The notes under the pieces: generated by a model
What the model saw: only the letters and a program-made list of their open reading frames with translations
Databases searched by the model: none
What the model was told of the DNA's origin: nothing
Source of the DNA: Thermoleophilia bacterium
GTDB taxonomy: Bacteria > Actinomycetota > Thermoleophilia > Gaiellales > F1-60-MAGs149
Direction of reading: 5' to 3'
DNA length: 64,000 nt
NCBI GenBank assembly: GCA_037133755.1
Contig: JBAXNN010000001.1
Location: forward strand, 148,838-212,837
Translations under genes and position numbers: made by a program
Shown here: positions 1-64,000 of the stretch, piece after piece
Layout: each line of letters opens with the position of its first letter
Numbering within the stretch: the first letter of the stretch is position 1

Positions 1-1
1 C

Positions 2-544
2 GGTCTGGGCGCCTACAAGGGCAAGGCCCTCGTCAACTCGATCACGTGTGAGGCCGACCGCTACGAGGCCGTCCTCCCCCTGATCAAGGAGCACGGCGCG
101 GCGGTCATCTGCCTGACGAACGGCGAGGAGGGCATCCCGGTTCTGTGGGAGGAGCGCTTCGAGTTCTGCAAGCGCCTCGTCGACATCGTGCACGGCAAGT
201 ACGAGATCCCGATGGAGGACATCGTGATCGACGCGCTCGCCATGCCGATCGGTGCCGAGCCGCAGTCGGCGTACCACTTCTTCAAGACGATCGAGGCCAT
301 CAAGAGCGAGTTCGATCTGAACACCACCTGTGGTGCCTCGAACACGTCGTTCGGCATGCCGAGCCGCCACACGCTCAACGGCACGTTCCTCGCCATGGCG
401 GCAGGCGCCGGCATGACGAGCGCGATCATGGATGCCCGCTCCGAGGAGTGCGTCAAGGCCGTCCGCGGCTCCGACGTGATGCTCGGCAAGGACGAGTACG
501 GCATCACCTGGATCGGCAACTACCGCCCGCCGGCAAAGGTCTAG
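2..544 (+). CDS. Pterin-binding (methyl-THF:corrinoid type) methyltransferase, C-terminal part; 5' end lies outside the window
   Basis: The frame is open from the window edge to TAG at 542-544. The translation (GLGAYKGKALVNSITCEADRYEAVLPLIKEHGAAVICL...CGASNTSFGMPSRHTLNGTFLAMAAGAGMTSAIMD) matches the DHPS-like pterin-binding barrel of MetH/AcsE/MtrH-type enzymes, as recalled from memory. Confidence 0.8.
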   Translation, partial: GLGAYKGKALVNSITCEADRYEAVLPLIKEHGAAVICLTNGEEGIPVLWEERFEFCKRLVDIVHGKYEIPMEDIVIDALAMPIGAEPQSAYHFFKTIEAIKSEFDLNTTCGASNTSFGMPSRHTLNGTFLAMAAGAGMTSAIMDARSEECVKAVRGSDVMLGKDEYGITWIGNYRPPAKV

Positions 545-548
545 GGCG

Positions 549-2432
549 TTGAGCGCCGCGGAGGAGACAGAGGAGGGCGCGGGCACGGGAGCCCCTGCGC
601 GCGTTCGCCTGCAGTTCTCCCCCAGCGGCATCGACGTGAAGGTGCCCGGCGGCGTCACGGTCTTCGACGCGGCGTCGTGGAACGGCATCGCGATCGACTC
701 GACCTGCGGCGGCCACGGCACGTGCCGCAAGTGCAAGGTGCAGATCACCGAGGGCGAGGCGCCCCTGTCGAAGCTCGACAGCCGCGCCTTCTCCCCCGAC
801 GAGCTGCGTGACGGCTGGCGTCTCGCCTGCCGCATCCAGACGGCCGGCGATCTGTCGATCGAGGTGCCGCCGCTGCAGACTCGGCCGAAGGCCGCGACCG
901 TCGGCGTCGGGCGCCAGGTGATCCTGCGTCCGTCGATCGTCAAGCGCTTCCTCCAGCTCGAGGAGGCCACCCTGTCCGATCAGCGCACCGACATCCAGCG
1001 CGTCCTCGACGCCATGGACGACCTCGAGCTGACGACGTCGATCTCCGTGCTGCGCACGCTCGGCAAGGTGCTCCGCTCGTCGAACTGGGAGGTCACTGCC
1101 GTGATCGCCGACAGCGAGCTCATCGCCGTCGAGCCCGGCGACACGACCGGCCGCCGCTTCGCGATCGCGTACGACCTCGGTACCACCACCGTTGTCGCGA
1201 ACCTGCTCGACATCGAGACCGGCACGCCGGTTGCGGTCAAGAGCATGCTCAACAAGCAGCAGCCGTTCGGCGCCGACGTCATCAGCCGCATCAGCGCCAC
1301 GATGATGGATCCCGACGCACTCGCCAAGCTGCGCGACCTCGCCCACGAGACGCTTGCGGAGCTCACCGACGAGGTCCTCGCCGCCGGCGAGATCGACCGC
1401 AACGAGGTCTACGAGATCGTGCTCGCGGGCAACGCGACGATGACGCAGATCGCGCTCGGTATCGATCCCGAGCCGCTCGGCGTCGCGCCGTTCGTGATGA
1501 CCAGCGAGGGCTACGACGGCCTGCGCGCCAGCGACCTCGGCATCTCGATCCACCCGAACGCGCCCGCCACCGTCTTCCCCTCGCTCGGCGCGTACGTCGG
1601 TGGCGACATCACCGCTGGCATCCTCGCGACGGGCCTCGACCGCGATCGCCGCCTGCGCCTGTTCATCGACGTCGGCACCAACTGCGAGATCGCGATCGGC
1701 AACCAGGACCGCATCGTCTCGACCGCCGCGCCCGCTGGCCCCGCCTTCGAGGCCGCGTCGATCCGCCACGGCATGCGTGCCGATGACGGCGCGATCGAGG
1801 TCGTCAAGCTGACCGAGGACGCGATCGAGCTGGGCGTCATTGGCGACGCCGAGCCCGTCGGCATGTGTGGCTCGGGCCTCGTCGACGCGGTCGCCGAGCT
1901 GGTGCGTGTCGGCATGCTCGACTCCTCCGGCAAGTACCTCACCGACGAGGATGCCGCCGAGCGCCTGCCCAACCTGGCCCCCAACCTGATCACCCTCAAC
2001 GGCGAGCGCGTCTTCGTCCTGCACTGGAAGGGCGAGGTCGGCGACGGCGAGAACGCCGTCTACCTGTCGCAGCGCGACGTGCGCGAGCTGCAGTTCGCCA
2101 AGGCCGCGATCGCGACCGGCTGGAAGCTGATGATCGAGGAGCTCGGCATCGACGAGGCCGACATCGCTCAGGTGCTGCTGGCCGGCTCGTTCGGCTCGTA
2201 CCTGTCGGCCGCCAGCGCGATCCGCATCGGCCTCGTGCCGAAGCTGCCGATCCCGCGCATCATCAGCGCCGGCAACGTCGCCGGCGAGGGCGCGAAGATG
2301 GCGATCCTCTCGATCCAGGAGCGCCACGCCGGCGCGGCCCTGATCGACGAGATCGAATACGTCGAGCTGTCCGAGCGCACCGACTTCAACGACCGCTTCA
2401 TCGAGCAGCTCGCCTTCCCGGTAGGCACGTGA
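549..2432 (+). CDS. Corrinoid reductive activase (RACo-like): N-terminal 2Fe-2S ferredoxin domain plus ASKHA/DUF4445 ATPase
   Basis: 627-aa ORF with a TTG start 5 nt after the upstream stop. It has the plant-type ferredoxin motif [12 protein letters not shown], then an actin-fold ATPase region ([39 protein letters not shown]). Confidence 0.8.
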
Positions 2433-3052
2433 GCGACGTTGCCGTCATCACCTGTGGTGTGCTCACGCAGCACGTCGATGCGATCCGTACGCGTCGCGGC
2501 TGGGATGTCTCGGTGCATCCGCTGCCGCCGCTCCTGCACCAGCGCCCCGACCGCATTGCCCCCGCCGTGCAGGAGCTGGCCGAGCAGCTGGCCGAGGACC
2601 ACGACCGTGTTGTCGTGGCCTACGCCGACTGCGGCACGTACGGTGCGCTCGACAGCGTCTGCGAAGAGCTCGGCCTCGAGCGCCTGCGCGGCAGCCACTG
2701 CTACGACGTCTTCGCCGGTCCCGACCGCATCGCGGAGCTCCACGGCAGCCAGCCCGGCAGCTTCCTACTCACCGACGCGCTGATCAAGGGCTTCGATCGG
2801 CTCGTCGTGCAAGAGCTTGGCCTCGACCGGCATCCCGAATTGCGCGACGACTACTTCCGCGAGTACACCCGGGTCGTCTGGCTCGCCCAGGACCCCACCC
2901 CCGCCCTGCGCGAGGGTGCCGCCCGTGCTGCCCAGACCCTGCGTCTGCCGCTCGAGATCATCGAGACCGGCGACCGCGGGCTCGAGGCAGAGCTGGAGCG
3001 GATGATCGACCGAACCCCCACCGGCGCCGGCAGCGCCACCCAAGGAGCGTGA
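2429..3052 (+). CDS. DUF1638-family protein (accessory protein of corrinoid methyltransferase clusters)
   Basis: A GTG at 2429 overlaps the upstream TGA (GTGA). The product starts [17 protein letters not shown] and contains [15 protein letters not shown] and SHCYDVFAG. The part of ORF 1865..3052 upstream of 2429 is Arg-rich and overlaps the RACo gene. Confidence 0.65.
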
Positions 3053-3055
3053 GCA

Positions 3056-5503
3056 ATGGACGCCAAGGCTGACGTCGTCATCATCGGCGCGGGCATCGTC
3101 GGCACGTCTGCCGCCTGGGAGCTCGTCCAGGCCGGCGTGACCAACGTGATCGTGATCGATCAGGGCCCGCTCAGCCACACGGGCGGTTCGTCGTACCACG
3201 CTCCGGGCCTCTGCTTCCAGACCGGCACCAGCCGTCTGCTCTGCACCCTCGCCCAGTGGTCTGCCGAGACGTACCGGACCTACAACACGCCCGAGCGCGA
3301 TGCCTGGGCCGAGGTCGGCAGCATCGAGGTCGCCACCACGCCGGCGCGCGCCCGCGAGCTGGAGCGCCGCCGCAACGCCGCGATGGCCTACGGCCTCGAG
3401 GGCAGCATCATCACGCCCAAGCAGGTTGTCGAGCTGTGCCCGCTGGTCGATGAGAACACGATTCTCGCCGGCTACCACGTGCCGACCGATGGCCTCTGCC
3501 GCGCGGTCACCGTGTGCCACACGCTGCAGGAGTGGTGCCGCCAGGCTGGTGTGCGCTTCTTCGAGTGCACGCGCGTGACGAACGTCCAGATCGAGGGCGG
3601 TCGCGTGCGCGGCGTCGAGACGGTGAGCGGCACGGTCAAGTGCGGCCAGGTGCTCGTAGCCGGCGGCCTCTGGGGCCCCGAGCTGCAGACCATGATCGGC
3701 CGCCCGATTCCGCTGCAGCCCGTCGAGCACGTGTTCGCGTGGGGTGCCCCGATCGAGGGCCTCGAGCGCGGGCCCGTCGAGTCGGTGCTGCCGATGATCC
3801 GCCACCAGGATCGCGACGTCTACTACCGCCAGCGCTGGCAGGGCATGGGCATCGGCTCGTACGCCCACGCCCCGCTGCCGATCGCGATCGACGATCTCGA
3901 GCGCGCCGAGGACGGCCATCAGAACGCGCAGGGGCCGTTTAGCGAGGAGCACTTCGCCGACGCCTGGGACGCCACGCGCACCCTGATGCCGCGCGTCTAC
4001 GACGCCGGCCTCGAGGAGACCTTCAACGGCCACTTCTCGTTCACCATCGACGGCAACCCGCTGCTCGGCGAGTCGTCGTACACCAAGGGCTTGTTCCTGG
4101 CCGAGGCGATCTGGGTGACGCAGGCGGCCGGTTCCGCCCAGGCCGTCGTGCGCCAGATGACCGGCCAGCCCGTCGGCCTCGATCTCGGCGGCGCGCACCC
4201 CGACCGCTTCCAGCCGCACCACGGCGCCCCCGCCTTCGTGCTCGCCCGCGGCAGCCAGCAGTACGCCGAGGTCTACGACATCCTGCATCCGCTCGAGCCC
4301 GCGCTCAACGCGCGTGGCCTGCGCCGCCTCCCCTCGCACGAGTGGGTGTCGGAGCGCGGCGGCTACATGCTCGAGAGCGCCGGTTGGGAGCGCGCGCAGT
4401 GGCTCGACGCGAATGCGAGCCTGCCCGCCCCCGAGCACACGCAGGCGCGTGGCGAGTGGGAGTCGCGGCACTGGTCGCCGACGATCGGCAAGGAGCACGC
4501 GCGCGTGCGCTCGCACGTCGGCCTGTTCGACCTCACGCCGTTCACCAAGCTCGAGGTCGAGGGCTCCGGCGCGTGCGATTGGCTCAACCGCATGTGCACG
4601 TCCGAGCTGGACGTCCCGGTCGGCCGCATCGTCTACACGACGTGCCTCACCCCGCACGGCGGCGTGGTGTTCGACATCACGGTCACCCGCCTGAGCGACA
4701 CGAGCTATCTGATCGTGACCGGCGGCGGCTCCGGCCCGCGCGACGTGGCGTGGCTGCGCAGCCACCTACCCGAGGGAGACGCCGTGCGCCTGCGCGACGT
4801 CACCAGCTCGTACGCCGTCTCCGGCCTGTGGGGCCCGAACGCCCGCAAGGTGCTGCAGCCGCTCGTGCCCGAAGACCTCTCGAACGAGGCCTTCCCGTAC
4901 ATGCGCGCGCAGCGCATCTGGATCGAGCACGTGCCCGCGCTCGCGCTGCGCATCTCCTACGCCGGCGAGCTCGGCTGGGAGCTCTACGTGCCCAGCGAGT
5001 ACGGCAGCTGGGTGTGGGAGCGTCTGCTCGAGGCCGGCCAGGAGCACGGCATCATCGCCGCCGGTGGTGGCGCTTTCGAGTCGCTGCGCATCGAGAAGGG
5101 CTACCGCTTCGCGGGCGTCGACATGCACACCGATTACACGGCCGACCAGTCCGGCCTCGGCTTCGCCGTTAACCTCGGCAAGTCGGCCTTCATCGGCAAG
5201 CAGGCCGTCATCGAGGAGCGCAAGGCGGGTCTCGCCAAGCGCCTCGTGCCGATCCTGCTCGACGATGCCGATGCGGCCCCGCTCGGCGGCGAGCCGATCC
5301 TGATCGACGGCAAGAAGGTCGGTTACGTGACCAGCGCCAACTTCGGCTACACGGTTGGCAAGTCGATCGCGTACGGGTATCTTCCTGCGCAGCAGGCAAC
5401 CCCGGGGACGCGGGCCGCCGTGCGGATCTTCGATCGCGAGATCGAGGGTGCCGTGACAACCGAACCCATTTTCGACCCCGCCGGCGAGCGCATCCGCGCC
5501 TAG
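3056..5503 (+). CDS. FAD-dependent oxidoreductase fused to a GcvT aminomethyltransferase domain (dimethylglycine/sarcosine dehydrogenase- or oxidase-like)
   Basis: 815 aa. It has an N-terminal Rossmann motif (VVIIGAGIVGTSAAWEL) and a C-terminal folate-binding GcvT-like region (GLFDLTPFTKLEVEG, YAGELGWELYVP, RIEKGYR). Confidence 0.85.
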   Translation: MDAKADVVIIGAGIVGTSAAWELVQAGVTNVIVIDQGPLSHTGGSSYHAPGLCFQTGTSRLLCTLAQWSAETYRTYNTPERDAWAEVGSIEVATTPARARELERRRNAAMAYGLEGSIITPKQVVELCPLVDENTILAGYHVPTDGLCRAVTVCHTLQEWCRQAGVRFFECTRVTNVQIEGGRVRGVETVSGTVKCGQVLVAGGLWGPELQTMIGRPIPLQPVEHVFAWGAPIEGLERGPVESVLPMIRHQDRDVYYRQRWQGMGIGSYAHAPLPIAIDDLERAEDGHQNAQGPFSEEHFADAWDATRTLMPRVYDAGLEETFNGHFSFTIDGNPLLGESSYTKGLFLAEAIWVTQAAGSAQAVVRQMTGQPVGLDLGGAHPDRFQPHHGAPAFVLARGSQQYAEVYDILHPLEPALNARGLRRLPSHEWVSERGGYMLESAGWERAQWLDANASLPAPEHTQARGEWESRHWSPTIGKEHARVRSHVGLFDLTPFTKLEVEGSGACDWLNRMCTSELDVPVGRIVYTTCLTPHGGVVFDITVTRLSDTSYLIVTGGGSGPRDVAWLRSHLPEGDAVRLRDVTSSYAVSGLWGPNARKVLQPLVPEDLSNEAFPYMRAQRIWIEHVPALALRISYAGELGWELYVPSEYGSWVWERLLEAGQEHGIIAAGGGAFESLRIEKGYRFAGVDMHTDYTADQSGLGFAVNLGKSAFIGKQAVIEERKAGLAKRLVPILLDDADAAPLGGEPILIDGKKVGYVTSANFGYTVGKSIAYGYLPAQQATPGTRAAVRIFDREIEGAVTTEPIFDPAGERIRA

Positions 5504-5535
5504 CCGTCAACGATTCCCTCCGGAGGAGAACCCCC

Positions 5536-6711
5536 ATGCCCCAGCTCGCAACCGCCCTTGAGCGTCTCGGTACCGAGACCGCCTTCGAGGTCCTCGCCCG
5601 CGCCAAGGCCCTCGAGGCCACCGGCAAGCGCGTCATCCACCTCGAGATCGGCGAGCCCGACTTCGACACCCCGCCCCACATCGTCGAGGCTGCGGCCAAG
5701 GCGCTGAAGGACGGCCAGACGCACTACTGCCCCGCCCCGGGCCTGCCGATCCTGCGCGAGACGTGCGCCAACCATCTGTCCACGCATCGCGGCATCGACG
5801 TGCACCCCGACTCGATCGTCGTCACGCCGGGCGCCAAGCCGTTCCTGTTCTACGGCATCCTCGCCACGTGCAACCCGGGCGATGAGGTCATCTACCCGAA
5901 CCCGGGCTTCCCGATCTACGAGTCGGCGATCCGCTGGGCCGGTGCCACGCCGGTGCCGCTGCCGCTCACCGAGGAGACCGACTTCGCCTTCACGGCCGAC
6001 GACCTCCGGTCCCGCATGACGTCGAAGACGAAGATGGTGATCCTCAACTCGCCGGCCAACCCGACGGGTGGCTACATCTCGAAGCAGCTCAACGCCGAGA
6101 TCGCCAACGTCCTCGCCGACCACGACTGCTGGATCCTGTCGGACGAGGTCTACTCCGAGATGCTGTGGGGCGGCGCCGAGCACGACACGATCGCCGGCCA
6201 CCAGGGTCTCCAGGATCGCACGATCCTGCTCGACGGCTTCTCCAAGACGTTCGCGATGACGGGCTGGCGCCTGGGCTACGCGTCGCTGCCGGAGCCGCTG
6301 CGCGAGCCGATCACCCGCCTGATCATCAACTCGGTGTCCTGCACCGCTCCCGCCACGCAGCTCGCCGGCGTCGCGGCCCTGACCGGCCCCCGCACCGAGA
6401 TCGACGCGATGATGGCCGAGTTCGATCGTCGCCGCGCCGCGGTTGTCGAGGGCCTCAACTCGCTGCCGGGTGTCACGTGCCGCGACCCGAAGGGCGCGTT
6501 CTACGCGTTCCCGAACGTCCAGGGCACGGGCCAGGACGGCAAGATCGTGGCCGACCGTCTGCTGCAGGAGGCCGGCGTTGCCGTGCTGAGCGGCACCGCC
6601 TTCGGTGAGCACGGCGATGGCTACCTGCGCCTCTCCTACGCCAACAGCATGGAGAACATCCAGGAGGCGATCGAGGCGATGCGCGGTCTGCTGGAGGCGA
6701 TGCAGGCATGA
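5536..6711 (+). CDS. Class I/II pyridoxal-phosphate aminotransferase (aspartate aminotransferase-like)
   Basis: 391 aa with an ATG start. Contains the motifs LNSPANPTG and DGFSKTFAMTGWRLGY (PLP-lysine region). Confidence 0.85.
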   Translation: MPQLATALERLGTETAFEVLARAKALEATGKRVIHLEIGEPDFDTPPHIVEAAAKALKDGQTHYCPAPGLPILRETCANHLSTHRGIDVHPDSIVVTPGAKPFLFYGILATCNPGDEVIYPNPGFPIYESAIRWAGATPVPLPLTEETDFAFTADDLRSRMTSKTKMVILNSPANPTGGYISKQLNAEIANVLADHDCWILSDEVYSEMLWGGAEHDTIAGHQGLQDRTILLDGFSKTFAMTGWRLGYASLPEPLREPITRLIINSVSCTAPATQLAGVAALTGPRTEIDAMMAEFDRRRAAVVEGLNSLPGVTCRDPKGAFYAFPNVQGTGQDGKIVADRLLQEAGVAVLSGTAFGEHGDGYLRLSYANSMENIQEAIEAMRGLLEAMQA

Positions 6712-7688
6712 GCGACAAGCCCCGTATCGTCGTCACGCGGCGCATCCCGCAGCCGGCGCTCGATCTGCTCGCCGAGCATGGCGACGTGTGGCTCTCGCCG
6801 CACGATCGTCCGCTCACGCGCGAGGAGATGTTCGACGCCGTCAAGGGCGCCGACGCGATCGTCTGCCTCCTGCATGACACGATCGACGACGCCGTCCTCG
6901 ACGCGGCTGGTCCGCAGCTGAAGGTCATCGCTAACGTGGCGGTGGGCTACAACAACGTCGACACGAAGGCGATCGAGAGCCGCGGCACCGTCTGGTTTAC
7001 GAACACGCCGGGCGTGCTGACGGAGGCGACCGCGGATATCGCGATGTCGCTAATCCTGATGACGACTCGTCGTCTCGGCGAGGGCGAGCGCGTGATCCGC
7101 TCGGAGACCCCGTGGGTGTGGAGCATGTTCTACATGCTCGGCACGGGCATCCAGGGCAAGACGCTTGGCATCGTCGGTCTTGGCCTGATCGGCCAGGCCA
7201 CGGCGCGTCGCGCCAAGGCGTTCGGCATGGAGATCATCTACTCGGGTCGCCGCCAGGCGGATCCCGCGATCGAGGCCGAGCTCGGCGCGAAGTACGTGTC
7301 GTTTGACGAGCTGCTCGAGACGGCCGATGTCGTCTCGCTGCACTGCCCGCTCAACGACGAGACGAAGCACCTGATCAACGCCGACCGCCTGGCGCAGATG
7401 CGCGAGGACGCGTACCTCGTGAACACCACGCGCGGTCCGGTCGTCGACGAGCAGGCGCTCGTCGACGCACTCCGCAAGGGCGAGATCAAGGGCGCCGGCC
7501 TCGACGTGTTCGAGGAGGAGCCGAAGATCAACCCCGGCCTGCTCGACCTCGAGAACGCGGTGCTGATCCCGCACCTCGGCTCGGCCACGATCGAGACCCG
7601 CACCGAGATGGGTCTGCTCGCCGCCGCCAACACGGTCGCGATCCTGAGCGGCGAGGAGCCCCCGAGCCCGGTGGTTCGCGTCAGCTAG
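6708..7688 (+). CDS. D-isomer-specific 2-hydroxyacid dehydrogenase (glyoxylate/hydroxypyruvate reductase-like)
   Basis: 326 aa. Its ATG overlaps the upstream stop (ATGA). Has the NAD-binding motif GIVGLGLIGQATARRA and the catalytic region NTTRGPVVDE...LIPHLGSAT. Confidence 0.85.
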   Translation: MSDKPRIVVTRRIPQPALDLLAEHGDVWLSPHDRPLTREEMFDAVKGADAIVCLLHDTIDDAVLDAAGPQLKVIANVAVGYNNVDTKAIESRGTVWFTNTPGVLTEATADIAMSLILMTTRRLGEGERVIRSETPWVWSMFYMLGTGIQGKTLGIVGLGLIGQATARRAKAFGMEIIYSGRRQADPAIEAELGAKYVSFDELLETADVVSLHCPLNDETKHLINADRLAQMREDAYLVNTTRGPVVDEQALVDALRKGEIKGAGLDVFEEEPKINPGLLDLENAVLIPHLGSATIETRTEMGLLAAANTVAILSGEEPPSPVVRVS

Positions 7689-7700
7689 TCACGAACGAAG

Positions 7701-7746
7701 ACGGCCCCGGACTGGCACTTGCCGGTCCGGGGCCGTTGTCGTTTTC
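7701..7746. terminator. Intrinsic terminator hairpin between convergent genes
   Basis: Perfect 12-bp stem (acggccccggac at 7701-7712, gtccggggccgt at 7725-7736) followed by tgtcgttttc. It lies 13 nt after the stop at 7688. Confidence 0.6.
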
Positions 7747-7815
7747 GGCTGGTGCTCTCTGCCGAGCCGCCTGTCCGTGCGGATCGGCGCGTGACCGCTA
7801 TTGCGGTGTGCGAGG

Positions 7816-10800
7816 TTATCCCACAGACCCGTTACAGGTGACTGATACGGGCGTCGACGCCGACTTGAGACCCCACGAGTTGGTGGCGGTCACATAGATC
7901 GTTTGCTGTTCTCCGGCAATCCAGCCGCAGTACGTCGTGCCGTTGGTGAGCGTGGTGATTACCTGGGTCGTGCCGTAATCCTCCCACCATTGGTAGGACT
8001 GGGTGATGCAGCCCATCTCCCCGGTGTTCTCGCAATAGAAGGTGCAGCCTGATCCGCAATTCGAGGCCACCAACTGGGCGCCGGGGGTGGGGTACGTCGC
8101 GGTCAGCGACGTCGACGTGACCACCGGCGGCGAGCACGCCGGGGGCGGTGTCACCGTCACCGTCCCGTACCCGAACGCGTAGTTATTGCTGACAGTCAGG
8201 GTGATCGTCGCGGTCGGCGATCCACAGACCACGGTGAGGTATCCCGCCGTGGTCAGGCTCCACCCGGTCGGCAGCGTGCTGCCCAAGCCCCACGAGCAGC
8301 CCCCCGCCGGGCAGTTGCTGGCGGCCAGGTTATACGCCGCCGCATTCGGGTTGTTGATCGTGGTCGAGGTGATCACGGGCGTCCCGGGCCATGCCGAGCC
8401 CTGGGTCCACGGCCGTGACAGCAGGTACGCCGCAGGCGGGCTCGACGGGAACATGCCGGTGCTGCACACACTGTTCTGGTTGAGGTAGCCCCCGCCATAC
8501 GTGGAAATGGTCTGCTCGGTGATCGTGTACGTGCCCGAGCCGTTCCACGGCGACGGGGAGTAGAACGTGCCGTTGGCGAGTACCTGACAGCCGAAGGCGA
8601 TGTTCGTACAACCAGCGCCACAGCTTGACGCACCCGTGTTGTAGTTCGACAGCGTACTGCCCGATCCGAGCAGCTGCCACGACGGCGAGCTGGTCGAGCC
8701 GAGGATCGCCCCGTTGACCGTCGTTGAGGTCGTCGAGTTCGAGACGCCACCGTTCGATGCCGTCGTCGTTGACGTGGCACTGGATTGCGTGACCTGGCCT
8801 GCCGACCCGTTGAGCTGGCTGTTGAAGAAGCCGCTGAGCGCCGCCATGTTCGCGGAGCCCGCGGCAAGGACAGCCGTCTTGGCGACCTGAGGCGCGCTCC
8901 ACAGCTGGTACGGCGTCGCCATCGTGCCCTTCTTCAAAGCGTTGTAGCTCGACAGCGTGTTGGTCGGATAGCTGCTCGACAGTGCCGTCGTGCACATCGG
9001 CGTTCCCTTGGTCGAGCCGCCGGAGCCAGTGACCCCAGAGCAGAGACTCGCGACCGTCTGTGGCGTCACATTCGCAGCCGTTGCCGGCGACGACGCCGTA
9101 GCGCCCATCCCGGCCGGCACGGCGCTCACGGCCGAGCCGCTGATCGCATACTTGCTCGCCGCCGTCACCGACGGCGTCCACAGCGCAACCTCGTCGCTGT
9201 ACGTCGTGGAAGGCCAGACATCAGCGATGTTCTGCTGCCACTGACACCAGTTCGTCGCCGTCCCATTGATCGACGACACCGACGGCGTCGACGCGCACTG
9301 CGCCATGTACGCGCTCTGCGTGGCCGCGGCAGGCGTGTTGAGCACGCTCGCCATGTAGTTGAAGTAGTCGTTCGTCATCACGGCCTGCTGATACTCGAGC
9401 GTGCCCCAGTAACTCAGGAACAACTGCATGGCCTGCACCGACGACGGCGCAAGCGCCACCGTGTCGGTCGAGACGTAGTCACCCGCCTCATAGTCCGCGA
9501 CGAGTGACTGCCACGCAGACGTCGAGCCGCCACCCGTGTTGAACAGCATCTCGTTGATCGCGTTCGAACACGTGGTTTCCAACTGCGAGATCGTATTCAT
9601 CGTCAGCGACAACTGCGAGTTCGTCGACGTCGCAGTGACGCTGCCGTCCGCCAAGCCGTAGATCGTCGGCAGGTAGTAGTTGTTCCACGCCGTGGTGATG
9701 GCACCCTCACACGTCGACACCGACGACGTTGAGACCTGCAGCGAGAGCATGTCCACGCTCGTCTGCAGCGCGTGAACCTGGTTCGAAATGCAATCGAGCT
9801 GGTCGGAAATCGCGCTCAACCCCTCGGTCGTCTCCGTCTCACCCGTCGTCGGATCGATCGCGCTATTGACCTCATCAAGCGCGAAGCCCGTCACGCCCTC
9901 GGCCATCGCCGGCATTTCCCCGCCAAGCCCCTCCCCTGTGGCGTAGAGCGAGATCATTGCCGCCGTCGTCTCAACACTGAAGTCCGCAACCGCCGTCAGA
10001 TCGCTCTGCGACGAGCCAGGAGTCGCCGGCGGAGCGAACGTCGACGTGCACGGCGCGCCCGCAGCGGCCGCCAGCGTGGTGCTCGACGACTGGCGCGTCG
10101 ACGGCGCAGTGCTCCGCGCCAACGTGCCCTTCGCCGGCGTGGCCGACTTCTTCTTCGGCTTCATCCGCTGCTTGTACGCGCGGTAGTACTGGCGATGCGG
10201 CATCTGCAACACGCGCGTCCGTAGGCCCTTCACCCGCTCACCCCGCCGCGCAGTACGCGCCAGCATCGAGGAGAACGCGTCATACCCGCCGGCGTTCTTC
10301 ACTGCACGCAGCAGCTGCTGATCGCCCACCACGTACGAGTAGAGCCACAGGCCCTGATTGCTATTCGCCCCGGTGAACCCAAGCGCGCGACGCACCGACG
10401 CCAGGTTCTTGCCAAACCCACCCGTGCGCGCCAGCGGCATCTTCGACGCCGCCGTCGTCGACGGATCAACACGCTGCAACGACAGCGACAGCTCGGGCAC
10501 GATCGTCCTCAACGTCCCGGTAAACGCGCGACCCTGCACACGACCACCCGTCACGGTCACGACAAACGGCGCCGTCTTCGACGGCTCACCCGCCACACGC
10601 AACAGCGTCTGACCATGACGCGACGTCCGCCCCGTACCCATCGTCTCGCCCGACACCGGGTCCGTCACCGTCACCGTGCCACCCACCACGTACCGGAACG
10701 GGCCGGTAAACGCCTGCACCGCGAGGTTCTTCGGCGTACGCGCCCGCGCCGCAGCATCCGTGGAGTCAGCGAGCGCAGAGCTGCACACACACAACACCGC

Positions 10801-10872
10801 AGCCAACACGACGAGAACAACGCCCACACACCGAAAACGGCCAACAAAGTGCGGGGCGATACGAGTGTTCAT
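7816..10872 (-). CDS. Large secreted Ser/Thr-rich protein with a Cys-rich C-terminus, unknown function
   Basis: I prefer the ATG at 10872 (MNTRIAPHFVGRFRCVGVVLVVLAAVLCVCSSALA, signal-peptide-like) over the track start at 10908. The product is 1018 aa with long S/T/A/G-rich low-complexity stretches and many Cys in the last ~200 aa. I recognise no family. Confidence 0.7.
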   Translation of the reverse strand: MNTRIAPHFVGRFRCVGVVLVVLAAVLCVCSSALADSTDAAARARTPKNLAVQAFTGPFRYVVGGTVTVTDPVSGETMGTGRTSRHGQTLLRVAGEPSKTAPFVVTVTGGRVQGRAFTGTLRTIVPELSLSLQRVDPSTTAASKMPLARTGGFGKNLASVRRALGFTGANSNQGLWLYSYVVGDQQLLRAVKNAGGYDAFSSMLARTARRGERVKGLRTRVLQMPHRQYYRAYKQRMKPKKKSATPAKGTLARSTAPSTRQSSSTTLAAAAGAPCTSTFAPPATPGSSQSDLTAVADFSVETTAAMISLYATGEGLGGEMPAMAEGVTGFALDEVNSAIDPTTGETETTEGLSAISDQLDCISNQVHALQTSVDMLSLQVSTSSVSTCEGAITTAWNNYYLPTIYGLADGSVTATSTNSQLSLTMNTISQLETTCSNAINEMLFNTGGGSTSAWQSLVADYEAGDYVSTDTVALAPSSVQAMQLFLSYWGTLEYQQAVMTNDYFNYMASVLNTPAAATQSAYMAQCASTPSVSSINGTATNWCQWQQNIADVWPSTTYSDEVALWTPSVTAASKYAISGSAVSAVPAGMGATASSPATAANVTPQTVASLCSGVTGSGGSTKGTPMCTTALSSSYPTNTLSSYNALKKGTMATPYQLWSAPQVAKTAVLAAGSANMAALSGFFNSQLNGSAGQVTQSSATSTTTASNGGVSNSTTSTTVNGAILGSTSSPSWQLLGSGSTLSNYNTGASSCGAGCTNIAFGCQVLANGTFYSPSPWNGSGTYTITEQTISTYGGGYLNQNSVCSTGMFPSSPPAAYLLSRPWTQGSAWPGTPVITSTTINNPNAAAYNLAASNCPAGGCSWGLGSTLPTGWSLTTAGYLTVVCGSPTATITLTVSNNYAFGYGTVTVTPPPACSPPVVTSTSLTATYPTPGAQLVASNCGSGCTFYCENTGEMGCITQSYQWWEDYGTTQVITTLTNGTTYCGWIAGEQQTIYVTATNSWGLKSASTPVSVTCNGSVG

Positions 10873-11010
10873 CCCCGCATTATCTGCGAAAAACCCGTCA
10901 GAACACAACCACCGCGCACGTGTCTAGGTACCTGCACATGCTGTAGGAAGCGGGATTTCGCGCTGCGTAATCCGCAGGGAAGCGGGAGAGAGATTCTCGG
11001 GCCGAATCGG

Positions 11011-11214
11011 TCAGACTCGCTCATCGCGCACATCGGGTGAGGAACCACCCGGCGCGTCAAGCACGGCTCGCATCCCCAAAAGCTCGATGCGCCCCGGTCC
11101 GGTCACCTCAATCGCGACAACATCGCCTGCGCGGAGACCCGACTGATCCATGACGTCGTCGCAGATCTCAATGCTGAAATCCTTGCTGATTTGCGTGATG
11201 CACATGTGACGCAA
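11011..11214 (-). CDS. Possible small AbrB/SpoVT/MazE-type DNA-binding protein
   Basis: 67-aa ORF (alternative start MCITQ at 11205). The segment ISKDFSIEICDDVMDQSGLRAGDVVAIEVTGPGRIELL resembles a swapped-hairpin AbrB fold. It sits in a visibly lower-GC patch with no adjacent toxin gene. Confidence 0.35.
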   Translation of the reverse strand: MRHMCITQISKDFSIEICDDVMDQSGLRAGDVVAIEVTGPGRIELLGMRAVLDAPGGSSPDVRDERV

Positions 11215-11264
11215 GATACCGGACGATTACGGCTGCCGTTGATCCGGCACGAGAAGCTTCGGCA

Positions 11265-12719
11265 CTACAGATCAAGATGCCGGCGGCCGATCGCAATCGG
11301 CACGAGGGCCAGCAGCACGAGGCCCGCGGCGGCGAGGAACGGCCAGGCGGCGGCAGCGGTGCCCGCGTTGCGGATGGCCTGCTCGAGGCTCGTCTGAAGC
11401 GCGTTCCAGGCGGCGAGCTGCTGCGGGTCGGACGGCGCGTTGGCGAAGACCTCGCTGATGTTGGGAATTCGGCCGTTGGCACCCTGTACGAGACTCCGCA
11501 GCTCGCCGCCGAGCCCGAGACGCGTCGTGATCGGCAGCGGCGAGTCGAGCAGCAGCTGCATGCCCTGCTGCTGCACCTTCTCCTGCTGGACGCCGAGCTG
11601 GTGGGTGAAGAGCGGCGTCAGCGCGACGATGCCGAGCACGAGGCCGAGGTGGCGGAAGCCGAGCGTCCAGCCACCGTGGATGGCCTGGGACGAGCGGCCG
11701 CGCAGCGCGGCGTCGGTGAGCGCCTCGATCGTCAGGCCGATACCGGCGCCGATCGCGATCTGGCCCGGCACGGTCCACCACCACTCCGGCGCGGGTAGGA
11801 GCGCGAGTGAAGTGAGGCCGGCAGCGAGCAGGATCGTGCCGGAGGCAGCGCGGGCGGGCACCGAGCCGACGTCGTTGAACAACCGGGCGGCGACGATCGC
11901 CGAGATCGGCATCACCGTCACGACAAGGGCCGTCGCGATCGGCGTCATCTGCCAGCCCTGGATCAGCAAGAGCACGATCAGGAAGAGCGCGGCGGTGAGC
12001 CCGGCGCTGAGGAGCATCAAGGCGATATTCGCTGCGAAGTGCGGGCGCCCAGCCGGCTCGTACGTGGGGTGGGTGCGGACACGCAGCGTCGGCAGCGCCA
12101 GCAGGATCGCCGGGACCTGGATGAAGAAGATCGCCTCCCAGGAGATCAGCTGCGTCAGCAGGCCACCGAGTGCGGGGCCGAACGCAGCGCCGAGCGCGCC
12201 GGCGGTTGCCCAGATCACCGCGGCGCGGCGCTCTGAGCCTGTCGTAACGGGCAGGATCTCGAGCGCGGCGGTGACGGCCATCGCGCCACCGATCGCCTGC
12301 ACGGCGCGGGCGAAGAGCAGCACTTCGAATGACGGTGCAAGTGCGCACGACAACGACGCAGCGGCGAACACCGCCAGGCCGAGCAGCAGCAAGACGCCGG
12401 GGGCGCGGCGACGCACGACATACGCGACCGGCACGGCGACGAGCGCGAGCACGATGTTGAAGCCCGTCAGCACCCACGCGACCTCGCCGATGGTGAGGCT
12501 GAACCGCGCGAGGATATCCGGCAGTGCGAGGACAACGATCGACGAGTCGCTCAGCACCAGTGCGACGGCGAGCGCGAGGCAGATCGTCTGCAGTCGGTTG
12601 GTGCCTGGACGCGGAATCTCAAGTTCGCGCGGCAGCGGATTGGCCGACACTCCCTGCTCGCCCTGCACCACGGGGCGCAGCTCGCCTCGGCGAGCGGGGA
12701 GGTCGTCGGTCTCGTCCAT
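11265..12719 (-). CDS. MFS transporter (DHA2/EmrB-like, about 14 TM)
   Basis: I prefer the ATG at 12719 (MDETDDLP...) because the upstream part of the 540-aa ORF is not protein-like. There are many hydrophobic segments, and the LALPDILARF and GPALGGLL motifs are typical of drug:H+ antiporters. Confidence 0.8.
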   Translation of the reverse strand: MDETDDLPARRGELRPVVQGEQGVSANPLPRELEIPRPGTNRLQTICLALAVALVLSDSSIVVLALPDILARFSLTIGEVAWVLTGFNIVLALVAVPVAYVVRRRAPGVLLLLGLAVFAAASLSCALAPSFEVLLFARAVQAIGGAMAVTAALEILPVTTGSERRAAVIWATAGALGAAFGPALGGLLTQLISWEAIFFIQVPAILLALPTLRVRTHPTYEPAGRPHFAANIALMLLSAGLTAALFLIVLLLIQGWQMTPIATALVVTVMPISAIVAARLFNDVGSVPARAASGTILLAAGLTSLALLPAPEWWWTVPGQIAIGAGIGLTIEALTDAALRGRSSQAIHGGWTLGFRHLGLVLGIVALTPLFTHQLGVQQEKVQQQGMQLLLDSPLPITTRLGLGGELRSLVQGANGRIPNISEVFANAPSDPQQLAAWNALQTSLEQAIRNAGTAAAAWPFLAAAGLVLLALVPIAIGRRHLDL

Positions 12720-12802
12720 ACGACCAGTGTAGGCAATCCTTGACACCTGTTCGGTTTGGCTGGGTGCCTGCTCGCACTCTGAAGAACTCCTGAGAGTCGG
12801 CC

Positions 12803-12826
12803 TCAGTCGAGCAGGCTCGCCAGCAG
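12803..12826. repeat. 24-bp direct repeat, copy 1 (a duplicate of the otsB 3' end including its stop)
   Basis: tcagtcgagcaggctcgccagcag is identical to 12900-12923. On the minus strand it reads ..LLASLLD*. Confidence 0.9.
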
Positions 12827-12864
12827 AGGACAGAATGGGACCGGCCCCAAATTGACCGCAAAAC

Positions 12865-12894
12865 GGACATTCTGGGGCCGGCCCCAAAATGTCC
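12865..12894 (-). terminator. Hairpin just downstream of otsB
   Basis: 30-bp near-perfect palindrome ggacattctggggcc|ggccccaaaatgtcc with one mismatch. On the minus strand it is followed by gttttg. It lies 6 nt after the otsB stop. Confidence 0.5.
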
Positions 12895-12899
12895 AGGCG

Positions 12900-12923
12900 T
12901 CAGTCGAGCAGGCTCGCCAGCAG
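12900..12923. repeat. 24-bp direct repeat, copy 2 (the genuine otsB 3' end)
   Basis: Identical to 12803-12826. The two copies are 97 bp apart. Confidence 0.9.
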
Positions 12924-13652
12924 GGCGACGAGGCCGTCGGTGCCGTCGACGACGACGTCGGCCGCCTCGAGTAGCTCCTCCGGCGTCTCGTCGGAGCGCA
13001 CGGCGACCTTCACATCCACCACGGCGAAACCGTCAAGGTCGGTGCGGTCGTCGCCAGCGTAGAGCGAGCGGTGCACGCCTGGTCGGGTGAGCAGGAGCTC
13101 CTCGATCGCCGAGCCCTTGTCGACCGGCAGCGGCGGGCGCGCCTCGAGCGACATGCGGCCCCAGCGCGAGACGAGACCGACGGCGTTGAGCAGCGGGATG
13201 GCGCGCAGCTCGAGCAGGGCGCGGGCCGCCGTCGGGTCGGGCGCCTCGCGAAAGTGCACGGTGAGGCTCGCTCCCTTGTCCTCGATCCAACCACCGGCCT
13301 CGGCGACGATCGGCTCGATCGACGCGGACGCGGTGCGCAGATCGAGCAGCCACTCCTCCACCCCGCCCGCCAGGTGCACCTCGCCATCGACGAGCAGCTC
13401 GAGGCCGTGGTTGCCGGCGAAGTGCACGCCGGGCACCGGCACGAGCCGCGCGGCATCAAGCGCGCGGCGGCCGGAAACGCAGCCCACCAGCGCGTAGCGC
13501 TCGACGAGCGCGGCAATCACCGCGAGCGTCTCGGGCGGCACGGCGCTGTGGTCGGGATGCGCCACGATCGGGGCCAGCGTGCCGTCGACGTCGAGCAGAA
13601 TCGCGGAGCTCTCCGGCGCCGTGCGGATTCGAGTCAGCGGATCGGCACCCAT
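12900..13652 (-). CDS. otsB: Trehalose-6-phosphate phosphatase (HAD superfamily)
   Basis: HAD motif I LLDVDGTLAPIV, then GCVSGR and a late YAGDDRTDLDGF motif. I prefer the ATG at 13652 (MGADPL). The track start at 13688 would overlap the divergent gene that begins at 13672. Confidence 0.75.
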   Translation of the reverse strand: MGADPLTRIRTAPESSAILLDVDGTLAPIVAHPDHSAVPPETLAVIAALVERYALVGCVSGRRALDAARLVPVPGVHFAGNHGLELLVDGEVHLAGGVEEWLLDLRTASASIEPIVAEAGGWIEDKGASLTVHFREAPDPTAARALLELRAIPLLNAVGLVSRWGRMSLEARPPLPVDKGSAIEELLLTRPGVHRSLYAGDDRTDLDGFAVVDVKVAVRSDETPEELLEAADVVVDGTDGLVALLASLLD

Positions 13653-13671
13653 CGCTGGATAGGATAGAGGC

Positions 13672-14055
13672 GTGGAGAACGCCAACACCCTCCCGAAGGT
13701 GAGCGTCTACCCGCTGATCGGGATTGGCATCGTGTCGGGCCTGTTCGCCGCCATGTTCGGGATCGGCGGCGGCGTAGTGATCGTGCCGCTCCTGATTCTG
13801 CTCACGCGCATGCCGCCGCGCATCGCCGCCGCAACGTCGCTCGCCACGCTGCTGCTCACGTCGATGATCGGCACCGCACGCTACGCCGGCAGTGGCCACA
13901 TCGACTGGGTCGCCGCGATCGTGATTGGCGTCCCGGCCGTCGTCGGCGTGGTGATCGGCATCTCGTTCCAGAAGCGCCTGCCGGCCGACTGGCTGATCAT
14001 CGCGTTCGGCGTGCTGATCATCGCCATCGGCCTGAAGCTGGTGTTCAAGCTCTGA
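13672..14055 (+). CDS. TSUP (TauE/SafE) family membrane protein, half-size (4 TM)
   Basis: 127 aa, hydrophobic, with the motif GLFAAMFGIGGGVVIVPLL typical of the TSUP repeat unit. Confidence 0.75.
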   Translation: MENANTLPKVSVYPLIGIGIVSGLFAAMFGIGGGVVIVPLLILLTRMPPRIAAATSLATLLLTSMIGTARYAGSGHIDWVAAIVIGVPAVVGVVIGISFQKRLPADWLIIAFGVLIIAIGLKLVFKL

Positions 14056-14465
14056 TGGACATCACCACGACGACCATCTTGATCGCGATCGTGGCCGGCG
14101 TCGGCGCCGGCGTCCTGGCGGGCCTCTTCGGCGTGGGTGGCGGCGTGATCTTCGTGCCCACGCTCGTACTCGTGTTCTCGTTCCACCAGCTCGACGCGCA
14201 GGCCACGTCGCTCGCCGCGATCGTGCCGGTCGCCGCCGTCGGTGCGTGGCGCCAGTCGAACGACGACAACGTCTACTGGCGCGGCGCGATGCTGATGGGC
14301 ATCGGCGCGGCCGTCGGCGTGGTGATCGGCGCGGAGATCGCCACGCGCATTCCCGACGGCACGCTGTCGCAGGTGTTCGGGGCCGTGCTGCTCCTATCGG
14401 GCGGCGAGATGATCGTCAGCGCCAGCCGTCGGTTGAAGGCGAAGCGGGCTAGCGAACCGGAGTGA
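14055..14465 (+). CDS. TSUP (TauE/SafE) family membrane protein, half-size (4 TM)
   Basis: 136 aa. Its ATG overlaps the upstream TGA (TGATG). Has the motif GLFGVGGGVIFVPTLV. Confidence 0.75.
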   Translation: MDITTTTILIAIVAGVGAGVLAGLFGVGGGVIFVPTLVLVFSFHQLDAQATSLAAIVPVAAVGAWRQSNDDNVYWRGAMLMGIGAAVGVVIGAEIATRIPDGTLSQVFGAVLLLSGGEMIVSASRRLKAKRASEPE

Positions 14466-14470
14466 TGTGT

Positions 14471-14571
14471 TGATGTCCCAAAGGGGTCAGACCTTTTTGG
14501 GACATGAGTGACGCTGCCGCTCTAGTGCGAACGTTGAGAATGTCCCAAAAAGGTCTGACCCCTTTGGGACA

Positions 14572-14574
<3 letters not shown>
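14471..14574. repeat. Composite palindromic element (GGGGTCAGACC-core family), locus A
   Basis: Exactly reverse-complementary 35-bp arms: 14471-14505 (tgatgtcccaaaggggtcagacctttttgggacat) and 14540-14574. The spacer is 34 bp. Each arm is itself a hairpin. The element sits between convergent genes and overlaps the acs stop. Confidence 0.85.
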
Positions 14575-16524
<1,950 letters not shown>

Positions 16525-16595
16525 CGTGATCCCTCCTCCCGTGGATTCACCGGAAGGCTACCCCGATTCTGCGACCGCCGTGTACCGTTTCGGGT

Positions 16596-18149
16596 GTGCG
16601 CAACCGCACCGGCATCTTCGCCGTCGTCTTGCTGACGGCGACCCTCTGCGCGCTTGCAGTCGGCTTTGGCGCATCCGCGGCCGATGCGCCGGGCGTTGTG
16701 CCGCAGGGCCGTGCCGCGGGCTTCGTGTTGCAGGTGCGTATTCCGGGCGTTGCCCCCATCACCCATGCGCCCGCGATTTCGCGTGGCGGCTCGGCCAGCG
16801 CCAGCGGCGGCTTCGCCACGCAGCCCGACCCGTCGATCGCCAGTGTCCTCACCTCCGACACGACGGTCAACGTCGAAACGACCGACGTCGCCGCCCGCGG
16901 TGACGCCACCACGCGCGCGGCTGGCGTCACGCTGCTCGACGGCCTCGTCACCGCCACGTCGATCACCTCGCAGTCGGCCGCCCTCGCGGCCACGACGACC
17001 GAGGCCCAGAGCGCGTTGCAATCGACCGTTGACGGCCTCGTCGTCGCCGGCCAGCCCGTTGAGGCGACGCCGAACAAGATCGTCGCGATTACCGGTGTCG
17101 GCGATCTCGTCGTCGAGGAATCGGTCGACGCCGTGCGCGGCCCGCAGGCGGCGCGCACCTTTGCGATCGCACTGCACCTGCGCCTGCGCCAGGAGTACCG
17201 CGGCCTGCCGGCCGGCACCGAGATCATGGTCGGCTATGCCGACAGCGGCGCGGAGGTCCCGGACCCGACCTCGCTGACCAAGCTCGATCCGCTCAATCCC
17301 CTGCCGAGCGCGACCGGTCCGATCTCGCCCGTCATCGGCCTCAACTCGGAGGATCCGCCGCCGGGTGGCTTCACCCAGAACCCGCCGATCACGCAGGAGC
17401 ACGTGGACCAGCTGCTCGACGGCACGTACATGTTCCCCGTGCTGGGTGCGACCGCGAACGACTTCTCCAACGACTTCGGTGCTCCGCGCGCCGATACGGG
17501 CTTCCATCAGGGCATCGATATCTTCGGCGCGGCTGGCACGCCGATCCTCGCGATCAACGACGGCGTGCTGTCGAACGTCGGTTGGAATACCCTCGGCGGC
17601 CGTCGCTTCTGGCTGACGGATCGCTACGGCAACCAGTTCTACTTCGCGCACCTGTCCGGCTTCTCGCCGCTCGCCAAGGAGGGCGCGCAGGTGAAGCGCG
17701 GCGACGTCATCGGGTTCCTCGGCAACAGCGGCGACGCCCAGGGCACGCCGCCGCACCTCCACTTCGAGATGCATCCGGCCGGCGGCTGGGCCGTGCCGCC
17801 GTTCCAGTACATCACCTCGTGGCTCACGGGCGTGCGCCAGCCTGTCGTCGCCACGCCGCTGGCACCGCCGCCGGTCGTTGTGACCGTGCCGGCGCCGACC
17901 ACGACCGCGCCGAAGCCCAAGCCGAGGCCGATCGAGACGTTGCCGGTCACTACACCCGCGCCGACCACGACGCAGGCTCCCGCCCCGGCCCCGGCTCCCG
18001 CACCGCCAGTTACGACGGCCCCGCCCGCCACCACGGCGCCGACGACGACCGCTCCGCCGGCCACGACGGCGCCCACCCCGACCGACACCACGTCGACGGG
18101 CGCCACGACCGCGGCCGTCACGGGCACCGGCACCGTCTTCTCCGGCTAA
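16596..18149 (+). CDS. Secreted M23 family metallopeptidase with a Pro/Thr/Ala-rich C-terminal tail
   Basis: GTG start with a signal-like N-terminus (IFAVVLLTATLCALAVGFGASA). M23 motifs FHQGIDIF and GNSGDAQGTPPHLHFEMHP are present. The C-terminal ~100 aa are a PTTTAP-type low-complexity region. Confidence 0.85.
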   Translation: MRNRTGIFAVVLLTATLCALAVGFGASAADAPGVVPQGRAAGFVLQVRIPGVAPITHAPAISRGGSASASGGFATQPDPSIASVLTSDTTVNVETTDVAARGDATTRAAGVTLLDGLVTATSITSQSAALAATTTEAQSALQSTVDGLVVAGQPVEATPNKIVAITGVGDLVVEESVDAVRGPQAARTFAIALHLRLRQEYRGLPAGTEIMVGYADSGAEVPDPTSLTKLDPLNPLPSATGPISPVIGLNSEDPPPGGFTQNPPITQEHVDQLLDGTYMFPVLGATANDFSNDFGAPRADTGFHQGIDIFGAAGTPILAINDGVLSNVGWNTLGGRRFWLTDRYGNQFYFAHLSGFSPLAKEGAQVKRGDVIGFLGNSGDAQGTPPHLHFEMHPAGGWAVPPFQYITSWLTGVRQPVVATPLAPPPVVVTVPAPTTTAPKPKPRPIETLPVTTPAPTTTQAPAPAPAPAPPVTTAPPATTAPTTTAPPATTAPTPTDTTSTGATTAAVTGTGTVFSG

Positions 18150-18171
18150 CCGCAACAGGTAGCGTTCGGGC

Positions 18172-19233
18172 ATGGATCTCGACGCCGCGCTTGCCGTCCT
18201 CGCCGAGGAGGGCGCACCGAACTACCGCGCCGATCAGGTCCGCCAGGCCGTCAGCCGCGACTTCATCGATTCGTGGGACGAGGCCTCAACGCTGCCGAAG
18301 GCACTGCGCGCCGCGCTCGAGGAGCGCGCGCCGATCCACGAGCTGGTGCTCGAGGAGGAGCAGCGCGCGAAGGACGGCACCGTCAAGGCGCGGTTCTCGA
18401 CGCACGATGGCTTCCCCGCCGAGGCCGTGCTGATGCGCAGCAAGGACCGCTATACCGTGTGCCTCTCGTCGCAGTCGGGCTGCGCTCTCAAGTGCGCGTT
18501 CTGCGCGACGGGCACGATGGGCCTCGGCCGCTCGCTCACGAAGGGCGAGATCTACGAGCAGCTGCTGTGGGCGGCCCGCACGGCACGCAAGAGCGATGCG
18601 CGCATCCGCAACGTCGTGATGATGGGCATGGGCGAGCCGCTGCAGAACCTCGACAACGTGCTCGGCTTCTGCCATCTCGCCAACGATCCCGACGGCTTCG
18701 GCCTCGGCGCGCGCTCGATCGCGATCTCGACGGCCGGCTGGCTGCCGGGGATCGACGCGCTGATCGAGGAGCCGATGCAGGTGAAGCTCGCGATCTCGTT
18801 GCACGCGCCCGACGACGTGCTGCGCACGGAGCTGATGCCCGTCAACAAGCGCTATCCGATTGCCGAGCTGATGAAGACCCTCAAGCGCTACCGCACGGAG
18901 ACGCGTCGCCGGGTCTACGTGGAGTACCTGCTGCTCGATCAGGTCAACGATCGCGTCGAGCAGGCCGAGCGCCTTGCCGACCTCCTGCACGAGCATCTGC
19001 CCGGCGGGCACCATGTGAATCTCATCTGGTACAACCCGACCGGCTCAGGCCTCAACGCCTCGGCGCCGGAGCGCGTCGAGCGCTTCCAGGCGATCCTCGA
19101 GAAGCGCCGCATTCCGTTCACCCTGCGCCGCTCGAAGGGCTCCGACATCGACGCCGCCTGCGGCCAGCTGGCGGTGAAGGGCGCCGCGGCTGCGGCGCGC
19201 GCAGCAAAGCGCGCGGAGCGCGAGACGGCATGA
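18172..19233 (+). CDS. rlmN: 23S rRNA/tRNA (adenine-C2)-methyltransferase, radical SAM
   Basis: 353 aa. Contains the radical-SAM cluster motif CALKCAFCATG, GMGEPLQN, and the late Cys in DIDAACGQL. Confidence 0.9.
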   Translation: MDLDAALAVLAEEGAPNYRADQVRQAVSRDFIDSWDEASTLPKALRAALEERAPIHELVLEEEQRAKDGTVKARFSTHDGFPAEAVLMRSKDRYTVCLSSQSGCALKCAFCATGTMGLGRSLTKGEIYEQLLWAARTARKSDARIRNVVMMGMGEPLQNLDNVLGFCHLANDPDGFGLGARSIAISTAGWLPGIDALIEEPMQVKLAISLHAPDDVLRTELMPVNKRYPIAELMKTLKRYRTETRRRVYVEYLLLDQVNDRVEQAERLADLLHEHLPGGHHVNLIWYNPTGSGLNASAPERVERFQAILEKRRIPFTLRRSKGSDIDAACGQLAVKGAAAAARAAKRAERETA

Positions 19234-20087
19234 GCTGGGACGCCGTCGCGTGGGCCCGCTCGACGGGCATCGAGGCAGGTACGCCGAACACCGTGCCGCC
19301 CCCGCCGCCCATGCCCGATGGTGGTGTGATCGCGATCGAGCGCGAGGCGTGGCTGGCCCGCGTGCAGCCGACGGCTGCGATCGGCACGATCGAGCTCGAG
19401 CTGCGCGCCGCGGGTTGGACACTCGGCCCGCTGCCGGAAGACTCCGAGCGCATGCCCGTCGTCTCCGCAATCGCGACCGACCAGTCGTCGCTGGCCGGCT
19501 CGGGCGCGGGTTTCACGACGCGCCGCTACGACGAGTCGTCGCAGGGCCTGCGCCTGCGCATCCGCCCCATGCCCGCCGCCCAGGCCGGCTGTGCGGTGCT
19601 GCTGCCCGACTTCACCCGCGGCCTCGAGGCGCTGCGGCAGCTGGGCCAGCGCGGCCACCTGCCCGACGAGGCGATCCTGCTCGATCGCAACGCCATCGAC
19701 CTGTGGCTCAGTGCCGCGGAGATCGGCGAGTCGACCGCGCCGCTCCTGCGCCCCGAGGATTCGCTGCTCCTGATGATCGGCACGGGCCCGTCGGGCACGG
19801 CCGCCGAGCGCATGGCGCGCGCCGCCGCATCGCTGACCGACCTCGGCGCCGAGACACTCGGCCAGGACGTCGCCCAGGCGTGGGCGGCCACGCGTGATCG
19901 CGTCGTCACGGCCGCCCCCACGCTGCTCGGCGCGGGCTACGACTTCGAGCGCCGCGAGGCGCGCCGCTCGTGGAGCGAGCCGGTCGTCGATCCGCGCCAG
20001 GAGGGCTCGTGGGTCGGGCTCGAGGCGACGGGTGCCGACGCCCATTCGGTGCTGCTGCGCGCGCGTCGGCTGTCGGCCGCGGCCTAG
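19230..20087 (+). CDS. Hypothetical protein, translationally coupled to rlmN
   Basis: The ATG at 19230 overlaps the rlmN TGA (ATGA). Only the last 285 aa of track ORF 18273..20087 are free of overlap with rlmN and protein-like (MSWDAVAWARSTGIE...). I recognise no family. Confidence 0.55.
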   Translation: MSWDAVAWARSTGIEAGTPNTVPPPPPMPDGGVIAIEREAWLARVQPTAAIGTIELELRAAGWTLGPLPEDSERMPVVSAIATDQSSLAGSGAGFTTRRYDESSQGLRLRIRPMPAAQAGCAVLLPDFTRGLEALRQLGQRGHLPDEAILLDRNAIDLWLSAAEIGESTAPLLRPEDSLLLMIGTGPSGTAAERMARAAASLTDLGAETLGQDVAQAWAATRDRVVTAAPTLLGAGYDFERREARRSWSEPVVDPRQEGSWVGLEATGADAHSVLLRARRLSAAA

Positions 20088-20107
20088 TTCTCCGCGATAC
20101 TTCGGAC

Positions 20108-20572
20108 ATGCCCATCTTCGAGCGTTCCATCGAGATCGATGCCCCGATTCAGTCCGTCTACGACTTCCACCTCGACACGCGCAACGCTGCGCGCATCGCG
20201 TCGGAGGGCCAGGAGTTCGTCTCCATCACGGGCGACTTCCCGCTCGCGCTCGGCGGCGAGGTCGAGCTGAAGGTCAAGATGAAGCCCCTGCCGGGCACGC
20301 AGACGTGGGTCGTGCGCGTGACCGAGCTGGCCGAGCCGATCCTCGTGGTCGACGAGATGCTGAAGGGCCCGTTCGCGAAGTTCCGCCACGAGCACCGCTT
20401 CGCCCCGACCGACAGCGGCGGCACGCTCCTGACCGACCACATCGAGTGGCAGCTCCCCGGCGGCATCGCCGCCAAGGCGATCGAGCCGATCGCGAAGGCG
20501 CAGCTCGAGAAGTCGTTCGCGGAGCGCCAGGCCGCCACGAAGGCGATCCTGGAGGCCGACGCGCGGGCCTAG
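20108..20572 (+). CDS. SRPBCC (START/polyketide cyclase-like) family protein
   Basis: The ATG at 20108 gives MPIFERSIEIDAPIQSVYDFHLD...GPFAKFRHEHRF, typical of the SRPBCC/CoxG-like ligand-binding fold. The upstream part of the ORF is Arg-rich. Confidence 0.7.
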   Translation: MPIFERSIEIDAPIQSVYDFHLDTRNAARIASEGQEFVSITGDFPLALGGEVELKVKMKPLPGTQTWVVRVTELAEPILVVDEMLKGPFAKFRHEHRFAPTDSGGTLLTDHIEWQLPGGIAAKAIEPIAKAQLEKSFAERQAATKAILEADARA

Positions 20573-20595
20573 CCCCAACGGCACGCAGCCGCGCT

Positions 20596-20628
20596 CCGGG
20601 AGAGGCGGCCGCGGCCAGCCTCTCCCGG
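20596..20628. terminator. Hairpin between convergent genes
   Basis: Perfect 11-bp stem (ccgggagaggc at 20596-20606, gcctctcccgg at 20618-20628) followed by tt. Confidence 0.5.
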
Positions 20629-20676
20629 TTGCACGACGCTGCGCACCATCACGTCGCGTGGGTCGACGTCATGCCG

Positions 20677-21504
20677 CTACTGGTGGTACGTCAGCGGCGT
20701 GGCCAGCGCCGGCGGCATCCCAGGCTGCGTGTAGGGCTCGAGGAGCAGAGGGTCACCAAAGAATTGGTTGTATTGGCCAGCGAGGTGGCAGTCATCGGGG
20801 TTACCGTAGGACTGCGCGGCCGGCAGGGTATCCCGGTGAACCTGACCGCCAACGGTGAGGACGGGTTCGTTTGCTCCCCCCTTGACTAGGGCGCCCTCTG
20901 CGGGGGTGACCTGCCCTGCCCCTTGGTTGAGGTACGCCTGGCCGCTGCAGTCTCCTGTCGTGTACAAGATCCAAGCACTACTAAGCTCACTGGCAGTGGC
21001 GCTGGGTTGAGCCAGTCCCGATGATGCATTGATTTTCCAAACGGCGCCATCCACCAGACGGTAGAAATCCCCGCTCACGACGGGGCTCCCCGGCGTCGGC
21101 GCGGGAAGCCACATGACACCGCTGACCGTGTTCCCGTTGGCGTCGCGGACGGTGACGCCACCGCTCGAGCCACCCGAGCCACTCGCTCCGGCCGGACCCG
21201 CCGGTCCCGCGGGACCCGCCGGACCCGCGGGACCCGCCGGACCCGCGGGGCCTTGCGCCCCGTCCTTGCCGTCAAGCCCCTTCAGGGCTCCCTTGCTCAG
21301 ATCGGAGACCTCGATCGCGCCGCTCGCGATGTCACCCGAGCCGATGGCCCCGTCCTTGATATCGGACGACTGCACCGCGCCCTCCCTGATCTGCGCAGAC
21401 CCGACCGAGTTGGGCGCCAGGGCGACGGCGGCGTAGCCCGTCCCTCCCAGCGCAACGAACAATGCGAGTGTGGCGATGACGGTCGCCGCCGAAGGTTTCT
21501 TCAT
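20677..21504 (-). CDS. Secreted collagen-like repeat protein (CLP1)
   Basis: The ATG at 21504 gives MKKPSAATVIATLALFVALGGTGYAAVA (signal peptide). Next come DI..GA decapeptide-like repeats, then a G-X-Y tract GKDGAQ(GPA)7GAS, then a ~165-aa C-terminal domain. Confidence 0.8.
   Translation of the reverse strand: MKKPSAATVIATLALFVALGGTGYAAVALAPNSVGSAQIREGAVQSSDIKDGAIGSGDIASGAIEVSDLSKGALKGLDGKDGAQGPAGPAGPAGPAGPAGPAGPAGASGSGGSSGGVTVRDANGNTVSGVMWLPAPTPGSPVVSGDFYRLVDGAVWKINASSGLAQPSATASELSSAWILYTTGDCSGQAYLNQGAGQVTPAEGALVKGGANEPVLTVGGQVHRDTLPAAQSYGNPDDCHLAGQYNQFFGDPLLLEPYTQPGMPPALATPLTYHQ
21175..21273 (-). repeat. Collagen-like G-X-Y tract encoded by 9-bp GGNCCCGCS tandem repeats
   Basis: ggacccgccggtcccgcgggacccgccggacccgcgggacccgccggacccgcgggg on the top strand encodes (GPA)n. 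Confidence 0.85.
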
Positions 21505-21544
21505 GCGCGCCACCGTACGCCAGCCCTCAAGCCGGTTGAACGCC

Positions 21545-21597
21545 CTGTATGGGTACCCCTATCGCCCGCGGCGCATCTGTATAGGTACCCCTATCGC
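21545..21597. promoter_or_regulatory. Cassette-1 direct repeats (candidate response-regulator operator)
   Basis: ctgtatgggtacccctatcgc (21545-21565) and ctgtataggtacccctatcgc (21577-21597) are 20/21 identical with a 32-bp period. They lie in the CLP1/RR1 divergent region. Confidence 0.6.
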
Positions 21598-21606
21598 GAC
21601 GTGACC

Positions 21607-21612
21607 TAGACT
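21607..21612 (+). promoter_or_regulatory. Candidate -10 box TAGACT for RR1 (near-leaderless)
   Basis: The TAGACT hexamer end is 10 nt before the GTG at 21622. All four paralogous regulators share this geometry. Confidence 0.5.
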
Positions 21613-21621
21613 GGACACACC

Positions 21622-22269
21622 GTGCTTCGCCTCCTCCTACTCGAAGACGAGGACCTGCTGCGACTCACGCTCGCCACGGCCCTGCCGGACGAGTCGATGG
21701 AGGTCGTCGGCGCGTATGGCGATGCCAAGAGCGCGATCGCGGCGGGTACGGAAACCGCGTTCGACGTGCTCGTCACCGACCTCGACTTGGCGCAGGGCCA
21801 AGGGCCGAACGGCATCGTGGTCGCCAACGTGCTGCGCCGCACGAAGCCGGAGATCGGCGTCGTGCTGCTGACGTCGTATGCGGATCCGCGCCTGGTCGGC
21901 ACGAAGCTCGACCAGCTCCCCGAGCGCACCGAGTACGTGCGCAAGCACGCGATCCGCGACATCGACACGCTGCGCGCCGCGATCCGTCGCGCAGCGCTGG
22001 GCGCGAATCAGCCGGAGGCGCTGGCGATCGAGGCGAACCTCACCGACACGCAGGTCGAGACCATGCGCCTCGTCGCGCAGGGCCTGAGCAACGCGGAGAT
22101 CGCGCGGCAGCGCGTCGTTACTGAGGGCGCCGTCGAGGTGTCGCTTCGCAGGATCGCCCGCAATCTCGGCTACAGCAACGACTCGACGCGGAACATCCGC
22201 GCGCTGATCGTGCGCGCGTACTTCGAGATGGCCGGGGCCAGTGGTGCCCAGCACAGGCAACCGTCCTAG
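21622..22269 (+). CDS. Response regulator, receiver plus LuxR/NarL-type HTH (RR1)
   Basis: 215 aa starting VLRLLLLEDEDLL, with the acceptor Asp in DVLVTDLDL, LLTSY, and the C-terminal HTH LTDTQVETMRLVAQGLSNAEIARQRVVTEGAVEVSLRRIARNLG. Confidence 0.9.
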   Translation: MLRLLLLEDEDLLRLTLATALPDESMEVVGAYGDAKSAIAAGTETAFDVLVTDLDLAQGQGPNGIVVANVLRRTKPEIGVVLLTSYADPRLVGTKLDQLPERTEYVRKHAIRDIDTLRAAIRRAALGANQPEALAIEANLTDTQVETMRLVAQGLSNAEIARQRVVTEGAVEVSLRRIARNLGYSNDSTRNIRALIVRAYFEMAGASGAQHRQPS

Positions 22270-23956
22270 CGCGCGCGACCTGCTCGGTGGCCGCTGGGCG
22301 ATCTCGCTGCGCGGCTGGCTGATCTTCTCCGCCGTCGTGCTGGTGATCGGGCCGCTCGGCCTCCGAGCCCAGCTGAAGGTGCCCACGCAGACGATCGTGG
22401 TGGTCGCACTCGCGGGGTGGCTGCTGATGACTCTCCTCTACGCGGCCGCCCACCTCACCGTCTTCCGCAACCGCCGCACCGCACCCGTGCACGTCGCGTG
22501 GCTGATCGTGCTCGGCCTCGCCGTCGGTATCGCCCGCACGGGCGTGGCGCTCGCCGTGCCCGCGAGCCGCGACGTGCTCGGCGGCGGCTGGGTGGCGGTG
22601 CTGACAGGCGCGCTGTGCTTCGTCCCGGTCTCCGTCCTCGTGGCGGTGCTGGTGACGTACCTGATCGCCGTCGTCGACTGGTACGCCGCCGAGCGTGCGC
22701 GACTGCTGCGCTTCGAGATCGACGCCGAGGCCGCGCGACTGCGCGCCGTCGGTGCGCTCAATGCCGCGCGCGCCGTCATCACCACACGAATCCAGACGGC
22801 GCTCGAAGACCAGCTGAGCGGACTCGAGCAGGCCGCCATGGCCGACGGTGCAGACGACCGGCTGTCCGACGCGCTGCTCGACACGGCCGCCGGCTACGTT
22901 CGGCCGGAGAGCCATCGGCTCTGGCAGGAGCGCGACCCCGCGCTGCGACGCGGCAGCCTCGCGGACCTCGAGCACGCGAGCCTTGCCGCGCCACTGCCGA
23001 TCGCGCTGCCCTTCGCGCTGTGGGCCGCGATCGTCATGCCCGCTGCGGCGGTGCACTTCGGCGGTCTCCGTTGGATCCCCAGTGCGCTGGCGTTGCTCGT
23101 CGCCATGGCGGTGCTCTATCCGCTGGGCCGGGCGGCTGTCCGCCGCTACGCCCCCGCTCCGCGTTACATGCGCGCGCGCCTGATCGCCCTCGTCGCCATG
23201 GCAACCGCGGGCGCCGCAAACGCCGGCACCGCCGCCCTGCTCGGCTCGCAGACCGCCACCCCGCTGCAGCAGGCGCTGCCGGCGGTCTTCATCGTCATCA
23301 TCACCGTCGTGGTCAGCTGGGCGCAGGCCGCCCTCCGCACGGAGGACGCGCGCTTGCGCTCCCTGCGGTCGCTCGCTGAGGAGGCCGACTTCGAGCGCCT
23401 CGCCCTCGAAGCCGCGACCGAGCAGATGCAGCGCGAGCTCGCGCTCTACCTCCACGGCACCGTGCAGGCCGGCCTCGTGGCCTCGGCCTACTCGATCCAG
23501 GACGCGGTGAACCGCGGCGACACCGTGGCGCTCGAGGCCGCGATCGCCGACGCCCGCGCCTCGATCGCGCGCGTCGGGCAGGACGCCGGCGAGCCGACGG
23601 TGCACGACCTCGTCTCCCTGCGCGCGGCGATCACCGAGCGCTGGGACGGCGCCATCGCCATCACGTGGGCTCTCCCGGCCACCGAGCCGGAACCCGCGAT
23701 CATCACCCGCATCGACAACGTGCTTCAGGAGTGCCTTGCCAACGCGTCGATCCACGGAGCCGCCAGCGAGGCGACCGTGCGCATCACGGTCGAGGACGAC
23801 TGCGCGATCGTGGAGGTGACGGACAACGGCACCGGTCCTGGCAATGGCAAGCCGGGCCTCGGCAGCGCCGTCCTCAACGAGGCGACCGGCGGCCAGTGGA
23901 CGATCGCGTCGGTGCCGACCGGTGGTGCGCAGGTGCGTGCCGTCGTGCCCAAGTGA
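22241..23956 (+). CDS. Membrane sensor histidine kinase, 8 predicted TM, HisKA_3-like DHp plus HATPase (HK1)
   Basis: The GTG at 22241 overlaps RR1 by 29 nt. There are four N-terminal TM segments, a ~110-aa helical soluble insert, and four more TM segments. Then come the H-box LALYLHGTVQAGL, the N-box ECLANASIHG, DNGTG and GLGSAVL. Confidence 0.8.
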   Translation: MVPSTGNRPSARDLLGGRWAISLRGWLIFSAVVLVIGPLGLRAQLKVPTQTIVVVALAGWLLMTLLYAAAHLTVFRNRRTAPVHVAWLIVLGLAVGIARTGVALAVPASRDVLGGGWVAVLTGALCFVPVSVLVAVLVTYLIAVVDWYAAERARLLRFEIDAEAARLRAVGALNAARAVITTRIQTALEDQLSGLEQAAMADGADDRLSDALLDTAAGYVRPESHRLWQERDPALRRGSLADLEHASLAAPLPIALPFALWAAIVMPAAAVHFGGLRWIPSALALLVAMAVLYPLGRAAVRRYAPAPRYMRARLIALVAMATAGAANAGTAALLGSQTATPLQQALPAVFIVIITVVVSWAQAALRTEDARLRSLRSLAEEADFERLALEAATEQMQRELALYLHGTVQAGLVASAYSIQDAVNRGDTVALEAAIADARASIARVGQDAGEPTVHDLVSLRAAITERWDGAIAITWALPATEPEPAIITRIDNVLQECLANASIHGAASEATVRITVEDDCAIVEVTDNGTGPGNGKPGLGSAVLNEATGGQWTIASVPTGGAQVRAVVPK

Positions 23957-23982
23957 CACGACGGCCGTCGTGAAGGCGACGC

Positions 23983-24012
23983 GCGGCGCGACGGGTAGTC
24001 CCGCCGCGCCGC
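23983..24012. terminator. GC-rich hairpin between convergent HK1 and the giant gene
   Basis: gcggcgcgacggg / tagt / cccgccgcgccgc forms a 13-bp stem with one mismatch. A 16-bp palindrome cacgacggccgtcgtg also lies at 23957-23972. Confidence 0.45.
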
Positions 24013-24024
24013 TGGTCGGTCCGT

Positions 24025-27000
24025 CTACCCGACCTTGATCTTGATCGTGCGCACGATGCTCGTGCCGTTCTTGCGCTTGACCTTCATCTTCACCTTGTAG
24101 GTGCCGGGCTTCGACGCCACGAGCTTGCCGTTGACGAGGGTCAGGCCAGCCGGCAGGGCGTCGGCCATGTACTCGACCTTCGACGTCGGGCGCACCCAGA
24201 TGTTCGCGCCGCGCAGGAGGTCTGCACCAGCAGCCGGCGTGGCGGCGTCCAGGATGGCCTCACCGCGCGTCTCACCGACGGTGATGCCCGGCGCCGGCGA
24301 GAACACCGGCGGCGTCTCGACAGACGGGGTCGTCGCAGGCGGTGTCACGACCGGCGAGGCCGGCGACGGCACACGAATCGACGACTCGCTCAGAATCGCC
24401 AGCGCGTCAATTCGGTTCGAACCTGTCACGCGCACCCGCAGGTACCGACCGGCATCCGCGGCAGCCACGGTGTAGCTGCTTGTCGCAGCACCACTGCCCG
24501 AAGCGGTCTCCCACGTCGAACCATCCGCCGACGACTGCCACGCGTAGGCGTAGTCCGTCGCGAAGTCCCACGTGCCTGTCGACGCGGTCAATGTCGAGCC
24601 GATCCCAATCGTGCCCGAGACGACCGGCACAGCCGACGACGTCGGCGCGGGAATCGCGACCTGCGCCGTTGCCGCCGAGAACGCCTCTGCTGAGGCAGCC
24701 GCATTGGTGGCCGTCACCTTCACGCGCAGGTACTTGTTGTCGTCGGTCAGATCCACGACGTACTCCGCCGTATCTCCACCCTCACCGAGCGCAGCCGTCC
24801 AGCCATCCTGACCATTGGACGACACCTGCCACTCATACGCGTACCCCGCGTCAGTATCCGGCGCATTCGACCACGTACCTTGCGAGGCCGTCAGCGTCTC
24901 GCCAACCGTCGCCGTGCCCGAATTCTGCGGCGCATCCGCACCGCCCGCATTCATCGGCGGAGCAGGCACCGTCACGACCGAGCTGTACGCCGCATCCGAC
25001 CACGTCGCGCCGTTATGGGCAATGACACGGACCTTCAGATCCTTGCCGCCATACGACTCCGGCACCACGTACTCCGCGGTCGTCCCCGAAGCACCCGTGG
25101 CAGCCGTCCACGTGTCAGCACCACGGTTCGACACCAGCCAGCGATACGTATAGCGCTCCGGCGTATTAGTCCACTGACCGCTCGTCGCACTCACCGTGTT
25201 GCCAATCCCGACGTCGCCCGTCAGCTCCGGAGCACTACCGAACAGGATGGGCAACGCACCAACCGGAGTGCCTGGAATCGCCGCGAGGCTGTAATCGAGA
25301 GAGTTCACGGTCGCTAGACGGGCAGAGCTGGTGCCATCCAGCGACGCGATACCGACGCCGCTGTTCGCACCGTCTTGGATGACGTAATAGATGCCATTCT
25401 GGTCCACACCGATCCCGCCGTTGCCGTTCCCGGCATTCGAGCCGGCAGGGTTCGCGATGAACGACGGCTGCACATCGGAGCCAGTGACATCAGCACGTCC
25501 GATGGCAGCGTTGTTGTAGTAGGTCCAGTACACGTGGTCGCCATCGACCGCAATGCCTGCGACCCCAGCCGGCAGGCTGTCGACGAAGGTCTGACCCGTA
25601 CCGCCGGTGATTGGTGCCCGGCCGATTGCGCTGCCTGAGCCGGGGCCTCGGTGGTAGTAGATGTAGTGGGCGTCGCGCGCGAAGAAATGCATCGCGGTGT
25701 ACGTATTCGTGTCGATGAAGGTCGGGTCGTGCTCACTGCCGTCGATCTTCATCCGATGGATATACGTGTGACCGTTCACCCCGTTGTCGGTGAAGTAGAT
25801 GTACTGATCGTCAATGAGCACCCCGAAGAAATTCTGCGCTCCAGCGCTATAGATGCTGGCCGGCGCCGTGCTGCCATTGGCGGGAGCCACATAGATGTCG
25901 CCGCTGCAGCCCCAGACGTTGGTCGTGCCGTTGGAGGAAAAGCCCCAACCACCCGGATTCGCGTATGGCTGCAACGACGCACCATCAGCCATCAGTGATG
26001 CGCTCTTGACGTAGAGATGAGACAGCGTCGATAGTGCCGCCACCAGCGTGCTAGCGCTCGAGGCCGTGGCCGTGTTGCCGTTGAAGGCTGTGACCGTCAC
26101 GCGTACGTACTGGCCCACGTCGCCGGTCTGCGTGACATACCCGGCCGTGGCATTGCCAGGGCCCGTCGCGCTCACCCACGTCCCGAGAGCACCCGACGGC
26201 GACAACTGCCACTGGTAGGTGTACGTGATGTTCCCTGTGGACTCCGTCCACGCACCAGGCGTCGCAATCCTGAAGAGGCCGTTGAGCCTCACCGTCGGCG
26301 CGGTGTCGTTCACCGGCGCCGGTGGTGCGGCCACCACGACAGTCGCCGCCGAGTAGGCGGTCGTCAGCAGACCACCGGCCGCCCCGGCACGCACCTTGAG
26401 CCGTACCGTCTTGCCGATATCGGAGATGCCAGGCGCATAGGTGGCCTGGCCATTCGTGCCGGGAGCGGCCGACCACGTTGCGCCGCTATCGCTTGAGACT
26501 TGCCACACGTAGAACACCTGGGACGGCGTGGCCGACCACGTGCCGTCACCCGCCGTCAGCGTCTGCCCCACCGCAGGTGTCCCGCTGATCGTGGGCTGCG
26601 CACTGTTCGTGAGCGCAGCACCCAGTGGCGGCAGCGGGGTCCCGCCGCTGACATGCACCCGCGAGCGATTCGTCAAGTAGGTCATATCGGCGATTCCCGT
26701 CACAAGCGTCGGGTTGACGTCGGTACCGTCGAGCTTTGCGCTGCCAATCTGCCCACCGCTCCAATCGCGTGCCGCCCAGTACAGCCGGCTGCCCGTGGCA
26801 GTGATACCCCAGACCGTGCGCGAGTTCTGCGTGTCCAGCCACGTGTTGTTCTGATCGGTACCGTCGAGCTTGGCACGGCCGATGCGGTTGGAGTAGCTGG
26901 TGCTGACCCAGTACAGATAGGTGCCATCGGTGGTGATGCCGCGAACATCGCCCGTGTTGTTGACGAGCACCTGCGACGAGCCACCATCGATCGCTGTGCG

Positions 27001-28623
27001 GTAGATGGCATTGCCACCAAACGAGTACAGCCAGTTGGCATCGCCGGTCATGGCATGCCCCCACAGCACGCCGCTGCCGTCGGCGAAGTGCCGGATGTTG
27101 TGCTGGCCATCCACGTCGACTCGACCGATCCAGGTGTTCACCGAGCAGTTGTAATACAGGTACTCATCTGTGACGTACAAACTGCCAAGGCCGTAGTAGT
27201 TGCCGTCGTTACCCCGAACCGTGGAGCAGAGGGTGTCAACGAGCTCCGTTGCCGAGCCGGTTCCGTCGATGCTCTTCTGACAGATCTTGTCTGCATCCTG
27301 ACGCCCATAGAACATGGTGCTGTTCCATCCGAACGCGTCTTCTCTCGAACATGTGGTGCTGATGCTGTCGTCGCGACCGCCGGGAATCGCCACGCCCGTG
27401 GTGTCATTGATCCATGTAGAGCCCACCGCAGTGTTACCCGCCCAGTAGAGCGTCGTCGAGGGCAGCGGCGTCAGCGCAGCGATCGTCTGCGCCGACGAGT
27501 GCGCCGACGTCAGCACGCCGCCCGTCGCGCCCGCGCGCACCAGCACGCGAAGCTGTTTGCCGACATCGCCGCGCTTGGGCGCGTAGCTGCTCGTTGTCGC
27601 GTCAGCTCCTGCTCCGTTGGACCACGTGGATCCGCTGTCTGCCGACACCTGCCACTGGTAGTACACATCGTCAGGCGTGGCCGACCACGTTCCCGCATCG
27701 GCAGTGACGATCTCGCCCACCTGCACCGTGCCTGTTATCGCAGGCGCCGCGGAGAGGGTGAGCGCCGGACCGAGGGGCACCTTCGGCGTGCCCCCGATGA
27801 TCGAGATCTGATGGTTCTGGCCCGTTGCCGTGATGCCGGTGATCAGCGTCGGCTGCACATTCGTGCCGTTGAGGTTCGCCTTGCCGACCGTGCCTGGGAA
27901 GCGCGACGTCCAGAAGATGCTGCTGCCGTCGACCTCGACTCCCCAGACCTGGGCGGTCGACTGCGTGTCGAGCCAGGTGTGGTCGATACCGGTGCCGTCG
28001 AGGTTGGCGCGGTGGATGAAGCGGGAGTCAAACCCCGACCAGTAGATGTGCTGGCCGTCGACCGCGATCCCGCGCATGTCGAACCCGGCGTTGACGTTGT
28101 ACGTCGGGTCGATAGGTCCGCCGCTCTCAGGATTGACCCGGCGAATGCCCGCATAGCTATACCCGATGTACAGCCAATTCGCATCCGTGGTGAGGCTGTA
28201 GGGATAGTTGCCGTCCACGCCCCACGCGAAGTGCGGGTTGTTGTGGGTGCCGTCGAGGTTCGCTCGGCCGATCCACTTGCTGCGGACGCACGTGTAGAAG
28301 ATGTGCGAAGCAGATGCGGTGAAGCCCGCGATGCCGCACTGCGTATTCGCAACTGTTCGGTTCACGTTGCCGCCCGTCAGGTCCTGGGTGCAGATGTAGT
28401 TGCCACTCGTGCCGTACAGCGTGGTGGCGTCGGCGAAGAACGCGTACTCCGCCAGGCAGTTGGTGCTGACCGAGAAGTTGACGTTCGTGCCGTCCGTCGA
28501 CGCGGTGCCGATGCTCGAGTCGGCGCCCCAGTACAGGGACCCTGCTCGCGCCTGAGCCGAGAAAGTGCCGAACAGCGCGACAAGGAAAATGGCGATGACG
28601 GTCGCCGCCGAAGGCTTCTTCAT
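24025..28623 (-). CDS. Giant secreted protein: three YWTD/LDL-receptor-class-B-like beta-propeller regions alternating with Ig-like domains, plus a conserved C-terminal domain
   Basis: The ATG at 28623 gives MKKPSAATVIAIFLVALFGTFSAQARA, for 1532 aa. Recurrent blade motifs include LYWG/IYWS/IFWT/LYWA and IGRANLDGT/IGRAKLDGT/IGSAKLDGT. There are repeated ~90-aa modules of the type G.WS..P....Y.WQ.S.D.G..W......Y......D.G..LRV.V.A. Confidence 0.85.
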   Translation of the reverse strand: MKKPSAATVIAIFLVALFGTFSAQARAGSLYWGADSSIGTASTDGTNVNFSVSTNCLAEYAFFADATTLYGTSGNYICTQDLTGGNVNRTVANTQCGIAGFTASASHIFYTCVRSKWIGRANLDGTHNNPHFAWGVDGNYPYSLTTDANWLYIGYSYAGIRRVNPESGGPIDPTYNVNAGFDMRGIAVDGQHIYWSGFDSRFIHRANLDGTGIDHTWLDTQSTAQVWGVEVDGSSIFWTSRFPGTVGKANLNGTNVQPTLITGITATGQNHQISIIGGTPKVPLGPALTLSAAPAITGTVQVGEIVTADAGTWSATPDDVYYQWQVSADSGSTWSNGAGADATTSSYAPKRGDVGKQLRVLVRAGATGGVLTSAHSSAQTIAALTPLPSTTLYWAGNTAVGSTWINDTTGVAIPGGRDDSISTTCSREDAFGWNSTMFYGRQDADKICQKSIDGTGSATELVDTLCSTVRGNDGNYYGLGSLYVTDEYLYYNCSVNTWIGRVDVDGQHNIRHFADGSGVLWGHAMTGDANWLYSFGGNAIYRTAIDGGSSQVLVNNTGDVRGITTDGTYLYWVSTSYSNRIGRAKLDGTDQNNTWLDTQNSRTVWGITATGSRLYWAARDWSGGQIGSAKLDGTDVNPTLVTGIADMTYLTNRSRVHVSGGTPLPPLGAALTNSAQPTISGTPAVGQTLTAGDGTWSATPSQVFYVWQVSSDSGATWSAAPGTNGQATYAPGISDIGKTVRLKVRAGAAGGLLTTAYSAATVVVAAPPAPVNDTAPTVRLNGLFRIATPGAWTESTGNITYTYQWQLSPSGALGTWVSATGPGNATAGYVTQTGDVGQYVRVTVTAFNGNTATASSASTLVAALSTLSHLYVKSASLMADGASLQPYANPGGWGFSSNGTTNVWGCSGDIYVAPANGSTAPASIYSAGAQNFFGVLIDDQYIYFTDNGVNGHTYIHRMKIDGSEHDPTFIDTNTYTAMHFFARDAHYIYYHRGPGSGSAIGRAPITGGTGQTFVDSLPAGVAGIAVDGDHVYWTYYNNAAIGRADVTGSDVQPSFIANPAGSNAGNGNGGIGVDQNGIYYVIQDGANSGVGIASLDGTSSARLATVNSLDYSLAAIPGTPVGALPILFGSAPELTGDVGIGNTVSATSGQWTNTPERYTYRWLVSNRGADTWTAATGASGTTAEYVVPESYGGKDLKVRVIAHNGATWSDAAYSSVVTVPAPPMNAGGADAPQNSGTATVGETLTASQGTWSNAPDTDAGYAYEWQVSSNGQDGWTAALGEGGDTAEYVVDLTDDNKYLRVKVTATNAAASAEAFSAATAQVAIPAPTSSAVPVVSGTIGIGSTLTASTGTWDFATDYAYAWQSSADGSTWETASGSGAATSSYTVAAADAGRYLRVRVTGSNRIDALAILSESSIRVPSPASPVVTPPATTPSVETPPVFSPAPGITVGETRGEAILDAATPAAGADLLRGANIWVRPTSKVEYMADALPAGLTLVNGKLVASKPGTYKVKMKVKRKNGTSIVRTIKIKVG

Positions 28624-28663
28624 GCAAACCAACGTACGCGCGCGCTATAAGCCGCACGCGAAG

Positions 28664-28715
28664 GTGTCGTACTTACCGCCCCACTACCAACCGCAAGTGT
28701 CGTACTTCCCGCCCC
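28664..28715. promoter_or_regulatory. Cassette-2-type direct repeats upstream of the giant gene
   Basis: gtgtcgtacttaccgcccc (28664-28682) and gtgtcgtacttcccgcccc (28697-28715), period 33 bp. They are part of a 125-nt block (28591-28715) that matches 30767-30891 with 8 mismatches. Confidence 0.6.
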
Positions 28716-28792
28716 TCGGCGCGGCTCCAGGGCGTAGGCGCGCCGCGGTGCCGCGCTACGGGTAGCGCGTCCCGGAGGTCGCCCGCGCCGGC

Positions 28793-30799
28793 TCAGCCGG
28801 TGACGCCCGGCAGAGCCGGCGGGGGCGACACCACGACGGTGCGTGTCGTCGTGCGCGCAGTGCCACCGGTCGGCGTGAAGGTCGTCGTGACGACCACGGC
28901 ACGGCGCGTGGCGACGGCCTCGAGGTGGCAGATCAGCGTCACGGTCGTCGCGCGGGTCACCGTCTCGGTCGCAGTGCAGGCCGCACGCCGCGCCGATGAC
29001 ACCCGGCGATACACGCCACGCTGCGTGACACGACCAGCCGAAGGGAGGCGGATGCTGGTGATGATCGACGTACCGACGGTCCGCGACGACAGAGCACGAA
29101 ACCGATTCGACGGCGGCGTCGGAGCGGCAGCGGTCGCCGTCGGCGTGGATGCGGTGGTCGCCGCCGCCGCGCCGGGAGTCGTCGGAGCCGCGCTATCGAC
29201 GGTGAACGTCGCCGTCGCACTGGTCGCACCGGTGATCGTCACGCTGCACGTCGTCGAGGTACCCGTACAGGCTCCGCTCCAGCCCGCGAACGTCGAACCG
29301 CTGGCCGGCGTGGCCGTGAGCGTCACCGTGCTCGACAGCGTGAACGAGGCACTGCAGGTTGCCCCGCAGCTGATCCCGGCCAGTGACGAGACCACCGAGC
29401 CACTGCCGCTACCGGCAGTGGAAACGATGAGCAAGGCGCTCGTCGGGGCAGCGCGGGTGACGGCCTGGATCAACCCCGAGCCCACTTCGCCCCAGACAAC
29501 GGTCGTGGCTCCGTCAGGCGCGACGGCGATCTGAGGGTACCGGGCGTCCAGTCCCGCAGCGGAGAGGTCCGCAGGGGGATCAGCCACAGGATCGGGCCAG
29601 CTACCGCCTGCAGGGCGCGTTGCGGCCTGGACGGTGTGCGCCGAGTAGACATCTTCGTGCGCCCACACGACCGTTGTTGACCCGTCAAACGCGATCGCGA
29701 TCTGGGGGTTTTGGGCATCCTCAAGCGTCACGTAGAGCTCGGACGATGTGCCCCAGGTGTTCGACCCGGCAGGGCGGGTAGCAGCCTGGATGGAGTTGAC
29801 CGCGAAGCCGTCAGTGTTGTGCCACACGACCGTTGCGGACCCATCGGACGCGATCGCGAGCTTGGGGTATCGGGCATCCTCACCCATCGCAGAGAGGACG
29901 GCCGGTATGCCCCAGGTGTTCGACCCGGCGGGGCGGGTGGCAGCCTGAATGGAGTTAACCGAGAGGCCGTCTTGGCGCTGCCACACGACCGTGGCGGTTC
30001 CGTCGGATGCGATCGCGATCTGGGGGTTCTGCGCATCCTCACCCGTCGCGGAGAGGACGGCCGGTGCGCCCCAGGTGTTCGATCCGGCAGGGCGGGTGGC
30101 AGCCTGGATGGAGTACCCCGAGGGGCCCTCGGAGTGCTGCCACACGACCGTTGCGGACCCATCGGACGCGATTGCGATCTCGGAGTAGAAGGAGATCTCG
30201 CCCACCACGGAGAGGTTCACGGGAGTGTCAACCGCAGGGTCGGGCCAGCTGCCCCCTGCGGGGCGCGTTGCGGCCTGGATGACGTAGCCGCCGGAGCCGT
30301 CGTCGGCGTACCACACGGCAGTTGCGGCGCCGTCGGCCGCAATAGCGATCTGGGGTAGATAGGCAAACGTACTCACCATGGAGATTTCCACGGGAGGACC
30401 CCAGGTGTTCGAGCCGGCGGGGCGGGTAGCAGCACAGATGCGGTCGTCGCTTGCCCAGATGGCCGTGGCCGATCCGTCGGCCGCAATAGCGATCTGGGGG
30501 TATGTGTTGTTCTGCCCCGTCACCGAGAGGACGTCCAACGTGCCCCACGTATTCGATCCGGCAGGGCGCGTGGCGGCCTGGATGATGTAGTTCGTGCCGT
30601 CGAAGTGGGACCAGACTGCCGTGGCGGCTCCATCGGGCGCGACGGCGATCTGCTGACTGCTATTCCCAGTCGTCGCGGCAACGTCAACGGGCGCACCCCA
30701 CGTGACTGCCTCGGCCGACGACGACGACGCGAGGACGACGGCCATCGACACGGCGAATGCGAGTGCGGCGATGACGGTCGCCGCCGAAGGCTTCTTCAT
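28793..30799 (-). CDS. Secreted repeat protein (7-8 units of ~48-53 aa, beta-propeller-like), Ig-like GWSGAC-type domain, PAT linker, Cys-containing C-terminal domain ending in VTG
   Basis: The ATG at 30799 gives MKKPSAATVIAALAFAVSMAVVLASSSSAEA. The unit is IQAATRPAGSNTWG.P..LS..G..A..PQIAIA.DG.ATVVW. The three central units are 159-bp DNA repeats (ccccaggtgt at 29751, 29910 and 30069). Confidence 0.8.
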   Translation of the reverse strand: MKKPSAATVIAALAFAVSMAVVLASSSSAEAVTWGAPVDVAATTGNSSQQIAVAPDGAATAVWSHFDGTNYIIQAATRPAGSNTWGTLDVLSVTGQNNTYPQIAIAADGSATAIWASDDRICAATRPAGSNTWGPPVEISMVSTFAYLPQIAIAADGAATAVWYADDGSGGYVIQAATRPAGGSWPDPAVDTPVNLSVVGEISFYSEIAIASDGSATVVWQHSEGPSGYSIQAATRPAGSNTWGAPAVLSATGEDAQNPQIAIASDGTATVVWQRQDGLSVNSIQAATRPAGSNTWGIPAVLSAMGEDARYPKLAIASDGSATVVWHNTDGFAVNSIQAATRPAGSNTWGTSSELYVTLEDAQNPQIAIAFDGSTTVVWAHEDVYSAHTVQAATRPAGGSWPDPVADPPADLSAAGLDARYPQIAVAPDGATTVVWGEVGSGLIQAVTRAAPTSALLIVSTAGSGSGSVVSSLAGISCGATCSASFTLSSTVTLTATPASGSTFAGWSGACTGTSTTCSVTITGATSATATFTVDSAAPTTPGAAAATTASTPTATAAAPTPPSNRFRALSSRTVGTSIITSIRLPSAGRVTQRGVYRRVSSARRAACTATETVTRATTVTLICHLEAVATRRAVVVTTTFTPTGGTARTTTRTVVVSPPPALPGVTG

Positions 30800-30839
30800 G
30801 CGCGCCAACGTACGCGCGCGCTATAAGCCGCACGCGAAG

Positions 30840-30891
30840 GTGTCGTACTTCCCGCCCCACCAGCAGCCGCAAGTGTCGTACTTACCGCCCC
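30840..30891. promoter_or_regulatory. Cassette-2 direct repeats (candidate RR2 operator)
   Basis: gtgtcgtacttcccgcccc (30840-30858) and gtgtcgtacttaccgcccc (30873-30891) are 18/19 identical with a 33-bp period. Confidence 0.6.
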
Positions 30892-30913
30892 CCGTCGTGC
30901 TCTGGGTTGGTCG

Positions 30914-30919
30914 TAGACT
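30914..30919 (+). promoter_or_regulatory. Candidate -10 box TAGACT for RR2
   Basis: The hexamer end is 10 nt before the ATG at 30929, the same geometry as the other three cassettes. Confidence 0.5.
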
Positions 30920-30928
30920 GCTCGCATG

Positions 30929-31576
30929 ATGCTGCGCGTGCTGCTGATCGAGGACGAGGACCTCCTTCGCCTCGCCCTTGCCTCCATGCTGCCCGACGAG
31001 ACGATCGAGGTCGTCGGGGCGTTCGCGGATGGCGCGAGCGCCGTGGAGGCCGCGAAGACGACCGATTTCGACGTGCTCGTCACCGACCTCGACCTGGGGA
31101 ACGAGCAGGCGCCGAACGGCATCGTTGTCGCCAACGTCCTGCGTCGCACAAAGCCCGACATCGGCATCGTGCTGCTGACGTCGTATGCGGATCCGCGGCT
31201 CGTCGGCGCCAAGCTCAACCAAGTGCCCGACCGCACTGAGTACATCCGCAAGCAGTCGGTGCGGGACATGGACGCGCTGCGCGCCGCGATTCGCCGCGCG
31301 GCATACGCCCACACCGACGTGATGACGCCGCTGCCCGAGGTCGAATTGACCGATGGGCAGATCGAGACGATGCGACTCGTCGCGCAAGGGCTCACCAACA
31401 GCGAGATCGCGCGCCAGCGCGTCGTGTCGGAGCGCACCGTCGAGAAGTCGATCCAGCGGATCGCACAGGTGCTCGGCGCGACCGGGGACTCGACGACCAA
31501 CACGCGCGTGCTGCTCGTGCGCGCGTACTTCGAGCTCGCCGGGGGCAAGGGTGCCCAAGACAAGCTCCCGTCCTAG
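30929..31576 (+). CDS. Response regulator, receiver plus LuxR/NarL-type HTH (RR2)
   Basis: MLRVLLIEDEDLL..DVLVTDLDL..LTDGQIETMRLVAQGLTNSEIARQRVVSERTVEKSIQRIAQVLG. I prefer the second ATG (30929) over 30926, by alignment with the paralogs and the -10 spacing. Confidence 0.9.
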   Translation: MLRVLLIEDEDLLRLALASMLPDETIEVVGAFADGASAVEAAKTTDFDVLVTDLDLGNEQAPNGIVVANVLRRTKPDIGIVLLTSYADPRLVGAKLNQVPDRTEYIRKQSVRDMDALRAAIRRAAYAHTDVMTPLPEVELTDGQIETMRLVAQGLTNSEIARQRVVSERTVEKSIQRIAQVLGATGDSTTNTRVLLVRAYFELAGGKGAQDKLPS

Positions 31577-33260
31577 CGCGCGCGAGCTGCTGGGTGGCCG
31601 CTGGGCGATCTCGGTCCGCGGCTGGCTGATCCTCTCTGTCGTCACCGTGATCAGCGCGATCGGGATCCGAGCGCAGTTGGGCGTCTCGACGCCGGCCGCG
31701 GCAGCGTTCACGCTCGCGTTCTGGCTGCTGGCGACAGCCATGTTCGTGGCTGCGCACCTGACCATCTTCCGTAACCGCCGCACCAAGCCCGTCCACATCG
31801 CGTGGCTGATCGCGTTCGCCATCAGCATTGGGATCGTGCGCGTGGCCGTGGCGTTTGCCGTCCCCGAGATCCGTGCCGCGCTGGGCGATGGCTGGCCGGG
31901 CGCATTCACAGCCGTCGTCTCCTTCGTCCCGGGCACAGTGCTGCTCGTCGTGCTGGTCGCGTACCTCCTCGCCGTGACCGACTGGTACGCCTCCGAGCGC
32001 ATACGGCTTCTGCACTTCGAGATCGACGCCGAAGCCGCGCGCCTGCGTGCCATCGGCGCGCTCAATGCCGCGCGCTCGGTGATCACCACCCGCATTCAAA
32101 CAGCGCTCGAGGGCCAGCTGAGCGAACTCGAACGCGCCGCCAAGGTCGATGACGCCGACGTGCGCCTCTCCGACGTGCTCCTCGACACCGCCGTCGGGTA
32201 CGTGCGCCCCGAGAGCCACCGGCTCTGGCAGGAGCGCGATCCCGCCCTGCGCCGCGGCACCCTTGCCGACGTCGAACGAGCGAGCCTCTCCGCCCCCCTG
32301 CCGATCGCGCTGCCCTTCGCGCTGTGGGCGGTCGTCATCGTCCCCGTGGCCATGGTGCGCTTCGGCGCCGGACACGGAATGTTGAGCGCACTCGCCGTGC
32401 TGACCGCCATGGCCGTGCTCTATCCGCTCGGTCGCGCTGCCGTCCGCCGCTACACGCCCGCACCACGCTATATCCGCGCGCGCCTGCTCACGCTCGTGTT
32501 CATGGCGGGCGCCGCCCTCGCCGGACCAGGCACGACGCTGCTGGGTGGGGCGAACACCACGCTGCAGCTGCAGCAGATCATGGCCGCCTTGATGATCGTC
32601 GTCGCGACGATCGCCGTCAGCTGGGCCCAGGCCGCACTCCGCGCGCAGGATGCGCGTCTGCGCTCCCTGCGCTCCCATGCCGAGGAGGCCGACTTCGAGC
32701 GCCTCGCGCTCGAGGCCGCGACCGAGCAGATGCAGCGCGAGCTCGCGCTCTATCTCCACGGCACGGTGCAGGCCGGCCTCGTGGCGTCGGCGTACTCGAT
32801 CCAGGACGCCGCCAATCGCGGCGACTCCGAGGCGCTCGAGACGGCGATCGCCGACGCCCGCTCCGCCATCGCGCAGCTGGGCAATGACGACGAGCGCGCG
32901 GCGATGGTCGACTTCGCCGAGCTGTCGCAGCGGTTTGACGCGAAGTGGCGCGGCATGATCGCGATCACCTGGGAGCTGCCAGGCGAGGCGACGACCGACG
33001 TGGCGCTGCAGCGCGTCAGCGACGTGGTGCAGGAGTGCCTCGCCAACGCCACGATCCACGGTGCCGCGACGGAGGCGACCGTGCGCGTCGTCGTCGAGGA
33101 CGACAGCGCGATCGTCGAGGTCACCGACGACGGCACCGGTGTCGGTGACGGCAAGCCCGGCCTCGGCAGCGCCGTCCTCAACGAGGCGACGGGCGGCCGA
33201 TGGACGATCGCGTCGATGCCGACCGGTGGCGCGCAGGTGCGCGCCGTCGTGCCGGTCTAG
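31551..33260 (+). CDS. Membrane sensor histidine kinase paralog (HK2)
   Basis: The GTG at 31551 (VPKTSSRPSARELLGGRWAIS) aligns with the starts of the other three kinases and overlaps RR2 by 26 nt. The longer track ORF from 31353 runs through RR2 in another frame. Architecture and H/N/G boxes match HK1. Confidence 0.8.
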   Translation: MPKTSSRPSARELLGGRWAISVRGWLILSVVTVISAIGIRAQLGVSTPAAAAFTLAFWLLATAMFVAAHLTIFRNRRTKPVHIAWLIAFAISIGIVRVAVAFAVPEIRAALGDGWPGAFTAVVSFVPGTVLLVVLVAYLLAVTDWYASERIRLLHFEIDAEAARLRAIGALNAARSVITTRIQTALEGQLSELERAAKVDDADVRLSDVLLDTAVGYVRPESHRLWQERDPALRRGTLADVERASLSAPLPIALPFALWAVVIVPVAMVRFGAGHGMLSALAVLTAMAVLYPLGRAAVRRYTPAPRYIRARLLTLVFMAGAALAGPGTTLLGGANTTLQLQQIMAALMIVVATIAVSWAQAALRAQDARLRSLRSHAEEADFERLALEAATEQMQRELALYLHGTVQAGLVASAYSIQDAANRGDSEALETAIADARSAIAQLGNDDERAAMVDFAELSQRFDAKWRGMIAITWELPGEATTDVALQRVSDVVQECLANATIHGAATEATVRVVVEDDSAIVEVTDDGTGVGDGKPGLGSAVLNEATGGRWTIASMPTGGAQVRAVVPV

Positions 33261-35425
33261 CCGACCTTGATCTTGATCGTCCGCAGCTTGGTCGTACCGT
33301 TGGCGCGCTTGACCTTCACCTGCACCTTGTAGGTACCGGGTACCGTCGCGACGAGCTTGCCATTGACGACCTTGAGGCCCGCCGGCAACGCATCGGGCAC
33401 GTACTCGACCTTGGACGTCGAGCGGACCCAGATGTTCGCACCGCGGAGGAGATCCGCGCCTGCAGCCGGCACGGCTGCGGCTAGATTCGCCTCACCACGC
33501 GTCTCGCCGACGGTGATGCCCGGCGCCGGCGAGAACACCTGGGGTGTCTCCGGCGAAGGCTCTGCCACCGGCGTGACGACTGGTGCGACCGGCGCAGCCG
33601 GTGTCGGCACGCGAATCGACGAAGCGCTCGTGGATTCCTGCGAGTCGACGCGATTCGTACCCGTTACGCGCACACGCAGGTACCGGCCCGCGTCCGCTGC
33701 GGCGACGATGTAGGTGTTCGTCGCGGCACCCGTGCCGGGAGCCGTCTGCCACGTTGAGCCGTCCACAGACGATTCCCATGCGTAGGCGTAACCCGTGGCG
33801 AAATCCCACGTGCCCGTCGAGGCCGTCAGCGTGGAGCCGATCGTGACCGTGCCCGTGATCGCCGGCACCTCCGTCGGCGACGGCGGGAGGATGTCGACAA
33901 GCGTCTGCGTGTACGCCGTCGCGACGTTTGAGCCGCCGTCGTTCGTTGCCGTCACCTGCGCCCGCAGGTACTTGTTGTCGTCGGTCATGTCCACGTCGTA
34001 CGTCGCCGAATCCGCGCCGTCACCGAGCGCGGGCTCCCACGTATCCGGAGCCCCGGAGGCCGACACCTGCCACGCATACGCGTACGCCGTTGGCTGCTGC
34101 TGCGATGCCCATGAACCTGTATCGACCGACAGCGTTTCGCCGACCTGGACCGTGCCCGTCAGCTGTGGCGTGACGCTGCTGACCGGCGCCACCGGCAGCA
34201 CCGCATTGGTCGCCATCGAGTACCCGACCGTGGCGCCGCCGTCGTTGGTCGCCGTCACCTTGACGCGCAGGAACTGGGCGTACTCGGCGGCAGCCGGGTA
34301 GTAGCTCGCCGTCGCGGTGCCCGTGCCCGCACCTGTCACCCAGCCGGACTCGCCGTTCGGCGATACCTGCCAGAGGTAGGTATACCCGCTGGCGTCGGCC
34401 GGCGGATTCATCCACGTCCCGGTCCCTGCCGAGAGCACCACATCAACCTTGGGCGTGCCGGTGATCGCCGGCGCCACCGTGTTGATCGGCGACGGTAGCG
34501 GCAGCAGCTTGGCCGTACCGCCAACGACCTTCAGCTGCGCGTGCTCGTTGCTCGAGGAGATACCAGCGCCGGTGATCAGACTCGAGTTCGCGTTGGCACC
34601 GCTGAGATCGGCGCGGCCGATCGCACCGCCGCCACTACGCCGCGCCCAGTAGATCGAGCTGCCGGTCACCGTCACACCGAACGTGTCCGAGCCGGAGCTG
34701 AGCCACGAAGCATTCGAGCCGGTGCCATTGAGTTTCGCCCGCCCGATGGTCGTACCGTTGTTGATGGCCCAGTAGACGTGCCGGCCATCGACGTCGATGC
34801 TGCGCACATCGCCGACACACAGGCTGAAGTTCGGATCGACGCCACTCCCGTCGATGTGGTAACGCTGCATGCAGCTGTACACGCCCGTGTTCCCCACGTA
34901 CAGCCAGTCATCACCCGCCGCGATCGCAGTCGTGTAACTGTCGTTCGGACCTGCGGGCGTCGCCGTGAAGTTCAAGATCGGATTCGTGCCCGCGACATCC
35001 ACCCTGCCGAGCCGGCTCGTGTTCATGCACGCCCAGTAGACGTATAGATCCGTCGCGTAGATGCCGCCGACCCCCAGGCCCCCACACCCGGTGGCGACGA
35101 GCGTCGACGAGCTGCCCGTGCCATCGAGCCGCATCTGGCAGATGTCGCTGTTGGAACGGCTGTAGTACATGGTGCTGTTCGCAGACCAGCTCCAGTCGCC
35201 GTTGCAGCCGGTGCTGACCGCATTGTTCGGGCTGCCCGATAGCACGCCCGTGGCGTCATCGATCTCCTGCGTGCCGACCGACGAGTTGCCCGCCCAGTAG
35301 ATGGAGGCCGCCGATGCCTGTGCGACTGAGCATGTGAGCAGTCCGCACAGAGCGAGGACGCCCACGAGGACAGGGCGGTGAAGCCGTGGGCGGAGAACGG
35401 CAGAGAACGACAAGAAACGCGGCAT
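33257..35425 (-). CDS. Secreted YWTD-propeller/Ig-like mosaic protein (paralog of the giant protein) with the same C-terminal domain
   Basis: 722 aa with signal-like MPRFLSFSAVLRPRLHRPVLVGVLALCGLLTCSVAQASA. Contains IYWAGNSS, VYWAC, IGRAKLNGT and IGRADLSG blades and four Ig-like modules. The last ~95 aa align with the giant protein C-terminus (PQVFSPAPGITVGETRGEA...IKIKVG). Confidence 0.85.
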   Translation of the reverse strand: MPRFLSFSAVLRPRLHRPVLVGVLALCGLLTCSVAQASAASIYWAGNSSVGTQEIDDATGVLSGSPNNAVSTGCNGDWSWSANSTMYYSRSNSDICQMRLDGTGSSSTLVATGCGGLGVGGIYATDLYVYWACMNTSRLGRVDVAGTNPILNFTATPAGPNDSYTTAIAAGDDWLYVGNTGVYSCMQRYHIDGSGVDPNFSLCVGDVRSIDVDGRHVYWAINNGTTIGRAKLNGTGSNASWLSSGSDTFGVTVTGSSIYWARRSGGGAIGRADLSGANANSSLITGAGISSSNEHAQLKVVGGTAKLLPLPSPINTVAPAITGTPKVDVVLSAGTGTWMNPPADASGYTYLWQVSPNGESGWVTGAGTGTATASYYPAAAEYAQFLRVKVTATNDGGATVGYSMATNAVLPVAPVSSVTPQLTGTVQVGETLSVDTGSWASQQQPTAYAYAWQVSASGAPDTWEPALGDGADSATYDVDMTDDNKYLRAQVTATNDGGSNVATAYTQTLVDILPPSPTEVPAITGTVTIGSTLTASTGTWDFATGYAYAWESSVDGSTWQTAPGTGAATNTYIVAAADAGRYLRVRVTGTNRVDSQESTSASSIRVPTPAAPVAPVVTPVAEPSPETPQVFSPAPGITVGETRGEANLAAAVPAAGADLLRGANIWVRSTSKVEYVPDALPAGLKVVNGKLVATVPGTYKVQVKVKRANGTTKLRTIKIKVG

Positions 35426-35465
35426 TCGTCCACGCTAAGCCACGTCCCGCATCTGCTGACCGACC

Positions 35466-35515
35466 TGTCGTACTGCCCGTATCGCGCCTCGAGCGTGTGT
35501 CGTACTGCCCGTATC
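35466..35515. promoter_or_regulatory. Cassette-3 direct repeats (candidate RR3 operator)
   Basis: tgtcgtactgcccgtatc at 35466-35483 and 35498-35515, 18/18 identical, 32-bp period. Confidence 0.6.
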
Positions 35516-35526
35516 TGTCACTGACC

Positions 35527-35532
35527 TAGACT
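35527..35532 (+). promoter_or_regulatory. Candidate -10 box TAGACT for RR3
   Basis: The hexamer end is 10 nt before the ATG at 35542. Confidence 0.5.
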
Positions 35533-35541
35533 GGCTCCACG

Positions 35542-36189
35542 ATGCTGCGCGTGCTTCTACTCGAGGACGAAGCCCTGCTGCTGATGATGCTCGCGTCCAC
35601 GCTGCCCGACGAGACGATGACCGTCGTCGGCGCATTCGAGGACGCCAAGAGCGCGGTTGCCGCGGCGGCCGAGACGCCGTTCGACGTGCTCGTCACCGAC
35701 CTCAACCTGACCGCCGGTCTCGGCCCGAACGGCATCGTCGTCGCCAACGTCATCCGGCGCGCGCATCCGGAGGCCGGCATCGTGATGCTCACGTCCTATG
35801 CCGATCCGCGGCTCGTCGGCGCGAAGCTCGAGCAGGTGCCCGACCGAACGGAGTACGTCCGCAAACACGACGTGCGCGACATCGAGGTGCTGCGTGCCGT
35901 GATTCGCCGGGCCGCCTACGGCTCCCTCGATCGCCTGGCCGACCTGCCGGCGATCGAACTCACCGACACGCAGGTCGAGACGATGCGACTTGTCGCCCAG
36001 GGCCTCAGCAATGCCGAGATTGCACGGCTGCGCGTCGTGTCCGAGCGCGCCGTCGAGCAGACGGTCAACCGGATCGCCCGCAGCCTTGGCTGCGGCAACG
36101 ACTCGAGCGTCAACTCGCGGGCGCAGATCGTCCGCGCGTACTACGAGCTGACTGGCAGCGGCGGTGCCCACAACTCTCTCTCGTCCTAG
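35542..36189 (+). CDS. Response regulator, receiver plus LuxR/NarL-type HTH (RR3)
   Basis: MLRVLLLEDEALL..DVLVTDLNL..LTDTQVETMRLVAQGLSNAEIARLRVVSERAVEQTVNRIARSLG. Confidence 0.9.
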   Translation: MLRVLLLEDEALLLMMLASTLPDETMTVVGAFEDAKSAVAAAAETPFDVLVTDLNLTAGLGPNGIVVANVIRRAHPEAGIVMLTSYADPRLVGAKLEQVPDRTEYVRKHDVRDIEVLRAVIRRAAYGSLDRLADLPAIELTDTQVETMRLVAQGLSNAEIARLRVVSERAVEQTVNRIARSLGCGNDSSVNSRAQIVRAYYELTGSGGAHNSLSS

Positions 36190-37873
36190 CACCCGCGAAC
36201 TGCTTGGCGGGCGCTGGGCGATCTCGCTGCGCGGCTGGGTGATCAGTTCGGTTCTCTTGCTGATCGCGCCGCTGCTCTCGTTCCGTGCTCTGCCGCACAC
36301 AACACCCGGGGCGCAACTGGAAATCGGGGTCGCGCAATGGGCGCTGATCTCGGTGCTCATGCTCGTCTTTCACCTCACCGTGTTCCGCCGCAGACGGCTT
36401 GCGCCGGTGGCGATCGGTGTGGTGATCGCCTTCGCCTCGGTGCTGGGCCTCGCACGTGTGGTCGCGGTCTACGTCGTTCAGCGTGCCCAGCCCAGTCCGC
36501 CACTGGCGGCGATTGACCTGGTCCACGTCGCCATCGCGATGGTGCCCGCCACGATCGTGATCTTCCTGATGATCATCTACCTGCTCGCCATCGAGGACTG
36601 GTACGCGACAGAGCGCGAGCGCCTACTGCGCTTCGAGGTCGACGCCGAGGCCGCCCGCCTGCGTGCGCTCGGCGCGCTCGACGCCACGCGCGCCGTCGTC
36701 ACCGCGCGCATCCGCGAGGATCTCGAGAGCCAGCTCGCGGGCCTCGACTCGTCCGGCGATGCACGGCTGCAGTTGTCCGACACCGTGCTCGACGCCGCTG
36801 CCACATACGTCCGCCCCGAGAGCCATGCGCTGTGGACGCAGCGGGAGACACCGTCGCGCCGCAGCAGCTTCCGCGAACTCGAGCGCGCCAGCCTCTCCGA
36901 CCCGCTGCCGCTGCTCATGCCCTTCGTGCTGTGGGCCGTGAGCGCCGGTCCGTTCGCAGTCATCCGCACCGATATCACCCGCACCTCGCTCGCGGTCGTC
37001 GCCGTACTCGTCGGCATGCTGATCGCGTACCCGCTTGGCCGTCGAGCGATCCGCCGCTACGCACCCGCGCCGCACTTCGGCCGCGCCCGTGCTCTCGCCG
37101 TCGCCGCGATGCTGATCGCCGGTCTGCCGACCATTGCGCTCAATCGCTTCAATCCGCGCTTCGAGACGATCAACGGCCTGCTTCTGGCGGTCGTGAGCGT
37201 CACGATGATCGTCCTGTTCACGATCATCGTCAGCTGGGCGCTGGCGGGCCAGCGCGTGCAGAGCGAGCGCCTGCGCGCCCTACGGTCACAGGCGGAGGAG
37301 GCGGAGTTTCAGCGCCTCGCCCTCGAAGCAGCCACCGAGCAGATGCAGCGCGACCTCGCGCTCTACCTCCACGGCACCGTGCAGGCCGGCCTGGTCGCCT
37401 CGGCCTACGCCATGCAAGACGCGGCTTCCCGCGGCGATGAGGTTGCGCTCGAGCACGCGATCGCCGACGCTCGTGCTGCCACTGCTCGGGTGAGCGACGA
37501 GCCTCCCACGCTCGCCGGCCCCGACCTCGCCTCGGTGCGCGCCGAGATCGACGAGACCTGGCAGGGCATGCTCACAATCCGCTGGATCCTGCCCGACGTG
37601 GAGCTCGCCGTGCCCGTCGTCGATCGGCTCGGCAACGTCGTGCGCGAGTGCCTCTCCAACGCATCGATCCACGGCGCCGCAACCGAGGCGACCGTGCGGA
37701 TCGTCGTCGAAGACGATTGCGTGATCGTAGAGGTCACCGATAACGGCAGCGGCCTCGGCGACGGCAAGCCCGGCCTCGGCAGCGCCGTGCTCAACGAGGC
37801 GACGCGCAGCCAATGGTCGATCGCGACGGTACCGACCGGTGGTGCGCAGGTGCGCGCCGTCGTGCCGGTCTGA
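36164..37873 (+). CDS. Membrane sensor histidine kinase paralog (HK3)
   Basis: The GTG at 36164 overlaps RR3 by 26 nt. It has the same TM/insert/TM layout, the H-box LALYLHGTVQAGL, and the C-terminal HATPase (ECLSNASIHG, DNGSG, GLGSAVL). Confidence 0.8.
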   Translation: MPTTLSRPSTRELLGGRWAISLRGWVISSVLLLIAPLLSFRALPHTTPGAQLEIGVAQWALISVLMLVFHLTVFRRRRLAPVAIGVVIAFASVLGLARVVAVYVVQRAQPSPPLAAIDLVHVAIAMVPATIVIFLMIIYLLAIEDWYATERERLLRFEVDAEAARLRALGALDATRAVVTARIREDLESQLAGLDSSGDARLQLSDTVLDAAATYVRPESHALWTQRETPSRRSSFRELERASLSDPLPLLMPFVLWAVSAGPFAVIRTDITRTSLAVVAVLVGMLIAYPLGRRAIRRYAPAPHFGRARALAVAAMLIAGLPTIALNRFNPRFETINGLLLAVVSVTMIVLFTIIVSWALAGQRVQSERLRALRSQAEEAEFQRLALEAATEQMQRDLALYLHGTVQAGLVASAYAMQDAASRGDEVALEHAIADARAATARVSDEPPTLAGPDLASVRAEIDETWQGMLTIRWILPDVELAVPVVDRLGNVVRECLSNASIHGAATEATVRIVVEDDCVIVEVTDNGSGLGDGKPGLGSAVLNEATRSQWSIATVPTGGAQVRAVVPV

Positions 37874-37900
37874 CTACGGCGATTGCCGGGCCAGGACGCG

Positions 37901-37940
37901 CAGGTGCCGGAGAGGTCCCGCAGGACCTCTCCGGCACCTG
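37901..37940. terminator. Strong bidirectional hairpin between HK3 and CLP2
   Basis: Perfect 18-bp stem (caggtgccggagaggtcc at 37901-37918, ggacctctccggcacctg at 37923-37940) with a 4-nt loop. Confidence 0.7.
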
Positions 37941-37943
37941 CAA

Positions 37944-38828
37944 TTACGACCGGTCGTACGTGAACGGACCGTGGAGCGGGCTGGGGGTACTCACCGGCGT
38001 GAGCTGCAGCACATCCATGTCCGCATTGGCCCTATTTGCCCACATCCACCTGCCGCTAGCGCTGTTCGTGCAGACGACCGGATCGCTCAGATGGGATGGG
38101 TCTGAGTCGTATCCGGACACCGGGTGGCCAGCGACGTGATGGACCGTCGTGCCGCTCACTCTGTAACTCTGACGATCATTGTAGTCAGCCCGAAGACCGT
38201 CGCCGACACGCTCGGCGGGGAATTCCCCGGAGGCGGTCTTTTGGACGTACGCGGGACCGGAGCAGTCATCAGAGAGAAAGAAAATGACCTCCCGAACAAT
38301 TCTGAACCCCTGCGAGCCATCCGAAACGACAAGCAACGTGTCGCCATTCACGGTGCGGTAGAAGGAGCTGACCGCGCCGGTCCAAGGATTGGCATCGGGT
38401 GCCGGTAGGGGCAACACACCGCTGACCACATTGCCATCCGCATCGCGGATCGTTACGCCACCGCCACCACCGGAGCTGCTGCCGGCCGGACCGGCAGGGC
38501 CCTGAGCGCCGGTCGCACCCTTGGGGCCGGCGGGACCCGCCGGACCCTGCGCGCCGTCCTTGCCGTCGAGCCCGTTCATCGCGCCCTTGCTGAGGTCGGA
38601 GACCTGGATGGAACCGGCCTTGATGTCGTCGCCGCCGATCGCGCCGTTGGCGATGTCGTCCGAGCTGACGGCACCATCCTTGATGTCGGACGACTGCACC
38701 GCACCGTCCTTGATCTGCGCGGAGCCGACCGAGTTGGGCGCCAGGGCGACGGCGGCGTAGCCCGTCCCTCCCAGCGCAACGAATAGTGCGAGTGTGGCGA
38801 TAACGGTCGCCGCCGAAGGCTTCTTCAT
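37944..38828 (-). CDS. Secreted collagen-like repeat protein (CLP2)
   Basis: 294 aa. The first 53 aa are almost identical to CLP1 (2 substitutions). The G-X-Y tract is GKDGAQGPAGPAGPKGATGAQGPAGPAG (DNA about 38475-38567). The C-terminal domain is divergent. Confidence 0.8.
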   Translation of the reverse strand: MKKPSAATVIATLALFVALGGTGYAAVALAPNSVGSAQIKDGAVQSSDIKDGAVSSDDIANGAIGGDDIKAGSIQVSDLSKGAMNGLDGKDGAQGPAGPAGPKGATGAQGPAGPAGSSSGGGGGVTIRDADGNVVSGVLPLPAPDANPWTGAVSSFYRTVNGDTLLVVSDGSQGFRIVREVIFFLSDDCSGPAYVQKTASGEFPAERVGDGLRADYNDRQSYRVSGTTVHHVAGHPVSGYDSDPSHLSDPVVCTNSASGRWMWANRANADMDVLQLTPVSTPSPLHGPFTYDRS

Positions 38829-38868
38829 GCGTCCACGCTATGCCAGCCCGCAGGGCGGTTCATCGTCG

Positions 38869-38918
38869 TGTGAGGATTCCCGTAGGTGGTTTCCCACAAC
38901 TGTCGTGTTTACCGTAGA
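38869..38918. promoter_or_regulatory. Cassette-4 repeats (one good site plus a degenerate upstream copy)
   Basis: tgtcgtgtttaccgtaga lies at 38901-38918. The copy 32 bp upstream (38869-38886) conserves only the 3' half (t.ccgtag). Confidence 0.4.
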
Positions 38919-38929
38919 CGGCGGTGAAC

Positions 38930-38935
38930 TACACT
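38930..38935 (+). promoter_or_regulatory. Candidate -10 box TACACT for RR4
   Basis: The hexamer end is 10 nt before the ATG at 38945. Confidence 0.45.
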
Positions 38936-38944
38936 CGCCACACG

Positions 38945-39592
38945 ATGCTCCGCGTGCTCCTGCTCGAGGACGAAACCCTGCTGCGCCTCACCCTCGCGTC
39001 GACGCTGCCCGACGAGACGATGACCGTCGTCGGCGCGTTCGAGGACGCCAAGAGCGCGGTCGCCGCGGCCGCCGAGACGCCGTTCGACGTGCTCGTCACC
39101 GACCTCAACCTCACCACCGGCTCGGGGCCGAATGGCATCGCCGTCGCCACGGTGGTGCGCCGTCGGTTTCCCGAGGTGGGCATCGTGCTGCTCACCTCCT
39201 ATGCCGATCCCCGTCTCGTCGGCGCGAAGCTCTCGCAGGTGCCCGACCGCACCGAGTACATGCGCAAGCAGGACGTCCGCGACATCGAGATGCTGCGCTC
39301 GGTGATCCGCCGCGCCGCCTTCGGCTCGGTCGATCGCCTGACCGACCTGCCGGCCGTCGACCTAACCGATGTGCAGATCGAGACGATGCGGCTGATCGCA
39401 CAGGGGCTCAACAACGCGGAGATCGCGCGCCAGCGCGTCGTGACGGAGCGCGCCGTCGAGCAGTCGATCAACCGGATCGTGCGCAGTCTCGGCTATGACA
39501 ACGACTCGAGCCTCAACCGGCGGGCGCTGATCATCCGCGCGTACTACGAGCTGACCGGTAGCGGCAATGCCCCTAACGCGACCTCGTCCTAG
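38945..39592 (+). CDS. Response regulator, receiver plus LuxR/NarL-type HTH (RR4)
   Basis: I prefer the ATG at 38945 (MLRVLLLEDETLL) over the track GTG at 38924, by paralog alignment. HTH is LTDVQIETMRLIAQGLNNAEIARQRVVTERAVEQSINRIVRSLG. Confidence 0.9.
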   Translation: MLRVLLLEDETLLRLTLASTLPDETMTVVGAFEDAKSAVAAAAETPFDVLVTDLNLTTGSGPNGIAVATVVRRRFPEVGIVLLTSYADPRLVGAKLSQVPDRTEYMRKQDVRDIEMLRSVIRRAAFGSVDRLTDLPAVDLTDVQIETMRLIAQGLNNAEIARQRVVTERAVEQSINRIVRSLGYDNDSSLNRRALIIRAYYELTGSGNAPNATSS

Positions 39593-41279
39593 CACCCGCG
39601 CCCTACTGGGCGGGCGCTGGGCGATGTCGATCCGCGCGTGGGTGATCGGCTCGGTGATCGTGCTCGTCGCGCCGCTCATCTGGCTGCGGGCACTGCCGGA
39701 GATGACGACCGGAGAGCTCCTGCAGATCACGATCGCCCAGTGGCTGGCGATCTCGGTGCTGGCGCTGGCGAGCAACTTCACGATCTTCCGTCGCCGCCGC
39801 GTCGAGCCGGTGGCGCTCGGGTGGGTCGTCGGGTTCGCGGTCGTGCTGGGGTTCTCCCGCGTCGTTGTCGTCTTCGCCGTGCAACGCGTCCAGCCCGGGC
39901 CGCCGCTGACGTTGCCGGAGCTGCTCAACGTGGCAATCGCGAGCGTCCCCGCCACGGTCGTCGCCTATCTGCTGACCGTCTACCTCCTCGCCATCACGGA
40001 CTGGTATGCGACCGAACGCGAGCGTCTGCTCCGGGCGGACCTCGAGGCGGAGGCCGCCCGACTGCGCGCGATCGGCGCCCTCGACGCGACCCGTACGGTC
40101 GTGACGACCCGGATCCGCGAGAACCTCGAGAATCAACTGGCCGGACTCGACGCCGCCTCCGCGAGCGAGCACCTCGAACTCTCGGACAGGGTGCTCGATG
40201 CCGCCGAGTACGTACGCCCCGAGAGCCAGGCGCTCTGGTCGGAGCAGCAGTCGCCGTCGCGGCGCGGGAGCCTGCGCGACCTCGAGCGCGCCAGTCTCGC
40301 AGCGCCGCTCCCGCTTCTCGTGCCCTACGCGCTGTGGATCGCCAGCGCTGTGCCGTTCACCGCCATCCGCGCAGGCCTGACGCACACGCTCCTCGCCGCG
40401 GCTGCCGTGCTCGCCGGCATGGTGATCGCCTACCCGGTAGGTCGTCGCGCGATTCGCCGTTTCGCACCCGCGCCGCACTTCGCCCGTGCCCGGCTGCTCA
40501 CGCTCGTGACCATGCTGATCGCCAGCCTCCCCGTGCTCGAGCTCAGCCGCCACCTCAACGGCGGTGACGCCCAGACCGTCAGCACCCAGCGCGCGTTGGT
40601 GAGCATCGGGATGATCGTCGCGTTCACGATCATCGCCAGCTGGGTGCAGGCGGGCCTGCGCGCACAAGGCGAGCGCCTGCGAGAGCTGCGCTCGCACGCC
40701 GAGGAGGCCGACTTCCAGCGGCTCGCGCTGCAGGCGGCGACCGAGCAGATGCAACGCGACCTCGCGCTCTATCTCCACAGCACGGTCCAGGCCGGTCTCG
40801 TCGCCTCGGCCTACGCGATGCAGGATGCGGCCGCACGCGGCGATGACAGCGCGCTCGAGCAGGCGATCATCGAGGCACGCATCGCCGCCGCCCGCGTCGG
40901 TGAGCACGCACCAGCGCCCGCCGAGCGCGAGCTGTCCGCGATGCGCGCGTCGATCGACGAGACGTGGCAGGGCCTGCTCGAGGTCGACTGGACGCTACCC
41001 ACGGGCGCGCTCGAAGCGCAGCAGCTGGAGCGCGTCAGCAACGTCGTCCAGGAGTGCCTCGCCAACGCGTTGATCCACGGCGCCGCATCGGAAGCGACCG
41101 TGCGCATCCGCATCGAGGACGACAGCGCGATCGTGGAGCTCACCGACAACGGCCGCGGCGTCGGCGACGGCAAGCCCGGCCTCGGCAGCGCCGTCTTCAA
41201 CGAGGCCACGGGCGGCCAGTGGACGATCGCGTCGGTGCCGACCGGTGGCGCGCAGGTGCGCGCCGTCGTGCCGGTCTAG
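39567..41279 (+). CDS. Membrane sensor histidine kinase paralog (HK4)
   Basis: The ATG at 39567 overlaps RR4 by 26 nt. Has the H-box LALYLHSTVQAGL and HATPase motifs (ECLANALIHG, DNGRG, GLGSAVF). Confidence 0.8.
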   Translation: MPLTRPRPSTRALLGGRWAMSIRAWVIGSVIVLVAPLIWLRALPEMTTGELLQITIAQWLAISVLALASNFTIFRRRRVEPVALGWVVGFAVVLGFSRVVVVFAVQRVQPGPPLTLPELLNVAIASVPATVVAYLLTVYLLAITDWYATERERLLRADLEAEAARLRAIGALDATRTVVTTRIRENLENQLAGLDAASASEHLELSDRVLDAAEYVRPESQALWSEQQSPSRRGSLRDLERASLAAPLPLLVPYALWIASAVPFTAIRAGLTHTLLAAAAVLAGMVIAYPVGRRAIRRFAPAPHFARARLLTLVTMLIASLPVLELSRHLNGGDAQTVSTQRALVSIGMIVAFTIIASWVQAGLRAQGERLRELRSHAEEADFQRLALQAATEQMQRDLALYLHSTVQAGLVASAYAMQDAAARGDDSALEQAIIEARIAAARVGEHAPAPAERELSAMRASIDETWQGLLEVDWTLPTGALEAQQLERVSNVVQECLANALIHGAASEATVRIRIEDDSAIVELTDNGRGVGDGKPGLGSAVFNEATGGQWTIASVPTGGAQVRAVVPV

Positions 41280-42103
41280 CCCAGGAAGTCGAGTTGCACG
41301 GGGCTCGGCAGCAGGCCGGCCTCCGCACCGCGCTCGAGCAAGGCGGCGACGGCCTTGCGACCCTGCTCGCCGTAATCGAGCGTGAGGTCGTTCACGTACA
41401 TCGCAACGAAGCGGTCGTTGAGCTCCGGCGCGATGCCGCGGCCGTACTCGATCGCGTAGGCCAGGGCTTCCTCGCGGTGCTCGAGGCCCACGGCCACGGC
41501 CTCCTTGAGAACGGCGGAGAGATCGAGCGCGCGGTCCTCCGGCACGTCGCGACGCATCGCGACCGCACCAAGCGGCAGGGGCATGCCGGTCTCGCCCTCC
41601 CACCACGCGCCGAGATCGAGCACGCGCTTGAAACCCTCCTGCTCCCACGTCAGCTGGCCCTCGTGGATCACCACGCCGGCTGCGACGTCGCCCGAGGCGA
41701 CGGCGTCCATGATCGCCTCGAAGTCGAGCTGCACCGGCTCGAAGGTCGGTAGCGCCAGACGGGCGGTGAGGAAGGCGGTGGTCTGCGGACCGGGGACGGC
41801 GACGCGCTTGCCAGCGAGGTCGGCCGGCACGAGGTCGGTCTTGGCGACGACGACCGGGCCGTAGCCCTCGCCGAGCGAGGCGCCGTGGCCGAGCAGGCGG
41901 TACACGTCCTGCACACCCGGGTACGCGCCGACGGACATGGCGGTCGCCTCGAGGCGACCTTCACCCGCCCACACGTTGAGCGTCTGGATATCGGCCGGCA
42001 CGAGCTCGATCTCGAAGCCGCGCAGGTCGAGCGCGCGCTCGGCAATCGCCCACACCATGAAGGCGTCATCGGGATCCGGGCTATGTCCGACGCGTACGTG
42101 CAC
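41276..42103 (-). CDS. MqnA/MqnD/SBP-fold family protein (futalosine-pathway-like)
   Basis: 275 aa starting MHVRVGHSPDPDDAFMVWAI, as in the VitK2-biosynthesis (MqnA/MqnD) family. The assignment is from memory of that N-terminal motif. Confidence 0.55.
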   Translation of the reverse strand: MHVRVGHSPDPDDAFMVWAIAERALDLRGFEIELVPADIQTLNVWAGEGRLEATAMSVGAYPGVQDVYRLLGHGASLGEGYGPVVVAKTDLVPADLAGKRVAVPGPQTTAFLTARLALPTFEPVQLDFEAIMDAVASGDVAAGVVIHEGQLTWEQEGFKRVLDLGAWWEGETGMPLPLGAVAMRRDVPEDRALDLSAVLKEAVAVGLEHREEALAYAIEYGRGIAPELNDRFVAMYVNDLTLDYGEQGRKAVAALLERGAEAGLLPSPVQLDFLG

Positions 42104-42199
42104 GAGGTCTCCAGCGGTCGATGTGGTGCGAGCCTACCAATGGTCTGTTTCGCCCACGCCGTGCGCATGGACGGGTAGCGCTGGGCTAGGCTTTCGGCA

Positions 42200-42442
42200 A
42201 TGAGCGATCACGACGTCATCCCGCCCAGCCCCCAGCACCGCGACGAGGAGATCCTGCAGCACGTGCTGCGCGAGGTCCACGCCGGCCGGCCGCTCGATCA
42301 GGTTATGCAGGACCACTACGTCGTCGAGCGCCAAGAGGCCGGCTCGCACGAGAAGGTGCTGGACCATCCTGAGGTCGCCGAAGTCGTCGGCGACGAGATC
42401 ATCGCGCAGATGCGCGCGATGCTCGACGGCCTCGAGTCCTAG
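42200..42442 (+). CDS. Small acidic hypothetical protein
   Basis: 80-aa ORF with an ATG start, high GC3 and protein-like composition. I recognise no family. Confidence 0.5.
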   Translation: MSDHDVIPPSPQHRDEEILQHVLREVHAGRPLDQVMQDHYVVERQEAGSHEKVLDHPEVAEVVGDEIIAQMRAMLDGLES

Positions 42443-43314
42443 AGCGCGGCACGCGCCAGGGCGAGCAGCCCCGGCGTCGAATCGATCAGCTTCGCGACGA
42501 CGAGATCGTCGGGCTTCACGCGCGCATCGACCGCGCCGGTGATGACGTCGCGCAGCGGCGTGACCTCCTGCCAGTCGAGGTGGCCCTCCTCGACGCACTC
42601 GCGCAGGTCGTCGGCGATCACGCGCGCCACCATCGGCGCATCGCACGTGACGAAGGCGGCGTCGGCGAGCAGGCGGTAGTCGAGCTCGCGGCGGCCGCGA
42701 CGGTCGGCACCCAAGGCGAGGATGGAGGCACCCGGCGCGACCCAGTCGGCGCGCAGCGCCGGGTCGCGGGCATTGGTGGCCGTCACGATGAGTGACGCAT
42801 CGCGCACGGCGGTGGCGGCATCTCCCACGATCTTGCCGAGCGCCGCGGCCTCGGCGGCGGCGGCCGGGTCGGGGTCGTGGATCGTGATCTTCGCGAGATC
42901 GAGCGCCTGGCCGAGCTCCTCGATCGTGCGCCGCGCCAGCGGGCCAGCGCCAAGCACGCCCAGCGTGACCGGCCCCTCCCCCATCAGCCGCGGGGCGAGC
43001 AGGCCGGCGGTCGCGGCGACGGCGGCGACTGCTGGTGTGTCTGTGCGGAAGGCGCCGATCGTCGCACCCTCCGGATCGATGATCGTGCACGTGCGCGACG
43101 ACGAGCGGCGCCCGCCGGCGGTGATGAGCACCGCGCGATAGCCGTCGGCGTCGATCGTGGTCGTGACGCCCGTCCAGCCGTCGCCACGCAGCATCACCTG
43201 CGGCGCGGGCAGGTCGTCGAAGTCGTCGGGCTCCACACGCAGCGCGGCATCGATGATCGTGCGCACCTGCGCGGGCTTGAGCCGCGCGATTGCCTTCTGC
43301 AGATCGACGGCCAC
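42439..43314 (-). CDS. Ornithine cyclodeaminase/mu-crystallin family NAD-binding protein
   Basis: Has the Rossmann motif LGVLGAGPLARRTIEEL and family-like TATNARDP...PGASILALGAD. I propose the GTG at 43314 (VAVDLQKAI...), because the track's upstream 32 aa are Arg/Gly-rich. The start is uncertain. Confidence 0.6.
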   Translation of the reverse strand: MAVDLQKAIARLKPAQVRTIIDAALRVEPDDFDDLPAPQVMLRGDGWTGVTTTIDADGYRAVLITAGGRRSSSRTCTIIDPEGATIGAFRTDTPAVAAVAATAGLLAPRLMGEGPVTLGVLGAGPLARRTIEELGQALDLAKITIHDPDPAAAAEAAALGKIVGDAATAVRDASLIVTATNARDPALRADWVAPGASILALGADRRGRRELDYRLLADAAFVTCDAPMVARVIADDLRECVEEGHLDWQEVTPLRDVITGAVDARVKPDDLVVAKLIDSTPGLLALARAAL

Positions 43315-43316
43315 CG

Positions 43317-43715
43317 CTACTCCATCGCGCGATGCAGGGCGACCACGGCAAGGGCCTCGACCGCCAACACCGCATCGCCGCGCAGATCCTCGACGACCGC
43401 AGCGGTGCACGGGCAGGTGTTGGGCACCACGCCGGCGAGCTCGGCGAGCGCACCCTGCAACGCATCGCCGTAGCCGTCTTCCATCAGGCCCGACGCCGTC
43501 TCCAGCGCGGCGCGCGAACCCGCATCCGACGACTCCTTGGGGTTGCCCTCCGCCGCCGCAAGCAGCAGGCCGCGTCGCGTCACCGCGTTGAGTTCGTCCT
43601 CGTCGATCGCCAGCGCGTCGAAGACGAGGTCGATCAGCACGGGCGCAGCCGCAGCCGTGCGGTCTTCGGGAGCGAGACCGACGAGCGCCTCCTCGATGGC
43701 AAACAGCGCCTCCAT
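43317..43715 (-). CDS. Hypothetical protein
   Basis: I prefer the ATG at 43715 (MEALFAIEEALVGL...). The longer track ORF would run into palindromic repeat locus B. 132 aa, acidic and Ala-rich. Confidence 0.45.
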   Translation of the reverse strand: MEALFAIEEALVGLAPEDRTAAAAPVLIDLVFDALAIDEDELNAVTRRGLLLAAAEGNPKESSDAGSRAALETASGLMEDGYGDALQGALAELAGVVPNTCPCTAAVVEDLRGDAVLAVEALAVVALHRAME

Positions 43716-43820
43716 GCGGGGCAGCGTAGCCGGGTTCGGCTTGCGGATCTGCCTACGGCCTGCACGGCGATCTGAGCGTGGCAGGAGTGGCAGTGAAGGT
43801 GCTTCGGAGCGGTGATCCAG

Positions 43821-43930
43821 TGTGGATGCTCCAAAGGGGTCAGACCCGTATGGAGCATGTGCGCGGATCACGGCAAACCGATGACGCCACTAATGCTCCA
43901 TACGGGTCTGACCCCTTTGGAGCATCCACA
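43821..43930. repeat. Composite palindromic element (GGGGTCAGACC-core family), locus B
   Basis: Exactly reverse-complementary 38-bp arms: 43821-43858 (tgtggatgctccaaaggggtcagacccgtatggagcat) and 43893-43930. The spacer is 34 bp, the same length as at locus A. Confidence 0.85.
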
Positions 43931-43976
43931 CCTGACTGACGACCGGCTGCGTCGTTCTGGCTCAGAGGCTGAACGC

Positions 43977-44708
43977 CTAGCGAAGCCCGAGCGCGGTGCG
44001 CAGCGCGCGGGTCTGGCGGCGAGCCACCTCGAGCACCGTGCCGTTCTTGTCGGACAAGCGCACCTGCACGCGGCCCTCGCCGACCGGCTCGAGCGCCGCG
44101 ACGAGTGTGAGGTTGACGATCTGCGAGCGATGGATGCGCATGAACGTGCTGGGCAGCAGGTCTTCGAGCGCGCGGAGCGAGCGGGGCGAGCCAAGCACGC
44201 GGCCGTCGGCGAGGGCGATGCGCGAGCGGTCGCGGTCGGCCTCGGCGTACGCCACCTCGGCCGGGTCGACGAGCAGTGTCTCCTCGCCGTCGCCATCGAC
44301 GGGGATGCGCGCTTCCATGGCGGCGCCTGGCGCAGTGCCCGCGCGGATCGCCGCGACGCGGCGGACGGTGGTGAGCAGGCGGTCCTCGCGCACCGGCTTG
44401 AGCAGGTAGTCGACGGCCTCGACCGAGAACGCCTGGATCGCGCGATCGTCGTGCGCGGTGACGAACACGACGGTCGGGCGGTGCGGCAGATCGGCCAGCG
44501 TCTTGGCCAGCTCGATACCGCCCTTCCCCCCGGGCATGGAGATGTCGAGGAAGACAACGTCGTACGCCATGCGCTCGGCGAGCACGAGCGCCTCGCGCGC
44601 GCTCGCGGCCTCGCCCGCCACCTCGATGCCGTCGATGCCAGTGAGGAGATGACGCAACTCGCCGCGCGCCGGTGCCTCGTCGTCGACGATCAGCGCGAGC
44701 AGACTCAT
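43977..44708 (-). CDS. LytR/AlgR-family response regulator (receiver plus LytTR DNA-binding domain)
   Basis: 243 aa. Contains ALIVDDEAPAR, DVVFLDISMP, and the C-terminal LytTR region FMRIHRSQIVNL. Confidence 0.9.
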   Translation of the reverse strand: MSLLALIVDDEAPARGELRHLLTGIDGIEVAGEAASAREALVLAERMAYDVVFLDISMPGGKGGIELAKTLADLPHRPTVVFVTAHDDRAIQAFSVEAVDYLLKPVREDRLLTTVRRVAAIRAGTAPGAAMEARIPVDGDGEETLLVDPAEVAYAEADRDRSRIALADGRVLGSPRSLRALEDLLPSTFMRIHRSQIVNLTLVAALEPVGEGRVQVRLSDKNGTVLEVARRQTRALRTALGLR

Positions 44709-46105
44709 GCCGCCACCTCGACGTTGGCTGGCGGTTCAATCGGCACGAGGATGCTGATCGACGTGCCGAGCACCGGCGCGCTCGCGATGCGCAGCCGGCC
44801 TTCCTCGCCGTAGTACGCCTGAATGCGGCGGTGGACCGACGCGAGGCCGAGCCCTGCTGCGCCACTGCCGTAGCCCGGCTCGAGCACGCGCTCGGCATCT
44901 TCTTGTGCGATGCCGCGCCCGTTGTCGCGCACGATCACGCGCAGGCGACCGAAGCGCACGTCGGCGCGCACCACCACGCGCAGCGGCTGGTCGGTCTTGC
45001 CGTGCTTGATCGCGTTCTCGACGAGCGGCTGCACGAGGAACGGCGGCACCATCACCTCGTTGGCGGCTGCGCTGATACGGCGGTCGATCACGAGCGCCTG
45101 GCCGAAGCGCGCCTGCTCGAGCTCGAGGTACGCCTCGACGTGACGCATCTCGTCGGCGAACGAGACGAACTGCGACGGCTGGCGCAGCGTCGAACGGCAG
45201 TACTCGGCGAACGTGGTGATCAGGTGCCGCGCCTCGTCGGGCTGCGTGCGGATGAACGCGGCGATCGTGTTGAGCGCGTTGAAGAGGAAGTGCGGCTCGA
45301 TCTGCGCCTGCAGCGCCGCGAGCTCGGCGGAGGCGCTGGCACGGGCGTGCACCTCGACCTCGCCGGCGGCGAGCGCGTTCGAGACGAGGCCGCACAGCGA
45401 CTCCATGACCGCGCGCTCCTGGTCGGAGATCTCGAGCGCACCCTCGGAGAACGCGATGATCGAGCCGACGGCGCGGCCGCGCACGATCAGCGGGCCGACG
45501 ACGGCCGAGCGCAGCGGGCACGTCGAGGTGCAGCCATGGCGCCAGCCCGCGGGCAGACGCGCGACGCGCTCCTCGTCCATCGCCTGCACCGCGCCGGGCG
45601 GAGCGGCCGTGCCCGCGCCGTGGTGGTCGGCGGCCAGGCCAACGTGCGCGAGCACCTGGCCGCGATCCGACACCGCGAGGGCGGCGTACCCAAGCCGCTC
45701 CTGAGCCTCACGGGCCAGCAACTGAGCAGCCGCAGGCGTGAGCCCCTCACGCAGCACCGGCGTGGTGATCGCCACGATCTCGAGAATCGCCGCGGCCGGA
45801 CCACCGCCCAGCACGCTGCCATCGCGCATCGACGAGCGCACCAGACCGAGGAAGAGCACGAGCAGAAAGGTCGTGATCGCGACGACAGGCACGACGGCCA
45901 CGGCGCGGACGTCCCAGCGCGAGAACGCCTCGAGCGCGAGTCCAACGAGGCCGGCCTGAAAGAGGCCGATGATCGCCGCCGCCAGCATCGGCCCGCGCAA
46001 ATCGGCCCAATGGCGGCGCCCGGCGCGCGCCGAACGGCCCCGCTGGCTCGAGATCCACGTAAACGGCGCGTCGCGCCGCTGCTCGTCGGGGTCGGGAAGC
46101 TCCAC
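44705..46105 (-). CDS. LytS/YehU-type sensor histidine kinase
   Basis: The C-terminal part of track ORF 44705..47857 has PHFLFNALNTIAAFI (His_kinase H-box), QPLVENAIKHG and DNGRGI. Possible starts are GTG 46105 or ATG 45988. The stop overlaps the regulator start (ATGA). Confidence 0.8.
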   Translation of the reverse strand: MELPDPDEQRRDAPFTWISSQRGRSARAGRRHWADLRGPMLAAAIIGLFQAGLVGLALEAFSRWDVRAVAVVPVVAITTFLLVLFLGLVRSSMRDGSVLGGGPAAAILEIVAITTPVLREGLTPAAAQLLAREAQERLGYAALAVSDRGQVLAHVGLAADHHGAGTAAPPGAVQAMDEERVARLPAGWRHGCTSTCPLRSAVVGPLIVRGRAVGSIIAFSEGALEISDQERAVMESLCGLVSNALAAGEVEVHARASASAELAALQAQIEPHFLFNALNTIAAFIRTQPDEARHLITTFAEYCRSTLRQPSQFVSFADEMRHVEAYLELEQARFGQALVIDRRISAAANEVMVPPFLVQPLVENAIKHGKTDQPLRVVVRADVRFGRLRVIVRDNGRGIAQEDAERVLEPGYGSGAAGLGLASVHRRIQAYYGEEGRLRIASAPVLGTSISILVPIEPPANVEVAA

Positions 46106-46183
46106 TGCGCTTGATGCTACCCGGGTGCGAGCGGGATCGCAGTGGGGGACGCAGACGACGGGTATCATGGGCTGCCGGTAGCA

Positions 46184-48040
46184 ATGGCCCAATCCCCGCC
46201 TGCCCGCACCCCTCTGAAGCCCGGCTCCGGCCCCGGCCCGCGCACGGTTTATCGTGCCGCGCCTCGGCGTGCCCGCAAGAGCACTCGCAACCGTCGCATC
46301 GCCGTGCTGGTGATCCTCGTGCTGGTCGCACTTGTGATCGTCCGCGGCCTCACGATGCAGGGCAACGTCGCGCCGGGTGTATCGGTCAACGGCGTTGACA
46401 TCGGCGGCCTGTCGCCCGACGACGCCAAGCAGAAGTTGAAGGACCAACTCGTCCCGCAGCTCAACAAGAACGTGACCGTCACGCTCGACTCGCAGTCCGC
46501 GCCGATGAACCCCGCCGAGCTCGATACGCGCATCGACGTGACGCGCACCGTCGACCGCGCCATGCAGACCGGCCGCCTGCAATCGCTGCTCCTGCCGCTC
46601 GTCTACTCGTCCGAGATGACACCGACGATCGCCACGCCGGCGCGCCCGCGCATCCCCGCGAACCTGCGAATGATCGCGGAGCCCGCGCACAACGCCACCG
46701 TCCGCATCGCCAACGGCAAGACGACGATCTCCCCCGCGCGCGACGGCCACTCGATCTCGCCGCGCGCGATCCTGCTCGCGACCGCCACGGCCGCCCTCGC
46801 CGGCGAGCGCAAGCTCGTGCTCAAGTCGACGGTCACGCAGCCGGCGATCTCCACCGCGGCGGCCAAGGAGGCGGCGAGCCAAGCCGTCGAGCTTGCGTCC
46901 GCACCCGTCGCACTCAACGCCGACGGCAATCGCGTCGGCGCGCTCTCCACCGCCACGCTCCAGAACGCCGTCATGGTGCGCAACGTCGACGGCAAGGCAA
47001 CCATCACGTTCTCGCCGAAAATCCTCGCGCCCGCCATCACCGAGGCGCTCGGGGCGAAGGTACGCGAGCCGCAGAACGCCATGTGGGGCACCAATGGCCA
47101 GCGCGCGTGGGTCGAGCCCGCCAAGGACGGCATTGGCTTCGACCCCGACAAGGCCGCCGACGCCGTACGCGCGGCCGCAGTCGGCGGCGGCGCGCGCCAA
47201 GCCGATATCGAGCTGACGCACATCGCTCCCAAGCGCTCCACCGCCGACGCCGAGAACCTTGGCATCACCACGAAGATCGCCGGCGCCGTGACCGAGCTCG
47301 GCGACTCGTCGGAGAACCGCATCCACAACGTGGCGTTGATGGCCGAGATCCTCGACAACCGGCTCGTCATGCCCGGCCAGGAGTTCTCGTTCAACGACGC
47401 CGTCGGCCCGCGCACCCCCGAGCGCGGCTTCCTCGAGGGGTCGGCGATCGTCGACGGCCTGATGATCCCGTCGATCGGTGGTGGTGTCTGCCAGGTCGCG
47501 ACCACGCTGTTTGACGCCGTGTTCTACGCGGGCCTGCAGGTCGACGAGCGCCACAACCACGACCTCTACATCTCGCACTACCCGCTCGGCATGGACGCCA
47601 CCGTGTCGTGGGATGACCTCGACTTCCGCTTCACCAACGACCTCTCGCACCCGGTCCTGATCCGCGCCACGGCCGACGCCAGCACGATGATCGTCAACCT
47701 CTACTCGGCACCCGACGGGCGCACCGTCGAGTCGACCACGTCGAATCGCTACGCCGTCGAGAAGCCGAAGAAGCGCTACATCATCGACAAGTACGCCGCC
47801 CCCGGCCAGGTCGCCAAGTACGTCGACGGGCAGGAGGGCTTCTCCGTTGACGTCCACCGCATCGTCAAGAAGGACGGCGAGGTGCTGTCCGACAACACCT
47901 TCGTCTCGACGTACGTGCCGCAGCCCGACACCTACCTCGCGGCACCCGACGCGAACCTGCCCGGCGACACCGACATCCAGCAGCCGCCGTACGGATGGGT
48001 CAGCCCGAACGACCCGACCGGCACCCCCTCGACCGGGTAG
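46184..48040 (+). CDS. VanW-domain membrane-anchored protein
   Basis: The ATG at 46184 is preferred (the track start at 46142 is also possible). Has a TM anchor IAVLVILVLVALVIV and the VanW core FSFNDAVGPRTPERGF..GGGVCQVATTLF. Confidence 0.85.
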   Translation: MAQSPPARTPLKPGSGPGPRTVYRAAPRRARKSTRNRRIAVLVILVLVALVIVRGLTMQGNVAPGVSVNGVDIGGLSPDDAKQKLKDQLVPQLNKNVTVTLDSQSAPMNPAELDTRIDVTRTVDRAMQTGRLQSLLLPLVYSSEMTPTIATPARPRIPANLRMIAEPAHNATVRIANGKTTISPARDGHSISPRAILLATATAALAGERKLVLKSTVTQPAISTAAAKEAASQAVELASAPVALNADGNRVGALSTATLQNAVMVRNVDGKATITFSPKILAPAITEALGAKVREPQNAMWGTNGQRAWVEPAKDGIGFDPDKAADAVRAAAVGGGARQADIELTHIAPKRSTADAENLGITTKIAGAVTELGDSSENRIHNVALMAEILDNRLVMPGQEFSFNDAVGPRTPERGFLEGSAIVDGLMIPSIGGGVCQVATTLFDAVFYAGLQVDERHNHDLYISHYPLGMDATVSWDDLDFRFTNDLSHPVLIRATADASTMIVNLYSAPDGRTVESTTSNRYAVEKPKKRYIIDKYAAPGQVAKYVDGQEGFSVDVHRIVKKDGEVLSDNTFVSTYVPQPDTYLAAPDANLPGDTDIQQPPYGWVSPNDPTGTPSTG

Positions 48041-48043
48041 GGC

Positions 48044-49048
48044 CTAGGCGACCGGACCGGTCGACTCGCGCACGACGAGCGACGGCGCGATCACGACGCG
48101 ATGCTCGCCCCGCTCGCCCGCGAGGTGATCGACGAGGAACCCGACGGCAGCGCGCGCGGTGCGGTCGATGCTCCAGTTGACGCTCGTCAGCGGTGGCGAG
48201 ACGAGACGCGAGAGCGGATGGTCGTCGAAGCCGACGATCGAGACGTCGCCGGGGACAGACAGGCCCAGTTCGCGGCAGCCATGCAGAACGCCGTAGGCGA
48301 TCGAGTCGGACAGGCAGAAGATCGCGGTGGGGCGGTCGGGGCGATCGAGTACCTCGAGCGCCAGTGGACGCGAACCGTCGAGCGAGTAGGCGCAGGGCAC
48401 GAGCTCGCACTCGAGTCCGAGCGTCGCGGCCTGCTCGCGCACCGCGCGCTCTGTGGGACGATCCGGCGACGACGCAACCGCCCAGGACAGCACGGCGATG
48501 CGCTGGTGCCCAAGTGCGTGCAGATGGCGGAGCACCTCGCCCACGCCGGACGTCTGGTCGAACGCGACCTCGCCGGCGAGCTCGGCCCCGGGTAGGCGGC
48601 CGGCAATCGTGACGGTCGGCGTGCGCGCCGTCAGCTGCGCCCAGTCTCCCCCGGCCGGACCGATCGGCGCAACCAGGAGGCCGTCGACGCGCTGCGCAGC
48701 GAGGCGTGCGGCGAGCGTGAGTTCCTCGGCCGGGTCGCCATCGGCGTCGGCCAGGATCGTGTGGAGTCCATGCGTGCGCAGCTCGCGCTGTACCGCGTGG
48801 GCAAGCGTCTGCTGCCAGAAGTCGGCGAGGCTGCCGACCAACAGGCCGATCGTGCCGGTGCGGCCGCCGCGCAAGGCGCGCGCCACCGGATCGGCGCTGT
48901 AGCCGAGCTCGTCGGCGACGGCCTGCACCCGCTCGATCGTGGCCGGCGAGACGCGCTCGCCGCGCAGCGCATACGAAACCGCGGTCACGGAGAGGCCCGT
49001 TTCCTCCGCAATCTGCTTGATCGTCGGGCGTTTCGGCGAGGCAGCCAT
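48044..49048 (-). CDS. LacI-family transcriptional regulator
   Basis: The ATG at 49048 gives MAASPKRPTIKQIAEETGLSVTAVSYALRG (LacI HTH), followed by a periplasmic-binding-protein-like effector domain. Confidence 0.9.
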   Translation of the reverse strand: MAASPKRPTIKQIAEETGLSVTAVSYALRGERVSPATIERVQAVADELGYSADPVARALRGGRTGTIGLLVGSLADFWQQTLAHAVQRELRTHGLHTILADADGDPAEELTLAARLAAQRVDGLLVAPIGPAGGDWAQLTARTPTVTIAGRLPGAELAGEVAFDQTSGVGEVLRHLHALGHQRIAVLSWAVASSPDRPTERAVREQAATLGLECELVPCAYSLDGSRPLALEVLDRPDRPTAIFCLSDSIAYGVLHGCRELGLSVPGDVSIVGFDDHPLSRLVSPPLTSVNWSIDRTARAAVGFLVDHLAGERGEHRVVIAPSLVVRESTGPVA

Positions 49049-49151
49049 GGGTGGAGCGTACCGCCACCCTCGCGCCACGGCTATTGACAGGACGCAGAGC
49101 ACGCGTCACACTCCGCGAAGAACCCCATGAACACACAGGTGTTTCGTTTCA

Positions 49152-49165
49152 GTGAATCGATACAC
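49152..49165. promoter_or_regulatory. Candidate LacI-family operator
   Basis: GTGAATCGATACAC is a 14-bp palindrome with a central CG and one mismatched pair. It lies 24 nt upstream of the cupin gene start, in the divergent region shared with the LacI gene. Confidence 0.35.
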
Positions 49166-49188
49166 CGGTAGAGCGCAGGAGTCCATCT

Positions 49189-49686
49189 GTGAGCACGCCG
49201 CCCACCTCGATCACCACCCCCCTCAGCAGCGCAGAATGCGCCGCGAAGGCACGCGAGCATGCCGCCAACGAGGCGACGTGGCGCCCGCACGTCAAGCACG
49301 AGCCAGACACGCGCCACTTCCACCGCCTTGAGCACAACGACGCGTACGAGACGTACGTCATCTCGTGGATGGACGACCACGACACGGGCTTCCACGATCA
49401 CGACGTCTCCTGCGGTGGCGTGCACGTGATCGAGGGCGGCATCTTCGAGGAGCGCCTCGGCTTTGGCACCGACCATCTCGAGCGCCTCGTCGGTCCCGGC
49501 GAGACGATCGAGTTCGCGCCGTCGTACATCCACCGCTTCCGCCCGACGGACGGTATCCCCACCGTCACGATCCACGTCTACTCGCCTCCGCTGCGCACGA
49601 TGGGTGCGTACCACCGGGCCCCGGATGGCGCTCTGATCCGCACGCCGATCGACGGCGACGAGGAGCTCGTCAACCTCGACGCCTAG
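49189..49686 (+). CDS. Cysteine dioxygenase type I-like cupin
   Basis: 165 aa with a GTG start. Contains YVISWMDDHDTGFHDHDVSCGGVHVIEGGIFEE...IHRF, a cupin metal-binding pattern. Confidence 0.6.
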   Translation: MSTPPTSITTPLSSAECAAKAREHAANEATWRPHVKHEPDTRHFHRLEHNDAYETYVISWMDDHDTGFHDHDVSCGGVHVIEGGIFEERLGFGTDHLERLVGPGETIEFAPSYIHRFRPTDGIPTVTIHVYSPPLRTMGAYHRAPDGALIRTPIDGDEELVNLDA

Positions 49687-49781
49687 GTCGCGGCCGCACC
49701 GCTCCCCACCCGAGACCGCTCTCCCCTGCACTCCGGTCTCGTGGCGGGCGAGCCGTGGCGCGCGCTGCGAGAATTCGACGC

Positions 49782-50180
49782 GTGCAGCCCGAGCAGATCG
49801 CCGCTGGCCTCCTCGATGCCAGCCTCCCCCAGCCTGAGTGGACGCACCGCGGCCACATCACCGCGGCGCACGTGCTGATCTCGGCGCACGGGGCAGAGGA
49901 GACGCTCGCTCTCTGTCGCGAGCGCATCCCGCTCCTCAACGACGCGCACGGCGTCGAGAACTCCGACACCGGTGGGTACCACGACACCCTGACGGTCTTC
50001 TATGTCGCCGCCGTCGCGGACGCCGTGGCGCGCGGACTGACGATCGACGAGACAGTGGCCGAGCTCGGCCGCGACGTAGCGCTGCGGTGGTGGAGCGAGC
50101 CGGTGCTGATGAGCACCGAGGCGCGCCGGGCCTTCGTGGCGCCCGACGTCGCGGTGCCGCCGTTCGCCCTATCGCCCTAG
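49782..50180 (+). CDS. Hypothetical protein
   Basis: The GTG at 49782 gives VQPEQIAAGLLDASLPQPEW.... The upstream part of ORF 49365..50180 overlaps the cupin gene and is Arg-rich. Confidence 0.45.
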   Translation: MQPEQIAAGLLDASLPQPEWTHRGHITAAHVLISAHGAEETLALCRERIPLLNDAHGVENSDTGGYHDTLTVFYVAAVADAVARGLTIDETVAELGRDVALRWWSEPVLMSTEARRAFVAPDVAVPPFALSP

Positions 50181-50190
50181 TCGGCAATCA

Positions 50191-50223
50191 ACGTCCTAAA
50201 GAGGTCTGACCCCCTTAGGAAGT
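50191..50223. repeat. Single hairpin unit of the GGGGTCAGACC-core family, locus C
   Basis: acgtcctaaagaggtctgacccccttaggaagt. Its reverse complement carries GGGGGTCAGACC flanked by the pairing arms tcctaa/ttagga. It lies 11 nt after the stop at 50180. Confidence 0.7.
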
Positions 50224-50410
50224 TGAGAGACCGTCACTCGCTTCGTCGTGCCGGCAGAGGCGCGCGTGAGGAGTGCGTACTAATGGTGTACGCCGCAGGC
50301 GGGCACCAGAAGTGCGCACTCAGCACGTACGCCGGCAACATTGAGCACGCTAGGAAGTGAGCTGGATCCGACCAGGGCGTACGTGCCAAGTGCGAACGAG
50401 TGACGCCCGC

Positions 50411-52144
50411 CTAGCCGCGCTTGCGGAGCTTCTGGATCTGCGGCCAGGTGCGCGTGTTGACGATGTCGGCCTTCGATGCCCAACCGCGGCGCGCGGTGTC
50501 GACGCCGTAGCGGAGGACGTCGAGGCCGCCCGTGTTGTGCGCGTCGCTCGAGATGCAGAGCTTCACGCCCGCGTTGATCGCGGCGCGCGCGTGCTCGGGG
50601 CGCAGGTCGAGGCGCTTCGGGTTCGCATTGATCTCGAGGAAGGTGCCGGTGCGGGCGCAGGCGGCGATCAGCGCCTCGACGTCGACGTCGTATGGCTCGC
50701 GGCCGTCGAGCAGCCGCCCGGTCGGGTGCGCGATCACGTCGACGTGCGGATGCTCGATCGCGGCGACCATGCTCGCCGTCAACTGCTCACGGTTCTGGCC
50801 GCGCACGCCATGAGCCGAGGCGACGACCCAGTCGAGCTCGGCCAGCACCTCGTCGGGCAGATCGAGCGCGCCGCCCGGCAGGATGTCGACCTCGATGCCG
50901 GTGAGCAGGTGGAAGCCCTTGGCCTCGAGCCCCTTGGCGGCCTTCTGCACGCGCTTGGCGTTCGCGAGCGTCTCGGCCGGATCGAGACCGATGCCCATGC
51001 CGACCGCCTTCGAGTGGTCGGTGACCGCGTAGTACGTGAGCCCGCGTTCCATCGCGGCCTGCGCCATCTCGGTCGGCGTCGCCTTGCCGTCAGACGCATC
51101 GGAGTGGCCGTGCAGATCGCCCTTGATGTCCTTCAGCTCGACGAGCTTCGGCAGCGTGCCGTCGGCCGCGGCCTCGAGCTCCCCCTGGTTCTCGCGCAGC
51201 TCGGGCGGAATCCACGCGAGGCCAAGGCGCTTGTAGACGTCGGCCTCCTTCGCGCACGGTTCGGGCTCGCCGCCATCGATCGGCGCGAAGCCGTGCTCGG
51301 ACAGACTCAAACCCTGATCGCGGGCGCGCTCGCGCAGCGCAACGTTGTGCGCCTTCGAGCCGGTGAAGTGCTGGAGCAGCGAACCCCACTGCGTCGGGTG
51401 GATGACGCGCAGGTCGACCTGCATGCCGTCGTGCAACACGACCGAAGCCTTGGCGTCGCCCAGCGCAATCACGTCCTGCACTCCCGGGTGCTCGGCGAAC
51501 CGCTGCAGCAGCGGACCGGGATCGTCGGACGAGGCGACGAGGTCGACGTCGCCGACGACCTCCTTGCGGCGCCGCAGCGAACCGGCGATCTCGGCCTCAC
51601 GGCACCCCGTCTCGGCGCGCAGCGCGTCGACCAGCATCTCCGCACGGTCGAGCGCGTGGTCGAGCAGGATCACGTGCTTGCGCGGCCCGCCACCGGCGTT
51701 GAGCGCATCGAGGATCGTCTGCTCTTTCTTGGCACCGAGACCCTTGAGCTCGCGCAACTGGCCCGCCTCGCACGCGGCCTTGAGCGCGTCGGGCGAGTCG
51801 ATACCGAGCTCGGCATAGAGGCGCTTGGCGGTCTTCGGACCGACGCCTGGCACTCCCATCATCTCAACGAGACCATCCGGGTACTTCTCGCGCAGCTTCT
51901 CGAGCGCCTGCAGCGTGCCGGTCTCGCGGTACTCATCAACCTTGGCCGCGATCGTCGCGCCGATACCGGGGAGGTCGGTGAGGCGCCCCTCCTCCGCCAT
52001 GCGCTCGACCGATTCGGCCGTGCTGCGGAACTGGTCGGCCGCGCGGCGGTACGCGATCACCTTGTGGACGATCGCGCCGTCCAGTTCCGACAGGCTCGCG
52101 AGGAGGTCGAAGAGGTCGGCGACCTCGCCGTTCTTCACCGCCAT
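50411..52144 (-). CDS. polX: DNA polymerase X family protein with a C-terminal PHP phosphoesterase domain
   Basis: The ATG at 52144 gives MAVKNGEVADLFDLLASL. Contains HhH motifs (LPGIGATIAAK, VPGVGPKTAKRLY), the pol-beta core GSLRRRKEVVGDVDLV, and the PHP region DLHGHSDASDG...ISSDAHN. Confidence 0.9.
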   Translation of the reverse strand: MAVKNGEVADLFDLLASLSELDGAIVHKVIAYRRAADQFRSTAESVERMAEEGRLTDLPGIGATIAAKVDEYRETGTLQALEKLREKYPDGLVEMMGVPGVGPKTAKRLYAELGIDSPDALKAACEAGQLRELKGLGAKKEQTILDALNAGGGPRKHVILLDHALDRAEMLVDALRAETGCREAEIAGSLRRRKEVVGDVDLVASSDDPGPLLQRFAEHPGVQDVIALGDAKASVVLHDGMQVDLRVIHPTQWGSLLQHFTGSKAHNVALRERARDQGLSLSEHGFAPIDGGEPEPCAKEADVYKRLGLAWIPPELRENQGELEAAADGTLPKLVELKDIKGDLHGHSDASDGKATPTEMAQAAMERGLTYYAVTDHSKAVGMGIGLDPAETLANAKRVQKAAKGLEAKGFHLLTGIEVDILPGGALDLPDEVLAELDWVVASAHGVRGQNREQLTASMVAAIEHPHVDVIAHPTGRLLDGREPYDVDVEALIAACARTGTFLEINANPKRLDLRPEHARAAINAGVKLCISSDAHNTGGLDVLRYGVDTARRGWASKADIVNTRTWPQIQKLRKRG

Positions 52145-52252
52145 GGTCGACTCCGCCGCGCGCGCATGCCCGCAACGTCGCACACCCGGAGGACGCCCGC
52201 AAGCAGCCACCAGTGCGCTGCCACTCAGGAACGTGCGGCATGATCCGTCCGG

Positions 52253-53008
52253 ATGAGCACTGCCGCCACCGAGCGATTCGTCGTCTGCGTGCCGACGTAC
52301 AACGAGCGCGAGAACCTCGAGCGCATGATCGAGGCGATCGCGGTTGCGCGCGAGCGCGCAACGATCCCCGGCGACGTGCTCGTGATCGACGACGGCTCGC
52401 CCGACGGCACCGGCGAGATCGCCGACCGCCTGGCCACCCAGCACGACTGGGTGCACGTGCTGCACCGCACCGCCAAGGAAGGTCTCGGGCGCGCGTACCT
52501 GGCCGGCTTCCGCTGGGCCCTCGACCAGGGGTACGACTACATCTGCGAAATGGACTGCGACTTCTCGCACGACCCGGGCCGCCTACCCGACCTCGTCGCC
52601 ACTGCCCAGCGTGGCGCCGACCTCGTGATCGGGTCGCGCTACACGCGCGGCGGCGGCGTGCGCGACTGGTCGCTCGGTCGGCGCGCGATCTCGCGCGGCG
52701 GCTGCCTCTACGCGCAGGCCTTCCTGCAGCTCGGCGTCCGCGACCTGACTGGCGGTTTCAAGTGCTTTCGTCGCGCCGTCCTCGAGGCGATCGACCTCGG
52801 CGATGTGACGGCCGAGGGCTACGCCTTCCAGATCGAGATGACGTATCGAACCTCGCTGCTCGGCTTCCGCATCGAAGAGGTGCCGATCACCTTCACCGAT
52901 CGCGTCGCCGGGGGTTCGAAGATGTCGCGCCGCATCGTTGCCGAGGCTTCGTGGCGCGTGCCGTCGCTCCGCGTCCGCGCGTTGCGGCACGAATTGCCGA
53001 AGCGCTGA
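52253..53008 (+). CDS. Polyprenol-phosphate mannosyltransferase (GT2, Ppm1/DPM1-like)
   Basis: 251 aa. Contains VCVPTYNERENL, VIDDGSPDGT and EMDCDFSHDP. Confidence 0.85.
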   Translation: MSTAATERFVVCVPTYNERENLERMIEAIAVARERATIPGDVLVIDDGSPDGTGEIADRLATQHDWVHVLHRTAKEGLGRAYLAGFRWALDQGYDYICEMDCDFSHDPGRLPDLVATAQRGADLVIGSRYTRGGGVRDWSLGRRAISRGGCLYAQAFLQLGVRDLTGGFKCFRRAVLEAIDLGDVTAEGYAFQIEMTYRTSLLGFRIEEVPITFTDRVAGGSKMSRRIVAEASWRVPSLRVRALRHELPKR

Positions 53009-53065
53009 AGCCCGGCTTACGGAACAGCCGCAGCTCACAGGTGTGCCCTGTTGTAGCGTGAGGCG

Positions 53066-54553
53066 GTGCGCACCGGAACGCTCATTGGTCTGATCGTCGT
53101 CGCCGTCGTTGGCGTCGTCGCGATCGGTGGCGTGCTCGTCGCTCGCGCGTACGCGGAGCGCCCGGTCGTCGAGTCCGTCTCGCCCGCACCAGGCTCGACC
53201 ATCAACGGGACAACGCCCCTGCGTATCGTTCTGCGCTCTGCCGATCAGGCCACGTCCGCCACGATCAGCGTGGACGGCGCCGACGTCTCTGCTCAGGCCG
53301 AGCGCACGTCCAGCGGGTACGTGTTGCCGATGCCAAAGCTGGTCGATGGGCCGCACCGCGTGTCCGTCGTCGTCACCTCCTCGGACCTGATCGACGACAC
53401 CGCCACGTACGACTGGACCTTCACCGCCGATGGCACCGCACCGCAGTTGACCGCCACCACGGCCGGCGGCTGGGCCACGAGCGCCGAGATCAAGGGTGTC
53501 TCCGAGCCCGGCTCGACGATCACCGCCACGTGGCAGGACGGGCAAGTTTCGACCACCACGGACGCTGACGGCCACTTCTCGCTGGTCCCTGGCATTGCCG
53601 ACGGCATCACCCCGCTCACGCTGATCGCCGCCGATGCCGCAGGCAACGAGACGCGCGCCGGCCACACGATGCGCGTCGATACGGGCCGCCCGAGCGTGCG
53701 CCTCGGTGGCATCGACGGCTGGGTGACCGACACCGATCGCCCGAAGGTCTATGCGTTCGTCGACTCGGCCAGCCCGACGAAGGTCGTGGCGAAGGTCAAT
53801 GGCCAAGACGCGAAGGTGACGACCATGTCGATCGGCTACACGATCGAGACCAGCAAGTTGCCCCAGGGCACGTCCAAGGTCGAGCTGTTCATCACGAACG
53901 CAACGGGCAAGACGGCGACGCGCACCACGGAGATCAACGTCGACTCGACCGAGAAACTGACCAACGATCTGACGCTCGCCCCCGGCGCCAAGGGCGACGA
54001 CGTCGCCAACCTGACGCGCCGCCTGCGGCTGGCGAAGATGTGGAAGGGCAAGCTCAGCTGGGAGTACAACAAGAAGGTCGAGCAGGCCGTCCGCACCTAC
54101 CAGCGCAAGGAGGGCCTGCCCGAGGACGGCATCGCTCGCCCCGCATTGATCAGCGCCACGGGCGGCAAGATTGTCGTCATCCAGAGCAAGTTCGTCCTCA
54201 ACCTCTACCTCGACGGCAAGTTCTTCAAGCAGTACCCGGTCGCGGTCGGCCAGTCGGCCTACCCCACGCCAACGGGCAGCTTCGTCGTGACGGAGATGAT
54301 CAAGAACCCAACGTGGACGCCGCCAAACTCGCCGTGGGCTGCGGGTCTTGAGGCGATTCCGCCCGGCGCGAGCAATCCTCTCGGCACACGCTGGATCGGC
54401 ACGTCTGCCTCGCTCGTGGGCATTCACGGCACGCCACAGGATTGGACGATCGGGTCGGCGGCCTCCCACGGCTGCGTGCGCATGCACATCTCCGACGTGG
54501 AGGACCTCTACACCCACGTCGCGGTCGGCATGCCGGTCGAGATCAAGCCGTAA
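53066..54553 (+). CDS. L,D-transpeptidase (YkuD) with Ig-like repeats and a peptidoglycan-binding domain
   Basis: GTG start with a TM/signal (LIGLIVVAVVGVVAIGGVLVA). Has a PG_binding_1-like region (VRTYQRKEGLPEDGI) and the catalytic GIHGT...SHGCVRM. Confidence 0.85.
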   Translation: MRTGTLIGLIVVAVVGVVAIGGVLVARAYAERPVVESVSPAPGSTINGTTPLRIVLRSADQATSATISVDGADVSAQAERTSSGYVLPMPKLVDGPHRVSVVVTSSDLIDDTATYDWTFTADGTAPQLTATTAGGWATSAEIKGVSEPGSTITATWQDGQVSTTTDADGHFSLVPGIADGITPLTLIAADAAGNETRAGHTMRVDTGRPSVRLGGIDGWVTDTDRPKVYAFVDSASPTKVVAKVNGQDAKVTTMSIGYTIETSKLPQGTSKVELFITNATGKTATRTTEINVDSTEKLTNDLTLAPGAKGDDVANLTRRLRLAKMWKGKLSWEYNKKVEQAVRTYQRKEGLPEDGIARPALISATGGKIVVIQSKFVLNLYLDGKFFKQYPVAVGQSAYPTPTGSFVVTEMIKNPTWTPPNSPWAAGLEAIPPGASNPLGTRWIGTSASLVGIHGTPQDWTIGSAASHGCVRMHISDVEDLYTHVAVGMPVEIKP

Positions 54554-54568
54554 CCGACGCGCCCCGCG

Positions 54569-55540
54569 TCAGGCCAGGTGGTCCCAGCCGCGCAGCGCCT
54601 CGTCGGCGCCCGCGCCGGTGAAGCGCACACCCGCCGGGCCGTCTTCGACGCGGCCGATCACCGTCAGGGGCACGCCGCAGGCGTCGACGGCCTCGGGCGG
54701 CATCGCCGTCACGAGCTCGTAGTCCTCGCCGCCGGTGGCGGCGTAGGCGCCCGGTGCACGGCGCAGCGTCTGGGCGATCAGGCGCACGTCCTCGTGCAGC
54801 GGCAGCGCGTCGAGATCGACCACGAGCGAGACGCCACTGCGTTGCGCCAGCCGCGGCAGGTCGGTGGCCAGGCCGTCGGACACATCCATCATCGCGTGCA
54901 CGTGCGGTGCGAGGAGCGCGCCGTCGGTCAGGCGCGGGTGCGGGCGGCGGTGGCGCTCGATGCACTCGTCGGCACCGGGCAGATCGCGCAGCGTCGCGTC
55001 GAGCAGCGCAGCCAGGCCGGCGGCCGATTCGCCGAGTGTGCCTGTGACGGCGATCACGTCGCCCGGGCGAGCACCGTCGCGACCCGGCGGATCGATGCTG
55101 GCGCGGCCAAGCACGCTGATCGACAGCGCCAGGCCCGAGCCGCGCGCGACGTCGCCGCCGACGATCGGACAGTCGTACAGCCGGGAGCACACCTCAAGGC
55201 CGCTGTAGATCGGCTCCAGCGAGGTCGCGTCGCCCTCGCCGATCACGATCGAGACCAGCGCGGCCAGCGGCAACGCGCCCATCGCCGCGATATCGGAGAG
55301 GTTGACGGCCAGCGCCTTCCAGCCGACATCGGCGGGGCTCGACAGATCGCGGCGAAAGTGGACGCCATCGACCTGCGCATCGACGGTCCAGACGAGATCG
55401 GGCGACAGCACCGCGGCGTCGTCACCCATGCCGCGTGGGATCCCGGGCGTGTCGCGGCCGACGATCACCGCGAGACCGGCCATCAGCGCGTCCTCGTCGG
55501 CATGCGCCGTGCCCTCTCCCCATCCCGGCTGGTCTGCCAT
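54569..55540 (-). CDS. thiL: Thiamine-monophosphate kinase
   Basis: The ATG at 55540 is preferred. Contains GDDAAVL, VDGVHF, GWKALAVNLSDIAAMGA and the AIR-synthase-like fold motifs GGDV and GEDYELV. Confidence 0.8.
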   Translation of the reverse strand: MADQPGWGEGTAHADEDALMAGLAVIVGRDTPGIPRGMGDDAAVLSPDLVWTVDAQVDGVHFRRDLSSPADVGWKALAVNLSDIAAMGALPLAALVSIVIGEGDATSLEPIYSGLEVCSRLYDCPIVGGDVARGSGLALSISVLGRASIDPPGRDGARPGDVIAVTGTLGESAAGLAALLDATLRDLPGADECIERHRRPHPRLTDGALLAPHVHAMMDVSDGLATDLPRLAQRSGVSLVVDLDALPLHEDVRLIAQTLRRAPGAYAATGGEDYELVTAMPPEAVDACGVPLTVIGRVEDGPAGVRFTGAGADEALRGWDHLA

Positions 55541-55566
55541 GTGCGGGATCGTAGCCCGGTCGGCGA

Positions 55567-56154
55567 TCAGGCCGCGGGGTCGGGCCGCCACGACGCGCTC
55601 CACGCGGCGTCGTCTGTGCGGTAGGTGCGATCGGCACGGTCGCGCGTGGCTTCGCGGGCGAACGTCACCTGCTCCTGCGCGGCCCAGCGGTCCCAGTGGT
55701 CGAGGTACACCTCACCGTCGCGAGCGATGGCGCGGGCGTAACGCTCCTCGGTCTCGGCCTCGAGCCAGATCAGCAGGCTGATGAACGGCGCCGCCGCGCG
55801 CGAGCCGGCACCGACACCTTCGATCACCAGCAGCGGCTCCGTCATGAGCGGCTCGCGCTCGCGTTCGCGCATCTCGAGCCAGTCCCAGCACCGGATGGTC
55901 GCCTGTTCGCCGCGCGACAGCGGCTCGAGGACGTCGTCGACGAGTCGCTGGGCGCCCTCGTCGAGCCCGTCCCAACCGGGATACATGTCCTCGAGACGCA
56001 GCAGGCCCGCGCCGCTCGCCTCGGCGAGTCTCGTTGCGAAGGTCGACTTGCCGCTGCCCGACGGGCCGTCGATCACGACCACCGTCGTCGCACCCGCCCG
56101 CGGCTGGAGCTGCCGTACCTCCTGCGCGAGTGCTGCGAGGTCGGCGGCGTCCAT
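55567..56154 (-). CDS. P-loop NTPase (uridine kinase/AAA-like)
   Basis: 195 aa with the Walker A motif IDGPSGSGKST. The specific function is unclear. Confidence 0.6.
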   Translation of the reverse strand: MDAADLAALAQEVRQLQPRAGATTVVVIDGPSGSGKSTFATRLAEASGAGLLRLEDMYPGWDGLDEGAQRLVDDVLEPLSRGEQATIRCWDWLEMREREREPLMTEPLLVIEGVGAGSRAAAPFISLLIWLEAETEERYARAIARDGEVYLDHWDRWAAQEQVTFAREATRDRADRTYRTDDAAWSASWRPDPAA

Positions 56155-57233
56155 CAGCCCTTCGGCAGGTAGTCGTTCGTCCAGGCCTGCGACCAGTCGG
56201 GCTTGGCGGTGAGCGCCTTGCCGTCGGCGTCGGTCAGCAGCTTGTTGGCGTAGAGGAAGTCGTAGAACGTCGAGACCATCGGGCCGTCGATCGTGCCAAT
56301 CGCGCCGGCGGCGCTCGTGTAGTACCCGTCCTTGGCCAGCAGCTCCGCACTCTGCTTCACGACTGCGGGGTTCTTGAGCGTCTGTGGGTTGGCGTCGAGC
56401 AGGATCTGCGCCGCCTCGTCAGGATGCTCGGCCGCGTAGGCGTACCCCTGCTGGGTCGCGGCGAGGAAGCGCCTGGCGACGTCGGGGTTCGCCGTGAGCC
56501 ACGCGTTGCTCGCGATGATCGTGCTGGAGTAGCTCTCCGGGTAGCCGTAGTCGGCGGGGTCGAAGTACTTCATCGGCTTGCCGTTGACGGCCGCCTCGAC
56601 CCCCTCCCACGTCGAGGCCGAGATCGTGAAGTCGGCGCGGCCGTTGTAGACCGCGTCGTAGGCCGCGGTGTCGAGCACGACCTTCTTGAAGTCGCCCTTG
56701 CCGCCGTCGGCCTTGATCACCGTCGCGACCTCGGACTCCTCGCTCGGCGTGCCGAAGCCCGCGTACGTCTTGCCGTCGAGGTCCTTCGGGGTTGTGATGC
56801 TCGGGTCGTCGGCGCGATAGGCGAGCAGGTACTGCTGCTTGCCGATGTTCGCGAAGACCTGCACGACGTCGAGGCCCGCGGCGCGCGCGAAGGCGATGCC
56901 GTTCGAGTACGAGAAGCCGAACTGCGCGTCGCCGTTCGACACGAGCGTCTCGGGCGAAGTCGAGGCGTAGGGCAGCAGCCTCACCGTGAGGTCCTGATCC
57001 TTGTAGTAGCCCAGCTGCTGCGCCACGTAGACGCCGATGTGGTTCGTGTTCGGCGTCCAGTCGAGCGCGACCTTGACCTCGGCCGGTTGGGCCGGCACCG
57101 TCATCGGCTCCCCCGCCGTAGGCGTGCCCGACGACGAGCCGCTGCCACCACACGCCGCGAGTGCCGCGACGACAAGAACCACGACGACTCCGAATCCATA
57201 CCGACGGAGGATGGAGGCGAGCGAGGTAGTCAT
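56154..57233 (-). CDS. ABC transporter substrate-binding lipoprotein, NMT1/THI5-like
   Basis: The ATG at 57233 is preferred. Has the lipobox LAACGG and KVALDWTPNTNHIGVYVAQQLGYYK, typical of NMT1/THI5 (HMP/thiamine-precursor or aliphatic sulfonate) binders. Confidence 0.75.
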   Translation of the reverse strand: MTTSLASILRRYGFGVVVVLVVAALAACGGSGSSSGTPTAGEPMTVPAQPAEVKVALDWTPNTNHIGVYVAQQLGYYKDQDLTVRLLPYASTSPETLVSNGDAQFGFSYSNGIAFARAAGLDVVQVFANIGKQQYLLAYRADDPSITTPKDLDGKTYAGFGTPSEESEVATVIKADGGKGDFKKVVLDTAAYDAVYNGRADFTISASTWEGVEAAVNGKPMKYFDPADYGYPESYSSTIIASNAWLTANPDVARRFLAATQQGYAYAAEHPDEAAQILLDANPQTLKNPAVVKQSAELLAKDGYYTSAAGAIGTIDGPMVSTFYDFLYANKLLTDADGKALTAKPDWSQAWTNDYLPKG

Positions 57234-57300
57234 CGTGATGAGCCCTTCTGCGCGAGCGCGCGGGTGTCGGCAACGTGCCGAGGGACGATACCGTTCCTCC

Positions 57301-58071
57301 ATGCGCCGCACCGCTCGCCTCGTGCTCCCACCGCTCGTCGTCGTGGTACTGCTCGGCGTGATCTGGCAGCTCTACGCACTGCACGGCTCGTTGGGCAACG
57401 ACGTGCTGCCGTCGCTGACCCGCGTCCTCAGCGCCGGGTGGGACGACCGCGCCTCGCTGTGGGACAACACGCTGCCGACGCTGCGCGAGGTGCTGATCGG
57501 CTTCGCGGTCTCCGTCGTCTTCGCCTTCGCGATCTCGATCTTGCTCGACGCCTCGGGGCTCGCCCGCCGCTCCGTGATGCCGGTGCTGATCGGCAGCCAG
57601 ACGATCCCGCTGGTCGTGCTCGCGCCGCTCGTGGTGATCTGGTTCGGCTTCGGTCTCACGCCGAAGATCCTGCTCGTCGCGCTGGTGACGTTCTTTCCGA
57701 TCGTGGTTGGCCTGCTCGACGGCTACGCCTCGAGCGAGCGTGATGGCGTGACGCTGCTGCGCACGATGGGCGCGAGCTGGTTCACCGTCTTTCGGCTCGT
57801 GCGGTTCCCCTCGGCGCTGCCGGGCTTCTTCACGGGACTGCGCATCGCGATCACGTACGCCGTCGTCGCGGCGATCTTCGCCGAGTACGCGGGTGCCGAG
57901 TCGGGCCTCGGCGTCTACATCCAAGGGGCGAGCAATTCGTTCCGCACCGACCTCGTGCTGGCGGCGGTGCTCGTCTCGGCGGTGCTCACACTCGCGCTCT
58001 ATGCCGCGACGTTCATCGTGCAGCGCCTGACGATCCCGTGGTACGCCGACGCGCGGAGGGTCGAGCAGTGA
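57301..58071 (+). CDS. ABC transporter permease (NitT/TauT family)
   Basis: The ATG at 57301 gives MRRTARLVLPPLVVVVLLGV. The product is 256 aa with about 6 TM and an EAA-like loop. Confidence 0.8.
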   Translation: MRRTARLVLPPLVVVVLLGVIWQLYALHGSLGNDVLPSLTRVLSAGWDDRASLWDNTLPTLREVLIGFAVSVVFAFAISILLDASGLARRSVMPVLIGSQTIPLVVLAPLVVIWFGFGLTPKILLVALVTFFPIVVGLLDGYASSERDGVTLLRTMGASWFTVFRLVRFPSALPGFFTGLRIAITYAVVAAIFAEYAGAESGLGVYIQGASNSFRTDLVLAAVLVSAVLTLALYAATFIVQRLTIPWYADARRVEQ

Positions 58072-58829
58072 GCACCCCGGCAATCGAGGTGCGCGGCCTG
58101 TCGAAGGCCTTCGACGACCTGCAGGTGCTCGACGATCTGTCGCTACACGTCGAGCGCGGCGAGTTCGTCTCGATCCTCGGCCCGAGCGGCTGCGGCAAGT
58201 CGACGATCCTCGCAGTCCTCAACGGCACCGAGCCGGCCGACGGTGGCGAGCTGCTGCTCGATGACCAGCCGCTCGATCGCAGCGCGAACCCCTTCGCCTG
58301 GATGCCCCAGCGCGACGTGCTCTTCCCGTGGCGCACCGTCGAGCAGAACGTCGCGCTCGGCGGCGAGGTCGCGGGCGGGCTGAGCAAGCGCGCGGCGCGC
58401 GAGCAGGCCCGGGCACTGCTGCCCACGTTCGGCCTCGGTGAGTTCGGCGAGATGCAGCCGTACCAGCTGTCGGGCGGCATGCGTCAGCGCGCCGCGCTCG
58501 CGCGCACCGTCGCCCAGGGCCGCGACATCCTCTTACTCGACGAGCCGTTCGGCGCGCTCGACGCGCTCACCCGTACCGAGCTCCAGCTCTGGCTCGAGCA
58601 GATTTGGGAGCGCGAGCGCTGGACCGTCGTGCTGATCACCCACGATGTACGCGAGGCCGTGCTCTTGTCGGATCGCGTCTACGTGATGGGGCCGCGCGCA
58701 ACGGGCATCACCCTCGAGCTCGAGATCCCACTGCCGCGCCCGCGCACGATCGACCTGATCGGCGATGCCACCGCCGCCGCGCTCGAACGCGAGCTCCTGC
58801 AGGCCTTGCACGCCGGCCGCACGGCCTAG
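58068..58829 (+). CDS. ABC transporter ATP-binding protein
   Basis: The GTG at 58068 overlaps the permease TGA. Contains Walker A GPSGCGKST, the signature LSGGMRQR, and Walker B ILLLDEPF. Confidence 0.85.
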   Translation: MSTPAIEVRGLSKAFDDLQVLDDLSLHVERGEFVSILGPSGCGKSTILAVLNGTEPADGGELLLDDQPLDRSANPFAWMPQRDVLFPWRTVEQNVALGGEVAGGLSKRAAREQARALLPTFGLGEFGEMQPYQLSGGMRQRAALARTVAQGRDILLLDEPFGALDALTRTELQLWLEQIWERERWTVVLITHDVREAVLLSDRVYVMGPRATGITLELEIPLPRPRTIDLIGDATAAALERELLQALHAGRTA

Positions 58830-58873
58830 CCTCGGCTGCTTGGTACCCTGCTCCGACCTGCTGGTACCGCGCC

Positions 58874-59719
58874 ATGAGCAACCTTCACCCCACCTCTGTC
58901 GTCTATCCCGGCTCGGCCGGGTCGTATACGTCTGAGGCAGCGGATCGGCTCTATCCCGAGATCGAGGCTACGTCAGCTGGCTCGTTCGCCGACGTCTACG
59001 CCGCGGTCGGAGACAACTCGGCAGAGATTGGCGTGCTGCCGATCGAGAACACGCTGGCCGGCATCGTGGCCGACACGTGCGATCTGATCGCGGACGGCTC
59101 GCGGCCGATCGTGGCCGAGACCATTATCCACATTCCGCACTGCCTCGCCGGCGTGCCGCGCGCGACGACGGCCGGCATCACGACGATCCACTCGCACCCC
59201 GTCGCGCTCGCGCAGTGCCGCACGTTCCTCAACGGCCATTACGAGCAGCGCGCCGCCAGCACCACGGCAGACGCCGCGCGCATCGTGGCCGAGCTCGGCG
59301 ACCCCACCTGCGCCGCGATCGCCTCGCCTGCCGCCGCCAAGCGGTACGGCCTCGAGGTGCTCGAGCACGACATCTCGGACCACCCCGAGAACATGACGCG
59401 CTTCATCGCCGTGGCCCGCGAGCCGCTGCCGTACAGCGAGGGCACCGCGTGGAAGACCGCGCTGCGCGTCGTGACCGGCCACCAGCCGGGCGCGCTGCAC
59501 GACGCGATCGAGCCGCTGCGCTACCACGGCGTCAACATGCAGAGCCTGCACTCGCGCCCGATCCCGGGCGAGCCGTGGCGCTACCAGTTTTTGATCGACA
59601 TCGAGGGCCATCGCGACGATCCGCGCATCGAGCGCGCGCTCGCCGATGTCACCAGCCGCTCGGCGCTGGTCGTCTTGCTCGGCTCGTTCCCCGCCGCGAC
59701 GCATCCCGACGCGCCATGA
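58874..59719 (+). CDS. pheA: Prephenate dehydratase
   Basis: The ATG at 58874 is preferred. Contains IGVLPIENTLAGIV, ENMTRFIAV (TRF motif), and a C-terminal ACT domain (GALHDAIEPL...ESRP-like SRPIPGEPWRYQFLIDIEGH). Confidence 0.85.
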   Translation: MSNLHPTSVVYPGSAGSYTSEAADRLYPEIEATSAGSFADVYAAVGDNSAEIGVLPIENTLAGIVADTCDLIADGSRPIVAETIIHIPHCLAGVPRATTAGITTIHSHPVALAQCRTFLNGHYEQRAASTTADAARIVAELGDPTCAAIASPAAAKRYGLEVLEHDISDHPENMTRFIAVAREPLPYSEGTAWKTALRVVTGHQPGALHDAIEPLRYHGVNMQSLHSRPIPGEPWRYQFLIDIEGHRDDPRIERALADVTSRSALVVLLGSFPAATHPDAP

Positions 59720-61977
59720 GCCCGCGGGCGTCGTGGGATACGGCGCTCGAGTTTGGTGCGCCACCCGATGATCGCCTCGTCTTCCGCGGCGAGCAGCCTG
59801 CCTCGGCCGGAATCTCCGCACCGCTGCCGGCCGATCTGCCGCCGGCGCTGACGGCCGCGCTCGAGCGCAACGGCATCACCTCGCTATGGGCGCATCAGGC
59901 CGAGGCGATCGCCCTCGCGCGCCAGGGCAACCACGTGGGCATCACCTCGGGCACGGCCAGCGGCAAGACGCTGGCGTACACCGTGCCGGTGCTCGAGACG
60001 CTGCTGACGGAGTCGCACGCCCGCGCGCTCTACCTCTCGCCCACCAAGGCGCTGGCGCAGGATCAGGCGCGCCGTCTGCACGCGCTCGGCCTCGGCCGCG
60101 ACCTGCGCGTCTCGCTCGTCGACGGCGATGGCGACACGGGCAGCCGCCGCCTGGCGCGGGCTGAGTCGAACCTCGTCCTCAGCAACCCCGACATGGTCCA
60201 CGTCGGCATCTGCCCGCACCACCACCGCTGGGACGAGTGGCTGTCGGGCCTCAGCGCGATCATCATCGACGAGGCGCACGTCTACCGCGGGGTGTTCGGC
60301 AGCCATGTCGCGCACGTGATCCGCCGGCTGCGCCGCTGCGCCGCGCTCTACGGCGCCTCGCCGCAGCTGCTGCTCGCGTCGGCCACCGTCGGCAACCCGC
60401 ACGAGGCGTTCAGCGCGTTGACGGGCGTGGACGTGACGATCGTCGACGACGACGGCGCGCCGAGCCCCGGCCGCGACGTCGCGCTGTGGAACCCGACGCT
60501 GCTCGACGAGGCGACGGGCCAGCGCGCCTCGCGCATCCACGAGACCGTCAACCTCGTCGCCCAGCTGGTGTGCGACGACCAGCGCGTCATCTGCTTCGCG
60601 CCCGGCCGGCAGCTCGTCGAGCTGATCCTGCGCGGCGTGCGGGAGGAGCTCACACGGCGTAAGCCCGCGCTGGCCGAGCGGGTGGAGCCGTACCGCGCCG
60701 GCTATCCGCCCGAAGTGCGCCGCCAGATCGAGCAGCGCCTCGCGGGCGGCGACCTGCGCGCGGTGATCGCCACCAACGCGCTCGAGCTCGGCATCGACAT
60801 CGGCGATCTCGACTGCGCGGTCGTGGTGGGCTTCCCCGGCTCGGTCGCGGCGCTGCGCCAAGAGTGGGGCCGCGCCGGCCGCCGCCAACGCGGGCTCGGC
60901 GTCCTCGTGCTCGGCGATGACGCACTCGACCAGTGGTTCGCACGGCACCCACAGGCGCTGCTCGATCGCCCGGTCGAGGCGATCGCCCTCGATCCGCATA
61001 ACCCCGAGATCCGCATCGCGCACCTGGCGTGCGCGGCAGCTGAGGCCGCCGTCGGTCCGCGCGACGAAAGCATCCTCGGCGTGCACATCACCGAAGACGC
61101 CGAGGCGATGGTGCAGCTCAACCCCGACGACTTCGCGATGACGCCCGCGGGCCTGATCTGGACTGGGCTCGACGACCCGGCCATGCGCGTGTCGCTGCGC
61201 AGCTCGGGCTCGGAGGTCGTGACGATCGTCGACAGCGAGTCGGGCCGTGTGCTCGGCGACGTCGAGCAGGACCGTGCGCCGCGCAGCGTGCACCCGGGCG
61301 CCGTGCACCTCAACCTTGGCGAGCGCTACCTCGTCACCGAGCTCGACCTCAACGAGGGCACCGCTCTGGTCGAGCCCTTCCGCGGCGACTGGTTCACCGT
61401 GCCGCGCGCCGACTCAACGGTGGCCCTCGACGAGCCGGAGGCCGAGGAGTGGCTGGGCAACTGGCGCTGCCACCTCGGCGAGGCCGAGGTCGCCACGCGC
61501 GTGACGGGCTACCAGCGCCGCCGCACCGACGACCTCTCGGTGATCGACAGCCGCACGCTCGACCTGCCCGAGCGCCGCTACCGCAGCGCGGCCCTGTGGA
61601 TGACCCGCCCACCGACCGACGACGAGCCCACGCTCGGCGGCCTGCACGCGATCGAGCACCTGCTCGCCGCCGCCCTCCCCCTCGCCGTCCCGAGCGACGC
61701 CGGCGACATCGCGGGCTTCTCCACGATTTTGCACCCCGACACCCTCTCGCCAACGATCATCCTCCACGAGACCCGCCCAGGCGGCGCAGGCATCGTGCGC
61801 ACGGCCTTCCCCGCCCTGGCGCGCATCGCCGAGGCAGCGCAGTCGATCGTCGCCGATTGCCCGTGCGAGTCGGGCTGCCCCGCGTGCATCCAGAGCTTCT
61901 CCTGCCCGAGCCTCAACGAGCCGCTCGACAAGGCGATGGCGCTCGTGCTGCTCGGCGAGCTGGTGCAGATCGCCTAG
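59716..61977 (+). CDS. DEAD/DEAH-box helicase with a C-terminal DUF1998 zinc domain (MrfA/YprA-like)
   Basis: The ATG at 59716 overlaps the pheA TGA. Contains TSGTASGKT (motif I), IIDEAHVY (DEAH) and SATVGNP. The C-terminal cluster is CPCESGCPACIQSFSC. Confidence 0.85.
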   Translation: MSPRASWDTALEFGAPPDDRLVFRGEQPASAGISAPLPADLPPALTAALERNGITSLWAHQAEAIALARQGNHVGITSGTASGKTLAYTVPVLETLLTESHARALYLSPTKALAQDQARRLHALGLGRDLRVSLVDGDGDTGSRRLARAESNLVLSNPDMVHVGICPHHHRWDEWLSGLSAIIIDEAHVYRGVFGSHVAHVIRRLRRCAALYGASPQLLLASATVGNPHEAFSALTGVDVTIVDDDGAPSPGRDVALWNPTLLDEATGQRASRIHETVNLVAQLVCDDQRVICFAPGRQLVELILRGVREELTRRKPALAERVEPYRAGYPPEVRRQIEQRLAGGDLRAVIATNALELGIDIGDLDCAVVVGFPGSVAALRQEWGRAGRRQRGLGVLVLGDDALDQWFARHPQALLDRPVEAIALDPHNPEIRIAHLACAAAEAAVGPRDESILGVHITEDAEAMVQLNPDDFAMTPAGLIWTGLDDPAMRVSLRSSGSEVVTIVDSESGRVLGDVEQDRAPRSVHPGAVHLNLGERYLVTELDLNEGTALVEPFRGDWFTVPRADSTVALDEPEAEEWLGNWRCHLGEAEVATRVTGYQRRRTDDLSVIDSRTLDLPERRYRSAALWMTRPPTDDEPTLGGLHAIEHLLAAALPLAVPSDAGDIAGFSTILHPDTLSPTIILHETRPGGAGIVRTAFPALARIAEAAQSIVADCPCESGCPACIQSFSCPSLNEPLDKAMALVLLGELVQIA

Positions 61978-62055
61978 CTCGCCGCATTCTGTAACGAAAA
62001 TCACCACTTCGTGTGGTGCTACCCGGACATGGAGACCGATTTTTAGCGTTACGGC

Positions 62056-62084
62056 TTGACCACAGGTGCTAGCGAACGAATACT
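62056..62084 (+). promoter_or_regulatory. Candidate promoter giving a leaderless transcript
   Basis: TTGACC (62056-62061), a 17-nt spacer, then AATACT (62079-62084). The ATG at 62091 is 6 nt downstream, with no Shine-Dalgarno sequence. Confidence 0.45.
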
Positions 62085-62090
62085 CGTCCA

Positions 62091-63875
62091 ATGCGATCCG
62101 CTAAGACTACCGCTCTGCGCACATTGCTCCTGCTCGGCGCCGTGCTCACCGCGAATCTCTGCCTCGTGTCCACCGCACTCGGGGCCGTCGTGACCATTGA
62201 CGGCGTCACCTACACGACGAGCAACACCACGGCCAGCGTCACCGGCTACACCGGCGCGCTACCCACCAACGTCACCATCCCCAGCACGATCAGCTCCGGG
62301 GGCACGGTGTACACCGTCACCAGTGTCGGCGGCTGGGCATTCAGCAATGCCACCGGCCTGCGCAGCATCGTCCTCCCCAACACCGTCACCAGCATCGGCA
62401 ACTCCGGGTTTGATGGAGCGAGCAACCTGCAGAGCATCACCGTTCCCGACGGTGTCTCCAGCATCGGCACCTACGCGTTCTCCGGCACGGGCAGCCTGAC
62501 CAGCTTCACGATCCCCAGCAGTCTCACCAGCATTAGCCGCGGCATGTTCCAAGGGTCTGGTCTCACCGGCATCACCATCCCCAGCACCGTCACCAGCATC
62601 GGCAGCTATGTGTTCAACGGCACCAACGGGCTGACCCACATCACCATCCCCAGCAGTGTCACGAGTCTCGGCGACTGGACCTTCTTCTACTCGTCCCATC
62701 TCACGCGCCTGGAGTTCCTCGGCGACCAGCCGTGCACGTGCAGCAACAGCCTGCTCAACGGCACGCAGGCAACGGTCTACCGGTTCGCGAACGCCAGCGG
62801 CTGGCCGGCGATCGGCTCGACATGGAACGGCAAGCCGCAGGCGTATCTCGTGCTGCCGAGCGCGGCACCCACCGCGGTGGCCGGTGATACGTCGGCCACG
62901 ATCACCGTGACCCCGCCCGCCTCCGGCCCGACGCCTGACACGTACACCGTGGCCGCCGTCAGCGACGGGTCGAAGACCTGCACCGTCACCGCGCCCGCGA
63001 CCAGCTGCGTCGTCAGCGGCCTCACCAACGGCACGAGCTACACCTTCACCGCCGTCGCCAATACGGCTTCGCCGGTGGCGAGCTCGGTCGCGTCGGGTGC
63101 GTCGAACGCCGTCACTCCGCAGTTGTCCGCGCCGAACGCCCCCGGGACACCGACCGCCATCGCCGGCGACGCGCAGGCGACGGTCACTGTGACCGCAGGG
63201 GTGGGCAGCGCACCCGACACGTACCTCGTCACCGCCGTTCAGGACAACACGAAGACGTGTACCGTGACCGTGCCAGCAACCAGCTGCACCATCACCGGCC
63301 TCACCAACGGCACCAGCTACACCTTCACCGCCACCGCTACCAACCTCGCCGGCACCTCAGGTGCATCAAGCGCATCCGCGGCGATCTCCCCGACCGCAGC
63401 CGTCGTGCCGCCGACCCGGAGCGAGTCCAGTGGAACCTCGTCCAGCACTGCGCCGGCTCCCGCCCCGACCACAGCACTCACGTCTGCATCGTCGGCGATC
63501 CTGCGGCTCACGAGCACTCGGGTGACGCCGGACGGCACCGCGGTCATCACCACCTTCACCGCGCCCAGCGCAGGCAGCGTCCACCACGTCGGCACGATCC
63601 GCACCGGCCGTCGCAACGCGCGCGCCGCAACGATCACGGTCTGCACCTACGACCAGGCCATCAACGCGGCAGGCGTCACGCACGTCACCTGCAACCTCAA
63701 CAACGCCGGTCGCCGTCTGCGCACACAACAGGCGCTCGTCATCACGCTGACCACGACGTACACGCCCATCAGCGGCACGCCGCTGGTGTCGACCAAGAGC
63801 ATCCGCCTACCGCGGACGAACGTCGCCAAGGCCCCGGCTCAGACCAGCACCGTGCCGAGTAGCGTCACGGGCTGA
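62091..63875 (+). CDS. Secreted BspA-type leucine-rich-repeat protein with two FN3-like domains and a Cys-containing C-terminal domain ending in VTG
   Basis: Signal LRTLLLLGAVLTANLCLVSTALGA. There are ~23-aa LRR units (IPSTVTSIGSYVFNGTNGLTHITIPSSVTSLG). FN3-like modules follow (PTAVAGDTSATITVTPP...GLTNGTSYTFTAVA, two copies). The C-terminal ~130 aa align with the tail of the 28793..30799 protein. Confidence 0.85.
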   Translation: MRSAKTTALRTLLLLGAVLTANLCLVSTALGAVVTIDGVTYTTSNTTASVTGYTGALPTNVTIPSTISSGGTVYTVTSVGGWAFSNATGLRSIVLPNTVTSIGNSGFDGASNLQSITVPDGVSSIGTYAFSGTGSLTSFTIPSSLTSISRGMFQGSGLTGITIPSTVTSIGSYVFNGTNGLTHITIPSSVTSLGDWTFFYSSHLTRLEFLGDQPCTCSNSLLNGTQATVYRFANASGWPAIGSTWNGKPQAYLVLPSAAPTAVAGDTSATITVTPPASGPTPDTYTVAAVSDGSKTCTVTAPATSCVVSGLTNGTSYTFTAVANTASPVASSVASGASNAVTPQLSAPNAPGTPTAIAGDAQATVTVTAGVGSAPDTYLVTAVQDNTKTCTVTVPATSCTITGLTNGTSYTFTATATNLAGTSGASSASAAISPTAAVVPPTRSESSGTSSSTAPAPAPTTALTSASSAILRLTSTRVTPDGTAVITTFTAPSAGSVHHVGTIRTGRRNARAATITVCTYDQAINAAGVTHVTCNLNNAGRRLRTQQALVITLTTTYTPISGTPLVSTKSIRLPRTNVAKAPAQTSTVPSSVTG

Positions 63876-63881
63876 GTCGGA

Positions 63882-64000
63882 CTACCAGGCGCCGGCCCAC
63901 GACTCGCGGCGCGGGTCGGCCCACGCAGACACGAGGCCCGTGGTGAGGTCGATCTCGGAGGCACAGATGCTGCCGAAGAGGCTGTCGCCCGGCTTCTCGT
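63882..64000 (-). CDS. 3' end of a gene continuing beyond the window (possibly gamma-glutamyltransferase-like)
   Basis: The minus-strand frame reads ...EKPGDSLFGSICASEIDLTTGLVSAWADPRRESWAGAW*, with the stop at 63882-63884. The ADPRR..A.G ending resembles GGT C-termini. The fragment is very short, so the call is weak. Confidence 0.3.
   Translation of the reverse strand, partial: EKPGDSLFGSICASEIDLTTGLVSAWADPRRESWAGAW

Follow-up and report, generated by a model that had tools for sequence, protein, structure and literature searches.

The DesK-DesR system of Bacillus subtilis, whose target gene des encodes a desaturase, combines a NarL-family response regulator with a multi-pass membrane kinase without a large extracytoplasmic domain, is dedicated to a neighbouring target, and has a target promoter in which neighbouring sites for the regulator precede the -35 region. 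The actinobacterial NarL-type regulator DosR/DevR of Mycobacterium tuberculosis is autoregulated and activates several promoters, in which two or more boxes of about 20 bp lie upstream of a TANNNT-type -10 box. Inverted repeats are the usual binding targets of NarL/LuxR-type regulators. Duplication of a cis-regulatory module is a general route to the growth or retention of a regulon, and in aquatic bacteria strain-variable genomic islands encode giant cell-surface proteins.

Here we describe a locus in an uncultured freshwater actinobacterium of the class Thermoleophilia that resembles each of these in part. The window, that is, the whole stretch of DNA analysed (64,000 nucleotides), carries an array of four paralogous cassettes, in which the gene of a secreted protein is divergent from the genes of a NarL-type response regulator and a multi-pass membrane kinase. 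The features of cassette 2, with regulator RR2 and kinase HK2, and of the giant gene beside it are as follows.

24025..28623, minus strand: giant gene, 1532 aa, with a Sec-type signal peptide (from the translation)
28591..28623, minus strand: leader of the giant gene (MKKPSAATVIA, 11 codons), 33/33 identical to 30767-30799
28631..28636, minus strand: predicted -10 hexamer of the giant gene, TACGTT, 7 nt upstream of the ATG
28664..28682, plus strand: giant-proximal unit GTGTCGTACTTACCGCCCC, presumed to bind RR2, at -41 to -59 relative to the ATG
28697..28715, plus strand: giant-distal unit GTGTCGTACTTCCCGCCCC, presumed to bind RR2, at -74 to -92 relative to the ATG
28716..28792, no strand: unique 77-nt spacer from the duplicated module to the 668-aa stop codon, without regulator -10 box or convincing terminator
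28793..30799, minus strand: gene of the 668-aa secreted protein, with a signal peptide (from the translation)
30767..30799, minus strand: leader of the 668-aa gene, 33/33 identical to the giant copy
30807..30812, minus strand: predicted -10 hexamer of the 668-aa gene, TACGTT, 7 nt upstream of the ATG
30840..30858, plus strand: 668-aa-proximal unit GTGTCGTACTTCCCGCCCC, from the motif scan and unit comparison
30873..30891, plus strand: unit adjoining the RR2 promoter, GTGTCGTACTTACCGCCCC, ending 22 nt short of the RR2 -10 box
30914..30919, plus strand: predicted -10 box of the RR2-HK2 operon, TAGACT, 9 nt before the RR2 ATG (30929), missing from the giant-gene copy
30929..31576, plus strand: RR2, NarL/FixJ-type response regulator (receiver and GerE helix-turn-helix)
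31551..33260, plus strand: HK2, membrane histidine kinase; about 8-9 hydrophobic segments arranged in two blocks, ATPase domain at the C-terminus

The cassettes share with DesK-DesR the family of the regulator, the kind of kinase, the dedication to a neighbouring target and the adjacent sites upstream of -35, and several HK2 homologues are labelled 'DesK' by JGI. RR2 has a receiver domain (PF00072, 4.8e-14, 52.9 bits where the cut-off is 30.2, with the EDE and FDVLVTDLDL motifs in the alignment) and a C-terminal GerE/LuxR-type helix-turn-helix (PF00196, 1e-8, 35.1 bits where the cut-off is 23.5). Among the NCBIfam equivalogs (MadR, EvgA, NarL, DesR-like and others) none scored above its cut-off for RR2, the best being MadR with 59.5 bits against 300. 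Unlike DesK, HK2 has no detected HisKA_3 domain, its HATPase_c match (24.8 bits) is below the Pfam cut-off of 26.4, and its hydrophobic segments form two blocks; the NarX, UhpB and MadS models match the C-terminal part only, far under their cut-offs, and an H-box-like LHGTVQ is found at about residue 402. The targets also differ from a desaturase, being secreted beta-propeller/Ig-repeat proteins, and the promoters are divergent and probably leaderless, in an arrangement of three to four paralogous tandem cassettes.

DosR/DevR resembles the proposed role of RR2 in its autoregulation and its several activated promoters, and the placement of two boxes upstream of a TANNNT-type -10 box is similar. 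However, Dev boxes are palindromic, whereas the units here repeat directly at a spacing of 32-33 bp, and the DosR/DevR regulon comprises dozens of genes, whereas the window shows two genes and the operon itself. As in regulon growth by cis-module duplication, a complete operator-promoter block stands before two unrelated coding sequences; unlike a plain duplication, it is tied to a gene that appears intercalated between the regulator and its old target, and this recurs in a second lineage (L017), where the boundaries are different. The conserved flanks and the variable large secreted repeat proteins recall the giant-surface-protein islands, but here each gene seems to be wired to its own two-component system by a class-specific operator.

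An earlier note on this DNA had proposed that a promoter-operator-signal-peptide module of 125 nt had been copied from cassette 2 onto the giant gene, and that RR2 controls both genes. The alignment on which this proposal was based was borne out, because 28591-28715 and 30767-30891 align without gaps and are identical at 117/125 positions (8 mismatches). A repeat search (family D20) extended the pair to 131 nt at 92% identity (28591-28721/30767-30897), and identity drops to background within a few bases on either side. The likeness is not confined to the coding leader, as the non-coding part is itself 84/92 identical, and there are only two copies of the module in the window. The giant gene was confirmed to have no adjoining regulator, being flanked by the 3′ end of kinase 1 (23956) and the stop of the 668-aa gene (28793), and past codon 11 its product shows zero detectable similarity to the 668-aa protein by BLASTP. 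The same leader, with 1 mismatch each, also opens the targets of cassette 1 (21472-21504) and cassette 4 (38796-38828). Therefore, the pair-specific part is the 92-98 nt of non-coding sequence (28624-28715/28721). The "signal-peptide" component is likewise smaller than its name, since the module includes the first 11 codons of the signal peptide, corresponding to the n-region only.

The 8 mismatches map to -3 to -5, the N position of each unit and the inter-unit spacer, while the remaining 36 unit positions, the -10 box and the ATG are free of them, a purifying pattern (post hoc test, P about 0.025). Orthologous copies of the non-coding part are identical at 80-88/92 positions across strains. 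Because the divergence of the two paralogous copies equals this between-strain divergence, the giant-gene copy has stayed intact over a comparable time. The spacer at 28716-28792 has no homologue in any locus compared, and its predicted fold was no better than that of shuffled sequences (z = +0.6). A terminator scan of the spacer gave nothing, and the sole terminator-like match, which sits within the coding sequence of the leader, lacks credibility. Since there is thus no clear terminator between the 668-aa and giant genes, read-through could contribute to giant-gene expression. No Rfam match was found in 28300-31100 on either strand at E-values up to 1.

In a survey of 15-16 cassettes from 8 loci, every intergenic region of the window and its relatives showed the same layout of target -10 box, two 19-bp direct repeats and regulator -10 box, with a unit spacing of 32-33 bp within pairs. 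TANNNT was found 6-7 nt before the ATG in 15/16 target promoters of the family, and the distance from the end of the proximal unit to this box was 27-30 nt in 15/16 targets. On the regulator side, 15 of the 16 genes examined have TAGACT or TACACT 9 nt ahead of the start codon, and the second unit ends 11 or 22-23 nt from this -10 box. All five target-side regions of the window align with both units and the -10 box in register. For actinobacterial promoters, PMC3898074 places the centre of TANNNT 7-12 bp ahead of the transcription start, and classes a start as leaderless when it is no more than 5 bp from the start codon. Because the -10 box ends 6-7 nt before the target ATG, the target mRNAs, those of the giant and 668-aa genes included, are probably leaderless, and in both copies the 7-nt gap is too short for any Shine-Dalgarno sequence. 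No promoter was detected when the sigma-70 consensus of E. coli was used for scanning, a blank that is expected for a GC-rich actinobacterium but lends the predicted promoters no support.

The 19-mer GTGTCGTACTTNCCGCCCC, with up to 3 mismatches allowed, matched the window only at 28664, 28697, 30840 and 30873, all on the plus strand. The expected count was 0.14, and four matches were reached in 0/100 shuffles; these counts refer to 64 kb of a 317-kb contig. The earlier note had also stated that the two variants are swapped in order, and this is so: the giant gene has TTA then TTC, and cassette 2 has TTC then TTA. A functional meaning of the swap was rejected, because the same position is A, C, T or G across the related loci L019, L041 and L017; it varies freely among strains, and the order is therefore without visible meaning. 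Written as a pattern, the RR2-type unit is GTGTCGTACTTNCCGCC, occurring in pairs 32-33 bp apart. Scanning for the exact motif gave 18 single matches in a genome contig collection, about the number expected by chance, of which only L017 was real on inspection, and 22 single matches in a metagenome contig collection, where L041 alone belongs to a cassette locus. The few copies, the fixed promoter context and the collection scans, which gave chance singletons apart from L017 and L041, led us to reject a mobile element or a REP-like repeat.

Several cassette classes resemble one another in the unit's 5′ half (GTGTCGTACT). The 3′ part is class-specific and common to both units of each intergenic region. 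Over several genomes, six classes of this 3′ part pair with six classes of regulator recognition helix, a covariation that could partly reflect shared descent because regulator and intergenic region are physically linked. The RR2 clade, which comprises the window, L019, L017 and L029, has the helix TVEKSIQRIAQ, as in RR2 itself, and pairs with ..CCCGCC(CC) units.

The giant protein has three YWTD/DUF5050-like beta-propellers (Pfam DUF5050 at 1.5e-14) and Ig-like repeats, and ends in a conserved Ig-like domain of about 100 aa, for which Pfam gave sub-threshold Ig-like matches only. A homologue search with its N-terminal 420 aa returned only distant YWTD-propeller proteins (up to 46% identity over short stretches) and missed the orthologue in L029. 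This orthologue, L029_1567, is 69% identical to residues 9-1532 of the giant protein. It is divergent from an RR2-clade regulator 79% identical to RR2, with CCCGCC-type units between them. The order in L017 is giant gene, two units, a 723-aa gene, two units and RR2-clade regulator, the duplicated module being about 77 nt long compared with 125-131 nt in the window. L029 and L017 are 93-98% identical at the nucleotide level, and L029 has a single hybrid module. RR2-clade units thus accompany the giant-gene orthologue in three genomes. The gene next to RR2 differs by strain, being the 668-aa gene here, a collagen-like gene in L019 (at least 75 aa, truncated by the contig end) and another, similar collagen-like gene in L041.

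Since the orthologue in L029 adjoins an RR2-clade regulator and L017 has another gene intercalated at that place, the giant gene appears to be the partner that the RR2 clade had ancestrally, and the 668-aa gene the intercalated one. Accordingly, only part of the proposal of a module copied onto a different gene held: the promoter, the two operator-like repeats and the 11 codons are present, but the giant gene does not look newly recruited. Homology between the giant protein and its L029 orthologue begins only at residue 9, and the native N-terminus in L029 and L017 is MHPSHTHAS... These comparisons suggest that in the window lineage the promoter-proximal part and the leader were copied or converted, replacing the native giant N-terminus.

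As to regulation, near-identical promoter copies carrying the same repeat pair point to one regulator on both genes, and comparison of the loci gives good support to the predicted control of both by RR2. In this respect the earlier interpretation remains the best reading of the comparative data, apart from its premise that the giant gene is new to RR2. We propose that the segment of 125-131 nt belongs to cassette 2 and makes up a complete promoter module that depends on an activator, with repeats centred near -50 and -83, 33 bp apart, on the same helix face. HK2 would phosphorylate RR2, which would then bind both repeats and activate, rather than repress, the two divergent units, the 668-aa gene and the RR2-HK2 operon, the latter amounting to autoregulation. 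Through the second repeat copy RR2 would activate the giant gene too, and therefore one sensor would drive two adjacent Sec-secreted repeat proteins. Historically, the giant gene would have been a target of the RR2 clade already when a second target gene lodged between it and the regulator. The resulting operator duplication is as expected from single-crossover (Campbell-type) integration or from unequal crossing-over via the shared module, and in the window lineage the giant gene would also have exchanged its promoter-proximal part and its N-terminal leader for the MKKPSAATVIA-type version. We assign a probability of roughly 0.65 to this explanation as a whole, in which the RR2 module drives both genes, the giant gene is the old target and the 668-aa gene is intercalated.

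The giant-gene copy might instead be a recombination scar with no present function, the giant gene being constitutive or transcribed by read-through from the 668-aa gene; its source could be gene conversion spreading from the 33-nt leader or the remnant of a deleted regulator-kinase pair. The leader is homogenised among four genes of the window, which indicates that gene conversion is active there, and the lack of a convincing terminator would permit read-through. That the copy stops right past the distal unit is also what deletion of the regulator genes would leave, but conversion borne by the leader does not explain this exact stop past the second unit, here and in L017. Moreover, the mismatches all lie outside the unit cores and the -10 box despite a divergence equal to the between-strain level, and RR2-clade units occur at the giant-gene orthologue in three genomes, so that we regard a functionless scar as unlikely.

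That the repeats are bound by another factor, for example a global regulator, or are a structural element of the promoter, so that control by RR2 is not implied, seems quite improbable. Direct repeats are indeed atypical for dimers of GerE-type helix-turn-helix proteins, and the 5′ half of the unit is similar across several cassette classes; however, the 3′ half is matched within pairs and changes with the recognition helix across the six classes, and the regulator is the only DNA-binding protein that each cassette encodes. The tandem order could also be false, if two strain variants had been joined at the repeated 125 nt. The window does come from a metagenome-assembled genome (in which the 668-aa protein is P0080), and strains with another RR2-adjacent target exist (L019 and L041). 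Yet neither a collapse nor a join at the repeat can make the unique junction 28716-28792, which leads from the distal unit to where the 668-aa gene ends, and the same topology was independently assembled in L017; on these two grounds the assembly chimera was rejected as hardly credible.

If RR2 binds both copies, the locus would be a clean natural case of a regulon keeping a gene after another has wedged in, although retention by a duplicated promoter is tidy but ordinary. The presence or absence of the intercalated gene in L017 and L029, the three RR2-adjacent genes in three strains and the leader homogenised in four genes lead us to a wider, tentative idea. The array might be a plug-and-play system in which the promoter/operator/leader module is a portable recombination site for surface-protein genes. 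It is conceivable, if still doubtful, that genes are inserted, excised and swapped among insulated paralogous two-component systems, with operator duplication keeping a displaced gene in the regulon. If this were true, the surface repertoire of freshwater Thermoleophilia would be strain-variable yet always sensor-controlled. The array also suggests that the large variable surface proteins of these freshwater bacteria may be individually sensor-controlled and not constitutive. Six paralogous NarL-type regulators with matched, apparently private operators make a data set for a DNA-recognition code, and the cassette family is suited to the study of insulation between paralogous two-component systems in a lineage without cultured members. 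Current understanding is not overturned by this but extended to an unstudied group.

The 79 HK2 homologues found are all from uncultured bacteria; few have taxon names, and these are mostly Gaiellales or Thermoleophilia. The 668-aa protein consists of about 8 repeats of about 53 aa (PQIAIA.DG..T.VW), seen in the DNA as 159-nt internal repeats, and has an InlB B-repeat domain (Pfam Flg_new_2 at 1.6e-9). The related cassette loci L017-L029, which were fetched by kinase and motif searches, have no homologue of it as a target, and the closest relative found is P0082 (674 aa, 53% identical), in the more distant locus L052. The array forms an island flanked by conserved genes, and closely related genomes differ in the large secreted repeat proteins that it encodes.

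Four paralogous cassettes stand in tandem at 20677-41279 of the GC-rich window, and in each a minus-strand secreted-protein gene (the target) is divergent from a regulator-kinase gene pair (RR and HK, numbered by cassette). The regulators are of the NarL/FixJ type, with a receiver domain and a GerE helix-turn-helix. In relatives, the left flank (acetyl-CoA synthetase, M23 peptidase, radical SAM protein) and the right flank (menaquinone biosynthesis gene) are kept, and cassette number and content vary among genomes (three cassettes in loci L020/L021). Control by RR2 of both the giant gene and the 668-aa gene, which the earlier note had predicted, is the best-supported explanation of the predicted promoters and repeats described here, at a probability of roughly 0.65.

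Features of the cassette array (window coordinates)
Cassette 1: 275-aa target, minus strand, then RR1-HK1
21545-21563 and 21577-21595: cassette 1 direct repeats, CTGTATGGGTACCCCTATC
24025-28623, minus strand: giant gene, between cassette 1 and the 668-aa gene
Cassette 2: 668-aa gene, 28793-30799, minus strand, then RR2-HK2
Cassette 3: 722-aa target, minus strand, then RR3-HK3
35465-35483 and 35497-35515: cassette 3 direct repeats, CTGTCGTACTGCCCGTATC
Cassette 4: 294-aa target, minus strand, then RR4-HK4
Near 38865-38920: cassette 4 direct repeats, a degenerate pair

The earlier note had proposed that 28591-28715 matches 30767-30891 without gaps and with 8 mismatches, and alignment gave exactly this (117 of 125 positions identical). 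In a repeat search, the pair (family D20) reached 131 nt at 92%, and position-by-position comparison at the same offset fell to background at once outside that span. The similarity goes past the coding leader, as 92-98 nt of non-coding DNA are also duplicated. The 19-mer GTGTCGTACTTNCCGCCCC (up to 3 mismatches) occurs in the window only at 28664, 28697, 30840 and 30873, against 0.14 occurrences expected, and not one of 100 shuffled sequences gave as many. The TTA and TTC variants of the repeat stand in opposite order in the two copies, as had been noticed, a swap without visible meaning. The 33 coding nt of the leader are identical in the giant and 668-aa genes, and past codon 11 the two proteins have no detectable similarity, in agreement with the note. 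Leader copies encoding MKKPSAATVIA lie, however, at four genes (21472-21504, 28591-28623, 30767-30799 and 38796-38828; up to one mismatch), those of the cassette 1 and 4 targets with one mismatch each, and therefore only the non-coding 92-98 nt are specific to the pair. In the more distant loci L020 and L024, the leader differs at synonymous sites. Such likeness of the leaders suggests concerted evolution, with gene conversion acting within the window genome.

By alignment, a single architecture was found in all five target-side upstream regions of the window, and also in loci L017, L019, L020, L024, L028 and L029. In the target sense, it consists of two 19-bp direct repeats (units; 32-33 bp start to start), 27-30 nt, TANNNT, 6-7 nt and ATG, and on the regulator side of 11-12 nt (22-23 in the RR2 clade), TAGACT or TACACT, 9 nt and the start codon. 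In Mycobacterium tuberculosis, the centre of TANNNT lies 7-12 bp upstream of the transcription start, and an mRNA counts as leaderless when transcription begins no more than 5 bp from the start codon (PMC3898074); given the similar spacing, leaderless or almost leaderless mRNAs are probable here for both the target and the regulator genes. Both copies have units at -41 to -59 and -74 to -92 (A of ATG as +1), upstream of the -35 region, a predicted placement that fits activation over repression. A distance of 22 nt separates the end of the second unit from the RR2 -10 box in the cassette-2 copy, and the same sites could therefore also serve RR2 autoregulation; the giant-gene copy has no TAGACT box, and its similarity stops within 6 nt past the distal unit. 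By type, the system would be a two-component regulon of the NarL family in an unstudied lineage, with a divergent promoter under autoregulation and an operator present in duplicate. An Rfam search of 28300-31100, on either strand, gave no family match.

Between the regulator-side unit and the regulator -10 box (30892-30913 for RR2 versus 21596-21606 and 35516-35526), the RR2 clade has a gap of 22-23 nt; the other clades that were measured have 11-12 nt, and L019b, where the units are degenerate, has 32 nt. The difference between the RR2 clade and the others is about one helical turn, and the longer gap may alter the contact of the regulator with RNA polymerase at its own promoter.

The note had described a module copied onto a different gene. 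The duplication of promoter, repeats and leader stands; a newly recruited giant gene and a leader confined to the pair do not. Residues 9-1532 of the giant protein are 69% identical to a 1567-aa protein of locus L029, whose gene is divergent from an RR2-clade regulator across CCCGCC-type units; the giant gene is therefore the old, ancestral partner of this clade and not a new recruit. In the window, it has lost the native N-terminus (MHPSHTHAS... in L029 and L017) and gained the MKKPSAATVIA leader, exactly to the repeat edge. For the 668-aa protein, no homolog was found among targets of closely related loci; in the close strains L019 and L041, the RR2-adjacent gene is a different, collagen-like one with a MKKPSAATVIATLALF leader. 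The 668-aa protein is identical to P0080, from a metagenome-assembled 'Thermoleophilia bacterium' (317-kb contig), and is a member of a widespread family. Its best relative (53% identical, 674 aa) lies co-directionally in the more distant L052 (1700-5611), near a regulator with 48% identity to RR2 and two cassette-type genes of the collagen-like kind, with only one recognisable unit upstream (GGGTACGGGTAGTACGACAG).

The recognition helix divides the regulators into six classes, and the 3′ part of the unit differs from class to class.

Recognition helix and 3′ part of the unit in each regulator class
TVEKSIQRIAQ: ..CCGCC(CC)
GAVEVSLRRIAR: ..CCCCTATC
AVEQTVNRIAR: ..CCCGTATC
AVEQSINRIVR: ..CCGTAG
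AVEMSIRRIVR / AVEMSIYRIAR: ..CCCGAATA
AVEKSLSRIAQ: ..CCGTA(T/C)C

The RR2 clade (window RR2; L019, 98% identical; L017 and L029, 79% identical) is paired with CCGCC-type units in every case. This covariation is not independent proof, because the regulator and the intergenic region are linked. The class-specific 3′ part is common to both units within a region, and such matching argues for a class-specific binding protein; the sole DNA-binding protein of the cassette is the regulator. That the repeats are bound by a factor other than RR2 is accordingly improbable. It is somewhat less improbable, and still unlikely, that the giant-gene copy is a functionless recombination scar and the giant gene is expressed by read-through. 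The 8 mismatches fall at -3 to -5 (past the -10 box but before ATG), at the unit N positions -52 and -85 and in the inter-unit spacer at -62, -64 and -67; the -10 box, ATG and the remaining 36 unit positions have none (P ~0.025, post hoc). Over the non-coding nt, the paralogous copies agree at 84 of 92 positions, and the orthologous RR2-adjacent copies of other strains at 80-88 of 92; from this equal divergence, the giant-gene copy is not brand new, and its predicted functional elements are all intact.

Least probable, at a very slight chance, is a tandem arrangement created by misassembly. A parallel case is found in L017, from a different metagenome-assembled genome, in the order giant-gene N-terminus, two units, 723-aa gene, two units, TAGACT and RR2-clade regulator. 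There the direct duplication is about 77 nt (two units plus 19 nt of the target side) and flanks the 723-aa gene, which encodes a protein unrelated to the 668-aa protein; each of the two genes keeps its own -10 box and leader. The nucleotide identity of L017 and L029 runs from 93% in the regulator-kinase region to 98% at the giant gene end; L017 (1-2710) has the 723-aa gene wedged between giant gene and RR2-clade regulator, and L029 (9060-9310) lacks it. The single module of L029 corresponds to the left part of the giant-gene copy in L017 joined to the right part of the regulator copy there, the pattern expected if a gene were inserted or excised by recombination through the shared module. The comparison shows that, whenever a gene separates the giant gene from the regulator, the giant gene and the gene in between each have a unit pair. 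All three alternatives are less likely than RR2 control of both genes. That surface-protein genes under sensor control are shuffled through the module, which would then be a portable site of recombination, is a tentative idea, which we consider doubtful.

A C-terminal domain of about 100 aa (24025-24330, 33257-33560) is about 80% identical among otherwise different large targets (giant, 722-aa, L020_555, L020_508 and L029_514; 55-59% for L017_723) and is absent from the 668-aa protein. In Pfam it drew only sub-threshold Ig-like matches; its common role may be to anchor these proteins, or it may offer recombination a second handle. At 29492-30652, the 668-aa gene encodes eight copies of a repeat of about 53 aa (159-nt period; PQIAIA.DG..T.VW ... 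IQAATRPAGSNTWG), which probably form a beta-propeller, and these match the NCBIfam model 'PDIAV motif-containing lipoprotein' below threshold.

In HK2 (31551-33260), the hydrophobic segments, about 8-9 in number, are grouped at residues 19-140 and 250-360; a cytoplasmic-looking linker of about 100 aa parts the two blocks, and no HisKA family was detected in the protein. The mere 79 detectable homologs of HK2 among 5.8 billion proteins are all from uncultured bacteria, and the few with a taxon name are mostly Gaiellales or Thermoleophilia. The longest ORF of RR4 starts at GTG 38924 (38924-38947 region); homology and the rule of TACACT plus 9 nt place its predicted real start at ATG 38945. The start of RR2 is, in like manner, 30929, not 30926. 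Outside the array, 62091-63875 encodes a 594-aa protein that combines BspA-type leucine-rich repeats with fibronectin type III domains, and has internally repeated DNA at 62365-62665, and this is a further variable surface protein.

Follow-up and report, generated by a model that had tools for sequence, protein, structure and literature searches.

Phased direct repeats as the probable operator of a NarL/FixJ-type response regulator at a divergent promoter of a Thermoleophilia bacterium

Introduction

Two short direct repeats lie between the gene for a 668-aa secreted protein and the divergently oriented gene for a two-component response regulator (RR), here called RR2, in the 64,000-nucleotide stretch of DNA from a Thermoleophilia bacterium that was analysed in this work (the window). 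The initial annotation treated these repeats as the control region of RR2. The locus raises the questions of which protein reads the repeats, which of the flanking genes they serve and whether they act positively or negatively. We consider it likely that they serve the adjacent RR2, of the NarL/FixJ type, as its operator, forming two phased sites in a bidirectional leaderless promoter, from which RR2 would activate secreted-protein genes and probably regulate its own synthesis. The genes concerned are as follows.

24025-28623, minus strand: gene for a 1532-aa secreted protein (signal peptide MKKPSAATV...), the second putative target of RR2
28793-30799, minus strand: gene for the 668-aa secreted protein (Sec-type signal peptide), divergent from RR2
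30926-31576, plus strand: RR2, REC plus GerE/LuxR HTH (NarL/FixJ class), with recognition helix ERTVEKSIQRI
31551-33260, plus strand: HK2, a putative histidine kinase of 569 aa, polytopic in the membrane, that begins at a GTG overlapping the RR2 stop

Results

RR2, HK2 and the secreted proteins

RR2 scored above the Pfam cutoffs for both Response_reg (52.9 bits against 30.2) and GerE (35.1 bits against 23.5); GerE is the output domain, with no match to Trans_reg_C. Its nearest solved relatives are VraR, DevR, RcsB, DesR and NarL (E approximately 1e-10 to 1e-7), the best solved-structure match being VraR (E 6e-11), and in a HMMER comparison it aligned over its full length to DevR (E 4.9e-10). 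No cutoff was reached when RR2 was compared with the NCBIfam equivalogs, where the best score was for MadR (59 bits against a cutoff of 300). HK2 has multiple hydrophobic segments and is largely membrane-embedded; LALYLHGTVQAG is an H-box-like string (H-box LHGTVQ), and the protein scored 24.5 bits with HATPase_c, slightly below the cutoff of 26.4, with no match to the HisKA_3 model reported.

The 668-aa protein consists of eight PQIAIA/PDIAV-like repeats of ~53 aa together with an InlB-B-repeat-like domain, and the 1532-aa protein has a DUF5050 beta-propeller-like region and Ig-like repeats. Sec-type signal peptides are found on the putative targets, which are repeat, propeller, Ig-like or collagen-like proteins. 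The flanks of the window are made up of ordinary chromosomal housekeeping genes. Two 215-aa ORFs at 19250 and 54546 that were considered as RRs were rejected as out-of-frame artefacts.

A non-random direct-repeat pair adjoins RR2

The repeats and the cores that we assigned to them are as follows.

30840-30858, plus strand: repeat A, gtgtcgtacttcccgcccc (identical to GTGTCGTACTTCCCGCCCC), adjoining the promoter of the 668-aa gene
30841-30856, plus strand: core of repeat A, TGTCGTACTTCCCGCC
30873-30891, plus strand: repeat B, gtgtcgtacttaccgcccc (identical to GTGTCGTACTTACCGCCCC), adjoining the RR2 promoter
30874-30889, plus strand: core of repeat B, TGTCGTACTTACCGCC

It can be seen that the two 19-nt repeats, 33 nt apart from start to start, have the coordinates and sequences that the initial annotation had reported. 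As a 19-mer the pair reads GTGTCGTACTT[C/A]CCGCCCC, and the 16-nt functional core assigned to each repeat is TGTCGTACT-NN-CCGCC. With up to three mismatches allowed, the 19-mer occurs four times in the 64-kb window where 0.05 copies are expected, and none of 100 shuffles of the window reached four copies. Besides the four RR2-type sites, a scan of the window at up to two mismatches picked up only the two sites of cassette 3 and a lone site at 6172. The 5' half had also been described as common to cassettes 3 and 4, which is true of cassette 3 (TGTCGTAC) but not of cassette 4, where the proximal copy is TGTCGTGT and the distal copy, TGTGAGGAT (38869-38885), retains the 3' half only. That the repeats were taken for a control element fits what we found, a conserved cis-element adjoining a REC plus GerE response regulator.

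The pair is duplicated in front of a second secreted-protein gene

The initial annotation made no mention of a second copy of the repeat pair, which lies in front of the 1532-aa gene.

28664-28682, plus strand: repeat A', GTGTCGTACTTACCGCCCC, upstream of the 1532-aa gene
28697-28715, plus strand: repeat B', GTGTCGTACTTCCCGCCCC

Both copies belong to a 131-nt duplication (28591-28721 and 30767-30897, 92% identical) that contains the first signal-peptide codons (MKKPSAATV...), the leaderless region upstream of them and both repeats. We conclude that the 131-nt segment is a duplicated promoter module. On its plus-strand side the module at 28.6 kb faces only the 3' end of the 668-aa gene, and since this second pair has no RR gene downstream of it, the pair cannot be solely an element of the RR2 promoter; it appears to serve, at a minimum, the promoters directed leftward into the secreted-protein genes. 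The description of the repeats as an RR2 promoter element was thus right in that they adjoin RR2 but incomplete, as the second pair fronts the 1532-aa gene without a downstream RR.

A second minus-strand gene is preceded by a pair of its own in three of the related loci described below as well, namely L002 (270-317), L003 (1536-1583) and the cassette-1-type locus L009 (1866-1918), and in the window as in these three loci the second pairs are all 28 nt from a TANNNT. The repeat pair appears to be portable together with its target genes. Between the 668-aa and 1532-aa genes no terminator was detected: 28716-28795 folds no better than shuffles (z -0.41), and the lone terminator-like match falls within coding sequence, so that the two genes may also be co-transcribed.

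Candidate promoters on both sides are of the -10-only type

We searched the region from 28.5 to 31.1 kb and found no sigma-70-type -35/-10 pair. Canonical sigma-70 promoters were rejected for this reason, and the promoters, which are -10-only, look activator-dependent because such a pair is lacking. The candidate -10 elements are listed here.

28631-28636, minus strand: TACGTT, putative -10 of the 1532-aa gene, 7 nt before the ATG at 28623; the TGT of repeat A' is 28 nt away
30807-30812, minus strand: TACGTT, putative -10 of the 668-aa gene, 7 nt before the ATG at 30799; the TGT of repeat A is 28 nt away
30914-30919, plus strand: TAGACT, putative -10 (TANNNT type) of the RR2-HK2 operon, invariant in position in ~25 loci

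In Mycobacterium tuberculosis the TANNNT -10 element has its centre 7-12 bp ahead of the TSS, is not accompanied by a -35 element and is frequently associated with leaderless mRNAs (PMC3898074). The RR2 reading frame opens with two consecutive ATG codons, at 30926 and 30929, which begin 6 and 9 nt after TAGACT, respectively, and the second of these aligns with the MLRVLL start of the paralogues. The proposal that TAGACT serves as the -10 agrees with the related loci, in all of which it behaves as a conserved TANNNT placed 9 nt before the start of the RR gene. Because the start codons are 6-9 nt from the -10 hexamers and are not accompanied by a Shine-Dalgarno sequence, we infer that transcripts on both sides are leaderless or nearly so.

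The geometry of the module is fixed in related loci

A scan of GTDB genomes for the RR family yielded 11 loci, several of them from lakes or reservoirs, in MAGs mostly labelled Gaiellales, Thermoleophilia or 'actinobacterium' and in a few cases otherwise. Lake metagenomes contributed 7 RR-family loci, and further loci were obtained by exact-protein look-ups, giving ~25 loci overall, all of them from uncultured organisms. The RR family comprises ~75 protein clusters at at least 62% identity, all of which bear generic names only. Within it, the RR2 clade consists of eight loci including the window; identities to the RR2 of the window are 97% in L101/L102, 86% in L001, 81% in L002, 79% in L003 and L096, 77% in L016/L097 and 76% in L098. 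The recognition helix is ERTVEKSIQRI in all members of the clade. The number of repeats is one in L002, two in most loci and three in L016/L097.

Every locus with enough upstream DNA (~25) has the same layout. Reading from the target gene towards the RR gene, this is the target ATG, 6-7 nt, a minus-strand TANNNT, 28 nt, TGT, 32-33 nt, TGT, 29 nt (39-40 nt in the RR2 clade), TAGACT, 9 nt and the RR ATG. The target-side TANNNT lies at 28 nt in 14 of the 15 loci in which both a target -10 and a distal repeat could be scored. Among the 12 standard cassettes in which both -10 hexamers were located, the inner distance between the hexamers is exactly 89 nt in 11, and 88 nt in L009. A more distant RR relative, L099 (54% identity), does not have the repeat architecture, and the module appears to be confined to the RR family at 62% identity or more. 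Since the strict 28-nt distance is to the -10s of the minus-strand secreted-protein genes, the repeats are at least as much a target-gene operator as an autoregulatory one.

The genes served by the module differ between close relatives. The 97%-identical RR2 of L101/L102 stands beside a 271-aa collagen-like protein, and the RR2 of L003, at 79% identity, beside an unrelated 723-aa protein.

The gap between repeat B and TAGACT is longer by one helical turn

The following two features lie between the proximal repeat and the RR2 start codon.

30892-30913, plus strand: gap of 22 nt between repeat B and TAGACT
30893-30901, plus strand: cgtcgtgct, which had been suggested as a third element and matches TGTCGTACT at 7 of 9 positions

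Comparison of the sequences bears out the earlier observation that this gap is 22 nt long here and 11 nt in cassettes 1, 3 and 4, and it extends to the related loci: the distance from TGT to the -10 is 39-40 nt in all eight loci of the RR2 clade and 29 nt in all 16 others, so that the longer gap is a trait of the clade. The additional 10-11 nt correspond to one helical turn. Throughout the RR2 clade the gap is kept at 21-22 nt while its sequence drifts, and the sole stretch of conserved sequence within it is GGTTsGTCG (30905-30913), directly 5' of TAGACT.

One explanation offered for the long gap was that cgtcgtgct is a degenerate third RR2 site, which would restore the effective distance to the -10 seen in the other cassettes. 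Its 7 of 9 matches to TGTCGTACT are what suggests this. However, beyond the window the string recurs only in the 97%-identical strain, and in six RR2-clade loci (L001, L098, L003, L096, L002 and L016) unrelated sequence takes its place although the gap length persists. It also has no CCGCC half, it begins 19-20 nt past repeat B and so is out of the 32-33-nt phase, and conservation within the gap is instead found at GGTTsGTCG (30905-30913). We regard a third site at this position as highly improbable.

Site positions and the sign of regulation

With the TSS assumed to lie 7 nt after TAGACT (30926), the 16-nt cores on the RR2 side are centred at -44.5 and -77.5. On the target side, if the TSS is taken as 7-8 nt after the hexamer, the cores are centred at about -49 and -82, the nearer one at -48.5 to -49.5. 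In the standard cassettes the RR-side site would be centred at approximately -33.5, over the -35 region, again with an assumed TSS. On these assumed start sites, the extra turn in the RR2 clade would move the nearest site from approximately -33.5, its place in the paralogous cassettes, to approximately -44.5.

These positions bear on the possibility that the operators act negatively, so that RR2 would repress one or both of the promoters beside them, autorepression being one example. Repression is suggested by the proximal site of the 16 standard cassettes, which would span approximately -41 to -23 of the RR promoter, a typical repressor position. Actinobacterial TANNNT promoters can, in addition, function without a -35 element or an activator (PMC3898074). 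A half-site-like string, GTCGTA, moreover overlaps the -10 of RR2 and is kept in the RR2-clade loci examined, with the exception of L016 and its near-duplicate L097. Against repression, the sites of the RR2 clade and of the target promoters, at approximately -44.5 and at -48.5 to -49.5, would be upstream of the polymerase core footprint, and such centres are classic activator positions that match those of NarL at ogt and yeaR. The fixed 28-nt distance, together with the 32-33-bp phasing, further suggests a stereospecific contact with the polymerase. Taking these points together we consider repression by RR2 unlikely, and activation of the secreted-protein genes remains our preferred reading. 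The sign of autoregulation could be either, as the RR-side site over the -35 region of the paralogous cassettes suits repression as well, which is plausible in the standard cassettes.

The repeat core is invariant and its two copies change in concert

Six RR2-type pairs from four genomes (two from the window, one from L001, two from L003 and one from L002) were aligned as a footprint. All 28 core positions (TGTCGTACT plus CCGCC, twice) are invariant in the six pairs, that is, in 12 repeats, while the NN positions, the spacer between the repeats and the flanks are 52-73% identical. Across the family, 42 distinct repeats share the invariant skeleton T1 G2 T3. G5... T9. C11 C12 C13 G14, and the remaining positions sort by cassette type. 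When the 42-repeat matrix was checked by eye for dyad symmetry there was no self-complementary register; the units are direct repeats. Direct half-sites of the form CGTAC...CGTAT, 9 nt apart, occur in the cassette-3-type sites and are absent from those of the RR2 type.

At the variable positions, identity within a pair is 0.84, compared with 0.57-0.61 for same-position repeats between helix classes, and in 193 of 206 comparisons a distal repeat resembled the proximal repeat of its own locus more than it did the distal repeat of another. Concerted change of the two repeats is to be expected if the same locus-specific protein reads both.

It might be argued that local duplication left the repeats behind as relics without a function, or else that they are iteron-like or recombination sites, given that the region is part of the 131-nt duplicated segment and that the cassettes are themselves tandem paralogues. 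We find this scarcely credible, as the core is invariant amid diverging spacers, the spacing of the repeats is held constant across RRs that are only 62-86% identical, and the repeats evolve in concert. An iteron or recombination site was rejected in particular because no Rep, recombinase or transposase was found near the repeats and the context is chromosomal. Two other kinds of element were also considered. An RNA element was rejected since neither strand of 30800-30925 folds better than its shuffled versions (z +1.98 and -0.30), and an Rfam search of 20-42 kb gave no match. Coding constraint is unlikely, the indels between orthologues (1, 10-11 and 30-33 nt) being mostly not multiples of three.

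Operator class follows the recognition helix of the linked regulator

The cassette type by which the variable repeat positions sort goes together with the recognition helix found in the linked RR, in the following combinations.

Helix TVEKSIQ: operator class TGTCGTAC..CCGCC
Helix AVEQ[ST][IV]N: operator class TGTCGT..CCGTA
Helix AVEMSLY: operator class TGTAGAG..CCGTA
Helix GAVEVSLR: operator class TGTATAGG..CCCTA

Helix class and operator class thus seem to correspond one to one, a correlation that draws on only ~5 clades and is confounded by the physical linkage of operator and RR gene. In the HMMER alignment to DevR, the variable residues of the helix coincide with or adjoin the base-contact positions of DevR and NarL, which are K179/K182/N183 in DevR (PMC5861037) and K188/V189/K192 in NarL (PMC10853779).

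A different protein, either a global factor or a paralogous RR such as RR3, might instead bind the repeats, and the 5' half TGTCGTACT is indeed identical in cassette 3. However, the class of the operator follows the helix class of the linked RR in all ~25 loci, holds for the second copies that are ~2 kb away, and survives both the reordering of cassettes and the swapping of targets in L101/L102; a single global factor would in addition not explain the 3' halves that are specific to each cassette. We therefore judge a binder other than RR2 to be improbable. Since the 5' half is the same as in cassette 3, a non-cognate paralogue could also bind, and some cross-talk with the cassette 3 regulator through this common half could occur alongside binding by RR2.

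Discussion

A model for the RR2 operator

We propose that HK2 phosphorylates RR2 and that RR2~P then occupies both sites, which at 33 bp (approximately three helical turns) apart would lie on one face of the helix. There would probably be one RR2 dimer per repeat, bound cooperatively, as for DevR at tgs1-Rv3131 (PMC3177182). The sites are asymmetric, unlike the palindromes of the systems with which we compare them, and a GerE-type dimer might therefore bind them in more than one way. Bound RR2 would recruit RNA polymerase leftward to the 668-aa gene, and the duplicated module at 28664-28715 would bring about the same recruitment to the 1532-aa gene. RR2 would probably also act rightward on the RR2-HK2 operon, giving autoregulation.

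Comparison with known systems

NarL activates ogt through two sites, at -44.5 and -77.5, and yeaR through a single one at -43.5 (PMC10853779). The RR2 system resembles NarL at ogt in that a REC plus LuxR/GerE HTH protein is paired with two sites, spaced by 33 bp and facing the same side of the helix, upstream of a weak promoter, and the RR2 cores would also be at -44.5 and -77.5 given the assumed TSS. It differs in that NarL sites are 7-2-7 inverted heptamers, whereas those of RR2 are asymmetric direct units of 16-19 bp with another sequence. The RR2 promoters are, moreover, divergent and apparently leaderless, unlike those of NarL, and the similarity between the two regulators themselves is remote (E 2.5e-7).

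DevR (DosR) of M. tuberculosis, likewise an actinobacterial NarL-family RR, uses two tandem boxes in helical phase to activate the divergent genes tgs1 and Rv3131 (PMC3177182). Shared features are at least two tandem, phased intergenic sites with divergent transcription, and -10-only promoters of the TANNNT type (PMC3898074). The Dev boxes are, however, palindromes of 18-20 bp that are 21 bp apart (-42.5 and -63.5), whereas the sites described here are non-palindromic and spaced at 32-33 bp. A Dev box is recognised as a palindrome with G5 and C7 in each half-site and a spacing of ~21 bp; TGTCGTACTNNCCGCC is unrelated to it in sequence, is non-palindromic and has a spacing of 33 bp. The DosR regulon is also large, whereas that of RR2 is apparently local and limited to neighbouring genes. 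Of the systems considered, NarL at ogt appears to be the closest in geometry and DevR at its divergent actinobacterial promoter the closest in biology.

Two further comparisons can be made. Like the envelope-stress regulators VraR and LiaR with their intramembrane-sensing kinases, RR2 is paired with a membrane-embedded kinase and would have a small, local, autoregulated regulon; unlike in those systems, the putative targets are secreted repeat, collagen-like or propeller proteins, and there is no LiaF/VraT-like partner. The head-to-tail direct-repeat units recall the pho box of PhoB/OmpR-type regulators, as does the replacement of the -35 region by the proximal unit in the paralogous cassettes. 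There, however, the DNA-binding domain is a winged helix and the periodicity is 11 bp, whereas the RR2 system has a GerE HTH and a periodicity of 32-33 bp.

Implications

This kind of element is well known; the protein family and the motif are undescribed, and a literature search on two-component and response-regulator systems of Gaiellales found nothing relevant. The analysis supplies a concrete candidate operator (TGTCGTACT-NN-CCGCC, twice, 33 bp apart) and a putative two-gene regulon for an uncharacterised two-component system from an uncultured lineage of freshwater actinobacteria. It leaves the present view of two-component regulation as it is. The family provides a natural series of at least five pairs of recognition helix and operator on an otherwise identical promoter scaffold, and this series could help to decode the DNA specificity of LuxR/GerE-type RRs on asymmetric direct repeats. 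The same helix/operator pairs could supply orthogonal parts for high-GC hosts.

A bolder reading, which we put forward tentatively as possible, is that the cassettes belong to a chassis-plus-cargo system found in freshwater Gaiellales/Thermoleophilia and nowhere else, in which helix and operator have diverged together into at least five orthogonal channels and the one-turn insertion of the RR2 clade has switched autorepression to autoactivation. The chassis would then be the membrane kinase, the NarL-type regulator and a rigid, bidirectional, leaderless module of ~89 bp (~100 bp in the RR2 clade). The cargo would be interchangeable, unrelated secreted surface proteins that differ even between strains with 97%-identical RR2. 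The insertion would have converted a site over the -35 region, suited to autorepression, into a NarL-like site at -44.5, suited to autoactivation. The one-turn variant in spacing and the swapping of cargo at the level of strains are, in themselves, small but clean evolutionary observations.

Inferred secreted targets of related RR2 loci

Judging from comparisons between loci, the secreted cargo (the inferred targets) of RR2, the response regulator of cassette 2, is swapped between related loci. When L101 (5056-8332) and L102 (2865-6141), two related loci, were compared with window positions 24025-33260, RR2 was found to be 97% identical, and its operator and the 22-nt gap between proximal repeat and -10 were the same as in the window; however, its partner was a single 271-aa collagen-like secreted protein, replacing the pair of 668 and 1532 aa. 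A third locus, L003 (1-4648), has an unrelated protein of 723 aa as its target. The cassette order in L101 is C4-C2-C3, unlike that in the window. Repeats and a shared domain in the window are located as follows:

29492-30652 (668-aa gene): eight tandem ~159-nt (53-aa) PQIAIA...IQAATRPAGSNTWG repeats
24556-27752 and 33794-34479: ~303-nt Ig-like repeats common to the 1532-aa and 722-aa genes
24023-24318 and 33255-33550: C-terminal domain common to the 1532-aa and 722-aa genes (83% identity)

The PQIAIA...IQAATRPAGSNTWG repeats show weak similarity to BNR_2 and to PDIAV-lipoprotein. A further secreted protein, with BspA-type LRR and fibronectin-III domains, is encoded at 62091-63875 (plus strand) without linkage to the cassettes.

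A duplicated promoter module and a shared coding start

A 131-nt promoter module comprising the first ~11 signal-peptide codons, the -10 and both repeats is present twice in the window (28591-28721 and 30767-30897; 92% identity). L003 likewise has two modules that are closer to each other than to their orthologues, a pattern that points to gene conversion or to the entire promoter unit having been duplicated recently. The first 26 coding nucleotides, ATGAAGAARCCTTCGGCGGCGACCGT (MKKPSAATV), are the same, bar one synonymous site, in four window target genes and in other MAGs:

21479-21504, 28598-28623, 30774-30799 and 38803-38828 (window, minus strand)
203-228 (L002)
1800-1825 and 2850-2875 (L009)
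3796-3821 (L021)

The RR genes linked to these targets share only ~75% DNA identity. Either conversion or a constraint acting at the 5' end of the predicted leaderless mRNAs may account for the shared starts.

Repeat halves and the context of the RR2 -10

In the upstream regions of cassette 4 (window 38869-38885), L010, L011 and L006, the distal repeat retains its 3' half (e.g. CCCGTAG) and differs from the proximal repeat in its 5' half (TGTGAGGAT vs TGTCGTGTT; TGTAGGGGTT vs TGTCGTACTT). The strictly common part of each pair is the 3' half.

Immediately 5' of TAGACT, the putative RR2 -10, lies GGTTGGTCG (region 30905-30919), kept as GGTTsGTCG across the RR2 clade (loci with 39-40 nt from repeat TGT to -10) where standard cassettes (29 nt) have GTGACC. 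Its junction with TAGACT yields a GTCGTA string, identical to the repeat core, that overlaps the -10: possibly a half-site of low affinity, possibly no more than lineage-specific -10 context. RR2 and its L016/L097 orthologue start with ATG ATG (window 30926-30931; L097 525-530), the first exactly 6 nt past TAGACT, which is ideal geometry for a predicted leaderless mRNA; elsewhere in the family the RR begins with just one ATG or GTG, 9 nt past the hexamer.

Divergence of the kinases

The catalytic C-termini of the four window kinases (23701-23958, 33005-33262, 37618-37875 and 41024-41281) show 81-90% DNA identity, whereas part of their membrane/sensor region (22886-23185, 32190-32489, 36797-37096 and 40200-40499) shows only 61-76%, a difference consistent with input diversification. 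A 1050-aa LytS-type sensor (His_kinase and HATPase_c) is encoded at 44705-47857 (minus strand), again unlinked to the cassettes.

Follow-up and report, generated by a model that had tools for sequence, protein, structure and literature searches.

The window analysed here is the whole 64-kb stretch of DNA (64,000 nucleotides), which has a G+C content of 69% and contains four paralogous cassettes at 21-41 kb. In each cassette, a minus-strand signal-peptide gene is divergent from a plus-strand operon encoding a 215-aa response regulator (RR), of REC plus GerE composition, and a ~570-aa multi-pass histidine kinase (HK), with an overlap of 26 nt between the kinase start and the RR stop. The minus-strand proteins are collagen-like, beta-propeller/DUF5050 or Ig-like, and every cassette carries two 18-nt boxes spaced 32-33 nt apart and followed by TAGACT or TACACT. 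The divergent intergenic region of cassette 3 is 116 bp long and lies between the ATG of the target gene D3 (35425, minus strand) and the ATG of the response regulator gene RR3 (35542). Within it, the sequence TGTCGTACTGCCCGTATC forms an 18-nt direct repeat with copies at 35466-35483 and 35498-35515, identical at every position and 32 nt apart from start to start. The initial annotation had reported perfect 18-nt repeats at 32-nt spacing, located between a 722-aa gene (start 35425) and RR3 (start 35542); the repeats were found as described, and their placement is confirmed from the coordinates.

The upstream copy, box A (35466..35483, plus strand), occupies positions -41 to -58 from the D3 ATG, and is proximal to D3 and distal to the RR3 promoter. 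It is separated by a spacer of 14 nt (35484..35497), conserved in length and variable in sequence, from the identical box B (35498..35515, plus strand), which overlaps the expected place of a -35 element and ends 11 nt before the hexamer TAGACT (35527..35532, plus strand). This hexamer is the predicted -10 of the RR3-HK3 operon promoter and, since it lies only 9 nt before the ATG, the RR3-HK3 mRNA is inferred to have little or no leader. On the minus strand, a -10-like hexamer of the TANNNT form, TAGCGT (35432..35437), is found 6 nt upstream of the D3 ATG. All promoter positions given here rest on such -10-like hexamers, and a promoter scan of 35200-35800 found no -35/-10 pair of the sigma-70 type. 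A terminator-like hairpin with a T-run was called at 35416-35436 on the minus strand, across the D3 start codon, where it overlaps both the predicted -10 and the ATG; the call is probably fortuitous.

The TGTCGTACTGCCCGTATC pair is the longest non-coding close direct repeat within the 64-kb window. Recurrence of an 18-mer within 60 nt was seen in none of 100 first-order Markov simulations of the window, and recurrence of a 14-mer within the same distance had a mean of 0.13 per simulated window in the 100 simulations; the exact repeat is unexpected by chance. A third copy 32 nt to either side is absent, the matches at these positions, compared by eye, being just 3/18 and 5/18. Elsewhere in the window, a 26-nt perfect repeat with 18-nt spacing is present at 21206-21250, inside the target gene of cassette 1, where it encodes a collagen-like GPAGPA tract.

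RR3 (35542..36189, plus strand) is a REC plus GerE/LuxR-HTH response regulator of 215 aa with the recognition helix ...AVEQTVNRIARS. It has the receiver domain, with phospho-acceptor Asp and acidic pocket, and the C-terminal GerE/LuxR HTH that together mark the NarL/FixJ type, and its Pfam matches are Response_reg (1e-11) and GerE (4.5e-07, above the gathering score). D53 of RR3 aligns with D59 of NarL, and residues E8, D9, D53, T84 and K108 are invariant in 14 homologues. The closest solved structures, by full-length alignments, are RcsB, VraR, DevR and DesR, with phmmer E-values of only 1e-5 to 1e-6. RR3 reaches none of the NCBIfam equivalog cut-offs (best MadR, 60 bits against 300; RcsB, 34.5 against 235; NarL, 32 against 250), and so falls below the cut-offs of the curated MadR, MctR, RcsB, NarP and NarL subfamilies. 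The other RRs of the window are 66-80% identical to it. HK3 (36164..37873, plus strand), the start of which overlaps the end of RR3 by 26 nt as in an operon, is a multi-pass membrane histidine kinase. Pfam HATPase_c is present and its catalytic domain is nearest to those of DevS, DosT, VraS and NarX; the Pfam HisKA_3 model was not matched, and the H-box LALYLHGTVQAGL (LHGTVQ) is conserved in all four HKs of the window.

D3 (33257..35425, minus strand) encodes a secreted protein of 722 aa with a signal peptide (N-terminus MPRFLSF...AQASA) and a beta-propeller region (DUF5050/YWTD-like), the DUF5050 match being weak and below the curated cut-off. In Actinobacteria, a TANNNT motif ~10 bp before the start codon marks leaderless genes (PMC3160421). 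In the family, every target gene carries a TANNNT hexamer 6-7 nt ahead of the start codon, and almost all loci have a CACGCTA block at this distance from the divergent start; the D3 mRNA is probably leaderless, since its hexamer lies 6 nt upstream of the ATG. If the target start is leaderless, the target promoter would have its boxes at about -41/-58 and -73/-90, as is typical of activators. The coding sequence of one signal peptide (MKKPSAATVIA...) is near-identical in four minus-strand genes of the window, with starts at 21470-21504, 28590-28623, 30765-30799 and 38795-38828, and the same coding sequence is found in many homologous loci, joined to those of unrelated mature proteins (collagen-like, BNR/InlB-repeat or beta-propeller).

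The boxes of the other three cassettes are likewise on the plus strand. In cassette 1, two boxes of TGTAT(G/A)GGTACCCCTATC lie at 21546-63 and 21578-95 (21546..21595), with 32-nt spacing and 11 nt to TAGACT at 21607-12. In cassette 2, two boxes of TGTCGTACTT(C/A)CCGCCCC begin at 30841 and 30874 (30841..30891), with 33-nt spacing and 22 nt to TAGACT. In cassette 4, TGTGAGGATTCCCGTAGG (38869-86) and TGTCGTGTTTACCGTAGA (38901-18) together span 38869..38918 in the 32-nt register, with 11 nt to TACACT at 38930-35. The 11-nt offset from the downstream repeat to TAGACT had been claimed as common to cassettes 1 and 4; the offset itself is present in both, and the hexamer of cassette 4 is TACACT and not TAGACT. 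The possibility of an indel in this cassette's upstream box was considered; none is needed, as TGTGAGGATTCCCGTAGG at 38869-86 is already in the 32-nt register.

A scan with the position weight matrix (PWM) of the family, with which box A of cassette 3 scores 26.7 bits, revealed an orphan pair of the cassette 2 type at 28665-82 and 28698-715 (28665..28715, plus strand). The two boxes are 33 nt apart and lie 42 nt upstream of the ATG at 28623 of a minus-strand gene (24025-28623) encoding a 1535-aa secreted DUF5050/YWTD/Ig protein, and neither TAGACT nor an RR gene is found downstream of the pair. RR2 would then have at least two targets, because a pair of its own type fronts this secreted-protein gene. 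The region at 28665-28715 is a recent duplicate of the cassette 2 intergenic region up to the second box. Weak single PWM matches at 10921, 26324, 29252, 30419 and 62012 were rejected, as their geometry gives no support. The match at 10921-10938 (plus strand; TGTCTAGGTACCTGCACA, 13.7 bits) lies 49 nt upstream of a 1035-aa ORF without a Pfam match; its geometry is non-canonical and the site is probably due to chance.

Homologous loci were collected in three ways. A scan limited to one genome per species yielded 11 loci (L001-L011); all of these belong to uncultured actinobacterial bins, and several bear the label Gaiellales or Thermoleophilia. A metagenome scan added seven loci (L018-L024), most of its 80 loci being unrelated RRs outside the family, and look-ups of exact proteins added L098-L100 and L103-L106; the exact-protein look-up of RR3 itself gave no match. 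Among 22 first cassettes, 17 have the same layout: the target ATG, 41-42 nt, box A (18 nt), 14 nt, box B (18 nt), 11 nt, TA(G/C/A)ACT and usually 9 nt (7-9) to the RR start. The hexamer TA[G/C/A]ACT is present in 22/22; its distance to the RR start is mostly 9 nt, falling to 8 nt in L019 and to 7 nt in L003 and L005. The remaining five cassettes form the EKSIQR clade, named after its recognition helix, in which the distance from box B to the -10 is 21-22 nt, corresponding to one extra helical turn (10-11 bp). In this clade (cassette 2, at 30892-30913, and L007, L008, L009 and L023), the inserted stretch ends in GGT(T/C)GTCGTAGACT, like the 5' half of a box. Individual loci depart from the two-box pattern: at the RR promoter of L008 there is one box only, with both distances kept, L019 has lost box A and kept the spacing, and L023 has three boxes. 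Seven further RR-proximal promoters from six loci, found later, fit the layout.

The initial annotation had read the repeats as the control region of cassette 3, a reading supported by the recurrence of the two boxes and -10 in all four cassettes of the window and in ~25 homologous loci from uncultured Gaiellales/Thermoleophilia-type metagenome bins. The two-box architecture is confined to the clade with at least 63% identity, since it is absent from the distant homologues L101 (55% identity) and L102 (42%). In L101, the recognition helix of which is EVTVSR, there are no TGT..CC boxes; a 23-nt direct repeat with 39-nt spacing is present at L101:1993-2054, within a divergent intergenic region of 222 bp, and may be an analogous operator of another type.

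When 76.5 kb of family loci were scanned with the PWM, matches above 15 bits were confined to RR-proximal boxes and orphan pairs, with four more orphan pairs found in L008, L009, L010 and L011. Every orphan pair matches the local RR in type, keeps the common orientation and the 32-33 nt spacing, and precedes a signal-peptide gene by 41-42 nt. As orphan pairs keep the 41-42 nt to the target ATG without an RR promoter, the box pair would appear to be an operator for the divergent secreted-protein gene at least as much as for the RR operon.

Conservation across the intergenic region was measured on 13 non-redundant cassettes, aligned without gaps, as mean pairwise identity both within helix classes and between them. 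Identity within and between classes was 0.74 and 0.62 for box A, 0.83 and 0.71 for box B, 0.93 and 0.96 for the -10 hexamer, and 0.81 and 0.80 for the GTGACC just upstream of the -10. The corresponding values were 0.41 and 0.41 for the inter-box spacer, and 0.43 and 0.36 for the segment between the divergent -10 and box A. Box A of cassette 3 is conserved in the orthologues L103, L105, L106, L001 and L003. In close cassette 3 orthologues (RR 97% and 92% identical), the single toggling box position is 17 (T/G), and the 18/18 identity of the two boxes in the window is on this comparison best taken as one state of a constrained site and not as a fresh duplication.

Within the boxes, T1 G2 T3 and C12 C13 are invariant in all classes, and T9 is present in 32/36. 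Models of the 18-mer as a simple palindrome or set of half-sites were rejected. Across the family, the dyad at position 9/10 is weak (39% against 25% expected) with an internal periodicity of 6 and 12 nt, and in the cassette 3 box only 1/9 positions are complementary about the centre. The inverted-repeat operator (e.g. 7-2-7) associated with the NarL/FixJ type was therefore not found in the cassette 3 box.

The helix strings quoted in the initial annotation (EVSLRRIARN, EKSIQRIAQV, EQTVNRIARS and EQSINRIVRS) are correct for the four RRs, and it had proposed that the 3' halves of the repeats be compared with these recognition helices. Columns 140-183 of the HTH show mostly little or no variation; 173 (K/M/V/Q) and 176 (R/Q/Y/N/S) are hypervariable, and 143 and 181 vary less. 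In a global alignment, columns 173 and 176 align with V189 and K192 of NarL, which together with K188 make the base-specific contacts of helix alpha-9 (PMC10853779). The box type follows the helix class in independent loci. The consensus is TGTAKRGSTASCCCTAYC for helix class EVSLRR, TGTCGTRCTNYCCGCCMC for EKSIQR, TGTCGTRNNKNCCGTAKM for EQ(S/T)(I/V)NR, TGTCGTRCTNCCCGTACC for EKSLSR / EKALSR, TGTAGWRSYASCCGTAYC for EMS(L/I)YR and ...TTCCCGAATA for EMSIRR. The 3' half does vary with the RR class, and so does the 5' half.

Once backbone divergence is allowed for, box distance is associated with helix difference (partial r = 0.24, permutation p ~0.001), a correlation still confounded by shared ancestry; in the 15-25% bin of backbone divergence, RRs with the same helix have a box distance of 0.18 and RRs with a different helix one of 0.30. 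A simple helix-to-box code is incompatible with L098 and with L006 and L011, in which the 5' halves are mixed. L098 (T173/S176) keeps the GAATA 3' half, like the M173/R176 class, so that the box is not encoded by residues 173 and 176 alone. The boxes of RR3 and RR4 differ at 6/18 positions despite the common Q173/N176. Both sets of boxes (35466-35515 and 38869-38918) have a CCGTA(T/G) 3' half, and cross-talk between cassettes 3 and 4 at the level of DNA is possible.

Taken on the sequence evidence, the TGTCGTACTGCCCGTATC repeats are probably operator boxes of the adjacent NarL/FixJ-type regulator RR3, set in a compact bidirectional promoter of 116 bp. HK3 would phosphorylate RR3 at D53, and RR3~P, probably as one dimer per box in a head-to-head or head-to-tail arrangement, or possibly as a monomer, would occupy both boxes, which are predicted to lie on the same face of the DNA because the 32-bp spacing is about three helical turns. 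From these upstream boxes, RR3~P would switch on the probably leaderless D3 promoter, and hence the secreted beta-propeller protein, given that the boxes hold activator positions. Box B would take the place of the -35, in a Pho-box-like manner, which would give RR3~P control of its own operon as well, most likely as an activator.

Several known regulators offer precedents for parts of this arrangement. NarL of E. coli belongs to the same protein family (REC plus GerE HTH), and its action at the ogt promoter depends on two sites placed at -44.5 and -77.5, a distance of 33 bp. This distance matches the 32-33 bp spacing of the boxes, and the inferred transcription start sites would give about -43/-76 in the cassette 2 clade, in agreement with the ogt positions. 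In contrast to the NarL sites of ogt and yeaR, which are 7-2-7 inverted repeats, the cassette 3 box is asymmetric and its boxes are in direct repeat; moreover, sequence similarity to NarL is low (32 bits against the cut-off of 250 for the model) and the proximal box of cassette 3 is one turn closer to the -10. The Pho box overlaps the -35 of PhoB-activated promoters, and phoBR autoregulation uses a box of this kind. The likeness lies in an activator box of ~18 bp that covers or stands in for the -35 and keeps a constant short distance to the -10, which for the Pho box is ~10 bp. However, PhoB is of the OmpR/winged-helix family and not of the GerE family, and its boxes are built of 7+4 tandem half-sites. 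Among Gram-positive bacteria, DevR/DosR (Mycobacterium) and VraR/LiaR (Firmicutes) are RRs of the NarL family, in operons with HisKA_3-type kinases, and are autoregulated through tandem boxes, the proximal one adjoining or overlapping the -35. They differ in having palindromic boxes (the 20-bp Dev box, the LiaR inverted repeat), have low sequence identity to RR3, and lack both a rigid leaderless divergent module and multiple paralogous cassettes.

The sign of autoregulation is the point on which the nearest rival differs. RR3 may bind the same boxes and repress its own promoter via box B, with the divergent gene activated or also repressed, which is considered unlikely. Box B spans about -41 to -24 with its centre at ~-33; class II sites of the classical kind (-41.5 to -44.5) lie farther from the core promoter, and from a centre near -33 repression of the RR promoter is just as conceivable. 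Nevertheless, there is no -35-like hexamer to occlude; what was found, with no recognisable -35, is a box whose distance to the -10 is short and constant (11 nt in 17/22 cassettes, 21-22 nt in 5/22). In the EKSIQR clade the centre of the box is at ~-43, one helical turn farther upstream, and a kept phase is expected for contact with RNA polymerase, not for simple occlusion. Contact with polymerase is favoured over occlusion for this reason and because NarL at ogt needs two sites 33 bp apart, and the orphan pairs lie entirely upstream of the core promoters of their targets.

Activation by RR3 itself is also preferred to binding of the boxes by a factor other than the adjacent RR, whether a global regulator, an alternative sigma or an accessory protein, which seems quite improbable. 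The invariant T1 G2 T3 and C12 C13 and the near-invariant T9 could reflect such a common factor, and the asymmetry of the box is unusual for dimers of the NarL family. The invariant positions, however, are equally readable by the invariant helix residues E172, R177 and R169, and a common factor accords poorly with the presence of four different box types in the four cassettes of one genome. Moreover, the box type changes with the linked RR when the whole cassette is replaced at a syntenic site, and orphan pairs always match the type of the local RR. Least credible, to the point of being very nearly discounted, is a repeat without an operator role, as a recent neutral 32-bp tandem duplication or an element acting at the RNA level. 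The two copies are 100% identical in the window, but the 14-nt spacer is unlike the sequences flanking the boxes, and the pairs of boxes kept in homologous loci differ at several positions and enclose spacers that are unrelated; the conservation footprint excludes neutral duplication. Both predicted start points are downstream of the boxes, which also counts against this rival, and an RNA element is excluded since Rfam gave no match in the cassette 3 intergenic region, the only sub-threshold match being inside the RR coding sequence, and predicted folds were no better than those of shuffled sequences (z +1.57 and +0.39).

Comparisons between related loci suggest how the cassettes have changed. 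L099 is syntenic with the window at 35.5-42.1 kb (35542-42103), and the flanking menaquinone-biosynthesis protein (VitK2_biosynth) is 96.4% identical. By comparison, the RRs are 71-74%, the HKs 54-59% and the collagen-like target 54% identical; the helix classes differ, and the boxes match the helix class in each case. This looks like a hypervariable island with replacement of whole cassettes. The cassette 3 orthologues L105 and L106 have the same RR and near-identical boxes, which differ only at position 17 of box B. To the left, from box A exactly, their flanking sequences are unrelated, with the start codon of the new target still 41 nt away and TACGGT 6 nt before it. The target genes of the two loci appear to have been swapped at a breakpoint adjoining the operator. 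On the grounds of the L099 and L105/L106 comparisons, the cassettes seem to behave as exchangeable modules in a hypervariable island. A more tentative proposal is that they are orthogonal modules, swapped whole in a hypervariable island of uncultured freshwater Thermoleophilia/Gaiellales-like Actinobacteria, with co-diversification of the operator and residues 173/176 and with asymmetric, non-palindromic binding by the GerE HTH.

The arrangement would be of a kind already known, NarL/FixJ-type RR operators in an autoregulated divergent promoter, and no new regulatory principle is revealed; the setting is an uncharacterised, highly variable gene family. For this two-component clade, known only from metagenomes, the analysis provides a precise map of operator and promoter, and ties these systems to a changing repertoire of secreted proteins of beta-propeller, Ig and collagen-like types. 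Between them, the four paralogues of this genome and the many allelic cassettes at other loci offer a natural series on changes of DNA specificity and on insulation in LuxR/GerE regulators. If the tentative proposal of orthogonal modules is true, they would constitute a natural specificity series for asymmetric GerE-HTH binding, and the island would give strain-level variation of regulated surface/secreted proteins.
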